A model generated the notes under the pieces. The model was not told the origin of the DNA and did not search any database. It saw only the letters and a program-made list of their open reading frames with translations. Shown here one piece after another: positions 1-64,000 of a stretch of 64,000 bases of DNA. The position numbers were made by a program, and so were the translations under genes. The stretch covers positions 16,246,524 to 16,310,523 of the forward strand of contig NC_057749.1 in NCBI RefSeq assembly GCF_004010195.1. The letters are read 5' to 3'. Every line of letters begins with the position of its first letter. Position 1 is the first letter of the stretch. Source of the DNA: Chiloscyllium plagiosum. Lineage: Eukaryota.

Positions 1-206
1 TCCCTGCCCCTCCCCCCCACATACCCCCAAACACCTCACCATGCCCCTCCCGCCCACACCCCCAAACACCTCCCGCCTTTCCCCAGATCCCCTAATCACA
101 CCATCCACTCCGGGGTGGGCGGGGGAGATGGTGTGTGACTGAGATGTGCTTGAGTTGGAAACACAGTGGAAATATCAAATACTTGGGGCATGGGATTTAT
201 GTGAGA

Positions 207-270
207 TAGGGAATTGAACCCAGGTCTCTGGCGCTGTGAGGCAGCAGTGCTAACCACTGTGCCACCGTGC
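207..270 (-). mobile_element. HE1-type tRNA-derived SINE head fragment (adjacent CR1 3' end at about 290-530)
   Basis: Minus strand reads CACGGTGGCACAGTGGTTAGCACTGCTGCCTCACAGCGCC...GGTTCAATTCC (A/B boxes). Confidence 0.8.
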
Positions 271-516
271 ACAGTGGTTTATGAGAGGTTTGTAAAGCAA
301 GTTTGTGTTTTACAAGGGGGGTGGTAGGTGTCTGGAACACATCTGCCAGGGGAGGTGGTAGAAGCAGAGACAACAGCAACATTTAAGAGGCATTTAGACA
401 GACACATGAACCAGCAGGGAATAGAGGGATATACCCCACGTGCAGGCAGATGGGATTAGTTTAGAATGGCATCGTGGTTGGTGCTGACCAGGTGGGCTGA
501 AGGGCCTGTTCCTGAG

Positions 517-653
517 TACTGTTCTCTGTTCTATATATTTTTAGAAAGTCTGCATTTATATATCACTGCCTCACCAACCTTCCCTACTGTTCTCTGTTCT
601 ATATGTTTTTAGAAAGTCTGCATTTATATATCACTGCCTCACCCAACCTTCCC
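517..653 (+). repeat. 68-bp tandem duplication
   Basis: TACTGTTCTCTGTTCTATA...CAACCTTCCC repeated at 517-584 and 585-653. Confidence 0.9.
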
Positions 654-1050
654 ATTGAGACCAACAACCACCTCGAAGCTCCCTCCTTACTCAGCCACAC
701 GTGAAAGCCAACACCTTTTTCACCATAACCACTGAGTGGATCATATTCAACATCATAAAGTACAATAAATAAGGTGGTTTGCAGCAATGTTCCCCACACT
801 GAGGGGCAGTTTGAACACCAACACTTTCATATGAGAAACTAGTGATACTGACACAAACACAGCTTCAAGACGGAGCTTGGTCAACGCACAATGGGGTGGG
901 AAGGATCTGTGAGAGGACAGGTTTACTTGGGAAGATGCAGATTGTGGAGACAGTGTCAGTGTGGGTCTGAGAGATCATTGAGACAGAGTTAGCAAGGTCC
1001 AGAGATGTAAAGGGCATCGAGAAGGGAGAACAAAATACACAGCCACTCAC

Positions 1051-1142
1051 GGTAAATTGACTACCATCTCCAGACCCATGAGGAGGATATCGCTCTGGGA
1101 TATTCCTGGCCTGAGATCTAGCTCCTTGACAATGCATTTTCG
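1051..1142 (-). CDS. STRC: Stereocilin exon 17 (RKCIVKELDLRPG...EMVVNLP); gene continues beyond window start
   Basis: tttccag acceptor, CC|gtgag donor, 92 nt, phase 0-2; similar to human RACIWAEL...LLLDLP. Confidence 0.85.
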
Positions 1143-2573
1143 CTGGAAAGGTAAAGCATAACGATAAGCCATTTGGTTAGAAAGAGACACAACAAGGAAA
1201 GAGAGATTATCAGAAATTCCTGGAGGGAGACAGGGAGGAAGTAACCAGGACCTGCATCAAATTGCTGGGCTGCCCTTTACAAGCCCCTCCTGAAGATGAC
1301 GGCCACTGGCTTCGTACCCCCAGGTCTGAGGGGGTAACACCTCTGCCTCGAACCCCAGAGACTGGGGTTAAATTCTCCCTTTAAAGCTCCAAGTGTCACA
1401 TACGGACTAATCCTCCAGCACAGGCGAGAGAGTGCTGCACTCTCAGACGTGAGACTTGAAACCAAGTGCCTTGTCAGACCATTCAGCGTCTGCTCTCCCA
1501 CAGCCCAGCAATCCAATAATGAACCAATTTCACTCAGAAATTAATTATTGAATTAGTTTCCACCATCCCTTCAGGCAGCACGATCCAAATCAGAACATTG
1601 AAGCAACTTAGCACCCTGCTGTTTTATTTCTGACAATGATCTGAAATCTCTGAGTCTCTCTGGTTACTGGAAGCAATTTGCCCTTATCAAGTCCATTAAA
1701 CTCCTTATGTAATTTGATTTATAAATAAGTTTTTTCAACACCTTAAAAACCTCCTGTTCCAAGGAGAACAGGCCCTGTGTCTCCATCCTGTTAGGATTTG
1801 GAATACTGAGTACAGTTTTTGTTTTGATGGTTAAGGAAGGATGTATTTGCACTGGAGGGAGTGCAGCGGGATTGGTCTCTGGGAGAAATGCGCATTATAT
1901 TGGGCTGATATTGTCTGGAATCGAGAAGAATGAGAGGGAATCTCACTGAACTATAAAATATTCCGAAAGGGGTAGATGCTGAGAGATCAGTTCCATTGGC
2001 CGGGGAACCGAAAACACAGTCTCATGATGAGAAGCAAATCATTCAGAACTGAGAATGAGGAGGAACTTCTTCACACAGACAATTACAAATCCTTGGCAGT
2101 ATCTACCCCAGACGGCTGTGGCTGCTCCGTCGGTGAAGATATTTGAGGCTGAGACAAAGGGATTTTTGGTCTCTCAGGGTATCGAAGAAAGTGGGGAGTG
2201 GGCAGGAAAGTGGGGGTGAAGCTCAGGATTATCCCCGGTCGTACAAAATGATGGAGCAGACTCGATGGGCCGAATGGTCTATTCATGTTTCCATTACATG
2301 TAAATTTACATGAGGGTAGCTCTTTCCTGAAGAGCAGTCCTTTCCAATCATGCAGGAGCCCATGAGATCTAAACTGGACAAAACAGCCAGGGAGTAAACA
2401 CACAACTGTCTTCACTTTAACCAGAAATGCCTCAAAGGGCAAAAGCTGAGGTACCCACGATGGGCTGGTCTAATTACTCAGTGAACCGATAGGAAGAGCT
2501 GATTGCTTATATATCAGGATGGTAACATGACTGGATATCATCAGAACACATGAAGCAGAGGTTTTAATCGTAC

Positions 2574-2697
2574 CAGAGATTGTCTGATTCCACCAGGCAG
2601 CTCACTGAGAAAACGGATCAGCTCCAGAAACGCCAAATCTGCTGTTTGCTCTCGGAGAGTAGCACAATCTGCACCCCAGGCCACATTTCCCAAAGAG
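2574..2697 (-). CDS. STRC: Stereocilin exon 16 (SLGNVAWGADCATL...FLELIRFLSELPGGIRQSL)
   Basis: ttctcag acceptor, CTG|gtacg donor, 124 nt, phase 2-0. Confidence 0.9.
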
Positions 2698-3153
2698 CTG
2701 AGAATGAGGAAGAGAAGGCAGCATTAGGGTAGGGTCTCAAGTCCTGTTCATCACCTTCCCAGCAACACTGAGCACAGCTGGAGACAGCTTTTCTGTGGCG
2801 GGGCTTAATCCCTCACCCTGTCCTGAAGGCAACAAGTGGATCACTCAGGAGCAGTTGAGTTGAGAGTTCAAGTCTGCCTCTGTGGAGACATTCTAATGTG
2901 ACCACGAGTGTACTGCACTATCAGAGGAACAGTTTCCATGTGGCATTATAAAGCTGCTCCGTTAGAGCAAAATGTACCCTCTCTGAACCCACAATCCTGG
3001 CTAATGTGAGACAGGGCAAGGTCTCAGCAATTGACCAGTCATAACTGATCATAACTGCAACCTCTAAGGCCGAGGGGCCTGTACTGCGCTGTAACATTCT
3101 ATGTTCTATAACATAAATCCTTCTTACAAACACTCACAGCCAGTTATACTCAC

Positions 3154-3212
3154 TGAAAGGAATACTCAGTTATGTTTGAAGCTGCTTGAATCTTTTTGAA
3201 AATAAATTGAGC
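3154..3212 (-). CDS. STRC: Stereocilin exon 15 (AQFIFKKIQAASNITEYSFH)
   Basis: attccag acceptor, CA|gtgag donor, 59 nt, phase 0-2; similar to human AQFLWKKMQVPTNLT. Confidence 0.88.
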
Positions 3213-3786
3213 CTGGAATAAAGGAAAATATTATAGGTGCTTATTCTGAACAGCAACTTAACACAGTTCATGTCCAATAACCACAGGACACATTAGAGAC
3301 ACTGAGCACCCATCCAAAAAAAAGTGAATCACTCAGGAAAGGTTAATAAAAAACAGGTTTAAAAACCTGGGTTAATGAGGGAAAAGGTTTGCAAATTTCC
3401 TCTCCATCCTTCTAATGCAAATGAGATTCGGAAACCATCTTTGTTCCACTCTAATAACCGTCTTTGAGAGGTGGGATAACTCGCCGAGGGCCACACATTC
3501 ACCATCTCATGTGACTTTGGAAAGAGAATAGAGGAATGAGGAAAGAAACAGACAGGAGGAAAAGAAGGATTAAGATCCAATTACAAACATCTCCTTGAGT
3601 TCTCTGCCTGAAGCAGGTTCCAAATCCAACCCAGACTGGAACTGGGGATCGAACACCATGTTATTGGCACCAATTAGATTCACACCAGACATCCAGCTAA
3701 CTGAACTAACCAAGGAGCTGGAATTGCTGAGGCAGTACACATTGGTAATGGTAGACGCTCCAATGTTTCTTCCTAATCTCATAGCA

Positions 3787-4094
3787 TCCCTACAGTGTGG
3801 AAACAGGCCATTCTTCCCAACAAGTATCCCACCCAGACCCATTCCCCTACCCCATTACTCTACATTTCCCATGACTAATGTAACTAACCTACACACCCCT
3901 GAACACTATGGGCAACTTAGCATGGCCAATTCACCCTAACCTCCACATCTTTGGACTGAGGGAGGAAACCAGAGCAAACTCACGCAGACATGGGGAGAAC
4001 ATCCAAACTCCACACATACAGTCGCCCAAGGGTGGAATTGAACCTGGGACCCTGGCGCTGTGAGGCAGCAGTGCTAACCACTGAGCCACCGTGT
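3787..4094 (-). mobile_element. HE1-type SINE, near full length
   Basis: tRNA head, GTGTGGAGTTTG body, CR1-like tail GGCCTGTTTCCACACTGTAGGGA. Confidence 0.85.
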
Positions 4095-4809
4095 CCACCC
4101 AGGAACCTCTCCCATTCTTACTGTCTACCATTGGTGTGCTTTGGAAGGATTTACAATTTGACCCTCAACTTGCCTGACTGGTATGAACTTAGCCGTGAAG
4201 TGCTGGATTGGAACTTGAACCCAGAGCTTCTGGCTTAGAAGCAGGGATGCTATCCACTGTATGACCTGACGTCCTTAAAAGATAGACATGTTGTAATAAT
4301 GCAGGAAATCCAACTGGAAAAACACTATGTTTATTGTTAAACACCAAAATAGGGCCATACACAAGACGTAGGTAACTTAGCCCCAGCCTCAGGCAGACAG
4401 TTCTGCAGACTATCCCTGGGTTGGCTTTATTCTTTTTTTAATTTCACCTATTTTTCTAATCAACCTGTTCAGACATTTTATTACACACCTCTGGAACAGG
4501 TTGGACTTGAATGTGGGTCTCCGGGTTCAGAGGTAGGGACACTACCACGGCACCACAAGAGCTCAGGTGTGGAGTTCCAGCCAGACAGACCATTGCCTGT
4601 TACCATGGGAACTCCAACTCGACCAGCTCCACAGGGAGATTAATCCATGATGCCCCATGAACATTGTCAGGGTTATCACAAATACCATTAGTCTTCTGCT
4701 GACCCACATCATTGAATGAAATAAACAGAGAGAGCTGGGTTTATCAAGAGATCTCTGGCACTCTGTAAGAGGAGGAGAATGGTGTTCTGGAGCTCCCACT
4801 CGTACTGAC

Positions 4810-4953
4810 CTGCTGTGGTGACCATGCCCAGTTCTTAAAGAGGCTGAGGTTTCTCAGGAAAGATTCAGAATCAAACACCAGGTCTTTCAATGGGATAAAT
4901 GGAACCAGACAGCCAAACTGGGCCAGCTTGCTCCCATCATCCCTGTTCACAGT
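4810..4953 (-). CDS. STRC: Stereocilin exon 14 (TVNRDDGSKLAQFGCLVPFIPLKDL...WAWSPQQ)
   Basis: ttcccag acceptor, CAG|gtcag donor, 144 nt; similar to human CLLPLLPLKLL...WSEQQ. Confidence 0.9.
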
Positions 4954-5836
4954 CTGGGAAAAAAACACCAACATTTTTGTTAAAGAAGCAAAAGAAGTTT
5001 TGTTAACTGCTGCTGTTAATACAGTCAGCAAACCTGCAGTGTGAGGCACTCCAGAACCATGTACCTTCAGCATTCCCTCCTCCTTCCCTTTCCCCTCATA
5101 TCTTTCCCTGCAGTTCTCATGGTCTCTTACCATCTGCTAAGCTATGGCTTTTCATGCTGGGAAGGCACAGAGAAAGGTGAAGAGAGAGAGTGAGAACAAG
5201 TGTGCACAATGGAGTCAGAGCTATTCCAACAGGCACAGGAGCACTGAAAGCCCTATATTAGTGGACAGCTTGTTCCCTCACCAGTGTGTGTTCATATGAT
5301 GTGAAACTTTGTTCAATTAATGTTTGCTACTGTTAATTTTGAAATGTGTTCTGACTGCTGAGAGACTGAACATAACAGAAATATATATTTATTATTAAAA
5401 GTGTAAGACATTTGGTTCAATAACTGACAAAGTGTAAATGAAGCAAAACAAACAAAGGTTAATTCAAAAGGGAATTTTTGGAGAACCTGTGTCATTTTCA
5501 AGTAACATGGGGACTTTTGGGTAAAAATCCCAAAAGTAGAATAAAAATTCTTGGTAACATTAATTTAGAGTTGGATAGTCGTTCAGTTTATTTCAATCTG
5601 ATCTGAAGCTTGGGTCTTCACTTTGGAAAAAAGGTCAATAAAGTAAAGCACTTACTGTCACTTTAATAAAATTACATTGGAGAATGACGATTATTTTTAA
5701 AAATCTCTTGATACAGTAAGAGACACAAATAGAAAGACATGCGCAGACGGGTACAGAGGGAGATGGGGACAGAGCAATGTATAACACATCATAATCCTTC
5801 AAATTCAACAATCCAAATAGAGTGCAACCTAATGAT

Positions 5837-6765
5837 GTTGTAGTACTGTCAGGACTAATGCCCGAGATACACCAGTTCAAATCCCACCATGGCAATTCTT
5901 AAATTCAAATGACTATTACATCTGGAAAACGTGCTAGTCTCATTAACAATGATTATGAAACTACATGATTATTGGAAACACTCACCCAGTTCACTAATGT
6001 CCTCAAAGGAAGTAAATCTGCTGTCCTTACTATGTCAAGCCTATATGTGACTCCAGATCCACAGCAATGTGGTGGACTCTGAAATGGCTGAGCAAGGAGC
6101 TTGGTGTCATCAGGACTGAGGGTGCTCTTACACCACACGGACCGGAACCGTACAAGGCAGCAGTTCACCACCACATTCTCCAGGGCAGTTATGGGATGGG
6201 AATTAAGTGCTGGCCCAGTGATGCCCACATCCCCATGAGTGAATAAAAATAAATCAGAGTCAAAAGGTCTGATGCTGGAGAAGCACAGCTGCTCAGGCAG
6301 CATCCGAGGAGCAGGAGATTCGACGTTTCGAGCACAAGCCCTTCAACAGACATAAATCAGTGTTGGGGTTCTCAGATTGTATGTGAGTTTCTGCTCCTCA
6401 TTCATGTCAATTCTTTACCAGAGGCAGTGGCAGAGAGGTAATGTCACCAGGCTAATAACTGAGAATGCAGTCTAATGTTCTGGGGCAAGGGTTCGAATCC
6501 CATCGTGACAAAGGGTGAAATTTGAAAGCAATAAAAATCTGAAATAAATAGCAACCAAGTGGCCATTGTTGGGAAACCCCATCTGGATCACCAACATCTT
6601 TTAGGGAAGGAAATCTGTCATCCTTACCTGGTCTGGCCTACATGTGACTCCAGACCCACAGCAAAGTGGTTGACTCTTAACTGCCCTCTGGGCAATTGGA
6701 GATGGGCAATAAATACTGGCCCAGCCAGGGATGCCCTCATCCCGTGAACAAATAAAGAAAAAAAA
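5837..6765 (+). mobile_element. Two copies of a second tRNA-related SINE family (about 5837-6252 and 6423-6765); another copy on the minus strand at about 26295-26470
   Basis: Shared GTTC(A/G)AATCCCA B-box and AAATCTG..GTGACTCCAGA.CCACAGCAA body; A-rich tails. Confidence 0.7.
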
Positions 6766-7048
6766 TGGAAAGAGGTCCGGCCCCATTCATTATCATCCTG
6801 CTCCCTCACCTTGACCAGAGACAAAGAAACTGCAGATGCTGGAATCCAAAAAAGACAGGCAGGAGGCTGGAAGAACACAGCAAGCCAGGCAGCATCAGGA
6901 AGTGGAGAAGTCGATGTTTCGGGTGTAACCCTTCTTCAGGACTACAGGTGGGTGTAAAGGGAGCTGCAGATAAAGGCGGTGGCAGGGGCAGGGTGGTGAG
7001 GTGGGGATAGGTGAATGAAACAGAGTCAGACAAAGAGCTGGCACCTAC

Positions 7049-7216
7049 CCGCACAGCTTCCAGTATGACAGCTTTCTGAGTCGCAGTCAGCTGGGACAGG
7101 AACGGGGTGAAACACGGACACGCACTGGCTACAACGGAGGCTGAAATATTTCTCAGCACCGAGGGACTGAAGCCAGGCAGAAAATGAGCAAACTGGCAAA
7201 TTATATCCACAGTCAC
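7049..7216 (-). CDS. STRC: Stereocilin exon 13 (VTVDIICQFAHFLPGFSPSVL...ACPCFTPFLSQLTATQKAVILEAVR)
   Basis: ttctag acceptor, CGG|gtagg donor, 168 nt; similar to human LCSLHLLLPGLSP...ACSCLAPELSRLSACQ. Confidence 0.92.
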
Positions 7217-7272
7217 CTAGAAATATACAAGAAGCAGTTCTTGTGAAATAATGACACATATGTTATAACACA

Positions 7273-7500
7273 AGGTTTGTGAAGGTTTGTAGCTCAGGTT
7301 GAGGTTTAGGGTGTAGGTTTGCTCGCTGAGCTGTAGGTTTGATATCCAGACGTTTCATTACTTGGCTCGGTAACATCATCAGCGGCGACCTCCAAGTGAA
7401 GCGAAGCTGGTGTCTCCTGTTTTCTATCTATTTAGATATAAATAGAAAGCAGGAGACAACAGCTTCACTTCACTTGGAGGTTGCCACTGATTATGTTATA
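7273..7500. mobile_element. Third fold-back, probably Penelope-derived family (related copy at about 48880-49020)
   Basis: GGTTTGCTCGCTGAGCTG head; CCTCCAAGTGAAG / CTTCACTTGGAGG inverted arms. Confidence 0.65.
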
Positions 7501-7874
7501 AGTGTAAAGCTAAAATACATTATCCATCATTGCACATTGGTCATATTTTGAGAGGATCTCTTCATATAAATTCTTTCTATTTTTATTGTGGGAATTCCAT
7601 GTAAACTATGTATTTACAACTTGCATTCTGTGTTGGCACTGACAGAACCTCTGAGAACTCCTTTTCCACAACTGTTGTTAGTTTGCCTACTTAACCAGAA
7701 ATAACAAAATCAACACATAACCAATTTATTAATCAGACAAACTGAACAGCCATAATTTCATTACCCTGGAAGTGTTTGATAGGGGACAGAGAGAATTTTA
7801 CTCTGTATCTAACTCTGTGCTGTCCCTGTCCTGAGAGTGATGGAATTTGATGGAAAGTTGAAACGGATACTTAC

Positions 7875-7913
7875 ATTAATATTCTGGATAATCTCAGTCA
7901 CAAGTTGATGAAC
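7875..7913 (-). CDS. STRC: Stereocilin exon 12, 39 nt (VHQLVTEIIQNIN)
   Basis: tttaaag acceptor, AAT|gtaagt donor, phase 0-0; same size and position as the recalled 13-codon human exon, but little residue similarity. Confidence 0.75.
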
Positions 7914-8199
7914 CTTTAAAGGGTTAACAAAAAACATTAATATCTGTGTTACTAACAGTCCATTATACTTCTCATTTCTCAGTTAGCATTTAGCTGTTAA
8001 TCATGTCACATTTTCCTCTGCTCCCCTCTCTCCCCTCCGAAGGAACTGACTGTTACTGGAGATAATTGTACTCTCACTGTAGACCCTTGCTCCACTTGGC
8101 TTCTGTTACTGTAAAGGCTGGATTGTAATTGCTGTAACCCCTTTCACCACTAGAGGAGCTCTACATCTGGGCACACACTGACCTACACAATATCTCATG

Positions 8200-8410
8200 C
8201 CTCCCTCCACACGCACACACTCACATACCCCTACCCCCAACACATGCACCCACCCCCACACACTCACCCCCACTCCCACACCCCCAAACACACCCCCCAC
8301 ACAAGCACATACACACTCCCACCCCACATATTCTCCCACCCCTCTACACACTCCCACACCACACACACACCACAAACTCTCCCATACCACACACGCACAC
8401 ACACAGCAAA
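8200..8410 (+). repeat. CA/C-rich low-complexity tract (similar tracts at 1-110 and 55120-55360)
   Basis: Degenerate (CA)n/(C)n composition. Confidence 0.85.
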
Positions 8411-8881
8411 CAATCATGTCATTCAGGAGAAGGAACTACTGCCTCTCTTGATAAGGAACCTGAGTAATTGTTTGATAGGAAGTGATCTCTGTACAAAGTG
8501 GCACCCTCCCCTCAGTGTGGAAGAACATGGGCTCAGGTTTCAATTCAGATCCATGATGATGCAGAGTGACACTCCTGGTGCTGTCTTTCAGGATGATACA
8601 ATGACAACATGATGGCCCAGAGCTGGGTGACTCTATAGCAGGGCTCTGACTCACCTCTTAGGGGATGGAATAGAATCAATGGCACTGTCTTGAACAAGGG
8701 CAACATTCCGACCCATGTTATTCCACAACATACTGTGGGATCTTGCTGTGCACAAATACATTCCCATCTCTCCTGGTAGTGACCAATGATTGGTCGTATT
8801 CCTTCCTCCCTTCCACTGCCATGTGCTGCCATTTCCCTCTGCTCCACCCTCTGCTCCTAGCTACATGGTACAGGAACCTAC

Positions 8882-9064
8882 CTGGGCTCTGGAGAATGGC
8901 ACGGACCCAATACTGGAGATGATGATTGACCTTTGATGAGCTGGCAGCGTTCTCAGGAAGCTGACCCCGAGCACTGGCAGGAGGCTGCCAAGCTGCTGGA
9001 AATCCCACTGGGTCACAGTGCTCATGTTCTGTCTCCGCAGGTGAGTTGCTAAAAGCAGTGCAAC
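8882..9064 (-). CDS. STRC: Stereocilin exon 11 (VALLLATHLRR...LGVSFLRTL...FSRAQ)
   Basis: gatcag acceptor, CAG|gtagg donor, 183 nt, phase 0-0. Confidence 0.9.
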
Positions 9065-9164
9065 CTGATCACAAAATATGGACAAATCGGGAAAGAAAGG
9101 CTATTCAGTCCATCATGTTACTGCATGCAGATTGCGATGCCTCACTGCCTCCCTTCAGTACATG

Positions 9165-9360
9165 ATGTGGAGGGGCCGGTATTGGACTGGGGGGGGCAAA
9201 GCTAAAAATCATACAACACCAGGTTATAGTCCAACAGGATTATTTGGAAACAGTAGCTTTCAGAGCACTGCAGCTTAATCATGTATCTGTGAGTGACGCT
9301 CCGAAAGCTAGTGCTTCCAAATAAACCTGTTGTATTATAACCTGGTGTTGTGTGATTTCT
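9165..9360. mobile_element. Second fold-back, probably Penelope-derived family (copy also at 55924-56123)
   Basis: CAACACCAGGTTATAGTCCAACAGG ... CCTGTTGTATTATAACCTGGTGTTG inverted arms. Confidence 0.7.
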
Positions 9361-9643
9361 ACCTTCATTGCAGATAGCACCACACAGCTAGCTGCTTTTA
9401 AATGTCTTTATTCATATATCTCCATTGAGGGTGTACAAAGGCTTTTAACACATTTGACCCTCCGAGATCTGCATTCGAATTCTCTTGTTGACTATTCCCG
9501 AGGGTTTGCACAATGGAAGTAGTTTGGGACATGGGGAGGTTGCAGGGATGAGGACCAGCCGTGTTATAGCAGAAGCTCCTGAGAAGGAGGCCACTTAGCT
9601 CGCTCTGAACACATTCTTCATTCATTAAAGATTAGATAACTTT

Positions 9644-9955
9644 TTAGATTAGATTACATTACAGTGTGGAAACAGGCCCTTCGGCCCAACAAGTCCACAC
9701 CGACCCGCCGAAGCGCAACCCACCCACACTCCTACATTTACCCCTTACCTAACACTACGGGAAATTTAGCATGGCCAATTCACCTGACCCTGCACATCTT
9801 TGGACTGTGGGAGGAAACCGGAGCACCCGGAGGAAACCCACGCAGACACGGGGAGAACGTGCAAACTCCACACAGTCAGTCGCCTGAGGCGGGAATTGAA
9901 CCCGGGTCTCAGGCGCTGTGAGGCAGCAGTGCTAACCACTGTGCCACCGTGCCGC
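9644..9955 (-). mobile_element. HE1-type SINE, young full-length copy with (TAATC)n tail
   Basis: CpG-rich copy with A/B boxes and a ttagattagatt terminal repeat. Confidence 0.9.
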
Positions 9956-10659
9956 CTATTAAGGTCACAGATCCACAGTTGATCTGCATCTCAACCCTAT
10001 TACATGGCATAATGCTGGGTATGGTCAACTTCTTATTTCCTACAATCATTCTACACTCTTTAAACTTAATTGCATGCTTTTAAAAATTACTAATAACTCT
10101 GTTTTATCTAAACTCACAGGTTTGAAACACCTCCGATCCTCAAAACTAGCTTAGAATACTGAATGGACTCACAAACTCTTAACATTCGCCTGTCCCTGTG
10201 TTTTTGTCTTTGCCGCTGTTTACCTATTATTTACTGTCTACACTACCTAACTCTGTGATCTGCCTGTATTGCTCGCAAGACAAAGCTTTTCATTGTGCCT
10301 CGGTACACGTGACAATAAATTCAACTCAATTCAACTAAAGAAAACTACCTCCATTTTGAAACTTTTAATTGACCCTAACCTCAACGCATGACTCAGTGAG
10401 AAAGAGAGAGAGCTCCAGATTTCCAGTCCCCTTCATTGGCTTCCTGACATCGCTCCGAGATGATCCAGCTCTAAATGTGAGGTTACACTGCACTTTTTCC
10501 AGACTATCCCTCCCAAAGGGGACAGTTTCCATTGAGTTTGCGTTTGGAGTGAGGGGGAATGAGAAGAAAGGTCCCAGTGACGATAGTTTGAGTCTCAAAA
10601 GCATGTAGAGCGAGGATGAAACCAGCAACAATTTTTAACTCAATCGTCCGTTTATTTGC

Positions 10660-12710
10660 AGAATGAAATAATTCATGAACGTGGATGAGTGAGAGGTTAT
10701 CCAATTTGATCAGAGGAATAGAAAGGCAACTTATTATCTAAGTGGAGAGAAACTTCAGAGTGCTTCGATGCAGAGGGATCTGGGTGTCCTTGTGCATGAA
10801 TTGCAGAATAGCAGTATGCAGGTGCAGAAGGGAATAAGGAAGGTCAATGGAATTTTAGCATTTATTGCTTAAGGAATAGGGTATGAAAGTAGAGAGCTAT
10901 TACTGCAGCTGTACCAGGCAGTAGTGTGACTCCACCTGGGTATTGTATACAATTTTGGTCCCCTTACTTGAGGAGGAATGTAGTTACACTGGAGACTGTT
11001 CACAGAGGATTCACTAGATTGAATCCAGAGCTTGTCTTATGAAGAGAGATTGAGCAGTTTAGGCCTATACTCTCTGGGGTTTAGAAGAACAAGAGATTTA
11101 ATTGTGGGATATTACATTCTAAAGGGGATTGACAAAGTAGACATAAAGAGACTGTTTCCTCATGGGGAAATCTAGAAGGAGGTCATCATTTTAGATTAAG
11201 ATTTAAAACAGAGATGATGAAAAATTACCCTTCTCAAAGGGTCATGAATCTCTGGAATGCATTCCACATTTATCAACATTTACAGCACACGCTGCATCCA
11301 AAAGGCTAAGAGCATTGTGGAAGACCCCACACACCCCTTACTCAAACCCTCCTCCCACCTGCCATCTGGCAGAAGATACCAGAGCATTCGGTCTCTCATG
11401 GCCAGACTGTGCAAAGTTTCTTCCCCCAGGTCATCAGGCTCCTTAACACAGCATGATCAGACTCTCTTCCATCTGAAATTCTTTGCACAACTTCGAATTG
11501 CTGCTAGGGAAATGTTTATTATTTATCATTCTTCGATCACACTGTAACTTGCATATTTTGCATTTCTTATGTACTTTCTGCTGTGTACATGTGTGTAGTT
11601 TGTGCTGTCCATGTAGCACCCTCAGTCCTGGAGAAATACTGTCTCGTTTTTACTCTATCAGTTGTATCTGGCAGAAAAGACAAATGAAAGGCTACTCTAC
11701 TCCCAGAGTGTGGTGGATGCAAAGTCATTGAGACATAGAGTTATGGTCATGCAGCATAAAACAGACCCTTCAGTCTGACTCGTCCATGCCGACCAACTTT
11801 CCCATACCAAACTAGTTCTATTTGCCTGCATTTGGCTCATATCCCTCTAAACCTTTCATATCCATATACCTGTCCAAATGTCTTTTAAATGTTGTAACTG
11901 TACCTGCATTTACCACTTCCTCTGGCAGTTCCTTCAACATATGAACCACGATCTGTGTAAAAAAACGTTGTCCATAAGGTCCCTTTTAAATCTTCTCCTC
12001 TCACCTTAAAACTATGCCCTCTAGTTCTGAACTCCCCTACCCTAAGGAAGAGACCTTTGCTATTACCCATGCCCCTCGTGATTTCATACACCTCTATAAA
12101 GTCACCCCTGAACCTTTTATGCTCCAAGGAGACGAGTCCCAGCCCAACAGCCTCTCCCTATTACTCAAACCCTCCAGTCTCAGCAACATACTTGTAAACT
12201 GTCAGCACCCTCTTCAATTTAATAATATCCTTCCTCTAGCAGGGTGACCAGAACTGTATATAGTACTTCAAAAGTAGCCTCACCGACATCCTGTACAATC
12301 GCAACATGACATTCCAACTCTTATACTCAATGGTCTGAATACTCTCTACGTATTTGCTCCTTAGTTTCCTGCTGACTATTGGGGGCCTACAGTACAATCC
12401 CATTAAGGTAATATCCCTTTCTTATGTCTTATTTCCACCCACATAGCCTCACTGGACCACCCCTCAGGAACATCCTGTCTAAGTACATCAGTCATGCTTT
12501 CCCTAATCAAAAACGTCACTCCCCTTCATCTCTTGCCTCCCTTTCTACCTTTCTTGTAGCATCTAAATTTAAATTTAAGAAGGAAATAAACAGATTTTTA
12601 ATTAGTTATGGAGAACAGGCAGGAAAGTCAGGCCAGGATGAGATCGCACTGAAGGGAGGGGCAGGCTGGAAGGGCTGAATGGCCTACTCCTGCTGCTAGC
12701 TCTTACACTC
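10660..12710. mobile_element. Nested LINE cluster: CR1 3' region (+) interrupted by a Rex/Babar-like 3' end (about 11256-11702, +) and inverted CR1 pieces (about 11732-12565, -)
   Basis: CR1 motifs (AGGGATCTGGGTGTCCTTGT) resume after the inserts; ORF 11257-11547 has DPTHP..LPSGRRY typical of Rex1/Babar; minus ORF 11885-12127 has RGDFIEVYEI. Confidence 0.75.
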
Positions 12711-13106
12711 TTTGCTCAAGTCCATACCTCCTAACCCATGCACCCCGAGCTGTAGCAAGTCTCGATTATTCTGCTCAAGACAAACCATTTACACTGGTAT
12801 GGACTGGACCATGTCCACTTTGAGTGGCTTTTGTAGATACTGACTCAGAATCTGGTGAAAATCCCAAACAGGGACAGTTTGGTCCTTGAAGCAATGACTC
12901 ACTTGCAATGACAAAGCATGATCTTCAGACAGCTCCCTCCTGCCTCTGAGGTAACACCAAGGAAAAGTTGCAAACCTCCATCAAAACCAGATGGAGGGGT
13001 GACAAAGACCAAGCTTTCTTGACTGAATTCACTGACCTGTCGCGATTTCTATCCCAGTTGGGAACAGTCTCGGAGCTGCTAATCAGTCGGAATCTCGAGA
13101 ACTCAC

Positions 13107-13239
13107 CCGTCCGTCAGTATCGATTGTCCGGTCGGAGACACATCCCAAAAGAGCCGAGGTGATGTGGTCCGAGTGAGACGGGGCAGCCAGCAGCAGCTGG
13201 AGATCCTCTTCATTGGCGAAACATATCAGCTTTCCGAGT
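13107..13239 (-). CDS. STRC: Stereocilin exon 10 (LGKLICFANEEDLQLLL...ALLGCVSDRTIDTDGR)
   Basis: tttccag acceptor, CGG|gtgag donor, 133 nt, phase 2-0; similar to human LGPLACFLSPEELQ...LLECAANGTLSPEGR. Confidence 0.9.
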
Positions 13240-13415
13240 CTGGAAAGGAAGTGACAATTGGGAAAAGATTAGCTTTCCAGCTGGGATTTCTCTTCTCCGG
13301 GAGTAAATTCCCACTGGGACACGGGATCCTCCATCATCCAGCAGCAGGACTCTGGGACCATGGCTCAGCCTGACCACAAAGGCTAGCTCCCACTGTGTAT
13401 GCGGCATTGGCACTA

Positions 13416-13622
13416 GACCAGGAGGGATGTAGGGGCTGGAGGAGGTGACAGAGATAGGGAGGGGGTGAAGGGGCTGGTGGAGGTGACAGAGATAGGGAGG
13501 GGGTGCAGAGGCCAGAGGAGATGACAGAGATAGGAAGGGGGTGGAGGGGCCAGAGGAGGTGACAGAGATAGGGAGGGGGGTGTAGGGGCTGGAGGAGGTT
13601 ATAGAGATAGGGAGGGGTGTGG
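13416..13622 (+). repeat. About 39-bp purine-rich minisatellite (GAGATAGGGAGGGGGTGTAGGGGCTGGAGGAGGTGACA); further units at 13883-13970
   Basis: About 5 directly visible tandem units. Confidence 0.9.
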
Positions 13623-13673
13623 GGTCACTATCAACGAGGGTTTACAGGAAAGTCTAATCCTGGGAACTATTAC

Positions 13674-13789
13674 CTTCTGATGTTGCCCGCGGTCAGGTTC
13701 CAACTAGAGTTCAGGAGAGTGCGGATTGAGTACCTTCCGTGAGCTGGGTCCAAGCTGTTGTTTCCAAACCCATCGAGCATTGAAAGGAG
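13674..13789 (-). CDS. STRC: Stereocilin exon 9, copy B (tandem duplicate)
   Basis: Identical to 14022-14137 including both splice sites, offset 348 bp. Confidence 0.8.
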
Positions 13790-14021
13790 CTGCAAATAAT
13801 ACAGAGAGTTATTCCTGTACACTGAAACCCTCACTCACGCTCTCTTCCCCTCCTCCTCCCGGAGATGCTAATGTCAACTGCTGAGGAGGTGTATGGGCCA
13901 GAGGAGGTGACAGAGATAGGAAGGGGGGTGTAGGGGCTGGAGGAGGTTATAGAGATAGGGAGGGGTGTGGGGTCACTATCAACGAGGGTTTACAGGAAAG
14001 TCTAATCCTGGGAACTATTAC

Positions 14022-14137
14022 CTTCTGATGTTGCCCGCGGTCAGGTTCCAACTAGAGTTCAGGAGAGTGCGGATTGAGTACCTTCCGTGAGCTGGGTCCA
14101 AGCTGTTGTTTCCAAACCCATCGAGCATTGAAAGGAG
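14022..14137 (-). CDS. STRC: Stereocilin exon 9, copy A (LLSMLDGFGNNSLDPAHGRYSIRTLLNSSWNLTAGNIRR)
   Basis: tttgcag acceptor, AG|gtaata donor, 116 nt, phase 0-2; identical to copy B. Confidence 0.85.
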
Positions 14138-14676
14138 CTGCAAATAATACAGAGAGTTATTCCTGTACACTGAAACCCTCACTCACGCTCTCTTCCCCTC
14201 CTCCTCCCGGAGATGCTAATGTCAACTGCTTCAGCCAGACGGTTCGAAAATGTGAACTCAGTGAGATTATGCTGACCAGCTCATCAACCGTAGCAGGCAT
14301 CACATCTGCCTCCAATATCCACAGAGACTCTGTTTCCGGCTGTGAACCAGGGGCAATGTTTAGCTCCCATCTGGGTAAACCCCTTCCCCCAACTCCTGTA
14401 TGCGGGAGTTTGGGGTTGAAGGTCAAATAACCTGATAATTCTTGTCTCCTCTTGAAGGAAGGCCATGCACTGAAGGAAAGGGCAGGGGGGGTGGTGCAAA
14501 GGAGCGGAGTCCTCCCCAACCCTCAGGAAGCCGGGTGGAGGTGGGTCAGTCAGCACCTGAAGGAAGAGGATCGGGGTGAAACACAGGGGAGCCTCCCCTT
14601 CGGCCCCACCATAGATACCCTCTCACCAGCACCCCCCCACTCCCCGCTCCCACCACCGCCTCTTGGTGGTGCTAAC

Positions 14677-14863
14677 CTGCTCAGGCCTCAGCTGCTGGAA
14701 GTGCCTGATGGGTAAGAAGGGCAGTAGAGGCTGCAGGGAGTTCAGGAAGCCTGGGCTCCAAGAGCTGACTGCCCCAAAGCGGTTGGTGTTGAGCAGCCGC
14801 CTGGCAAATGCCCTCTTCTGTTGGGCACTCATATCCGAGCTGCGCTCCCTGAGAGTCGCCAAC
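14677..14863 (-). CDS. STRC: Stereocilin exon 8 (LATLRERSSDMSAQQKRAFARRLL...HFQQLRPEQ)
   Basis: tcgcag acceptor, CAG|gttag donor, 187 nt, phase 2-0. Confidence 0.92.
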
Positions 14864-16483
14864 CTGCGAGATACGAAGCAATGGTCAGCATGGGGTGGGG
14901 GTGGGGGGGGGGCACCACGCGCCAACCACAATAAACCCCCCTCCCCACCTCCCACCCCAAAGATCCACTTCACACCTAATCCCATTCCCCTCTTGTTGGG
15001 ATAGCTTCCCAGGGGATCCATCCTAACTGATTCAGGGAGCCGTTCTCACTCGGCCCCCCGAATCACCCAATCTCCCACTGCAGGAGCTGCTGGATACCAG
15101 TCCGGAGCACACACACACAGCAATCGATCTTGGCATAGGAGCGTCTGATGCCCAGTGTTTGCAAGCTGGTGTGATTGGGGTGGTTTACTGTCTCCTCTAG
15201 TGACTGGGACAAAGGGCATAATTGGTCTAATGTGATGGAGGAAATGCACTCAGTGGACGAACGGGAAAGGGCCCATGTCTTAAGCAAGGTCTTGCTTATT
15301 GTATGGTCACTGCCCAGCATGCTGGAGATGTGTGGTCATCTGGGTGAGGGGTTCTAGTGCCCAGCTGCCAACTCAGTCGGAGGGAGGGGGAGGGGGAAGC
15401 GGTGGGAAGGATTCTTAAGGGGCTTGACAGGGTCAATGCTGAGAGGATGATTCCTGCATGGGAGAGTTTAGGAACAGAAGGTACAGTCTCAGAAGAAAAG
15501 GATGGCAATTTAAGACTGAGATGAGGAGGAATTTTGTCTCTCAGAAGGTTGTGTGTGTTTGGAACTCCTTACCACAGAGAGAGCTGTGGGGGCAGAGTCA
15601 TTGTGTGTATTTAAAGCTGAGATAGAGAGATTCTTGATCAGTCAGGGAAATCAAAGGTTACAGGGAGAGGGCAGGAAAGTGGATGTTAGGAATGTCAGAT
15701 CAGCCAGGATCCCATTACTCAAGGGGCCGAATGGCCTCCTCCTGTCCCTAATGCTGATGGTCTTAATCCTAGTAAGCTTACTCAGCAAACCATGTGACCC
15801 TCTAGCCGTAGGGTAGGGGACTCAAGCCCTAAAATGGTTGCCACTGTTGCCCAGGTTATCGGGGGGTAAGAGGGAGGCAATGTGGATTTGAGGATACAAT
15901 CCAATGACCTTAATGAATGGTGCAGCAGGCCTGTCGGAGGGAATGGCTTTCTCCAGCTCTTTGTTCAGATGTAAGCCTGACTGACACTCCTGTCCTGTGT
16001 TTGGGTGGGAATTCCTCATTGATAACCCCCTACTCCCAGCGAAGGTCACAGCCAAAGCTGGACAGAGGTGGGGACAGAGAGTTCATTTCCCGCTCACTCT
16101 CCCAGACTCTGACTGGACTGCAGCAGACCCCCAGGCCCTGACAGAGACTGTGGCTTGGCTCATTGCTCAGGGCACCATATCCAGCAAGAATGGCAAATTT
16201 TCATTTCCATAACACCTCTTCCAACACCAGGATATTCAAACAGCTTCAGAAATGCTTTTCTGCAATGGACTGTCTGTTTGTAAAGTAAGAAACACAGCAG
16301 CATGTATTCCTGACAGCGAGGAGATCAGGAGCTGGTGACGCTAAACGATGGATTCATTTGGGAGGAACACCTTCTTCCCCCATCCCCGTTAGTTTGAAAT
16401 AGTGTTCACAGGATCATCGACATCAACACAGACAACATCTCAGGTCACAGTTTACATTTCACCCAAAGACCATTCGTTTCAAA

Positions 16484-16940
16484 AGTGTGGCACTCCCTCA
16501 GTACTGACCCTCCAATAGTGCAGCACTCCCTCAGCACTGACCCTCCGACAGTGTGGCATTCCCTCAGCACTATCTATCCAACAGTGCAATGCTCCCTCAG
16601 CACTGACTATCCAACAGTGCAGCACTCTCTCAGCGCTGACCCTCTGACAGTGCAGCACTCCCTCAGCACTGACTATCCGACAGTGTGGCACTCCCTCAGC
16701 ACTGACCCTCCAACAGTGTGGCATTCCCTCAGCACTATCTATCCGACAGTGTGGCACTCCCTCAGCACTGACCCTCTGATAGTGCAGCACTCCCTCAGCA
16801 CTGACCCTCCGACAGTGTGGCACTCCCTCAGCATTGACCCTCTGACAGTGTGGTACTCCCTCAGCACTGACCCTCTGACAGTGTGGCACTCCCTCAGCAC
16901 TAACCCTCTGACAACATGGTGCTCCCTAAGCACTAACAGT
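16484..16940 (+). repeat. 33-bp minisatellite, about 14 copies (CAGTGTGGCACTCCCTCAGCACTGACCCTCCGA)
   Basis: Directly visible; gives the repetitive ORFs 16479-16889 and 16485-16955. Confidence 0.95.
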
Positions 16941-17048
16941 GGGTGGATGTGCTGAATTATGGGTTTCATTTCTAAGTGGGATCTGTACTGATGCTGTGTG
17001 AGTCTGAGAGAGCCCCTCATCGAGCCACAGCTGCCTCTCTGTGATCCC

Positions 17049-17275
17049 GAGCTGAAAATGTGTTGCTGGAAAAGCGCAGCATGTCAGGCAGCATCCAACG
17101 AACAGGAGAATTGACGTTTCGGGCATAGGCCCTTCTTCAGGAAGGGCTTGATAGGAAGGGCTTATACCCGAAATGTCGATTCTCCTGCTCCTTGGATGCT
17201 GCCTGACCTGCTGCGCTTTTCCAGCAACACATTTTCAGCTCTGATCTCCAGCATCTGCAGTCCTCACTTTCTCCT
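17049..17275. mobile_element. Fold-back short element, probably Penelope-derived, with a minimal hammerhead core; family copies at about 6255-6350, 6820-6945, 44940-45112, 51317-51482, 55743-55822, 59943-60135
   Basis: Arms at about 17049-17126 and 17165-17241 are reverse complements (GCTGGAAAAGCGCAGC.../...GCTGCGCTTTTCCAGC). Confidence 0.75.
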
Positions 17276-17395
17276 CTCTGTGACCCCGAGCCAATGAGCA
17301 GCCTATATTCTCAGCAGAAAGGGACAGTAAATGTTGATCAAGTGCAGGAAGCAGGCAGAGTGTGAGGCTTTTATCCTTGTTGCTAATGAACTCAC

Positions 17396-17562
17396 ACGCT
17401 GTCATTCAGAAGGAGTGACTCCGGGAAACCATGAATATCCGACACACTCATGAAAGGAAGGAACTGTGACAGGTCCACAAAGAGGTCAGGGGTCACTCGG
17501 GGAAACTTCTGCAGGAAGGCAGCAGTGAACGTTTCCAGGGCAGGTCGATTGCTCTGAGAAAC
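17396..17562 (-). CDS. STRC: Stereocilin exon 7 (VSQSNRPALETFTAAFLQKFPRVTPDLFVDLSQFLPFMSVSDIHGFPESLLLNDSV)
   Basis: 167 nt, phase 0-2; strong similarity to human [30 protein letters not shown]. Confidence 0.93.
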
Positions 17563-18243
17563 CTGGAGGACAGAAAGATTTAACATTCTTCAAGCCACAT
17601 CCAGAGACGATAATATACAATGCAGTTAAAAACTGCTTCAGTCTAATATTCTATCTTGGGGGCATTATAAAAGTTTCTACACAAGGGAATGGTGCATCAG
17701 CTTGAGGTCCCAATGCTGGCATTGGTCCAGCGGTGATATGAACATACAATCTCGGAGCAGGCCATTCAGCCCCTCAATGCCAGCCCATCCATTTGATAAG
17801 TTCAAGGCCTCAACTTGTGACTGAGATTATCCAGAATATTAATGTAAGTATCTGTTTCAATTTTCCATCAAATTCCATCACTCTCAGGATAGGGACAGCA
17901 CAGAGTTAGATACAGAGTAAAATTCTCTCTGTCCCCTATCTGGGATTGTGGTGGGACCAGTCAAGAGGGCATTGGATGTTATTTAAATAGAAACAAGGTG
18001 CTGGGCTATGGGGAAAGGGCAGGAGATTGGCACCAGGTAATGATGCCCATTCAGAGCCAGTACGGATATTATGGGCCAAATGGCTCTGGCTGCACTATAA
18101 CATGCCTGTGATTCAGAGGCTGGAGGAGGTTATAGAGTGAGGGAGAGACAACACCAGAGGCAGCTGAGATACGGATGAGCTATGTGAAATCAGCGTGTTG
18201 CCAGCCTGGGTACCAGTGTATCAGTGTCCAAAGCTGTGCCCAC

Positions 18244-18354
18244 CTGGAGTTGGCGCCAGGCCCGGTGCATGTGAGAGAGCAGTTTCTTGACACTCTCACT
18301 TTCAGCTGACATCAGAATCTTCTGCAAATTCTCCCGGGGCATCAGCAGGTATTC
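18244..18354 (-). CDS. STRC: Stereocilin exon 6 (EYLLMPRENLQKILMSAESE...WRQLQ)
   Basis: ttcccag acceptor, CAG|gtggg donor, 111 nt; similar to human YLHMPPENLQQLVLSAERE. Confidence 0.88.
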
Positions 18355-19326
18355 CTGGGAATGAGAGAAAATACTCAGAGACAGCATCATTGTCATAGCT
18401 TCATCATTCTCCCTTCAGTCTTCAGTCCTGAACTCGACGCTGCAGGGACTGGAACGGTGCCCGAACACTGCCTGTCCCCAGCTCCCTGTCTCAAGGGTCT
18501 TGGGGGAAACCACATCCTCATCATCCGAGTCAGTCACGTAGACCGGTAAATGCCAACCCAGCGAGTTTGAGAATCGAGGCTGACACAGGGACCTGTGACT
18601 GAGGGAGTGCTGCACAGTTGCAATGCTACTGTCAGCTGAGAGGCTCAATCAAGGCCCTGTGTGCTCACTCAGGTGGAGACCCTGAAGGGACACCCTCCAA
18701 CCAGGGAGGGAGAGCCTACCTTCAATAACCAAGACTCCCCTGAAAGAGGTGACGGTGTTCAAGGAAACTTGCAAAAACTCACGCTGCTGATTTATTCTTA
18801 AACCACGCAGTTTTTCCCAGCTCCTTAAAGGTGAGGTTTGTGACCATCCGACAGGCTGCTGCTGGAGGTGATTTTAATCAGCTAGTGGGGTCTTATGAAA
18901 CAGGCAGATATTCAATACTTCATTGAGCGTTTGAACACCAAGGAGTTCTCATTTAGGTGTGTACAAACAAGCATTCGAAGTTAGGAGTAGACCATTCAGC
19001 CCTTGAGAATGCTCTGTCATTTGATATTATTGAGTCTGATCTGATTGTAGCATGAACTCCACTTTAATGTCTGATATTGTAACCCTGACTCTCTGGTTGG
19101 TCAAGAAGATACCAATATCCGCCCAGAAGCTCCACTGCTGGCCCAGCCTCCACTGCTTTTCTGCAGAACTGCGGTTCCCAGACACTCACCCCTCAGAGAA
19201 AACAATGCTTCTCAACTGTGTCTTAAACTGTACCCCTGTTTCTGAAACAAAACCTGAAATTGCTGGTGAAACTCAGAATTGCAGAATCATCTGTTAAAGA
19301 GTTCTTTAACAAAACAATACTATTGG

Positions 19327-19515
19327 AGATCTGAAAATGCTGGAGAAACTCAGCAGGTCTGGCAGCATCTGCAGAGAGGGAAACACAGCTCCCGTTTCTA
19401 GTCAGATATAATTCTTTGTTGAATGAAGAAGGGTTCACTGGATTAGAAACATTAACTGTTTCTCTCTCCAGAGATGCTGCTAGACCTGTTGAGTTTCTCC
19501 AGCATTTTCAGATCC
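19327..19515. mobile_element. Fourth fold-back family (copies at about 27560-27640 and 43880-44000)
   Basis: GATCTGAAAATGCTGGAGAAACTCA ... TGAGTTTCTCCAGCATTTTCAGATC inverted arms. Confidence 0.7.
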
Positions 19516-19654
19516 CCAACAGAATGATTTCATTGAAGAACTGATTAACAATTGATTCTGCAATTCTAATTTCTGCTGCAAACATTCTCACCTTCAGGTC
19601 AGACTTTAATTTAATAAAGTTCACTCAAAATAATTAATCTCACACTCAATCTGA

Positions 19655-19878
19655 ACTGAGGGGGTGCCACACTGTCAGAGGGTCAGTGCTGAAGGGGTGC
19701 CGCACAGTCAGAGGGTCAGTGCTGAGGGGGTACTGCACTGTTGGAGGGTCAGTGCTGAAGGGGTACTGCACTGTTGGAGGTTCAGTGCTGAGGGGCTGCT
19801 GCACTGTCGGAGGGTCAGCGTTGAGAGAGTGCCACACTGTTGGAGGGGCAAATACTGAGGGAGCACCGCACTGTTGCA
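19655..19878 (-). repeat. Same 33-bp minisatellite in the opposite orientation, about 6-7 copies
   Basis: CTGAGGGGGTGCCACACTGTCAGAGGGTCAGTG units. Confidence 0.92.
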
Positions 19879-20189
19879 GGTTGGTCTTTCAAGTGAAATG
19901 TTAAACTGAGGCCCCATCAGATGAATATAAAAGGTCTCATGACACGAGGTTGAAGAGCAGCAGTGTTCTCCCCCCCCCAGTCCTGGCCAATAATTCTTTC
20001 TGAATCCACAACAGAAAAACAGATGAGCGGAGGGAGCTATTTGGTGACTGGGTGTGGCTCCTCCCTGCCAGCTAAGTCCTCATTACAACAACATCGACAC
20101 TTCTGACGTCAATTTTCTGTAAAAGGCTTTGAAATATCCCAAGATTGCGAAAAGGGATTGTCAAAATGCAAGTTCTTTGTTTCTCTTAC

Positions 20190-20252
20190 CTGAAAAAGAT
20201 CCCTCAGGGCTGGTGAATCCTCCTCATTCTGTAACATGGCCCAGAGAACTGG
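20190..20252 (-). CDS. STRC: Stereocilin exon 5 (PVLWAMLQNEEDSPALRDLFQ)
   Basis: ctgcag acceptor, CAG|gtaag donor, 63 nt, phase 0-0; resembles the recalled human segment LWELLQREKSVWALQILVQ. Confidence 0.88.
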
Positions 20253-23200
20253 CTGCAGGTGGAGGTAAATCAGAACAAGATTGTGTCAGAATTTACCTTT
20301 AATCAGTCATTGCAACTTCTCCCCCTTGATTTTGTTCTTTCAGGGGATACTGATGCATCTCATGGTACTGTTTACGTTCAGGTCATCTTCTGGAACTCCA
20401 TTCTCCAGCCGTGAGACTAGATGGTAAACATGAGCAGACTATTTGGCTGCAGAAGCCTCACTGCCACCACCACACATATCCCAAGAGGGTCCACTGCAAA
20501 GGTCAGATGTGACAAGACTGATTGCACCCCTGCCCTCCCCCATCACCACCACCCCCACACCCCTCACCAGCCCCCCCACCCCGCCTTGGTTGAATTGCAC
20601 AGTCAGATGTAATTGACAAAACTTTAACATTCAGGACAAGAGTTGCAGGCTGACTTACATCCCCCAAACCCTAGTGGGATTCAATGCCTTTAGAAGGAGC
20701 AGGAGTTAGTAACTGTGTATGGGATATTAAAGCAGCGTGCACAGGCGATTAAAGCACTCTCACAGTCACACAATTGCATGGAAATATTTCAAAGGAGGCC
20801 AATATTTAACATTTGACCAACATCATCAAAATAATTTATCTGCTCTTTGTCATATTTCTGTTTGCAGGAACATGCTGTGTCTGAATTGATTCACATTTTT
20901 CCTGCGACAGTGACTACACTTCAACAAGTGGATTGTAAAAATGCTATATAAATGTTAATCTCTCTTCCTTTTTGTGTGCGTTTATAACTCACTCAGGTAA
21001 CACAACAGCAACATCAGTAAATGGGTCACAACTCAGAAAATTATTAATTTCAATTCCATAATCCGTTGAACTAGTCTAAATTCGAACACTTTATTGTATG
21101 AGATTTATCGCACTCTTCTGCAGGTATTGTATGTTCCATGTTCGACAGAGCTGGTCCAATTAGTGAGGTGATACAAGTTGTTAAGATATATCTACTATTC
21201 ATTTATGTACATGTAATTATTCAGTGCATAGACTGAGGCTATTATAGGTCACTGAAATATCACAAATTGCTTCAAGCTTTACCAGTTTGCACTAAATCCT
21301 TCACTTTTTTTTTGAAAATGTGTGGGAAAGATTATTGTTACTGTTGGCATCACCACAAGCTGAATACAGATGTAGAGATAGTCTTTTATTCTGTATTGAC
21401 CCCATTCCTGAGTCTATCCGCAAGTCAGTTTGTGTTCAAGTCAGAACACAATGCAGGACAACGTAAAGCAGCTGTTACAAAGTACAGGAAATGTGTGTAT
21501 GTCAGATCTTTAAAATTATTGTTCCCCATATCAGAGAGTGCTCAGAAGAATGAGTGTTGGTAAGTTGGGGAGCCCATGCATATCCCAATATGCTGCTACG
21601 ACAGATCATAAGGTTATGAGCCTGAATTTCACAGAATCTTACGGTGCAGCAGATTTTGCAGCCCATTGTGGCTGCATCAGTGTTTTGTTAGTTAGATCCA
21701 ATTGCTTCTGTTTCCTCTGCTCTTGCCTCTGTGGCATATCTGCCAGGCTTAGTATTTATAGGGACATAGGAACAGGGGGAAGATGGCAGCTCTTGTGGCA
21801 CGGTGGTAGTTCCCTTACCTCTGGACTAGAGATCCAAGTTCAAGTCCCATCTGCTCTAGAGGTGTATAATAACATCTTCGAGCAGTTGATTAGAAAATAT
21901 CTAGGAACAGGCCACTCTGTCTGTCGAGTCTGCCCTGCTGTTCAATACAATCACGGCTGATTGAACACTTTAATGCCTGTTACCCACCCAACCCCAAAAT
22001 CATATATGTCATTGGTAATCAGAAATGTATCAATCTCTACCTTAAACATAAGGACTGAGCTTCCACAGCCCTGTGGGGTCAAGAATTCCAAAGGTTCACA
22101 ACCCTCCAGGAAAAACAAGAATTCTCCTCATCTCAGACATTATCCAATTCCTTTCGAAAGTTACGGTTGAATTTGCTTCTATGACCTTTGCAGATGGTGG
22201 ATTCCAGATCACAATAATTCAATTTTGTCAATTATGTCAAATCTGTATCCTTTGGTTATGAACCCTCTTGCTAGAGAAAATATTATTTCAGATAACAGCA
22301 GGTAAAAAGGGGGAAAACCCATACAGTCTCCTCCTGCTTCCAGTTTGTATGCTCTTGTAATATTAAACAGCTCCTTAACCTTTTCTGCTGTGAACAATCC
22401 CAGCTTCCCAGGTCTGCTGAAGGACAGACGTCATTGGTACAATCTGGGAAATCTCCTCTGCATTGTCCTTTTGAGAGCCTGGTGCTCAGGACTGACTCAA
22501 CATTCCTACTACATGCATCCCAACCATCTCTCAGAATGTAACTATCAGCCAATAAGACCTTAAATTAAAAACATTGACCCTGTCAAGCCTCCACCCTCAG
22601 AATCCTGTATGTTTCAGTGGATTCACCCTTATTTCTTCTAGACTCTAATGAATAAAGGCCTAATCTGAACAGCTATTTCCAAAACATCAGCTCTTTCAAC
22701 ACAAGAATCAGCCTAGTTAATCTCTTTTGAACAGCCTTCAATGTCCACACATCCTTTCTTAAATATAGGGGACCAGAACTGTACCTAATCCTTCACGTGT
22801 GGTCCCAACACCCTGCACTGTTGTAATAAGAATTCCTTATTTTTAAACTCCAAGCTCCTAGCATTAAAGGCCAAAATGCCATTCTTAATTTCTTGCTATT
22901 TTCCATGTTTCATGCACGGGGACTGCCACGCTGCGCAAATTTTGAGTCTCTCTCCCATTTAAACAAAAGCTTATCTTTTGATTCGTCCTGCTAAAGTGCA
23001 TGACCTCACAGTTTACTAAATGGAACTCATCCTCCAAGTCTTTGACCACTCCTTTAATCCTACCCCTATCTACAACCCTGCTTGTCCAATCCACCTGTCC
23101 CTCGGGAACAGCTCTCTCTCACCTGTACCGGCCCCGATAAGCCATGAATTGAAACCCATTTCTCCCACACCAATATCTGAGCAGTAAGTGAATTGTGACA

Positions 23201-23427
23201 AGTTGAATTTTGTTTGTGACTGCTGCTATTTGTGAGGATAACTGTTCTGTAATTTTTTAAAACAAATTTCATAAATAATGTATTTGCGACAGAAGGATGT
23301 TATCATTGACGAAGGACTTCAGTGCTGTGGAGAGATTAGAGGAGCTGGGATGATTCTCCTTAGAGCAAGGAAGTGTAAGGGAAAGCCCCTTTGAGGTAGT
23401 GCTCACATTGATATCCCTATTGCTTAC

Positions 23428-25282
23428 ACTGAAGCAGTTGAGAAGGTCATTTTTAAGGGCTCTGTCAGTCTCTTCCTTTAAGTAGCTGTCAATAGTCTGT
23501 AAAATACTGATGGAAGCATTGGGATTGAAGGCTTCCCAGAAAGAATCATTGTCCATTAAGCTGGAGAGAAGAATGGCCTCACTCAAAACCTCTTGTACTT
23601 CCTTCTCCCTATGATTGAGGCTGGATAAGTCCAGGATGTAGTTGAAGACTTGGAGAATATAGTTGGCGTTGGAAATCCAGCTGAAGGCCTGGTCATCACA
23701 CTGGTTGAGACGATCGAGGAGGTCAGTCAGGAAAGCGGTTGGATTTTGACACAGCTGAGTTGTGTTGAGGTTCAAGGCTATTGGAAGTTTGTCGAGCCAG
23801 TGGCCTACAAAACACTCCTCATCTTGTGGTTCTTTGGAGGCCACACAGTAATTTAAGACCCAAGGGTGCAGCTGTGACATTATGTCATAAAGAGTGGCAT
23901 TCTGGCAAATTATTTGCTTTAAACCTTCGCTGTCCTGGGCTTTACAACTTGCTAGAAGGCTGCCATTGATCAACATCTCGTATGACCATGTCTTGTAATC
24001 ACATTTTAATGGAAGGCTTTCAACAGGTAAAGAATTCAGTGCTCTCTTCAATTCATCAAAAAGGTTGCAAAAACGAATCAACCAGGACACGGTCCACTCA
24101 ACTTTCAAAGATGTTCCATTGGCACAGATATCGTGGATGAGAGTTGTTCCCCTCATTAAGGTGCACTCCTGCAAATCGATGATGGTGGCATTTGGAACTT
24201 TAAACCCTCGGTGACACTTGCTGGTTGAAAGCTGCAGGCCCTCTAAGCTCCTGATGGTGTGCGCACAGACGAGGCTGCTCCAGGCACCAGCTCCTGACAG
24301 ATCCTTCAGGAACGTCCTGTTGAAGCAGAGCTCCCTGATATACTCAACACCCAGGTGAAGGATGCACTCCTGAATCAAAGTCTTTTCTATACTGGAATTC
24401 TGAAATATATAGTGACATTCGCTATTGACAATGTTTATTTCTTCAGAGTTAGTAGTGAGCCATGAACAGACTGGGATAATCCAGGGCTCAACCACACTGA
24501 GATTCTTCAAGGATCTCATTTGGGAGCAAAGGTAGTTGACAAAATCAGTCCCACTCTGATCACCCATGATTAAAGAGATGGCTTCCATTTTCAGTCCATT
24601 TCGCTGTCTGCAAAGATTCATGATCAGCCTCTTGTCACCAACCACACTGGTCAGGAAAGTGTCATTCGAACAAAGTCTGTGGATATAATCTGCACCTTTG
24701 GCCAGCAGACAGGCCTGGATCTCCTCTGAGCTTACACTCACTCTGGTTGACAATCTGCCGCAATTCCTGGCAGAGGTGCCATGTTTCCTTGACCCGCTCT
24801 GCAGCCTGGCACAGAGCTGGTTGAAGTCTTGCCGGCTCAACAGGGAGACGTTGCTGCAGACAGTGGAGTTGAACTCCGAGGTGTAAAACTGGCGGCAGAC
24901 CTGAACCCAGTAAAGATCCTCCTGAACTGCGGAGAAGTACCAGGCAGCATCTGAGCAGGCAGCCCGGAGGTCTGGTGGGGCCTGGCTTACGGCTGTGGTC
25001 TGGTTGAAGAGGTTGCAGTAGAGATAGATGGTGAAGTTGGAGATCCCTGGGAGTCTGGGCATGGAGTCGTTACAGGCAGCCTCCAAAGTTCCGGTGTAAG
25101 GAAAGTCATGGTCACCTTTAACAGTTTCCCCAGATCGTTTGGACACTGTATGGGAATTTCTTCGCATGTCTCGGACTTTGTCACTCAGGCGGCTACAGGC
25201 TAAAAAAGGTGTCTCGGTCAAAACTCCTTGAGAGCTGAATCCCAGTATCGGAATATTCCAGGAGATGTTATTTCTGATCCCC
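23428..25282 (-). CDS. STRC: Stereocilin exon 4 (1855 nt, Cys-rich, many N-x-S/T sites)
   Basis: Core of the 679-aa ORF 23269-25308; starts (W)GIRNNISWN after tgcag, ends LLNCFS|gtaagc. Confidence 0.92.
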
Positions 25283-25384
25283 CTGCATTTGAAACAAAAC
25301 AAAAACAAGCTAGGATCTAGGTCCTAACACTCCAAGAGGAACACACTGGGGCATTTTTACAATGGGTTCATCTATGGGTCAGCA

Positions 25385-25875
25385 TCAGGTCACCCTGTTA
25401 CAGGAAGAATGTTATTAAGCTGGAGAGGGTTCAGAAGAGATTTACCAGGATGTTGCCAATTTGAAAGGTTTGAGTTATAAAGAAAGGCTGGATTGGCTTG
25501 GACTTTTTTCACTGGAGCGTAAGAGGTCGAGAGGTGACCTTATCGAAGTTTATTAAATAGTGAGGGGTATGAATAGGGTTAATGGTAGTTGTCTGTTCCC
25601 TAGGACGGGGGAATTTCTGGACAATGGGACTAATTTTTAAGCTGAGAGGAGAAATATTTTAAAAAGACATGAGGGGCAAACGTTTTACACAGAGGGTGGT
25701 TCCCATGTGAAATTAACTTCCTGAGGAAGTGGTGGATGTGGGCACAACTATGTTTAAAAGATACAGGAAAGGTTTGGAGGCGTATGAGCCAGGAGCAGGC
25801 AGGTGGGGTTAGTTTAGTTTGGGGTTATGTTTGGTATGGATTGGTTGGGTTTGCTTCTACACTGTATGACTCTAT
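25385..25875 (+). mobile_element. CR1 LINE 3' end (similar 3' fragments at about 1780-2290 +, 15410-15770 +, 22560-23070 -, 32040-32830 +)
   Basis: GGAGAGGGTTCAGAAGAGATTTACCAGGATGTTGCC motif and TATGACTCTATGA tail. Confidence 0.8.
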
Positions 25876-26916
25876 GAAAGAATGGAAGGTGTGAATGGTG
25901 TGGCCACAATGGAAATAGAGGAATACAAGAACAAAATGAACACTCTACTGGTCATTAATATTCACAAGCAAATGTTAATGGAAGAAGAACAACAAATCTT
26001 CCAGGACATTGGCAAATATAGATATTTAGCAACTCCAAGCTTAAAATACCAACCAAAAAAATCTACTAAATCTCAACACACAAGCAATCACAAATTGGCA
26101 TTGGATCCAGGCCAAATGAGCAGTTGATCTGCTCATGGAGTTTACTTACTTCTTCTGAGCCACTGGTTGAGGCTGCGAGTCAACACACCCTGAAATCATT
26201 TCCTAGCCAGGGACAGGAATATTTTATTGAAACTTGGTGTTTTCTCCAGTCAGCCTGTGAAAGGCTGATGTCTGACTGAACTGCTACCACCTTTTTCTCT
26301 TTGTTCTTTTGTGGGTTGTGGGTGTCCCTGACATTTGTTGTTCATCCCTAATTGCAGTTGAACTTGAGTAGTTATTTCAGAGGGCAATTAAAGAGTCAAC
26401 TACATTGCTGTGGGTCTGGAGACCCATGTAGGCCAGACCACATACAGACAGCAGATTTCCTTCCCTGAAGGTCATTACTGGAGGTAATGCAACAACCTTC
26501 ATTTAATGAAACATCCCAAGGCTTTTTGCCCCAAGAAATGTGGGGGTCACTGTGGGGAAGGTGTGTGGAGCTGCTAAGGAAGGCAGGTTTCAAGGAGGTT
26601 CTTGAAGGCATGAGTGGTTACAGATAGAATCAGAGACTGCAAGGGCTATTGAATGTAACAGGGTTCGTGACTGATAGTGAAGCAGAGATATATGATTGTG
26701 GCCATATAACCCATCAGGTCTGGAATAAAGAGTGAGATCCTTGTGGTTTGCCATTTTATGTTTCAAACTTCTCACTTCAGTGAATCCCATGTTTCTATCT
26801 TCAGATTCAGAGTTGCTGTGGAACATTTAAGTATGTTACAGGTAGCTGGAGAACTTTCAGGTCAGGTTTGTGCGGTTGTTTTAAAATACTAAACAGAGCG
26901 TAAGAAGAAACCTTAC

Positions 26917-26941
26917 CATAAAAGAAGCTGTCTTAGATCTC
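26917..26941 (-). CDS. STRC: Stereocilin exon 3, 25-nt micro-exon (GDLRQLLLW)
   Basis: tttacag|GAGATCTAAGACAGCTTCTTTTATG|gtaagg; bridges phase 1 (exon 2) to phase 2 (exon 4) exactly. Confidence 0.88.
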
Positions 26942-27289
26942 CTGTAAAGGAAGCAAGAAATTTGAAGCTTTAGTTGCAGTGCTTGTCCAGATCATGAAAT
27001 ATTCAAATGTACAATGGCTAAGATTTTTTTGAAACCTCACATTTGGATATAGGGAGAACATCAGAGCAAAGGAGACAACAAGGACTCCCTTGAATTGTAC
27101 TGGGAATGAGAAATTACAGTTACAAAGCGCAGATCAAAACGGTGGGGTCAGAAAGGTGGGATTGAGTTGAGGTTACTCGCGATCAGAGAAGCCAAACAAT
27201 AATAAACTATTCCTACTATTAAGTGAACCAGCGGCAAGGAGACATAAATTTAGGAAAATTAGAGCCTGCCTCTAATCCAGACCAATACT

Positions 27290-27550
27290 CACAACACAGT
27301 ATGAGGGAGTTAGGCAATGCCAGAGGTGCTATCTTTCAAATGGGCATAACACGGAGGACCTGACTCAGTGGATATAGAACACTCAATGACGTTACTACAA
27401 AAAGCAAGAGAGCTTTCCCCAGTGCTTGGGCCTAAATTTATCATTCAAGCAGCGCCACAAAAACAGATTATTTTTCCCACATTTATGGGATCTTGCTGTG
27501 TGGAAACTGGCTGACATGCTTCCTCTATTACAACAGTGTGGGTATTTAAA
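27290..27550 (+). mobile_element. Deu-domain SINE remnant (related remnants at about 8540-8780, 18570-18680, 19857-20110)
   Basis: TGAGGGAGT...AGAGGTGCT.TCTTTCA and TGGGATCTTGCTGTG motifs typical of the DeuSINE core. Confidence 0.6.
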
Positions 27551-27897
27551 CTTTAAAACGGAAAGTGGAGAAACTCAGTAGATTTGGCAGCATCTGTGGA
27601 GAGAGAAAAAAGGTTGACGTTTTAGGGCCCTTCATCAAAACTACTTTTCTGAATCACAGGTTGAAATGGTCATGAGAGATGATTGACAGATACAGGTCCT
27701 TCTTTCATCAGTGAAGGGATGAGGAAAGTTAGAGAAATGTTTCTGAATATTAGGACACAGAATATTTTTTCACAAGGGACTATTGAGGCAAGGAGTGAGT
27801 TGTCGAGAAAGGGAACTGGAGACAGAATAACAGAATATGCTCAGAGCTGACTGTGTGCATTCTATGACAACACCAGTTCTGCTGACATGTCACTCAC

Positions 27898-28977
27898 CGA
27901 CAGAACATTTCCCATCATGGTCTGCTCGAGGCATTCCAATAACAGACGTGACTTCCTGTGCCAGAGAACCTGTCATTCGTGACACTTGCCTTTTAAAGTT
28001 CGTGTAGACGGATGTCCCGACCTTTTGTAAAATGTTCTGTTTGAGTTCTTCCAGGCCATCCCACAGGACGTCCTCACTCCACATCGATTGTGATTGATTG
28101 GCTGAAAGTAGCCCTTCTGACCCACTCCTCCTGCCACTGGGCTTGGAAAGAATCTGAAGGAGACTGTGCATGCTGTTGACACTCTGTGCTGAGTTTAAGC
28201 TTTGTGGGCCAGGAGTCTTACTGCTCCCGGTCTCTGGAGACCTGTTCCATCTTTCAGTCCTATGTGGTGGACCATGGGACTGGAGGTTGACTACTGGCTT
28301 CCAGTTGGTCAGGTCAAGTAAATTGCCTAGACTTTTGAGCCACTCCATTTCAATGGCACAGTCACCCTGTCCCATTAGTGAACACATTAGCTCCTGAATG
28401 CCAGCACTGGCTTGTTCATAAGTCCCATTTAATAATGTTTGGAAAACTGTCTCAATCAGACCAATAAGGCTCTCCCAGTTCTGCTTTTGGAAAAGCCAAC
28501 TGAAAAGGTGATGCTCTGTGATAAAATCCAAGATAATTTGCAGGAACTCGATGAGACTGTCCAGGTCCCTGCTGGCCCTCAATGACACGAAGAGGTCCTT
28601 CAGTTCCAGCAAGGCCCTGGGTGGAGGGTCAACCTCCAGCTCGCCAAGGTCAAGACCATTCAACATGACGTTTTCATCTGCTGGATCTTGGAGATTGTTG
28701 TTTTGCAAGTATAACGAGATGTTATACAGAAATGCAGAGAATCTCTTTCTATCCAGCGTACGTTTGGTAGGGAAAGCAGGCAGATTATTTTGACGTAAAG
28801 TGCTCAAGGTTCTGAAACCTCCAATCAGTCTGGAGATGACAGCATGGATGTTTTGGGAACTTTTGATACCAGCTCTCCCATGGACAGCGATCGATTCCAT
28901 TCTCCCTTCCGTATTTCCTCCTCCTAATAAACGTGTGAGATCCTTTAACACTTCCACGTACAAGTTCATCTTGTTAC
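27898..28977 (-). CDS. STRC: Stereocilin exon 2 (1080 nt)
   Basis: Core of ORF 27890-28999; ttgcag acceptor, G|gtgag donor; contains RFSAFLYNISLYLQ and ends HDGKCSV; phase 1-1. Confidence 0.9.
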
Positions 28978-29373
28978 CTGCAAGTTTAAAGTTCAACATT
29001 CAGCAGCGAACACTTAGTGAAAAACAAAGTGAACATTTCGTCCCACTTTCAACTTCCAATTGGTCATCCTTAACTTGACAAAGTAGCCCAATCTTCAAAG
29101 GACAATTCAATACTCGACATGATTATAACTGTCCCACTCCAGTTTTACCACCTTCTGTTTTCTGAATGATGATCCCATTAGGGACCACTAACAGTTAAAC
29201 AGAGCTGCGCCACAAAATTTCACTTGTTTAAAAACAAAATACACACTTGTGTACAACATGAGAACATATACAAACATATAAGAACACATGTACATTGTTA
29301 TTTCAAATCCCAACAGCCTGTATATATTGTACTTTGCTGGATCAGGTTAAGTCATTGAGTCACAAACTCTTAC

Positions 29374-29434
29374 CTGTACTGGGTGGGCTCACCAGCAACA
29401 TAAAGGCGACTACAAGGGACAATATAGCTGCCAT
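29374..29434 (-). CDS. STRC: Stereocilin exon 1 (start codon, signal peptide MAAILSLVVAFMLLVSPPST)
   Basis: ATG at 29434, hydrophobic 20-aa leader, G|gtaag donor; phase 1 matches the exon 2 acceptor. Confidence 0.8.
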
Positions 29435-32400
29435 TGTTCCTCCTATCCCCATTCCAGGGGGATTCTGCCCTCAATCCACAGGTTTCACATCATCCCAGCT
29501 CCGATCTTGATCTTTCAGCTGTGTCCTTCTGTTCGGCAGCTGCAGAGAAACAGTATACCTACTTAATGATCTAGGGTTGTCATACTAGATGCATGCACAC
29601 TCAGGTGCAGGACAACACGTTAAATAAAGCACTTCAAGCCAAAATAATCAGGACTGATGATTTTATTTGGGATGAATTGCCTAAGAAACAGAGGCTCTGT
29701 TGAGTGAGCCTCTTGCTAAATTCTGGGATCGTTCCAATGGATTGGAATGAAAGGGCTTCTGAAGGTGCCAACATTCAAAATGGGAAATGAGCCTGAACAG
29801 GGTTTCAGTCGCAGATGAGATATTGTCAGAAGGGATTTCGGCATAAATTGGCTGGCAGTGAGTCAGTAACCTGTGTTCCATCTCTCCTGTTAAGTTACAG
29901 ATAAATAAACATTTGGAGAGGTTTGAAAAAAAAGCTGCCAACTCAGCTTTGCTGATTCACCCTATCACGCACAGCCTCACTTGAACCCACTTTAATGGAG
30001 AAGGGAATATTGGAGATTCTTAACATGGCATTTGGGAAGGAAGGTCAATGACTGCAGCGGATGAATTGTTGAGGAATGTGTTTCATCAGTAGAGATAGAT
30101 AGCCCACTTGATATTGTAGGAATGACACCCTCTGATACACATACAGCCAGCCTAAACAAGACCTGGTAATGCTCATAGACTGAAATTGGAACTAGCACCT
30201 CAAAACTCAATAAGTTATGACAAAGGTTCACTACGCTGAAACAACGATCAATATTTCCAGCATTTTACCTCAAAGGTGAGCCTGACTTCATAACACAACA
30301 GTCAGGTTACTCACGCTGGAAAGCCTGAAGTGTTACACAGCACGAAAAAAAACAGATAACACATGTTGAATTAACATGGATATGACAAAACATTAGCATT
30401 AACATAACTAGGTGGTCTGTACTTACAGTCTCTTTTCTTACATTCATCAAAGTAGGGCAGCCTTGAATATTAAAACACAGAATGTCCTACATCATCCCTG
30501 AAAGCTTCAGTGAAAACTCATGGTTTCCCCTATGATCAAAGGGTTGTCTCTGAATCTCATATTGAGGGGAGCCCACAACTCCTTTTGGATTAGGTTGCTT
30601 CAGCTCAGGTCAGACTTCACACATCCACTTTCAGGGGACACAATGAGACACAATTACTGTCAGCAACATTTAAATTGAATTGTTCTTTTCTCGCTGTTCA
30701 ATTTATCCTTACTTCTTTCCTTGGAGGTGCTGTCTCCACACTAAAGTGTCTTCTGGCATGTTGTTTTCAACTCGATCATCAAGCATGGACTGGCCGAGGT
30801 GCATCACTGAGCTTTTCGATCAAGTGGTGCATTATAGTCAAGTGTCACTTGCCTTGCTCAGTGTGTGAATTCACCAGGAAGTATAGTGAGCAGGAGCGAT
30901 TTTCTCTTCCAACTACTGTTAATCCAAGAACATTGAGGAGTGATTTGCACAGAGTGAGAGAGGAGATTATTGATCGACTTTTCATCCGAAAAAGAGTAAA
31001 ATCCAAACTCAGAGACATGTCATTCATGACAGTGATTGTGGTTAATCAATGCAGCCAGTCCCATTGTTGGGATTTAAAAATACAATTTTAAATTTAGACC
31101 TCACACCAAATCATTCCCTTGAGATTTTCAGTCTGTGAACATTTGACTAAAAGGCCCCTCAAGCTTCATCATTTTATAATCCCAGACTTCTAGGTACAAG
31201 GCACAATGCAGTGAATTATCCCTGGATCAATAATGCAAAAGGAACTAGTCAACGTACAAGGCTACCTGGCTCCAGTAACAACAGATGAGGAATCTAAAAC
31301 CCAACTTATTCATTATCCAATTCAATGAATGTAACTAAGCTACGATGGCAACTCGTCTTGCTGACTTCAAAACAGATAATGGCAAATTGACATTCCTGTC
31401 TGCCAAAAAACAACTTTTGGGTAGATAAATGGAGAAAGAAAACCTGGTTATTAACCAAAATAATTTTATATTATCAGAAACTTCCTGCTTCTTCAAAAGA
31501 GTTTAGTGTGTTAGCATCCTTGTTTTAAACTTGGGGGTGTCACTGAAACGGCCATCATTTGCTGCCCTTGAGGGGGTGGTGATGATGAATTACTTTCTTG
31601 ACTTGTTGTAGCCCCAGAGATGCAGGTGCACCCATGGTACTATTAAAGGAGAGAGCTCCAAGATGTTGCTTCAGTGACAATGAAGTGGCTGGTATCTATG
31701 CAAGTCAGGACAGTGTAAATAACTAGGGGTATTGCATACAATTTTGGTCCCCTTACATAGGGTGTGGGAGGGGTGTGTGTGTGGGGGGAGAAGTGGGCTT
31801 CACTGTCACCTACACCTGCCCCAACCAAAGTTGAAGTTGCTGCTATTCAGGCACCAATTTTCACCACTGGGCAATTTTTCCCCACCATTATTGGACTCAC
31901 CAACAGAGTTGCATCTCTCACTACTAACCCCCTCCTTGATGCCACCATGATGTCCTTCCAGCACTGCTTTTTTGCTACCAGCACCAGAAATACCACATAA
32001 CAGTCACTGATCCTCAGGTTTAATTCAAACACAAGATGCTAAAGGCAATTGACAAAGTAGATGTAGAGGTGGTTTTCTCACGTGGGAGATAGTAGGAGTC
32101 ATAGCTTTATGATAAGGGGTAGCAGATTTAAAGCAGAGATGAGGAGAAATTAATTTTCTCAAAAGGTCATGAATCTGTGGAATTCACTCCCACAGTGTGG
32201 TGGATGCTGGGACATTGAGTAAATTTAAGAGAGAGACAGATTTTTAAATTAGTAACCAAGTCCAAGATGACAGCAGAGTAAGGCTGCTGTGCCAGAGTTC
32301 ATCACTTCAATTAATTTTCTTCTGTCCTTTTAGGTTTTTTTTTCTGTTTCTCTACTGGAGGGAGCTTAGTCATTGAGCCAGCAAAAGCAGGTGACACAGA

Positions 32401-34023
32401 GCAGGACTCTGGCAGTCAGTGGCATAATGGAAGTGGTTGGGGAGGCCACAGCAGCACTAGAGCTGAACTCTGGCAGCTGTGGTGAAGCAGATGGTGAGAC
32501 AGTAGCACAGAGCAGAGTGATCAAGAGATTGAGCCGAGTGTGGAGCCCATGGCTAAAAGACTAATTTACTACTTTACATCAAACTTTTAACAGATGTATT
32601 TTTCTAATTTTTACCAAAGATTTTGTAGCTGTCCTAAGATGGTGCTGTGAATGACATTGCAACCTTTTCACTATATCCCTGTACTTGAGTGTGTGACAAT
32701 AATTTGAATTCTAGCAATGTGTTGAAGGGTTAAGAGTATGTAGGAAAGAGAAGACCAACCATCGTCATATCAAATGGCAGAGCAGGCTTTGGAGTTAAAT
32801 TGCCAACTCCTGCACCTAGTTCATACATTGTTACTCAGTTTAGCAACATAACAGTTGCATTGTTACCAACACCAAGAAAATTTGGCTGATTGCTTTGGGG
32901 CAGGGTTTAAATAAACTTGCATTCACAAGACATGAAGGAAGATATCATTGGATGGGCTTTGCCTCTCTGCCTCAGTCAGATACATTACAGCTTTCTATGC
33001 TGCTGCCAACAAGATTGAATTCCAATCTCTGATTAAAAATGTGGATTTTAAAAAGGAAATACACAGCTAACTGAAAGGAGACACACACACACCAGTATGC
33101 CACAAAACAGCTTTAATCGATTCACATTACAGCTCAAAGAAGGAAAACTAAACAAGATCTGGGTGCTTTTCACTTACATTACCGAGATCAGATGGCTTTG
33201 GATAATGATATGCTGAAAAGCTGTCAGCTGCAGACATTGCCAAATGATTACTCTCAAAGAAGCAAGCTTTTAACTTGTCCCAGATGACCATTAAACAGCA
33301 GCAATTAAGTTGGCTAAATATTTAAGACACCCTTTAAATCTTTGTTAAAAACTGTTCCTTTTATCTTACATTTATAATATATCAATATCTAAACTAACAT
33401 ATGCTCCTTTACCTCTCTATGATCAACAATGAGCAACATTTTACAACCATTTAGAAATTAGAATGGAAGTTTGGAATCTTGTTGGGCTAACAATAATGGG
33501 GCTGTCTATAGGGAACAGATTTACTGGTAGGGAGAAACAGAGACTCAATGTCACATGAAGCATGCTGTGAGCAGTGGGAGTGTTAGTTTGGGCAACAGTG
33601 GAACGTAGAAAACCAGAGTACACCCATCACACATTAGAGTTGCAGGATGTCTGTAAGGTGTTTCCTTCGGAGTTGGAGACTTTTGCCCTAATAAAATGAG
33701 CATTGATAAGAGTTCGAAATGACTGCTTAAACAGCTGCGCCTTGATCAAGTGGATTGTATATTTGGGCCCAACTCTTTTGTATCTGACTGCTAAAATCCA
33801 ACCGAGAAGATTAACCGAATAAAACTATTGGAAGTTAAGAGGATTAACTCCATGGTAGTTCATCAGAAAACCATGTATTGAAAAGCACATATGAAGATGA
33901 ATCAACAATTAAAAAATAAATTTACATCAAACAAAATGTATTAGACAATAATCCAGACTCTGTTGTGCAACACCTCTATCTAGCCAAGCTGCTCCAATAC
34001 TATTAAATCAATTTTTCTTTGAG

Positions 34024-35090
34024 AAGGTGACTAAGGAGGGTAGATGTGGTGTATATGGATTTTAGTAAGGCGTTTGATAAGGTTCCCCATGGTAGGCTAC
34101 TGCAAAAAATACGGAGATATGGCATTGAGGGTGAGTTGGAGGTTTGGATTAGGAATTGGCTGGATGGAAGAAGACAGAGGGTAGTAGTTGATGGCAAAGT
34201 TTCTTCATGGAGTGCCGTCACTAGCGGTGTTCCGCAAGGATCTGTTTTGGGACCATTGCTGTTTGACATTTTTATAAATGACCTGGAAGAGGGGCTAGAA
34301 GGTTGGGTGAGTAGGTTTGCGGATGATACGAAAGTCGGTGGAGTTGTTGACAGTGAGGAAGGATGTGTCAGGTTACAGCAGGATATAGATAAGTTGCAGA
34401 GCTGGGCAGAAAGGTGGCAAATGGAGTTCAATGTAGGCAAGTGTGAGGTGATTCACTTTGGTAAGAGTAACAAAAAGATGGGGTACTGGGCTAATGGTCG
34501 GATACTTGGTAGTGTGGATGATCAGAGGGATCTTGGTGTCCATGTACACAGATCTCTGAAAGTTGCCATCCAGGTAAATAATGCGGTGAAGAAGGCATAT
34601 GGCGTAATGGTTTTTCCTTGGTAGAGGAATTGAGTTCCGGAGCCCTGAGGTCATGTTGCAGTTGTATAAGACTCTGGTGCGGCCGTATCTGGAGTATTGT
34701 GTGCAGCTTTGGTCGCCATACTATAGGAAGGATGTGGAGGCACTGGAACGGGTGCAGAGGAGGTTTACCAGGATGTTGCCTGGTATGGTAGGAAGATCGT
34801 ATGAGGAAAGGCTGAGGCACTTGGGACTGTTTTCATTGGAGAAAAGAAGGTTTAGGGGTGATTTGATAGAGGTGTACAAGATGATTAGGGATTTAGATAG
34901 GGTTGACCATGAGAACCTTTTGCCACGTTATGGAGTCATCTATTACGAGGGGGCATATCCTTAAATTAAGGGGTGGTAGGTATAGGACAGATTTTAGGGG
35001 TAGATTCTTTACTCAGCGAGTCGCGAGTTCATGGAATGCCCTGCCAGTAGCAGTGGTGGACTCTCCCTCTTTATGGGCATTTAAACGGGT
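34024..35090 (+). mobile_element. 5'-truncated young CR1 LINE, C-terminal RT region (frameshifted)
   Basis: ORFs 34046-34624 and 34653-34964: YMDFSKAFDKVPH, GVPQGSVLGP, FADDTK, RPYLEYCVQLWSP. Confidence 0.95.
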
Positions 35091-37772
35091 CTGAACTCCG
35101 TTCCTACATCAGACTGCAATGACTCAAGGTGATCACTCGCTCATTCCATTTCAAAAGCATTTAGGGATGGACAATATTTACTGTTACCAGCAATGTACAC
35201 ATCTCAAATGAAAACGTTAAATAGTTTACAATAATCCATACAGTTCTATTCCCTATATACTTGTGCAAACTTCTTGGTCCCTACTGTATACTGTTGTAAC
35301 TTTTAAATACTTGCATACTTTCACCTATTCTCTCTGCTGAAATGGCAAGAAATAATTTGACATTTACATCAGAATGGCACAGATAAAATTAGGACACCAC
35401 ACATTTCAATGATGTTTTTTCATACACTGACGCATTGTGAATTAGTGCTGAAAGTTAGCTCTTCAGAAATTACAGTAATGATGGGAAATGCTGAATGAAA
35501 TTCAAAGAGCAGGGCAGCCGCCTTGAATTGCATTCAAATGCAAGTACATAGATTACATGTTTGGGCTCACATGACAATATTACAAATGATACAGTATTTC
35601 AGCTTTTTGTAATTAATACTACTACAATAAGCATAAGGGCAACAGTTGATTTGCTGTGTTTTCGGCTGATGTGGGGAAAAAGCAAGATATAAATAGTACA
35701 AGACTTTAGATGTGCAAATGATGAGTTTCAGTTTAACTGACTATTCAAGACATTGTACAGTTTAAAGGTATGCTCAAACCAGTAGTCATACAATGCTGAC
35801 ATCATATTTGCTAACATTTAGAGCTTTATTAAGTCACAAAAAAGATTTCCCACCCTGTCCTTACAGGCATAGAGTTCCAAAGTACTTGCTGTAGCTTAGG
35901 TTGTTCTGTATAAACATGGTGGGGTGCAATCCCATCTTAGATGATATGTACACATCTTTGCACCCAGTTTGATTTAATTACATTAACTTTTCTTGGGTAC
36001 CTTTACTCATTGGAAGTTTATAGATTTTACAGAAAAATGTTTATGGTCTTTACAAAACCAAAAAAGGAACTGCTCAAATTTCTACGGTTGGCAGAAAAAT
36101 ATCTGAATGATTTGTAAAGTTCAATGGATCTTGAATTAAAACAGAGACACATGATTCATTGCTGCATGGAGACATTTCCAAAAAAAAAAGCACTAACTTT
36201 GTTTGTCCATCTTACCTACAGATTCTGCCCATGGCAGTCAACTCTGAACCTGAAATTTTCAAATCATTAAACTATTCAAAATTGCCTTGGTTTTCTTCAG
36301 ATGAGCACAGGACTCATTTTCAGTAAATCATGAACAAATACCTCTTTCCACATCCTTTTCTCATGGAGAGTAAATTTTTCAAAGGATCTGTTCATATAAA
36401 GTGGTTTTAAATCATCAATGTTATATATTTGCTGCTATAATGGGGATATATAAATTATAACTCAACAAGAATGGGATACATTTTTGATCACTGGTTTTAC
36501 CAGCATCTGAAGAAAAAGGCTTGGTGAATACCCAACTTGTCTTTTGGCAAAAGCTTTTGATGGAGCTGCTCTGAATTTTCTACTTAGACTGCACTACTGA
36601 AAGACAAAAATAAATTGGTCAACATCCTTTGAAGCTCTTGTGACCTGTCTGCAGTTCCAGATGGAATGCTAAGAAAATATGGAATTCAAGATAAATATTT
36701 TGTTTTAAGCAACCTAATTTGCAATTTATACATTAACTGACAAGTGTGACATATTAAGGTCATTCCAGTTCATTTTTTAAAAATCCAATTATTCTTTTGG
36801 CCTCAAGATACATCAGGATCAGGGTTGTCCTCTATCAATTTGCCGAATACTTTAACAGTAATTGCATACACCAGACCAGCTCCATCGAAACTTGGTAAAT
36901 AAATGATTTTTACATATTTTAAAAATCTTAAAGTGAGAGATTACTCAAAAATATAGAACTCCACCTAGGCTTTCCTTCCCCTTTAAGTTAACTGAAGATG
37001 AAAACCTCTATGATAGAAGACTGTTCACTCCCAAGATTCAATAAATTGTACTTACACTAATGAATTAATTCAACCAAATACAGAAAAGCATATGCAATAT
37101 ACAGCAAAACTGAGAATCTTCTCAAATAGTAGATAAGTTAATGCCATCCCAGAGAATATTACACTATTTGGCAGCAACGGCTCTGCAGCTGTGACACCCC
37201 TAATGTTATCGTTAGTGTTTAAAAACTTTTCTCATCACTCATAACTACTTTACATAAAATTTGTAAATTATTAAAAAGAAAGTTAATATGAATAAATAAG
37301 AGAAAATATAAAAAGGTGCAAAACTTCATGATTAGCTTAATAAAATAATATTTACACAATCTAAATCTGCAGAAATTATTTTAAACTAGGCACAAAAGGA
37401 TCATGAAAGCTGATTATGTGAAAAATGCAAGCACAGGGAACCAGGGATATGTTAAGAATTATTGGCCTATTAGGTATCAATATATAATATTAATCTGCAT
37501 GGGATCTAACATTAATGTCAACGTCATTACTTTCCATTAATCTAATTCACAACTGTTTGGTTGGCATAGTCAATTATACTGTTGGAGTTCATTTTTGCTA
37601 TCAGTGATATAAAAGTTTAAAGACAGAAAACATTTACAGGCTCCATCAAGTTCTTGACAAGGTTTCATTAAGTTTAGTATTACACACAACACGGTGAATT
37701 AGGAAAGTAATACAATTAGTACCAACGTAAAGGGTTTGGGGTTTTCTGATTAACAACGGAATTAAAAAGTAA

Positions 37773-38373
37773 TTTATTGCAGGCTACTTTAAAACTGCAA
37801 ATTAAGTGATTAGATAGATCGATGACCAAAAAAAAGATCACTAACTTTAGAAAGTACTGGCATGCAACTTTAGTACAGTAATTAAAACAGAAATTTGACA
37901 AGATAGTTTAGTGGGTAAAAATACTTTTGCAGTTGAGCTCTGAAATCTCCTAATTGCTTATCCTTCTACCTCCTTCAGTGTTTCAAGAAAGCAACTTCTT
38001 AAAACATTTGGAATATTAATATTTTGAGTTTATCTTCAAATGTAGTGCAATGGTTGAGGGTTATTCAATAGGAAAATTTGAAATTCTTCACATTAGAAGT
38101 ACACCTAAAAATTATGCTCATGGTTATTAATTCCCATTTGACAATGACTTTTATTTAAGCTATGTACAGTTTAGGAAAACATTTGTATTACTTGTGGTCA
38201 TCTGCTACATTTTTCACATAATCTGCATTTTCGGTTTGAGTTTGAAGTAATACATCCTAACATGCCAGTTCGATCACAACACATTATACAGAGTATATGC
38301 AGACTTCATTTTAGGCACATGCAGGTGTAATTTCTGGAGTAGTCCAACTCCCCACTGGTTTCTTGCTGCCAGG
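37773..38373 (-). other. PRC1: PRC1 3' UTR (minimum plausible extent; AATAAA candidates at 38150-38155 and 37773-37778)
   Basis: AT-rich sequence after the stop codon, with minus-strand AATAAA hexamers; the true 3' end cannot be determined. Confidence 0.5.
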
Positions 38374-38451
38374 TCAGGTTTGGATGTTGCTGGTTGTAGA
38401 GTTGAGAATTCGTGACTGATGGTCAAATTTGGAAGCTTTTGAAAGTTCTCG
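38374..38451 (-). CDS. PRC1: PRC1 last coding exon (RELSKASKFDHQSRILNSTTSNIQT*)
   Basis: tttctag acceptor; RELSKASK..ILNST motif; TGA at 38374-38376. Confidence 0.93.
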   Translation of the reverse strand, partial: RELSKASKFDHQSRILNSTTSNIQT

Positions 38452-41400
38452 CTAGAAAAAGGGATGCAGAGGCAGATGTGATTGAGAGATTAAACAAGCA
38501 CAACATGCTCAGAAGGCAGGTCATTCTCTGCTAAATTTCTAAGATAAATCATTTAGCAAGCAAGCATCAAAACCATTCTAGTTATGCCAAACAGGATTCA
38601 GCATTTCAATAGAGTGGAGTTTGGATAGTACTCATGTCATGCATTAGAAAAGTTAAAAAAGATAGCAAATGTGAATACAAGTGGGGAATAGCAATAAGTT
38701 TTGTTCAGAACAGCAAATGGTATAACCCAAAAACATACGAACATGAAACATTAGGCAGTGTAGATCAGTTTCCAAGAATGTCCTTAGAGGCTCTAGCACT
38801 GAGCATGTGTGCAAACATTGTTAATGCCTGTAACTAAATTGTTTAATTATTAAAAGAAAATCCCATAATTTCTATTAATTAATCTGAAGCAATTACTTGG
38901 GAACAATACCCCCAATATTGCAACATATGAGAACGAATCAGGTTTGAGTGAACAGTGGCAAATGTGGGATAGTTTTTAAACCAAACCAAAAATGTGTTAG
39001 AGTCAAAAGCTTTCCTTCTAGTAGGAAGAGACTTGGTGACTATAAAACATTTTACACTGGACAAGGGGGCATGAGTTTCGCAAGAACAAACAGACAACAA
39101 TATGGTAGAAAATACACAGTTATTGACAAGTTAAAACAAAATGCGAGCTCAATGTTTGAAACTTGACACCTGCTTAATTAAAATTCAGTTGTGGTAACTA
39201 AAATGAAATGAACTTCTATTATAATTCTAGTTCATTTCTTATCCTCTCCCCATCCATTCCCTTGTACTATTCTTTCCTGAACTGAAAGAGACATGCATGT
39301 CTAAGACTCAGTAGGCTGGTCTGGAGGGGCAAACCAGGCAGATTAACTAGAATTACATTAGAGGTTAAATTATACAGACAGGTTTCCAAAACTTAGGATT
39401 GCGTTTTTGGGTCCAGGGATGATAAAATGGGAGATATTGGAAAAGAAGAGGTTTGAAGGAAAAGACACAAAGAGAGACATTTCCTCTGGTCAGGCAATTT
39501 ATTAACAAGGGAGCATAAATCTTAAAAATTACAGGAGGAATATCTTTCCCTCCTCAGGATTGAAATCAATGAGCAGTTTTTCTCCCACATTAAGAAGTAT
39601 TGGAAACCTCTGGAAGTAAGGTAAATGGAGTTGAGATAAAGACCAGCTATGGTCTATTTTAGTCACGAAATAGGCTTGAAAAGGATGCCTGATCATGTCC
39701 CTACATTCATCTGTTGGAATTCAGGCTGATTTTTCACTTTCTAACGCAGAAGATTGTCATCAATAAAAGTACCCTTACCACAAAGCTGACTAAGATCAGT
39801 TCACTGCTTTCTTTCTGGAATGTATGCATTAGTCACTCACTGACTCAAGCAAGTGAAGCATTAAAAAGTATGTGTCAACCCTAGATCACGTTTTATCTAT
39901 ATTTTAAGCAATAACATTTTAGTTGCCCAATCATATAGTGTAGTTAAAATCATTTGCCACACTGGATTCACTTTGCATTAGTCCAATAGCAATAATTCAG
40001 TTGTGAAGCAACGTTGGAAAACAATAAAGGAACTGTTGTCTCTGCAGGTGCATAACTTATCCAAACAAGTAAAGGATTCAAAATGACTATGAAAGCAGTA
40101 CCATCTACCAATCGTTGGGAGCAATGTTTCCAGATAATTAACTACTATGGTTGTACTAATACAAAAAACAAACTTTGGTAAGTGCTAAATTTGAATTGAT
40201 TTAATTGAAATAAGAAACCTAAGTAAAAGCTTTGCTGACTTAACATGCTCAGTGCACAGAATGAGAAGAGAGACATATTGTGAAGGCAAAACAAAGCTAT
40301 TTGTTAGCGTGGTTAGATTGGTTAGTATGCAGCTATTAATTCCTCTAGCACTACACAACCAATCCATCGAGGTGAAGAGCAAAGAAACAAAGCAGAAGGA
40401 AGAACAAAGCTTATCACTTTGCATTCAGTCAGAACACATCAAGAATCATCTGGGTTCACACGGAGTTCAGCAGGTATGTTAAACAAAAGATTGCCATGAA
40501 GAGGAAGAACATACACATGTATAGATATGAAATGTGCACTGATCTTATCCCAAAAGAGGCATAAGTGCACATTTGAGGAGAATTTGTAAAAAGATACATG
40601 CCTGATACATGCATTGCACAAAATTGTAGACTGGTTGTGTAAATTTTCACTTCCCTCAGTGCATGCTAATTAGCACTTAAAACCAGATTATCTTATTTCT
40701 CAATTATAGGAATTACATGAAAAGGGATGAAAAATGAAGACAGGCCAAGTTATTATTGCATATTTACTCCTACTGTTTCAGCATATATTAGTTTAAAAAA
40801 GAATAGCCACAGCACAAGAATGCTAAATTGGCAGCAAAGTTATATATGCAAATACAAACAATACAAATAAAAACAGTTTTCATGCAAGTAGGTTTTAAAC
40901 AAAATCAGCAAATAAAACAAAATGGCAGCACACAGTCAGGAACTATGAACTTTAACCGAATGCTCAACTGTCCTAGTTGGAACATAGTAAATTATTTAGG
41001 AAATAAATCTTAAAATTGAAAGGTTTACCTGCACATTTCTAAATAAACAGTTTTAGAAAGCAGCATCCAGAACAGCTGTTAGAGTAACTGTACACAGAAA
41101 AACTTTGTGAGTTAGTTTCGGGGTATTAATGCTTCTAGTTGTGTTTCAAGTTGAGGAGCCAGATCTTCAACTTAAGAATTACATGAACTCAGATCCATAA
41201 AACTTTTCTAATTACATTGAACACATTGAATCTAGAGAGCTACGAAAACTGTTCAACTGATGGCTTTAATACTCTTGCTCTCACTACATGGAGTTTGGAA
41301 TCCTCAATAGTGGATTACCGTACCGACCTGAAAAGGTGCTGCTGTACATTTGTGCAGGCTCCTACTGTGGAGCTGAATCCATCTACAAACACAGAATAAA

Positions 41401-42060
41401 ATATGTTATCAAGATTCCTAGAGTAACTAACATTGGAAATAATGGGATAGTTTACTGCTTTGAGGAATGCATAAACTTCTTCCCAAGTCTCTCAACTCAA
41501 TTAAAAGTTAAATGTTACACATGTTTTACACTATCATTTACCAACAACTGGACATCTTAAAACAAATCTAGCAAAAAAAAAAAATTAACAATGGGTTCCC
41601 CAAGAATGAAGAATAAATCAATTTAACATACTAACACGGTTCAGCAGGGATTTATGCCAACTGGCTGCAGTAAATGTGCACACAAGTACACTAGCACATA
41701 CTCCATAATAATCCTGACACATATTGCACTTTAGTCAGAGCTGAAGTTCAGGGGGGAATCGATGATTTGCTCCAAAGCTGTAGCTAAATGGACAATGCAT
41801 TTCCATTCTCTCAGAACACAATATAAATCCAACATGCAAGATTATTCCTTACTCCCAAGGTAATCAGCTGATAGCTATGGAAACTAATGTTATTAGCGAT
41901 TCAAAATAAGCATACAAAAGAATTGTACAGGGAAGGGGAGGTGTCCTTTATACACGGATCAAAAGAATGTGCGTTATTGAAAGCTTTATTCTACTTTGAC
42001 CTCCATTGCTAACTGTGTGCTGCCACAGCGATTGGTAGATGACTGCAAAAATGAAATTAC

Positions 42061-42246
42061 CGCAAACTCAGAATATGTGGTGGCAACTGAATTTATGCTG
42101 AGATTATGCTGTGGGGTGGAGACGGTGGACGCACCACTCATTGCTGTTGCATTGAGATGAGAAATGTTCTCTTTATTCCTTTCAACGAGGCCAAGACGAG
42201 GGGGCTTTGTAGCTGAATATCCTGGTGTGCGCACAGGTTGTCCTGG
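42061..42246 (-). CDS. PRC1: PRC1 exon 13 (PGQPVRTP...NKENISHLN...SINSVATTYSEFA; KEN box)
   Basis: 186 nt; NKEN and SINSVA.TYSEFA motifs; GCG|gtaat donor. Confidence 0.92.
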
Positions 42247-43246
42247 CTTTAAAATTAAAAAAAAAGAAAAAGATTTAGAGTGGAAGTACTAAAATCAATA
42301 GCATTAGTAGCACAGTTACTCAGATGGTCACTAAAGTCATTTTTTTGTACTTGAATATTTTTTCCACCATGTTCATCTAAGCTGTCTGGTAAATTATGAT
42401 TATCTTCCAAACTTCAGGAGAAACTGTTTTAAACTGATGTAACAATAGGGCGAAATGTTGAGAGCAATCAGAATCGTGAATATTTTTTTCACAATAGATC
42501 ATATCAAATAAAAATGAATCAAAAGCATTTAACCAAGGCCACAAAACATAATCCATGAAAACTTGACAACTTTATTGAAAACAGACAAGATTTACTTTAC
42601 TGAAGCATTTTCAGTCATTAAATTTAGTAACGAAGAAGAAAACAATGCCAAAAGGCAGTTGCACAATCCTTATGCAATTGTTCTGTTTTGTACACTATAA
42701 TAGCTAGTTTACAAGTCAATTTTATACTATGGTCAGATTGTGTAATAAGGATTTTACATAACACAAGATTAAAAATATCTAGGTTACGATTGCCTCAAAT
42801 AGGATTCTTCCAATGTCTCAGCTAACATCAGAGAGAATCTTACGGCTTCAGTGTTATAATCTAAAAAGTTAGTTCAACCAGACCTGACTGCGACTCCCAA
42901 ACAATGAACCAGCACTGAGTAGCCTCATATATTGAAAAATACTTAGGTTATATGCTTAAAAATCTGATTTCTATGCAATAAAATCCTAGCAATAATCAGG
43001 ACCCTCACGGCAGGATGAGAAAAAAATTTAAATGAATACGGTCAGGAACTTTGAGCAAAGAATATATTAAAAATTAATCATTAAAAAAAAAAGTGGCAAA
43101 AAGCTTTTGGAACTGATGTCATTTTTTTGTTTTAAAAGCAATTAAATACATCCTAACAATTGACTCCTTTAATTATAAGCTTAGTCATAAACAGTTACCA
43201 ATTGCACATTTGCCTAGAAAAAAAACAATGCAGACAGATGACTGAC

Positions 43247-43357
43247 CTTGTGTCCTGATAGTGGGGGTCGGGAGATGGGTGAGTAACAAACACTACTGCC
43301 AATGGCACAGCGAAGGGTGCTGTTTGGGGTGGCATTGGCGATTGACGTACCATTTAG
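43247..43357 (-). CDS. PRC1: PRC1 exon 12 (LNGTSIANATPNSTLRCAIGSSVCYSPISRPPLSGHK)
   Basis: 111 nt, cttag acceptor, AAG|gtcag donor. Confidence 0.9.
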
Positions 43358-44103
43358 CTAAGACAAAGCCAGAAAAAGGAAGAAGTGTTAATGTATGGTC
43401 TGTGGGGCAAAAAAAAAGCAATAGCACAGAACTAGGTTTTAGTAACAACATGGAATTTATAGTTATAAACACACACAAAGCTTAGATTTGTGCCCCAGCA
43501 GAAGCAATGCAGAATAACAGCACCAGCGCTCTTGGATAATCCAAGCTATGCAATTTCTCGAACATGCAACACCTGATTTTTTAGTTACATTTATGTGAAA
43601 CATAAATAAGTTTAACCTTTACCATTTTTGCTCATGGATATTGTGGAGTAATTCAAATAATATAATGTAGTTCAGTCCCTAGATCTCATGGGTTTGGGTC
43701 CGATCAGAATACGCATGTCTCAATTTTACTGACCCAATAACAAGTTCAGTGTTTGAGACAGGTATTCGCAAATACAGAATTTTTGCCAGCATCATTAAGG
43801 GAGATATTTTGTTCCTGATAGCTTTGCTGTAGCAAAGCTAAGAGCAGGCTTGTAGTTATGAGAGAGGGGGAAGAGAATGTGGAATGAAAAACTGCTGGTG
43901 AAACTCAGCTGGTCTGGCAGCATCTGTGGGGAGAGAGCACAGTTAACCTTTCAGGTCCAGTGACACTTCAGATGCTGCCAGACCTGCAACTTCTTTTTGC
44001 TTCAGAACGCCAGCATTCATAGGTGTTTGGTTTAGGAGTATATGAAAATGCATGGATGGGGTGGGAAAGGGTTCAACCTCCAACAGTAGCCAAATACTCT
44101 TAC

Positions 44104-44214
44104 CTTTCGCAATTTCCCTGGGGTATTCAGTGCATTAAGCCTTCTTTTGTTTGGGGTTTTGGGGGCACTGCCATACAGCATCTCCTCCTCAATTAACTTG
44201 TTCTTTTTCAGTTG
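44104..44214 (-). CDS. PRC1: PRC1 exon 11 (QLKKNKLIEEEMLYGSAPKTPNKRRLNALNTPGKLRK; two CDK-type TPxK sites)
   Basis: 111 nt; EMLYGS.P.TP.KRR motif. Confidence 0.95.
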
Positions 44215-44699
44215 CTGCAATACAGATAATATCCATTTAACACCCAGTATGACAACTACAGTTGATGGGAACTTTTACACAACCTGATCATCTTTGAATT
44301 TTAGATTAGATATAACAAAGGATGACAAATGGGAAAATGTTTCCACAGGACAGATTCTTTTCATCTTGGAAAGTGAAAAGATATTGAAAAGATACGAGGC
44401 CCTGTGAAAAGGGACCTTTTGAACCCCTCCGGCAGCTCAAGTCAATCCAATGAACCCATGCAAGACAAAATTGTTAGCCATTACATGTGTTATCATTAGA
44501 CCTATATATATTAGTACATCCCATATTGCAGATTAACCATCTCATTTCTTTTTTGCAGAAGGAAAGGAATGTTGTTCCTCTGCAGCCCTTCTTAAAAAGG
44601 TGAATTAAGTCAGAACATTAACAGAGATCTAAGAATAACTCAGGTAACAAGCTATATTGCAGTACAACCACGGAAAGTTAACTTGAAGCTGGACCTCAC

Positions 44700-44846
44700 C
44701 CGCTCTTGTTTCTCTCGCTCTTTCTCCAATTTATGCAGTTCCCATTGTTCTGTCACATAACCCATGAAATTTTGTCCATTAACTTGAAACTGCGAATGAT
44801 GTTCCTGTTCCCAAGCAGCAATCTGAATTTTCAACTCTTCCTCCAG
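44700..44846 (-). CDS. PRC1: PRC1 exon 10 (LEEELKIQIAAWEQEH...EKEREKQER)
   Basis: 147 nt, phase 0-0. Confidence 0.95.
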
Positions 44847-46032
44847 CTAAAATAGACAGCAATTTCATTTCCGAAACAACGTAAAATTGCTTTTCACAGA
44901 TTTATATTTGAAGTATTGGACACAACATCTCTTGTGAAGAATGGGAGGATTGCAGATGCTGGACAGAGTCAGAAAGTGTGGTCCTGGAAAAGCACAGCTG
45001 GTCAGGAAGCATCCAAAGGAACAGGAGTCAACATTTCGAGAATAAGCTCGAAACGTTAAACTCTCCTGCTCCTCAGATGCTGCCTGACCAACTGCACTTT
45101 TCTAGCACCACACAACATCCCCTCTGCCACCCTCCACTTTCTGATACTGTTATTGGACTTGGGATTCAACTTCACCATGGAGGAAAAGTATTTTATATCC
45201 AAGACTGGCAAAGTGAAATATTTCAGTTGGAAGACAAAAGGAATTACTTCAGTTTACAGAGGCTTAGACTCCATGTGGAGCATTGCATTCTGTACTAGTC
45301 ACCACATAAGCATAAATTGGCCTCTGAGGCACTACATCATAGATTTAGCAAATTACTGAAGCTAAAAGGATTTATGGAGAACAGGTTGCAAGAACCTCTG
45401 CTGCTGTCACCTGAGTTTACATGGTTGGAGATGATCTGACTGTGCGTAAAATGATAAAAAGGGCACAATATAAAAGCAGGTACTCCAAAGCAAGGTGGAA
45501 CAACTACAGAAACTAAAGCTGGCCAAGAAGGAAATCAGCAAGAACAAAATAAAAATGGGGCAGTTGAAAGGTGAAATGCTTCAAAAAGAAAAATGAAAAC
45601 AAAAAAAAGGGCATGGAACCAAATGAAAAGAATTTTACCATTTATGTTGAACTTATTTGAAAGGGATAGACAAAGGCATGTGCAAGAAAAAAAAAATCAT
45701 GTTCTAATTAAAATCATAGAAGTAACTCCTACATTTACTATCTCAGATTTTTGAAATTAGATGTAAGCAGGCAAGAAAATAAAGAGTTCATTTATCATAA
45801 AAAAACACTCCATATTATTGTCATATTAAATCATAAAGAACTTAAATTTAGCAGTTAACCTATACAGGGTTTTGAATGGGTGTGTAACAGACCATGATGT
45901 GATACAATCCTATTGCTATAACATTAAAAATTAGGTACAAAAATGTGTCATTAGTATCATTAATGGAATATTTGAGAGTCATAACTTTTATACATGTCAC
46001 ATTCAACACAGACACACATCATAGTTACATAC

Positions 46033-46128
46033 TTTCGGTAGCATTTTGCAAAGCTTTGTTCTCTGCTTTTCTTCTTTTAACAGATTCCCCCCTCGGTTGG
46101 TGAACCGGTTTGGGTCTGCTGCTTTCTT
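46033..46128 (-). CDS. PRC1: PRC1 exon 9 ([32 protein letters not shown])
   Basis: MAP65/Ase1/PRC1 signature [17 protein letters not shown]; 96 nt. Confidence 0.97.
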
Positions 46129-46365
46129 CTGTAAAAAAATTTTTTAAAAAATTATTTTCATATAATTTGCTATCCATCTCAACACAGTTAAAACAGTGTG
46201 CCCCACTCAAAGTGGTAGCCATGCGTTTGAACTGACTTAACCCCTAATTTTGTTCCTTGGTCAAGAATTCAACAGTGGTATAGTTTGAGTAACAGCAGCA
46301 CCACAGTGTAATGTTCGTAAATCACAGAATCCAAGTAGTACTGTGTAAGGGTTTTGGTTTCTCAC

Positions 46366-46502
46366 CTCAAAACTCAGATAAAGCTTCCAGTTTTCTTCCC
46401 ACTTCCAGATACCCTCAAAGAGTTGTTGGTGTGTTTGGTAGTACTCCTTTAGTCGATTAAGCTCCAGGTTATGTAGCTGCAATAACTCCTCAGTATAGTC
46501 CT
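46366..46502 (-). CDS. PRC1: PRC1 exon 8 (EDYTEELLQLHNLELNRLKEYY...WKLYLSFE)
   Basis: 137 nt, phase 1-0. Confidence 0.93.
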
Positions 46503-47484
46503 CTTTTCAGAAAAGGGAGGGTTTTTTGTAATCAAGATATAAATTAAATCCAAAGTTTACAACACAAACAAAATTAAATTTCCACTTGAGTGTTGGATTT
46601 CAGTTTCAACTTGGTTACCCATTGTCTAATGTTTACAAATTTGATAATTCCTTTCAAATAGTGTCCCTTCTTTCAATCCCCATCCAGTTAAGGCTAGGGA
46701 CACTGCAGCTTCAGTTCAACTCTGCCCTGCTGAACTCCAACTGAAATGGAATGAGTGTCAAATGCCTCATTAGTTTACATTACCATTATCAGTGGACAAC
46801 CCCACACCAAGTTACTCTCTCAAACTTACAAAATACATAGGGGCATTTAAAGGAGTTTTTAGATAAGCACGTGAAAATGCAAGGAATGGAGGAATATGGA
46901 CCAAGGGCAGGCTGAAGGGATCAGTATAATTTGGTGTCATGTTCAGTACAACATTGTGGGCCAAAGGGTCCATTCCTGTACTGTTCTATGCTCTATGTAT
47001 TTCAGTGTCTGTTCCAGTTGGAAGCGATGCTAAAATTTACAGAACATAACAGGAAAGCGCCTTAACTACTAACGTGGCAAAGTTCATGAAAGCCAACCAC
47101 TTAGCACTTATTAAATCATAATAATCTGGTTGGAACAGTGCTGAAATATACATCACATGCAGAATTGGAATTAAATGGTTGGCTCCAGGCAAATTCTTCA
47201 AGTACATGAAAGATCTACCCTTCAATCAAATGGCTGCAATCACCTCTTGGATTACCACTCAGAAAAAGCTTATGAATTGAACAAATAAACCAGAAATAGC
47301 AGTTAGCACAGAAAAAACATTTACCAAGTATTGCAATACCCATCAATGGAAGTAGCACAATCTCAGCTCATAGAAACACAAACAGAAAAGATCTCAGGCA
47401 CTATAACATTTAAGAGACATCACATCTATGCCCTGCCATGGTATTAAATCTATTTACTTGAAATAAGTGTAAATCTAAACAAAC

Positions 47485-47632
47485 CATCATAGTATGGAGC
47501 AAATTCTTGCCGTTGTGCAGAACTAAAGAAACATTTCTCCCAATGTGTTGCCAGCTCTCGTCTGACTGATTCAATCACATTTTTCATGTTGTGTTGTTTC
47601 AGGACCTCGAGGCGCTCCAACTCTGTCTGCAA
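47485..47632 (-). CDS. PRC1: PRC1 exon 7 (LQTELERLEVLKQHNMKNVIE...WEKCFFS...)
   Basis: 148 nt, phase 0-1. Confidence 0.93.
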
Positions 47633-48379
47633 CTGCACCACAAAATACATTATATAACATCAGATTTAATTCAATACTGTGGTTTGCTCTTCAATAAAAT
47701 ATGGAATGGAATTTAAAGATTTGAGTTTCCATTATTGCATTTTACTTCGATCAATTTTCTTGACAAATTCTGCATAATTCAGTGTGGTAATACAGACTGA
47801 GACAGGAGGCAAGTGTCTCAATCCTGGTCACATTCCAGTGAACCCTGCTGGATAATATGACAATAAATTTGGTAAAAGTTCATTAAATGGGAACATTTGG
47901 AAAAAAAACATTTAAAAGCTGCAAGGAATTGAGATTTCAGTCTGCAAGTGTCAACAAGTGCTTATATATCTGCAATTTATTTACTAATTTCTTTCAAAGT
48001 ACTTAACAGTTTTGGAAATAGCTGATTCCCCAAACAAAGTTATTGCATACAGATAGTTCTTCTATAGCAGTATGGTTATGCTCTTGTACAACCTTGCATT
48101 ATAGAAAAATCATGCTTTAGAAGCAGTGCTTAAAAATGTTGGTAATGTTCTAAAAGTTCACACTTTAGAAAGTGTCCCCAATTCAATTGCATTATAGCAA
48201 ATTCATGTTGACAAAACACGTTATCACAGAACAACCTGTATTAAGGATCCAAATACCAAAAGATTAGATTTTGTAGTACGGGGGCAGGGCTTCTGTTAGC
48301 ATTAACAGAAATATATTTTTCAGTACTGCCTTCAAAAAAAAAAGGAAGACACAAATAACAACCCAAAAATGAGAGTTCA

Positions 48380-50600
48380 GGAAAGGAGGAATTCAAAGAA
48401 ATTAATATTACTAAGGAAACAGTGCTGAGGAAACTAAGATTAAAGAAAGATATTTCCTGAGGGTCTAATAATCTGCATCCTAGTTTACTTAAGTTGTCCT
48501 AGAAATGGTGGCCACCTCCAAACTTACGTTACTACTCTGCTCCAGAGTCTACGGAAGTCCACTATTTAAGAAGGGAGGTAGAGAGAAAACAACAAATTAT
48601 ATACCAGTTAGCTTAACATCAGGATTGGAAAAGGTGCTGGAGTCCATTACAAAAAGATAGAATAGCAGAGCACTTTGAAGAGAGGAATGAAAGAGGACAG
48701 AGTCAGCATGGTTTTAGGAAGGGGCAGTCATATCCGACAACTCTCAGTCAGAGGTCTACAGCACAGAGGCCCTTCAGCCCATTGAGTCAGCACTCAGAAG
48801 CAAGTACCTAACCCATTCTAAACCCATTTTCCAGCATTTGGCCCATAGCTGTGTATGCCTTCACATTGTAAATATACTGGATTTAGGTTTGCTCGCTGAG
48901 CTGGAAGGTTAGTTTTCAGAAGTTTCGTCACCATACTAGGTGACATCTTCAGTAAGCCTCCAAATGAAGCACTGGGGGTATAGCCTGCTTTCTATTTATA
49001 TGTTTGAGTTTCCTTGGGTTTCCTTAAATCTACGTCTCTGCTCATTAATCCTTCCACAGAGGGGAAAAATTCCTTCCAGTCTACCATTGCCTATGCTTCT
49101 CAATTTTTATATATCTCATCTTTTATATCCCCTCCATCTCACCTGCTCCAAGGAAAACCACCCCAGTCCAATCTCTCTTCATAAACTCTCCAGACCAGGC
49201 AACACCTAGTAAATTTCCTCTGTACACTCTGCAGAGTAATCACATCCTTCCTATAATTTGGATTCCAGAACTGCATACAATACTCTAGCTGTGTTCTAAC
49301 CAACTTGGCAAATATCCCATATGATTTCTTAACCACTTCATCCATCTGTGTTACCTAAGGGACAATGGATGTGCACACCAAAGTCTTTTTGATCCTTGGT
49401 GCTTCCCAGGGTTCTACCATTCATCATATATTCCCTTGCATTGATGATGCTGTCCAAATGCATCATCTCTCACTTATCAGAATTGAATTGCAATCACCAC
49501 TGATCAACCCATCAATATCTTCCATGGTTATCCTCCATATAAAGTTGCTACCCCACCAATTTTCATGTTTGCAAACTTACCAATCAACGATCCTACATTC
49601 AAGTCTAAATCATTTATACATATCACAAAACAGCAAAGGCCCCAACACTAATCCCTGTGGAACCCCATTAGACAAACTTCCAGTCACAAAATATCCCTTG
49701 ACCATCACCCTCTGCCTCCTGCCACTCAGCCATTTCTGGATCCAAATAACCAAAGTTTCCTTGGATCCTAACGACATCAAGCTTCGCTATCAATCTCCCA
49801 GGCAGAACATCAGCAAGGCTTTTGATACAAGTCCAAGCAGACTATGTTAAATGCATTGCCCTCACTTGGTCATCTCTTAAAAATTCAAATCAAGTTGTTC
49901 ACACATGATCTCTCCTTAAAATCATGCTGACTGTTCTTAACTAATCCTTGCCTCTGCTAGAATTGTTTTGGAGGATGTAAGTAACCAGTAGAGTGAATAA
50001 GGAGGAGACAATGGATGCAGTTTATTTGAACTGGTAGAAGGCTTTTGATAAGACCTGATAAGAACAGAAGTCTCACACAAGAAAGTAGTATGTAAAATTA
50101 AAGTACATGGGTCTGAAATATATTGAGAAATCAGTTGGCAGACAAGAAGCAAAACGTAAGAATAAACAGCTCTTTGTCTGAGTGGCAGACAGTGACTAGT
50201 GGATATAGGATATCTCCACGTTTGCACAAAGCAGAGCTGAGTGGGACAGTGAGCTGCGAGAATGATGCAGAAGAGCTTCAATGTGACTTGGACAGTTACA
50301 TGGTAGATACAGTATAATGTGGAAAAATGGGAGGTTGCCCACTTAGGTAGTAGCAAAAAAAAAGGCAGAGTTCCATAATGCCACAACAGGACCTGGGGTG
50401 TTCTTTTACCCCAGTCACAGGAAGCAAGCATACAGATGCAGCAAGTGGTAAAGGCAAATAGCATGCTGGTCTTCATAAGGATTAATGTACAGGAGCAGAG
50501 ATATCTGGCTGTATCTGTGTAGTAAGACCACACCTGGAAGATTTTACAGACAGTTTAACAGACTGATTCCTGGGTGAAATGGGATTGTTTAGGACTATAT
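48380..50600. mobile_element. CR1 LINE fragments in both orientations in PRC1 intron 6
   Basis: LVRTQLEYCMQFWNP (49139-49345 -), antisense GPNTNPCGTP, NSSLSEWQTVTSG (50123-50317 +). Confidence 0.85.
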
Positions 50601-51092
50601 GCACTGGGTGTGCGCGCGCAATGAACGAGATTTAAAGGTTAGGAAATATTTTTTAAAAAAGAGAGGATCTTGAAAGGTGTTCAACATCAAACCTATTATA
50701 GAAGAAATGAGAGCTAAGTTTGAATAAAAGAAAAAAAATTCAAATTTGACATATAAAATCTCTCAAAGCTTCAAAATTTAAAGGAACTAGGCATATTTTT
50801 AACAGCTCAGAGGTTGATATGATTATTTCCAATTAAAGCAAGTATTCGTGATAGGTCTAATTCATCTGCTGTGAAGATACCATTAACATGAACATTGTGA
50901 AGTTGCTGCAAGGTTTAAAGCAATATGCCATTTTCACAATGTGGCACAACATAGAAAGCAAGTTTTGAATATTTGCATTCAAACATAGAATTTGTGTTTA
51001 AAGAAATAAAGGCAATGACATCCTATTATCTATGTTCAGCATAATTTCAATATCCAACTATGCACACTCTCACACACAAACATAACACTTAC

Positions 51093-51242
51093 TGCCTGCA
51101 TTGTCTTAGCCCTGGAACCAACCATGTTTGCAGAAAAGGTATCACGTTCTTCTTGCGAAATTTGCAGCCAGTCCCACAGGTTAATTATTTGATTTCTCAG
51201 CTCTGAGCATTTGCTCTCATTCTGACTTCTCTTCACCTCCAA
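51093..51242 (-). CDS. PRC1: PRC1 exon 6 (LEVKRSQNESKCSELRNQIINLWDWLQI...)
   Basis: 150 nt, canonical splice sites. Confidence 0.93.
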
Positions 51243-52110
51243 CTGGAAAAATATACATCACAATTAATTATGGCATACTCCTGTCAGGCACAAGGACACA
51301 ACTGAGATCATTGGTAGGAGAAAGTGAGGTCTGCAGATGCTGGAGGTCAGAATAGAGAGAGTGTGTTGCTGGAAAAGCACAACAGGTCAGACAGCATTAG
51401 AGGAGCAGGAGAATCAATGTTTCGGGGTGGAGCCCTTCATCCACCCCGAAACGTCGATTCTCCGGCTCCTTGGATGCTGCCAGAGATCATTTGTGTTCCA
51501 CCGTAGAAGCTCTTAGATGTAGCAGAGACTTAGATGACAACATTTCCATATTTAATTCCTTATCCATAACATTGCCAACAAGTTAAATGCAAAAATCTGA
51601 ATTTTAAACATTTTTGAGTTGTATTCAGAGGACACTGCTGCTGGTTTGATGCAGAGTGAAGACATTTTGATAATGTGACTAGAATTCAACACAAGAGCAA
51701 TTGAATTGCTTTACTTTTTCATTTAACATACCAGTCATTCTTGCAACTTAAGAAATTGTCAACACAACGTTGAATTAGGGAATGCCTTATTTTGTAACTG
51801 AGTCCAGACAAAGATGGAAAACATCCCAGATTTGCTTACATAAAAGACCTACAGTTAGCAGAAGACAAATCACGGAAGGACCGGATTGAGAACTACATAC
51901 TGACAAGGTAAATGTAATCCACGCACAGGGCACTGACACCTGCTAAGTTTTTTAAGCATTGTTTTCACTGAAGTCATCTGTTACCTGATGAACTTTGGGT
52001 GATCTCAATTTTCTACCGTTCAAAAAGGAATAATTCACTAAAGCACAGATGTCATGAAAGTACAAGTGTGAAAGAACTACATCTACGAACAACCAATTTC
52101 ATTTACTCAC

Positions 52111-52281
52111 TTGTTGAAGAAGTGTTTTCAGACCGATAATATTCTCATTGGACAGACAGAAAGCATCCTCATCCTCACACACAATATCTCTTTCAAAACT
52201 GGTGTCTGGCAGTTGGTCAAGTTCCTCCATACAAAGAATGATATTTCTCTTTGTTTCAACAAACTCAGCTCTTCTACGTTC
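52111..52281 (-). CDS. PRC1: PRC1 exon 5 (ERRRAEFVETKRNIILCMEELDQLPDTSFERDIVCEDEDAFCLS...)
   Basis: 171 nt, phase 0-0; PDTSFERD.VCEDEDAFCLS motif. Confidence 0.95.
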
Positions 52282-53080
52282 CTAAAAACGGAAAGAAAAA
52301 CACATCTATCACTCAACATAACAGTGTTCTGCCTGAACTACATACAAGTTTAACATATATGGTATAGGCAGATAGTAATTTGTAAGCTAGGTTAAATTAT
52401 AATGCAAGTTTTATAAAAGGGAAATGGTGGGTGTGTGCCCCTGGTTTCACACTTACCACGTTCTCTCAATTCCCAGCTTTCCCTCATGGTTCACCTGCTT
52501 CTCCCATTGTCCCTCCCTGCTTGGATACCCAAAGCAACCCCAACTCCACCTGAGCTTCTCAAAATCATTTGCCTGCTGCAACTCCATCAATGCCATTTGA
52601 GCATCCACCTTGCGCTCTTCATCTCTGGCCCACAGGCCTTAATAGAGAAGCCTGAGCTGAAAGGACAAGACCCCAACCCACAGAATAATCACTAATTGCA
52701 CATTTCTCTCCAAGCTACAAACTCTTCTGACTTGGAACGATAATCATTGTCTTCACCCTCACTATGCCAACATCCTGCAGCTCCCTCCATGACAGCACTA
52801 AGTGTACCTGCACCACATGGTCTGCTATGCTCAAAACAGCAGCTCACCACATTCGCAAAGAGAATTAGGAACAAATTTGGGAAAGTAAATCAGTTGAGAG
52901 GTTCAATTGATCTAACATCCATAGCTGTTTGAGAAGGTAGACAGTTCAGATCTCAATGGTGTCACTTCATTTATATTGAAATGAATAGGATACTTCAAAA
53001 GCCTTTAGTAAATTGCCTGAAAAACAATTTTTAATTTTATATAGGAGATAGCTGCATCAAGATCTTAAATTTCTCTTCAC

Positions 53081-53314
53081 CTTCTCTACATTAAGTGAAG
53101 CAATATGCTCTTGAAATGCATCAAGTTGCTCAAGACTAGGGACAGCGTCAGCATCAATGGGGTAGGCTGTTGCACAGAGAATGTCACAAAGTTCCTCATC
53201 TTGATCTTTAAGGCTCTTTAATTTCAGCATCCTTTCTTTCTTCTGCTTCAGAAGAACCTCCAATCGTGTCCGCAGATCTTTCTCCAATTGCAGCATTGTG
53301 CAATCTTCTTCTGG
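53081..53314 (-). CDS. PRC1: PRC1 exon 4 (PEEDCTMLQLEKDLRTRLE...NVEK)
   Basis: 234 nt within ORF 53057-53329; LQLEKDLRT and VPSLEQL motifs. Confidence 0.95.
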
Positions 53315-53425
53315 CTGTGACATATACAAAGTTTAAACTATTAATTAGCGAAGAGTGGAAAATAAGCTATCTTTCTATCCTTTTTCCTTGTCCAAAGAAG
53401 TGGTTTGTAGTAAAATTTATCCTAC

Positions 53426-53548
53426 CAAGTAAACAGCCAAATTGAGTTCCTGGCACACAGCGTGGAGTTCCTTCTGGCACATATCGATACTCTTTTTCAG
53501 CCTCTGCCTCAGGTTTTCTTCCTCTGCAATCATCATATCCAATAAGCC
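53426..53548 (-). CDS. PRC1: PRC1 exon 3 (GLLDMMIAEEENLRQRLKKSI...)
   Basis: 123 nt, phase 0-0, canonical splice sites. Confidence 0.93.
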
Positions 53549-54092
53549 CTATATGAAAATGGAAAAATGAGTACAAGTCACGTGCTGCAATTTGTACTTG
53601 AGGTGAAATTGATTGCGGACAATGAGGGTTCAATTCGTTTTGACAAAACTGTTTTATTAAAAGATGCATCTAACAGATTAAAGAATACATGCAGGTTGAT
53701 CAGTTCACTATGGACAGCAAGTAAGATCAGCAAAGGATAAATCAGTCTTGAAGCCCAGAACCCAACAACAAATATTTACTAACACTCAATAATCTGAGTA
53801 TTTACATGCTGTTGTAAAATAAAGCAGCTTAAGAAATCGGTGTAATTTTTATCTGGTCCATTTCTAACTTTTCATCAGCAATTGGAAAGGAGCCAAAACA
53901 AATTAGCTACAATCACAGAAGGACCATTCTGTGATAGTGTAACTCACTGCTGGAAGGTAAATGGATACTGAAATTAGAATGCAACAAAGGCAGATTAAAA
54001 ATTTGCAACAATTCGTTGGGATTGAACAGTTAAAGGATGCATCTTATGTTTTAGTAAAGCTAAAATTAATTCTGATAATTTTTTGCTCTTGC

Positions 54093-54225
54093 CTTGATAT
54101 GCTTTTTAACAACTTCAGTTCTTTGTAATCGTTGATCTTCTGGAATCCCTATCTCTTCCCAGATATTCCGTAGATGGGCAAGTGCTCCATTAAGACATGT
54201 CACTGACTCTGTGGCCAGAGCATCA
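54093..54225 (-). CDS. PRC1: PRC1 exon 2 (DALATESVTCLNGALAHLRNIWEEIGIPEDQRLQRTEVVKKHIK)
   Basis: Near-identical to the recalled human PRC1 N-terminus; ctgcag acceptor; non-canonical AAG|gcaaga donor. Confidence 0.93.
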
Positions 54226-54727
54226 CTGCAGAACAGCAAAATACCAGTGTGACTTGTACAATAAACTTGACTTACATCTCAAATCAATACAGAAAATCTA
54301 ATAAAACAGCATCATCAGAAAAGCACACACAAAGTCTTATAACAAATGAAAAACAGTGCTCATTATATTTCAGTGCAGGACTTAAGGTCAGAAAAGCAAA
54401 CACGTTGCTGCCTACAACTCAGGCTCTGCTTGGCATTGTTTTATCGACACTATTGCTTTCGAAAGAAACGTCAAGTTCAGAGAGAGGAATCTCACTGGCT
54501 GGAACATTTAGCCAAACAAAACATGGCTGGAATAGTGCAAAAGAGCTAAAACTACTAAATATACAACCATGACCGTGAGTTTAATTACAATGATGGATTA
54601 CAATAAAAAAGCAAACACCATATTTTGCTGATTTTTAATATAAAGATTGGCCACCCAAATTTGGGGAAGATTACTTGGCTCATGATGTCTGCTCCACCAT
54701 TCAATTCCCCTCATTCTTCCTTATTGG

Positions 54728-55045
54728 GGTGGCACGGTGGCTCAATGGTTAGCACTGCTGCCTCACAACACCAGCAACCCAGATTCAATTCCAGCCTCGG
54801 GTGACTGTCTGTATGGATTTTGCACATTCTCACAATGTCTGCATGGAGTTCCTCCAGATGCTCTGGTTTCCTCCCACAATCCAAAGATGTGCAGATTAGG
54901 TGAAGTGGCCATGCAAAAAACACCCATAGTGTTCAGGGATGTGGAGGTTAGGTGCATTAGTGAGGGGCAAATATAGAATGGAGAGGTGGGGGAATGGGTC
55001 TGGACTTACTGAGCTGAAGGGCCTGTTTCTATACTGTAGGGATCC
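54728..55045 (+). mobile_element. HE1-type SINE
   Basis: GGCACGGTGGCTCAATGGTTAGCACTGCTGCCTCAC head, GAAGGGCCTGTTTCTATACTGTAGGGA tail. Confidence 0.85.
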
Positions 55046-56607
55046 TAAAACTCCTAAAAGGGTCAGCACAACATCGAGGGTCCAAGGGCCTGTACTGCGC
55101 TGTAATGTTCTATGACAACCCCCCTCCTATCCATGCATTCCTCCCTCTACCTCACCGCAAGTCACCAGCCCCCCCCCCGCATACACTCTATCATCATTTT
55201 CCTCCTCCATGCCCTCAGTACCAGTCTCTCCCTCCCACTCCACACAGGTGCCTATATTCCATGCCCTCACCCTCTCTCTCCTCAGCCCATCACTATCCTG
55301 CCTCTTTCCATCAACCCATCCCTCCCGCATTCCCTTCTTTCCTCCCACCCCTCCTTTTTTTTAAAGCATGTGCAGTTCTTGAGACTAAATTTATGACAGG
55401 TCAAATAGCTTCCGTTAGATCTTCTCTTTGGTGTAGACTTCATTTTTTGTGAATTTTTGGTTCTTAGAAGCAGAATTTTAAAAATTGCTGATTACTACAT
55501 AAAATGTTCTAGAGAATATGGTACATGTTAAAGAAGAAACATGGAAATGTAAACAATTTACTATTGATAAATAAAATTTTAAATTGCAAGAATGACATGC
55601 AAAGCAATGCAAAATGTTAAATCTAAAGACAGTTAAAATGAGTAAACACCTTCTTTGCTGTCGAATTTGAAACATTTCAATACCAATAGCTGCATGCGGT
55701 TACATAAAACACCAAGCTTACTTTACAGTTCCCTAGAACTTGAGGAGAAAGTGAGGTCTGCAGATTCTCCTGTTCCCTGGATGCTGCCTGACCTGCTGCG
55801 CTTTTCCAGCAACACATTTCCAGTTCCCTAGAACTTGTCCAATTAACATTACAGGGTGATATTGGACAGTTGCTGCTCATGCTAAACCACAGGTGCCATC
55901 CAGTTCGTGAATATAAAAATAATGTTAAAAATCACACACCACCACACATAGTCCAACAGGTTTATTTCGAAGTACTAGCTTTTGGAGTGCTGTTCATTAA
56001 TCAGGTAGCTGAAGGAGCAGCATTCCAAAGCTAGTACAGCTACTTCCAAAAAAACCTGTTGGACTATAACCTGGTGTTGTGAGATTTTTAACTTTGTCCA
56101 TTCCAGTCCAACACCTCCACATCATAAAAATAATGAGAGTCACTTGAAGCACTTTGGCAATGACGATAACTTTGTAACTGCCATATCCAAATACAAGGCA
56201 AGTCTCTGGTGTTCAATGCCAGACACTGTTGTTTCCTGTAACTTAAATTTTTATAAAGCCAGGACTCTACTTGCTGACATCAAGGTCACAGTCTGCTGAA
56301 ATAATCCCATTTGCAATCCAACAGTGTAAGACTCCATTTCAAACAGTACGAAAAAAAAACCAAGACCCAGTTTTACTCCAAGTTCAACTTTACATCTGAA
56401 ATCTTAAGGTACAGCATTCAACTTAGCTTTGAGAGAACATGCTGTTAAAACAAAATGTAAATGCTGCTGCAGTAAAAGCAGTAGCGAGCAGAACAATTAA
56501 TACCAAAAAAAAAGGGGGGGTGGAATTGGTGGAGATTGGGAGCACGTTAGGTGAAGATGGGGTATTTGTGGGGGATTAGAGGTATCGGGGGGGGATTAGA
56601 TTCTTAC

Positions 56608-56621
56608 CTTTTTCTCACCAT
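56608..56621 (-). CDS. PRC1: PRC1 coding exon 1 (MVRKS)
   Basis: gcgggATGG Kozak-like context in a CpG-rich region, AG|gtaag donor; phase 2 fits exon 2. Confidence 0.85.
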
Positions 56622-56960
56622 CCCGCGGCTCTGCCGGGTCCGCTCCCCCACGGGAGGTCAGTTTAACGGGAAATCACGGTGTCCTCCTCCCAGGCTCTCA
56701 CCCTCTGGATGTCCCAGTGTCTCTCCCCTTAGGTGTGTCGGTGTCTCTGGGCTTCTCTCTCCCTACCCTCCGGTGTCTCTGGCTCTCCAACTGCTCGCTT
56801 CTAGACCGTTGCGGCCGTTATTCTCGTTCGATTCAAATTTTCCAACCGCCAGCCCACTGGAAGCTCCCATTGGCTATAACAGGTTACGTCATGAGGCGCA
56901 CACGAGTGGGCGCATGCGCGGTCCCTCCTTCGGGGGACGGGAGTTTAGTCAGCCCCTTTC
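56622..56960 (-). promoter_or_regulatory. PRC1 CpG-rich promoter/5' UTR with CHR, CCAAT, MYB, CRE and NRF1 sites
   Basis: Minus-strand TTTGAA (CHR) 56832-56837; CCAAT 56869-56873; YAACGG MYB sites 56664-56669, 56806-56811, 56815-56820; TTACGTCAT 56884-56892; GCGCATGCGC 56910-56919. Confidence 0.8.
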
Positions 56961-56964
56961 GACG

Positions 56965-57750
56965 CTGGGATGTCCAGCACTCGGGTCTCCCAATGACCGT
57001 CCTCCAAGGTGGACTTTGGGATACGCAACAACGCAGAATGGCTGATAGCCAAATTCGGAACTCATGAGGATGGCCTCACCAGAACCTTGGGTTCGTGTCA
57101 CACTACAGGTGACCCCACTACATTATATACACACTCACGCAGACCCTTTCTCATCCTCTCACAAGCTTATACTCCATTATAGTCACACTTTATCAAATAT
57201 TCACACACGCAAACACATTGTCATGCACATATACGCACACCTAACTCTTTGGGGTGAATTTACATTTGCAGAAATATTCTATTTTGCTCAAAAAGCAGGC
57301 AGTCAATCCAGTAATATTTTATAAATTCCGAAATTTATAAATTCCAACTTGAGTCTGACTCAAGATTGGGATAGAGACAGACTTTAACCTCACATCTTTA
57401 ATGCATTGTCTGAGCTGAGATGTCAACCTTTTTTTTTTATAAAACCTTAAGTTATCTTGAGAATGTGACTTGAAAGAAATTGTGGGATTTACATATTAAT
57501 GAATCGAAACATGCAACCCATTCTAAAAGATGAAAGACTTAACAGCAATCAAGGTGTGTTCAAAATATAATTTCAGTTGCATGACACTGTAAACTTTTGC
57601 TATAAATTCTGTGTCTTATGATCCTGTTCCACAGCTACTTGATAAAGGAGCAGCGGTGAAAAAGCTAGTGCTTCTAGATAACCTGTTGGACTATATCCTG
57701 GGGTGATTTTTAACTTTGTTCACCCCAGTCCAACACTGGCTCCTCCACAT
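56965..57750 (+). mobile_element. Penelope-like element 3' fragment (GIY-YIG C-terminus remnant plus terminal repeat)
   Basis: Translates TVLQGGLWDTQQRRMA / KFGTHEDGL; followed by CA-rich segment and AAAGCTAGTGCTTC...CCTGTTGGACTATA terminal repeat shared with 9165-9360 and 55924-56123. Confidence 0.65.
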
Positions 57751-58099
57751 CATCTCCAGCATTGGCTGTTTTCTGTACAAATTCCAGCGTCTGCAGTAAT
57801 TAGCTCCCTCATCAATGATCTTACCTGTCTTGAATCAGAAATGCACGTGACAGAGTTGATTTCTATTTATATTTAAGTGAGAAACAAAGAAGTTAGAATT
57901 ATGAATAGGTCACTCAGCCGATCAAATCTACTATGCCATTCAACATGATCATGATTGATCTTTTATGTCAACACCATATTCCTCCCTCCAGCCCCCTTTG
58001 GTCTGCACAATGTTATTTTGTTAACATATTCAGTAACTCAGTCTGCCCAGCCTTCTGTGCTGCAGAGTTTCACAGGTTCACCACCTCAAGTTAAGAGAT

Positions 58100-61000
58100 T
58101 TTCCTCATATCAGTTCAAAATTGTCTCCCCCATATCTTGAGGCCATGACCCTTATTATAGACACGCCAGGCATCAGGAAAGAAACTTCCTGTATCTAATC
58201 TGTTTGGCCCAGAGAGGATTTTAAAGTTTCAATGAGATCCCCTTTCATTCTTACAAACTTCAGTAAATGCAGATTCAGCCAACCCAATCTGTCCTCTCAT
58301 GACAAACCTGTTATTCCACAGATCAGTTGAGTGAACCTTTTCTGAACTCTTTGTACGGCAAGCGTATGTTTTTTTAGATAAGCAAACCAAACCTGCACAC
58401 AATACTCCATGTGTGGTGTTACCAAGGCCATGTACAGGTGCAGCTGGGAAGAGTCAGACTTTATGTTCAAGGTACTGTCTAATTTTAGTAAGAAATGAGG
58501 ACCATCAGAAAATAGGAGTAGGCCATTCAATTCCTCCCATTTATGGTTGATCTACCGCAGTACCATTTTAACACATTATTCTCTTAACCCTTGATATCTT
58601 TCTTTAGAGCAGTGAAGATTGAGGGGGGAGGTGTATAAAACTTTGAGGGTATTAACTGGGTGAATAGACAGTAGCTGTACCCCTTGGTTGAGGGATCAAT
58701 CATGAGAGGGCACAGTTTTAGGGTAAGGGGCAGGAGATTCAGAGGGAATTTAGGAAAAAAAAGTTATTTTTCAGCGAGTGGTGGGAATCCGAAATGCACT
58801 GGCTGGGAAGGTAGAGGCCGGAAACCTTATAACCTTCAAATATAATAACATTCAAGAATATTGGACAAGTGAAAAAAATTCGAATTAGCACACCTTTTGT
58901 AGTAGATATGTCAGTGCAGACTCGATGGGCCAAAGGGCCTTTTCTGCACTGTATGAATCTGTAAGTGAATCTCTTGAAGGGTTTAAAAGGTGTAAGAGCC
59001 TTCTTAAGAGGGAAATCAGGAGGGCAAAAAGGGGATATGAGAGCTTTGCCAAATAAGGTTAAGGTTAATCCAAAGCAATTGTACATGTACATTAAGAGTA
59101 AAAGAATAACTAGGGAGAGAATAGGACCCCTTAAAGGTTAATGAGGTCATCCATGTTGGAACACAGGAGATGGGAGAGATACTAAACAAATATTTCGCGT
59201 CAGCATTTACAATGGAGAAAGAATTGGAGTCTAAAGAATTTGAGGAAATAATGTCTTGAAAACAGTCCACACTACAGAAGAAGAAGGGCTGGAGGTCTTA
59301 AAAAATATTAAGGTGGATAAATCTCCAGGACCTAGTCAAGTGTATCCCAGAATTTTGTGGGATGTTAGGAAAGAAATTGCGGGGTCCCGAGCAGAGATAT
59401 TTGTATCATCTGCAGCCATGGGTAGGTGCAAGAGGATTGGAGGGTGGCTAATAGAGTCATAGAAATGTACAGCACAGAAACAGACCCTTTGTCCAACTCG
59501 TCCATGCCAACCAGATATCCTAACCTAACCCAGTCCCATTTTCTAGCACTTGGCGCATATCCCTCTAAACCCTTCCTATTCATATACCCATCCAGATTCT
59601 TGATTTGCTTTTCCAAAATGCAGCATCTCACAATTATCTAAATTAAACTCCATCTGCTGCCACTCAGCCAATCTGACCAAGATCCCGTTGTACTCTGAGT
59701 TAATCTCCTTCACTGTCCACTACACTTCCAATTTTGGTGTCATCAATTTATCTCATGTCCCTTTTTTGCTCTCCTGATTTCCCTCAAGTATACTGTACAG
59801 CCTTTACACTCTTAAGGATTCACTTGATCTCTGCTGTCTGTAGTTGACAAATGCTTCCTCTTTTTTGCCTTGGCCAAATTCTTATTTCTCTAGTTATCCA
59901 GCATTCCCTACACCTACCAGCCTTGCCTTTCACCCTAACAGGGAGAAAGTGAGTACAGATGCTGTGAATCAGAGTTGAAGACTGGTGCTGAGAAAACACA
60001 GCTGGTCAGGCAGCATCTGAGAAGCAGGAGAATCAACTTTTTGGGCATAAGTCCTTCATCAGAAAGGGCTTATGTCCGAAACGCCGATTCTCCTGCTGCT
60101 CAGATACTGCCTGACCAGCTATGCTTTTCCAGCACTTTCACCCTAACAGGGACATACTGTCTCTGGACTCTCATTATCTCATTTTTAAAGATTTCCCATT
60201 TTCCAGCTGTTCCGTCACATGCGAACATCCATTCCCAATCAACTTTTGAAAGTTCTTGCCTAAGACTGTCAAAGTTAGCCTTCTATCAATTTAGAACTTT
60301 AACTTTTAGATCCAGTCTATCCTTTACCATCACTATTTTAAAACTAATAGAATTATTGTCGCTGGCCCCAAGATGTTACCCACTGACACCTCAGTCACCT
60401 ACTGTGCCTTATTTCCCAATGGTAGGTCAGGTTTTGCAGCTTCTGTAGCAGCTATATCTACATATTGAATCAGAAAAAATTATTGTACACACTTAACAAA
60501 TTCCTTTCCATCAAAGCAGTCCCAGTCTACATTTGGAAAGTTAAAACCCCCTACCATAACCACTCTATTATTCTTACAGATTTGTTTCTCAATTTCCCCT
60601 GATTATTTGGGGGTCTATAGTATAATCCCAATAAGGTGATCATCCCTTTCTTATTTCTCAGTTCCACCGAAATAACTTCCCTGGACGTGTTCCCAGGAAT
60701 ATCCTCCAAGTAAAGACGTAATGTTATCCCTAATCAAAAATGCCACTCCTGCTTCTCTCTTGCCCCTTTCCAACTTTTCTATAGTGTCCATACCCCTGGA
60801 AAATTAAGCTGCCAGTCATGTCCATCTCTGAGCCACATCTGTGTAATTGCTATGATATCCCAGTCCCATGCCCTGACTTCATTTGCCTTACCTCTTAGGC
60901 CTCTTGCATTGAAATAAATGCAGTTTAATTTATCAGACCTACCTTGTTCTCTGCTTGTTCCTGTCTATCCTGACCGTTTGACTTACTCCTTTTCCCAACT

Positions 61001-62200
61001 GTACCAGTCTCAGACTGATCTCTTTCCTAACGATCTCCCTGGGTCCTACCCACTCACCTACTAGTTTAAATCCTCTTGAACAGCTCGAGCAAATCTCCCC
61101 GTCAGTATATTAGTCCCCTTTCCCAACTGTACCAGTCTCAGACTGATCTCTTTCCTAACGATCCCTACTAGTTTCCCCACTCACCTACTAGTTTAAATCC
61201 TCTTGAACAGCTCGAGCAAATCTCCCCATCAGTATATTAGTCCCCTTTCAATTCAGGTGCAATCTGTCCTTCTTATAAAGGTCACCTCAAGCCCAGAAGA
61301 GATTCCAATGATCCAAAAATGTGAACCCTTCACCCCTGTACCAGCTCCTTGGCTATGTATTCATCCGTTCTATCCTCCTATTCATACCTTCACTAGCTCA
61401 TGGCATTGGGACTAATCCAGATATTACTACCCTCGAGGACCTCCTTTTTAAATTCCTGCCTAACTTCCTTTACTCTCCCTTCAGAATATTAACCTTTTCC
61501 TATTTTGTTAGTTCCAATGTATACAACAATCTCCTGCTGGTCCCTCTGCCCTTTTAGAATATGCTCCACCCTCCCCAAGATATCCTTGATCCTGGCACAA
61601 GGGCAGTAACACCCCATTCTGATTTCTTGCTATTAGCTGCAGAAATGTCTGTCTCTGCCTCTGACTAGAGAGTTCCCTATCAAGGTCGATCGCTTGGAAC
61701 CTGACATATGCCTCGTTACAGACAGTCTTAGTAGCAGAAACCTGGCTGCCTGTGCTATATTCCCCTACATTTTCCAAAACAGCATACTCGTTTGAGATAG
61801 GGATAGCCACAAGGTACTCCTGCACAACCTGCCTCCCTCTCCTTCCTTTCCCGGAGGTAACCCAGCTACCTGACTGTATCTTCGGTTTATCTCCCTCCCT
61901 GCAACTGCCATCTATTACGCACCCTAGCTCCTGTAAATTCCGCATTGCTTCTAACTGCCGCTCCTACTGATCCATGCGATCCGATAGGATTTGCAACAAA
62001 ACACACTTCCTGTAGACATAATAGTCAGTAACATGGAAACTCTGCCTAATCTCCCACATCTGCCTGGAAGAGCACACCACTCTATTAAAGGCCATCATTG
62101 CACTTTAACAATCTACAGACCCAGAAAACAGCAGTCTTACTGCTCCAAAAAAGACACTGCTCCAGGCTAAATAAATACCTATATTTCATATTTTTAAAAT
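58100..62200. mobile_element. Cluster of decayed CR1 LINE segments, including a minus-strand 5' portion with ORF1 remnant (about 59600-62200)
   Basis: LVTPHMEYCVQVW (58297-58530 -), IKVDKSPGP (59256-59462 +), VAIPISNEYAVL (61508-61945 -). Confidence 0.85.
60991..61249 (+). repeat. About 128-bp tandem duplication inside a CR1 remnant
   Basis: TTTCCCAACTGTACCAGTCTCAGACTGATC...CAGTATATTAGTCCCC occurs twice. Confidence 0.88.
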
Positions 62201-64000
62201 TTAATCAAGAGACAGAGCTTAATAAAACATAATAAAAAAAACCCCACTCTACTCACTATTGTTGATTTACAGAAAAAAGTAAGCCCACAAGTGACTAAAA
62301 TAAAAAAATTGCATTTGGGAACTTACGCAGAGATTAACTTGAGATCAATTACTGTTGTTTATAGAAGATGCTTCAGATTGGTATATCTTTGGCCTAACAT
62401 CTTAGAGGAATCAAGTTATTTCCAGACGAGCGAGACCAGCCGGAAAGATTTAGTGTTTTTATTCAATCTTTTTACCTCTAAAACCAGTGTTTAGTTGTAC
62501 TTTATTGATATCTTTCATATGTCTTCTGCAATATGACAGATGCATCATGAACATTTTGATTTTTTGTAAAGAACTGATGCTATTTGTAGCTCTGAGTGAT
62601 TTAAGGATCATGGTGGTTGAATAGCCTACCAATAGCAATGGTTATGACCAATATTTGAAGACTAAGGCCTTTCTTGAGGGCGAAGGAGGGCAGCCAGCAT
62701 CCATAGAAATGTACATGAGTTGTAGTCTGGACAGACAACATCTAAGCTCCATCAGCTCAGTGCTGACATTTCTGCCTCAGAGTCAGATGGTTCAAAGTTT
62801 CACTCTTGAAAGCTAAGCACAGAAACCAGGCTTCACATCATACTGAGCAAATCCTACATGTCTCCAATATATGGTCCTTTGGATGGGTCATTAAGCCATG
62901 ACACCTACTAGGCAGAGGGTAAAATCAGACATAAGGTGCACAGCAATCAAACAGCCTGTTTCCACTCCATGGCTTTGGAGCAGACAAAAAAAAAGCTTGA
63001 AGACATTAAAAAAACCTGAATTTCAGATGTTAAATCACAACTGCACAAGTGCACTTTTAAAAATAAATTTATTATACATTATGTACACAAACACATTATG
63101 TACAGTGCACATCTTCACAGTACAGGTGAAATTTCACATCCTCAATAACCAAAACTTTCAAATATTACTAGTAATAAATGTTACATACTTGAAGATTTTG
63201 CCAGGAACTGCAACAGTCCAACTCAAAAAGGCTTTCAGACATTAGTTACTAAAGTACCTACAATTATACCACATTAAAGTAAATTACACAGAACTTGTAA
63301 ACAGAGGAATGTAAAAATATATACTGTACAAGGGGCAGGAAAATTAAATTAAAAGGGAAGTGCTTCAGTTGAAGAGTACCAGTGAAATGGAACAAACAAC
63401 CTCTCCCTTTGTGGTTTTCTGTAACACAATCAGCCAGTTTTCATGTTCAAACTGCCCTGAGTAACCTGGTCAAAGTCAGGACATTATCTGAGGAGATTCC
63501 CATTGATGTCAAACACCCTAGGACACAGGAAAGGAAAAAAGTCAGGCTGTCTGCTACTATGTCTCACCAATCCTATGTAAAATGAGTGCAGACAGGTGTT
63601 TATCAGGCTTTGCTAAATTCTTTTCACTTACACCCCTCAAATTATCATACTTGATGTTTGCCATTAACAGGCCCCCATATCAACTTATCGAGGAACCAGA
63701 GGTCAAAATCCAGGAATTAGTGCTTTTGAGACAGTAGAGGATAAAGTTCAAGATCTAAAATATACTTTAGTTGAACATTTTAAACTTTAGAGTCTTTGAA
63801 TTAAATGCGTTCCTTCAAACACAAATCACAGGTATTTACAGAGGTTCCATGTGTTTTCAGGGCAGAATAGTTCCAGCCCGACAGATCATGCATTTTTGGC
63901 ATATCATAAAAATGAATTAAAATTAACTCTCCACAATTCACAGAACCATAGTTTTGCTCTTGTGCAGAAACATTTCCTCACAATAAAGAAGTTTCAAATC

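Follow-up and report, generated by a model that had tools for sequence, protein, structure and literature searches.

The doubled ninth coding exon of stereocilin in a Chiloscyllium plagiosum assembly is probably a false duplication

In the assembly of Chiloscyllium plagiosum, the ninth coding exon of STRC, the gene encoding stereocilin, is found twice in tandem within the window analysed here, a stretch of 64,000 nt from contig NC_057749.1. The second copy is probably a false duplication introduced during assembly (a reading to which we give a probability of about 65%), the animal itself having one normal exon 9. This is favoured because the junction between the copies is missing in four contig sets, contigs run unbroken out of the repeat, one sequencing run (X1) shares the local haplotype of the assembly and depth in X1 and X2 fits a single copy, and also because the differences between the copies cluster at the junction, the gene is intact with one copy, no other exon is doubled and the assembly is gappy. 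A previous sequence-only reading had left three options, i.e. a null or hypomorphic allele, an incipient mutually exclusive exon pair or an assembly artefact. The last is the best supported, while a private null or hypomorphic allele is a less likely possibility.

The shark stereocilin gene and its ninth coding exon

A long open reading frame in the window matched 50 proteins. Almost all of them bear the name stereocilin or stereocilin-like, and the top match, from Chiloscyllium punctatum, is 96% identical. Identity was 96% with the Hemiscyllium and Chiloscyllium punctatum models, 83-86% with those of Stegostoma and Rhincodon and 41% with zebrafish, and the shark gene displays a PF21058 domain together with full-length similarity to named stereocilins. 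Exon mapping, which placed 27 coding exons, each flanked by AG and GT, on the minus strand between 29434 and a point 23 kb past the left edge of the window (the final exon lies outside the model), confirmed that the gene is STRC and that the repeated exon is its ninth coding exon, as had been read from the sequence (Table 1). With a single copy of exon 9, the 27 mapped exons form an open frame of 2025 codons with no stop. Creatine kinase exons (PF00217) are found on the plus strand 40-50 kb left of the window, tail to tail with STRC, which is presumably also the arrangement of human CKMT1B and STRC. Stereocilin similarity and this tail-to-tail neighbour argue, at the level of sequence, that the shark gene is the orthologue of STRC. 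Stereocilin expression and function in hair bundles are established for mammals (DFNB16), and the label of 'deafness gene' previously attached to the locus holds in the shark only via orthology to the human and mouse gene.

Two conserved small coding exons of STRC, of 25 nt (26917-26941) and 39 nt (7875-7913) on the minus strand, are missed by plain tblastn. The introns contain 33-nt minisatellite arrays in opposite orientations (16484-16934 and 19656-19847), and frameshifted reverse-transcriptase-like open frames upstream of the gene (34031-34964) belong to what we take, from peptide motifs, to be a LINE-type element. A second PF21058 gene on contig C36 was considered as a paralogous back-up and rejected as not close enough, being only 18-43% identical in pieces to stereocilins. 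This distant member of the stereocilin family (C36:1432700-1466500, L012-L015) has a large exon with a cysteine-containing repeat run, cut by a 500-N gap.

Among 16 cartilaginous-fish proteins, 13 could be aligned over the whole of exon 9, and the remaining three are partial or gapped models. In a set of 150 proteins of relatives, 139 have one match to exon 9, ten have none and a single one has two. This one, P0052, is a sturgeon model that carries an unverified flag and contains a multi-exon repeat. Protein models cannot reveal an out-of-frame duplicate, and this survey shows only that exon 9 is conserved. The Cetorhinus, Heterodontus and Narcine models (P0051, P0053 and P0060) have inserts of ~40-100 residues at or just past the exon 9/10 boundary, within which no second exon 9 match was found and which are likely to be predicted pseudo-exons. 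The Chiloscyllium punctatum model P0001 is without most of exons 6-10, present both here (window 18354-13107) and in Hemiscyllium, which is probably a prediction or assembly problem of that record.

The tandem repeat as assembled

The claim of a repeat at an offset of 348 was borne out by base-by-base comparison. The two 336-nt copies are identical at 335 positions, the sole mismatch (13573/13921) lying in the minisatellite part as had been noticed, and 13574-13882 and its partner amount to 309 bases with no mismatch, which would point to a recent event if the duplication were real. Tandem Repeats Finder gives a period of 348 and 2.0 copies, overlapping the 38-nt G-rich minisatellite of intron 9. 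The true repeat unit is 348 nt with five differences, once the minisatellite-like 12-nt spacer is counted. When 256 bases of the unit were searched against the entire assembly, exactly two places matched, both at the STRC locus. As a sequence the doublet is far beyond chance, yet as a class it is not rare (see below). No doubling of any other STRC exon was found in 524 kb. The window contains no N bases and hence no N-gap between the copies, the nearest gap being 13.5 kb off; an ungapped junction speaks against an artefact and for a genuine allele.

Table 1. Features of the STRC locus discussed in the text (positions within the window).
Feature	Position	Strand	Remarks
STRC gene, coding exons 1-17	1051..29434	-	exons 18-27 lie 3-23 kb past the left edge of the window
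STRC coding exon 8	14677..14863	-	187 nt, single copy
STRC coding exon 9, first copy in transcription direction	14022..14137	-	116 nt, phase 0 to 2
Intron between exon 9 copies	13790..14021	-	232 nt, GT-AG
STRC coding exon 9, second copy	13674..13789	-	116 nt, identical to first copy
STRC coding exon 10	13107..13239	-	133 nt, single copy
G-rich 38-nt minisatellite, 5.3 units, STRC intron 9	13424..13624	.	strand unassigned; Tandem Repeats Finder; family very abundant in reads
Tandem unit copy 1	13547..13882	+	the final two minisatellite units, the beginning of intron 9, exon 9 and 93 nt of intron 8
Junction spacer, 12 nt	13883..13894	+	with 13895-13921, one minisatellite unit variant, 5/39 different from 13535-13573
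Tandem unit copy 2	13895..14230	+	runs on into unique intron 8 at 14231

The junction and the minisatellite

The differences between the 348-nt copies fall at offsets 1, 5, 10, 12 and 39 from the junction, the next 309 nt being identical. Under uniform divergence, the probability that all five lie within the first 39 of 348 nt is 1.4e-5. Mismatches that thin out with distance from an end have the look of a noisy contig end, but error-prone repair can likewise cluster mismatches at a breakpoint, which weakens this argument for an artefact. The junction unit is at least 5/39 away from every position of the local minisatellite array and the 12-nt spacer has no exact local copy, both of which count against a genuine allele. 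The junction has 69 31-mers of its own, with starts at 13853-13921. The first 38 nt of the junction unit have one exact match in the assembly and the 26-mer that opens both copies has two, both at the STRC locus. Borrowing of the junction from another minisatellite locus is thus unsupported within the assembly, the 38-mer and the 26-mer matching the STRC locus only. Restriction of the 26-mer to this locus suggests that the sequence at the junction end is of local origin, carrying errors or belonging to another allele. This would be consistent with an artefact, but a locus-specific end is also what slippage would yield, and it can be counted in favour of a genuine allele.

One 33-mer of the minisatellite is also present on two other contigs, and the summed contig depth of the minisatellite reaches 232,651 in run X1 against 12.5 on unique DNA. 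Such a repeat tangles k-mer graphs. The suggestion that a breakpoint in the minisatellite speaks for slippage or template switching is compatible with the data, but a contig end in a repeat tangle fits equally well. The following scenario is what we infer for the assembly. The graph likely broke at the very abundant G-rich minisatellite of intron 9, the left piece likely running through the repeat up to 13882 and the right piece likely starting inside it, with a 39-nt end carrying read errors or another allele. This mismatched end would block the merging of the 348-nt overlap, and the two pieces would have been written head to tail. At two other loci of the minisatellite family (L125 and L126) no similar doublet of 300 nt of unique sequence was found, two loci being too few to judge whether the artefact is systematic.

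Similar doublets elsewhere in the assembly

Near-identical tandem doublets were counted in five stretches of the assembly. Six two-copy tandem duplications with at least 97% identity over at least 100 nt were found in 1.137 Mb of non-N sequence, the STRC doublet included, i.e. ~5 per Mb with spans of 140-420 nt. The STRC doublet is the most exact of the six. With doublets this common, one catching an exon would be expected by chance somewhere in 3.56 Gb, which lends some plausibility to a genuine allele as well. The sampled sequence (1.174 Mb) has 38 N-gaps, and the assembly is thus gappy. Among the other five doublets, three show flush junctions and a scatter of differences, the pattern expected of old real duplications, and one has a 28-nt spacer. 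A 174-nt doublet on contig C40 at ~21.127 Mb (within L115) has all seven differences in its first 31 nt, followed by 143 identical nt, the same signature as the STRC doublet.

Further short tandem doublets are found in the window at 517-652 (period 68, 97% matches) and 60991-61249 (period 127, 93%). Larger in scale, the creatine kinase exons are themselves found twice, at C40:16140682-16143731 and 16189481-16204431 (40-106 kb left of the window), ~50-60 kb apart and with a 500-N gap between. The copies are identical at 147 of 150 nt in one exon, and longer blocks of 471 nt (99.4% identity) and 762 nt (96.6%) also match. This doubling may be a further false duplication or else a partial copy of the gene that arose recently.

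Contigs of four public sequencing runs

Four of the 24 listed public sequencing runs (X1, X2, X5 and X6), representing four samples from two studies, apparently of the same species, were compared with the assembly over 13835-15400, which spans the junction, copy 2 and unique DNA. The comparison used contigs rather than raw reads, and these had passed through SPAdes-like graph simplification (PMC12424806). The 24 listed runs include no raw DNA reads, and none of the runs that contain the region is recorded as RNA, which says nothing about expression.

In the contigs of all four runs, which may not come from the assembled animal, none covers the junction. Depth in the 53-nt junction bin 13835-13887 is 0.35 (X1), 0.14 (X2), 0.07 (X5) and 0 (X6); a contig across the junction, even at the minimum abundance retained (2), would bring this to 1.32 or more. 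Contigs of 48-67 nt are present, so a junction contig of 99 nt would not be missed merely for being short. However, graph-cleaning heuristics could delete so short a path beside a high-depth repeat, which is a point against the artefact. A depth gap of the kind by which Ko et al. (PMC9516828) recognize false duplications, an N-gap being the alternative sign, is seen in the contigs of 4/4 runs. The absence of junction cover, weak alone, has been given weight only in combination with depth, the shared haplotype and the continuity of contigs past the repeat.

In each of the four runs one contig crosses from 14230 to 14231 unbroken, a point at which a duplicated allele has a k-mer branch. The crossing contigs are 13939-14911 (X1), 13939-14607 (X2), 13935-14267 (X5) and 13981-14486 (X6). 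The 973-nt contig of X1 matches the assembly at every base, while X2, X5 and X6 each depart from it there at three or more places. The same local haplotype therefore exists without the listed junction, which is hard on the idea of a genuine allele. X1 may be the assembled animal, in which case it is not independent but supports an artefact directly; otherwise, the haplotype is shared without the junction.

Read depth, which had been proposed as a check and is assessed here on contigs, gives a mixed answer. The ratio of unit to flank depth, computed from one to three flank contigs per run, is 0.99 in X1 and 0.95 in X2, which fits a single copy, and 1.57 in X5 and 1.34 in X6, which is raised and goes against an artefact. 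The expected ratios for a heterozygous and a homozygous duplication are 1.14 and 1.28 in X1, 1.21 and 1.41 in X2, 1.44 and 1.88 in X5, and 1.23 and 1.46 in X6. The value in X5 thus fits a heterozygote, while that in X6 is ambiguous, falling to 1.08 against its deepest flank. Flank contigs in X5 and X6 are short, with variant sites that may lower flank depth, and one X5 flank is at about half the depth of the unit, as a single haplotype would be.

Frame and splicing with two copies

The exon structure described in the sequence-only reading is correct. Both copies are the full 116-nt exon with identical AG and GT splice sites, separated by an intron of 232 nt, and inclusion of both shifts the frame to a TGA inside the second copy (13713-13711, minus strand, codon 1248). 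Skipping of both copies leads to a stop at codon 1193 and retention of the 232-nt intron to a stop at codon 1223, while the coding sequence of exon 9 is the same whichever copy is spliced in. Splice strength, scored with a matrix built from STRC's own sites, is ordinary in both copies (acceptor 9.8 bits, donor 6.0 bits).

The statement that a full-length protein needs exactly one copy was found to be nearly, but not strictly, true. The 232-nt intron has 15 further AG sites, of which 13 lead to an early stop and two (13829 and 13814) keep the frame open, with acceptor scores of -17.6 and 2.6 bits, respectively, against 9.8 at the true site. Use of the weak cryptic acceptor before 13814 would produce an in-frame second exon of 141 nt, with no stop and 47 additional residues.

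An incipient mutually exclusive pair, the second option of the sequence-only reading, is unsupported. No device for mutual exclusion was found, since the copies are identical and 232 nt apart, introns are GT-AG on both sides of both copies and there are no inverted repeats of at least 20 nt in 13300-14700, a region that folds worse than 20/20 shuffles (z = +1.73). Joint inclusion and joint skipping do both stop early, the pattern on which exclusion by decay, here presumed, would act.

Alternative readings and implications

The main alternative to a false duplication, to which we give clearly less credence, is a real and very recent tandem duplication, either rare in the species or confined to the assembled animal. 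Slippage or a template switch out of intron 8 and back to the minisatellite would have created it. By default, both exons of such an allele would mostly be spliced in, as the ordinary splice sites of both copies suggest, and the message stopping at codon 1248 would likely be subject to nonsense-mediated decay. The allele would then be a recessive null or hypomorph, probably heterozygous and harmless to its carrier. Although the junction is absent in 4/4 runs, including X1 with the assembly's own local haplotype, four animals are too few to rule out a rare allele.

It is very improbable that the duplication is real and common or fixed, with one copy usually spliced in as in a newborn mutually exclusive pair and with double-inclusion messages decayed. 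The stops on double inclusion and double skipping would parallel those of U2AF1 exons 3 and Ab, the gene is otherwise intact and graph cleaning could hide the junction. However, such a variant predicts depth ratios of 1.28-1.88, against the 0.99 and 0.95 of X1 and X2, the junction is absent in every run, there is no exclusion device and copies that are identical provide no new isoform. We give equally little credit to a common or fixed variant in which a letter-identical pair born at the minisatellite is viable through skipping of one copy plus decay, or through the weak acceptor with its 47-residue insert.

If the second exon 9 is an assembly artefact, its value is only that of a warning: the STRC model of this genome should contain a single exon 9, and short exact tandem copies next to members of this minisatellite family should be backed by reads. 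A real private allele would be an ordinary out-of-frame duplication of one exon, modestly interesting as a natural loss-of-function allele of a hair-cell gene in a shark. Only a common or fixed duplication, unlikely on these data, would stand out, since it would model how mutually exclusive exons begin, before divergence. On the leading reading the feature is not real, and on the main rival reading it belongs to a familiar and ordinary kind of allele.

Comparison with known systems

By title or abstract opening, none of the papers matched for stereocilin in sharks reports an exon 9 doublet, and among the matches listed for intragenic duplication in STRC/DFNB16 there is no report of a single-exon duplication, supplements being outside the scope of both searches. 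Human STRC copy-number variation involves a large segmental duplication with a pseudogene (PMC10668944), in contrast to the single-exon repeat of the shark doublet. A closer parallel in logic is provided by exons 3 and Ab of U2AF1 (PMC5224494), which are tandem homologous exons with a stop upon joint inclusion or joint exclusion, but nothing else is common to the two systems. The U2AF1 exons are diverged from each other, show conservation across vertebrates and are under distinct branch-point and stem-loop control, whereas the STRC copies are identical, known from one assembly and have no detected exclusion device.

Duplications of exon 44 or 45 of DMD (PMC1931584) resemble the shark doublet in that an identical pair of frame-shifting exons is created, skipping one restores the message and skipping both is out of frame. 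The DMD duplications are confirmed alleles of patients, whereas the STRC doublet is a candidate allele, has a spacing of only 232 nt and affects a gene that is autosomal recessive in humans.

False duplications in assemblies, whether homotype or heterotype, are usually separated by gaps and sometimes joined by stretches without read support (Ko et al. 2022, PMC9516828). The STRC doublet differs from the cases described there by its lack of an N-gap and its unit of only 348 nt, and the tests of that study use the assembly's own reads and pairs rather than contigs as here. Nevertheless, it shares with them adjacent near-identical copies on one scaffold, the inclusion of an exon, an unsupported join and a gappy assembly.

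Follow-up and report, generated by a model that had tools for sequence, protein, structure and literature searches.

A recent, species-specific deletion with an inverted templated insertion in intron 6 of Chiloscyllium plagiosum STRC, probably near-neutral for splicing

The window analysed here, a stretch of 64,000 nucleotides from Chiloscyllium plagiosum, carries the stereocilin gene (STRC) on its minus strand, as identified from homologous proteins; the closest of these come from the bamboo-shark family and are 95% identical across exons 11-13. In people, recessive hearing loss results from loss of STRC. Exon 3 was placed near 26936, which fixes the exon numbering, and the earlier assignment of exon 12 and intron 6 holds. 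On the minus strand, exon 6 (18244..18354, 111 nt) ends in phase 0, intron 6 (17563..18243) is 681 nt long, exon 7 (17396..17562) measures 167 nt and exon 13 (7049..7216, 168 nt) starts in phase 0. Intron 6 reaches at least 967 nt, by contig overhang, in one relative of the species (relative B). Exon 12 (7875..7913, minus strand) is a micro-exon of 39 nt in phase 0/0, and its 13 residues lie within the Pfam Stereocilin domain, a placement read off the closest full protein. Exons 7-12 sum to 825 nt with exon 9 counted once, and exons 7-11 to 786 nt; exon 12 alone and exons 7-12 together are both in frame, as the original prediction had claimed.

Several other features of the locus deserve description in their own right. 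A 347-bp tandem duplication (13536-13882 and 13884-14230, 98.8% identical) yields two copies of exon 9 (116 nt) with identical splice sites; including both would shift the frame and bring exons 7-12 to 941 nt. This duplicate may be real, or it may be an artefact of haplotypes or of assembly. Intron 7 contains a young palindromic MITE-like element (17039-17275) with copies 92-97% identical in and around STRC, and a LINE reverse-transcriptase fragment lies upstream of the gene at 34031-34964 (RVT_1, E 4e-24). To the left of the window, contig C40 carries two pairs of young direct duplicates, one of 471 bp (99.4%, 48 kb apart, at 105.8 kb and 57.0 kb from the window) and one of 456 bp (98%, 7 kb apart, at 116.8 kb and 109.1 kb).

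By the evidence of protein models, conservation of exon 12 extends from sharks to birds. The 13 residues occur in 10 of 13 cartilaginous-fish models, in a pipefish and, among 34 further bird and reptile models, in 20; of the remainder, seven lack them, six are uninformative and one was removed by the coverage filter. Besides those seven, the residues are missing from three cartilaginous-fish models, one of which also lacks exons 6-10, and from an eagle model. Models with and without the exon occur side by side inside Haliaeetus and inside Apteryx mantelli, which argues against true loss of the exon. The missing residues are likely missed micro-exon annotations, a cause from which true skipping is not separable in such models.

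Intron 6 of this gene harbors a second, inverted version of part of exon 12. Self-BLAST and alignment match 7778-7908 to 17940-17810 in inverted orientation over 131 bp (128/131, 97.7%, E 3e-58), so the original prediction of a 131-bp inverted copy with three mismatches is confirmed. The source segment (7778..7908, minus strand) covers the 3' 34 of the 39 nt of exon 12, the GTAAGT donor and the first 97 nt of intron 12, exactly the extent first described, and it stands intact beside the copy. The copy itself (17810..17940, plus strand) lies within intron 6, where it is antisense to its source in the pre-mRNA. A present-day inversion of exons 7-11 was considered and rejected, as these exons lie in order on one strand. 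When the genome was searched with 17700-18050, the copied segment matched only two places, the source and the copy, and the other 39 of the 41 matches listed belonged to the right-flank repeat. The exon part of the copy had been described as gene-specific sequence. About 17879-17930 of the copy (about 7788-7839 of the source) is a very high-copy repeat with a summed contig depth of 1e5-4e5 in its bin, and only about 69 nt of the segment are therefore gene-specific. This repeat, at the intronic end of the copied segment, is a decayed unit of a tandem-type repeat that reaches an enormous copy number (summed depth 1e5-7e5) in all DNA samples examined.

The setting of the copy differs from what was first proposed. 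Rather than interrupting one decayed repeat, it takes the place of a lost stretch and is flanked by 3' tails of two different LINEs that face opposite ways; a single interrupted repeat was rejected because the flanks belong to different families. On the left, about 17735..17813 (minus strand) is the 3' tail of a reverse-transcriptase-coding LINE (family A), cut at the junction. On the right, about 17941..18117 (plus strand) is the 3' end of a different such LINE (family B), cut on its 5' side. We take both tails to be of the CR1 type. In a 1 Mb sample queried with RVT_1, the two families occur downstream of reverse-transcriptase matches and usually share their strand: the first is near 10 of 86 matches, four of them on the opposite strand, and the second near seven, none opposite. 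At the left junction, the last four nucleotides of the flank are also the start of the copy (17810-17813, TCAA). This microhomology was measured against the orthologous contigs of two relatives, B and C, has a chance probability of about 1.9%, and may extend to 6 nt against the repeat family alignment. Homology at the right junction is about 0-1 nt relative to repeat copies. Neither a target-site duplication nor a poly(A) tract was found at the inverted copy, which sets it apart from class 1 templated sequence insertion polymorphisms (TSIPs) and LINE-mediated insertions. A chimera made by LINE reverse transcription, switching from LINE RNA to STRC RNA, was likewise rejected, because the right-hand LINE predates the insert: related elements match it at 72-78% identity along the whole alignment, and B already has it.

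The segment has roughly the length of a single read and sits in an assembly of 101,977 contigs, near an exon 9 duplicate that may itself be artefactual. These circumstances would suit an assembly artefact, a chimeric fragment of read length. We examined 8 of 24 listed sequencing runs. Presence was scored by contig breaks of the kind that a two-copy segment should cause, and no record spans the insert (contigs enter it by 30 letters, against a bridging rule of 31). Sample S1 gave two contigs, 17280-17839 and 17911-19272, that both enter the insert by 30 letters, and a contig over the segment common to both arms at a depth of 1.54x. Sample S3, from another study, gave a contig at 17306-17839 and a shared-segment depth of 0.95x. 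In sample S2 the contig of the source arm is interrupted at 7879/7908, and the one common to both arms reaches 2.02x, with an S2 depth of only about 6. By contig-break pattern, the copy is thus present in 3/3 further samples of this species from two studies. No insert-free allele appeared in these three samples, whose contigs drop rare variants. Compared with the window, S3 (run X5) shows 7 differences in 515 letters, with 19 further gap letters, over 17306-17839, and is therefore not the assembled animal. Over 18147-18604 the same comparison gives 0 of 458 differences, a sign of patchy, deep haplotype variation in intron 6. Identical junction positions in three samples, one of them distinct from the assembled animal, largely refute the artefact, which we regard as extremely improbable.

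The relatives, by contrast, lack the copy. Relatives B and C are 4.0% and 4.4% diverged from this species in nearby pieces. Their left-flank contigs (B, X13; C, X14) fit to 17813 only and then continue with 417 and 347 unlike letters, respectively, and the right-flank contig of B begins at 17942, preceded by 139 unlike letters. Source-arm contigs run unbroken through 7908 in four of four relative samples (X13, X14, X12 and X16). The copy is absent from all four samples of the two relatives. Its presence in this species, and the other sequence in its place in B and C, indicate that it arose after the split from both. That other sequence also indicates that the copy replaced several hundred bases, the length lost being at least 417 (from B) or 347 (from C).

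The three mismatches between the arms, at 17853, 17861 and 17890 (donor +10, +18 and +47), are T in the copy and C in the source in gene sense, and all are intronic in both arms. They had been read as C>T changes in the copy that create favored A:C sites for ADAR, a reading that does not survive comparison. At 7865/17853 and 7857/17861, the base found in the copy is also that of B, C and S2, so these two changes arose in the source arm, in some haplotypes, and it is the copy that retains the ancestral state. For the third (7828/17890), the high-copy repeat masks the direction of change. S3 shares the difference at 17853, and two of the three mismatches are not in the collapsed contig of S2. 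The stable or conserved A:C mismatches of an ADAR editing-complementary sequence were not found, and selection by ADAR on such pairs was rejected because, by the bases in S2, B and C, the pairs are not a fixed feature.

The same data bear on whether the arms may be kept alike by gene conversion within each haplotype, in which case its 2.3% divergence may understate the age of the copy. At 17855/7863 one base stands in both arms of the window and the other, shared with B, in the collapsed contigs of S1 and S2; moreover, the S2 contig stands at 2.02x, against 1.59x expected with one popped difference. This depth hints that the arms are identical in S2, which plain neutral decay does not predict. 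On the other side, the 1.54x of S1 fits one hidden difference, S3 reaches 0.95x, the depth of S2 is only about 6 and high-copy repeat words could inflate it, and contigs drop variants, such that popped variants and low depth explain the oddity at 17855/7863 equally well. We consider gene conversion improbable here.

We propose that the feature is a young, species-specific deletion with a templated insertion, probably near-neutral for splicing, and give this reading a probability of roughly 0.7. In this reading, a DNA end broke or stalled in STRC intron 6, probably in one germline event, and the 4-nt microhomology let it switch template to exon 12, some 10 kb distant. There, 131 nt of exon 12 and intron 12 would have been copied in inverted orientation before the end rejoined past the lost stretch, leaving several hundred bases of intron 6 replaced. 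The copy is thus a candidate template-switch product, either of FoSTeS/MMBIR or of an end-joining patch. The copy itself, the replaced sequence, the 4-nt microhomology and the missing target-site duplication support its first description as resembling a templated repair insertion. A variant of this origin takes the template to be unspliced STRC RNA, reverse-transcribed or used directly as an RNA patch. Like unspliced RNA, the copy runs across an exon-intron boundary, LINEs that encode reverse transcriptase are abundant (86 matches in the 1 Mb sample), and RNA templates are proposed for class 2 insertions in the available text of PMC5110952. However, only 10 kb separate source and landing site, and the experimental insertions described in that text come from distant sites; the copy has no poly(A) tract or duplication; and germline expression of STRC is only an assumption here. 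We therefore find an RNA template unlikely, and DNA the preferred one.

What the copy does to the transcript is a separate question. The STRC pre-mRNA does carry a near-perfect antisense to exon 12 and its donor, as originally claimed, and the predicted duplex of copy and source amounts to -228.9 kcal/mol (-103.4 for the gene-specific part and -69.0 for the exon plus 9 nt), compared with summed local opening costs predicted at about 75 kcal/mol. Such a stable predicted duplex is shared with inverted-repeat loop-out and splice-site-masking elements. Among 52 non-redundant inverted pairs in the pre-mRNA, this one ranks seventh by energy; it is the only one that touches an exon and the most perfect of those of at least 100 nt. 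Its arms are 9.9 kb and five exons apart, and the exon 12 donor follows the intron 6 acceptor by 9,688 nt. A 33-bp minisatellite occurs in opposite orientations in intron 7 (16448-16937) and intron 5 (19656-19908), 3 kb apart, and its duplex, predicted at about -402 kcal/mol, encloses exons 6-7 (278 nt, out of frame). A G before an acceptor AG is disfavored; AG sites in the antisense arm, inspected by eye, are preceded by G, so that a cryptic acceptor there seems unlikely. No RNA record was listed for 17300-25400. In the single-cell poly(A) run X22, of which about 6% was read, 0 reads fell on 7100-8000, which is not evidence of silence.

The strongest functional alternative is that the copy acts as a built-in splice-switching antisense, pairing with exon 12 and its donor in transcripts that retain intron 6. 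It would then lower the inclusion of exon 12 (13 residues, in frame), loop out 825 nt or release a circle of exons 7-11 of 786 nt. Beyond the duplex energy, the exon 12 donor pairs with U1 more weakly (-7.3) than the donors of exons 5, 6, 10, 11 and 13 (-10.3 to -12.2), scored with the U1 motif. Skipping of exon 12 and skipping of exons 7-12 both keep the frame. In primates, inverted Alu duplexes promote exon skipping, according to the available text of PMC13019944, where 13.2% of the Alu duplexes captured extend across at least two exons. The same text also reports that captured duplexes become rarer with more intervening exons, which weighs against arms 9.9 kb and five exons apart, as do the deep conservation of exon 12 and the stronger, closer minisatellite duplex that is predicted to surround intron 6. 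Timing leaves room for pairing: at the roughly 1.25 kb/min given in the available text of the nano-COP preprint (bioRxiv 10.1101/611020), a human and fly rather than shark rate, 9.7 kb takes about 8 min to transcribe, within the intron half-lives of 2-14 min given there. The same source indicates that, for most human introns, splicing comes once transcription has advanced about 4 kb further and that, of two neighboring introns, the one already spliced tends to be the shorter; all these kinetic and duplex-capture figures describe human and fly cells, not sharks. We hypothesize that the short intron 6 may be removed or locally folded before exon 12 is made and that U1 may reach the new donor before the antisense arm does. 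With the arm lost early and U1 arriving first, pairing with exon 12 would be too infrequent to matter. Because the 13-residue exon is conserved, strong skipping would likely be costly, yet the sampled individuals show no insert-free allele. The copy is probably a near-harmless scar. The antisense reading remains doubtful on these grounds, and a measurable effect of the copy on splicing is correspondingly a minority expectation. A bolder version, in which a single repair accident created a micro-exon antisense and with it a species-specific isoform in hair cells without the 13 residues or without exons 7-12, spread through the species with its arms matched by gene conversion, seems to us very unlikely.

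As a scar, the copy is of minor consequence: it marks the species and offers a clean, datable instance of deletion with a local inverted templated insertion. If splicing were altered, it would represent natural, non-transposon antisense exon skipping in a hearing gene, and B and C, the relatives without the insert, would serve as natural controls for testing whether pairing with a perfect antisense arm 10 kb upstream can be faster than splicing. A survey of 1,045,436 bases in four blocks, for inverted pairs of at least 100 bp and at least 90% identity within 20 kb, returned 20 pairs including that in STRC, only two of them low-copy. The other low-copy one is a 326-bp pair (C20:30049612-30049937 and 30050312-30050635, 94%, 375 bp apart), which likewise has two copies in the whole genome. 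Extrapolation gives some 3,400 events genome-wide, 38-63 of them covering a splice site, an order-of-magnitude figure that rests on this one other event and on assumed exon counts. Among the titles and abstract openings listed by literature searches that covered few subscription papers, none dealt with the locus or with skipping of STRC exon 12.

The feature is real and recent and belongs to a known kind, and its origin is well supported. With class 2 TSIPs, as described in the available text of PMC5110952, it shares the lack of a target-site duplication and of poly(A), a deletion and junction microhomology, and its 131 bp fall within the 73-414 bp reported there. It departs from them in that its source lies 9.9 kb away in the same gene rather than at a distant site and its deletion runs to hundreds of bases. 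As to polymorphism within the species, 3/3 samples carry the insert and no insert-free branch appears, in contigs that drop rare alleles. The inverted Alu loop-out (PMC13019944) and the TBXT change behind tail loss (PMC10901737), in the available texts, likewise involve a new insertion that creates a long pre-mRNA duplex around coding exons, but in STRC one arm is the exon and donor itself, and the arms are 9.9 kb and five exons apart. The closest likeness is to loss with nearby inverted duplication, the local two-jump: a lost stretch at the landing site, an inverted copy nearby, an intact source and two junctions on one chromosome are all found here, with short microhomology at the left junction and about 0-1 nt, against repeat copies, at the right. 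While that known system is somatic, the STRC copy is germline and shared by the sampled individuals; it is also very small, at 131 bp, and its template spans an exon together with its donor.
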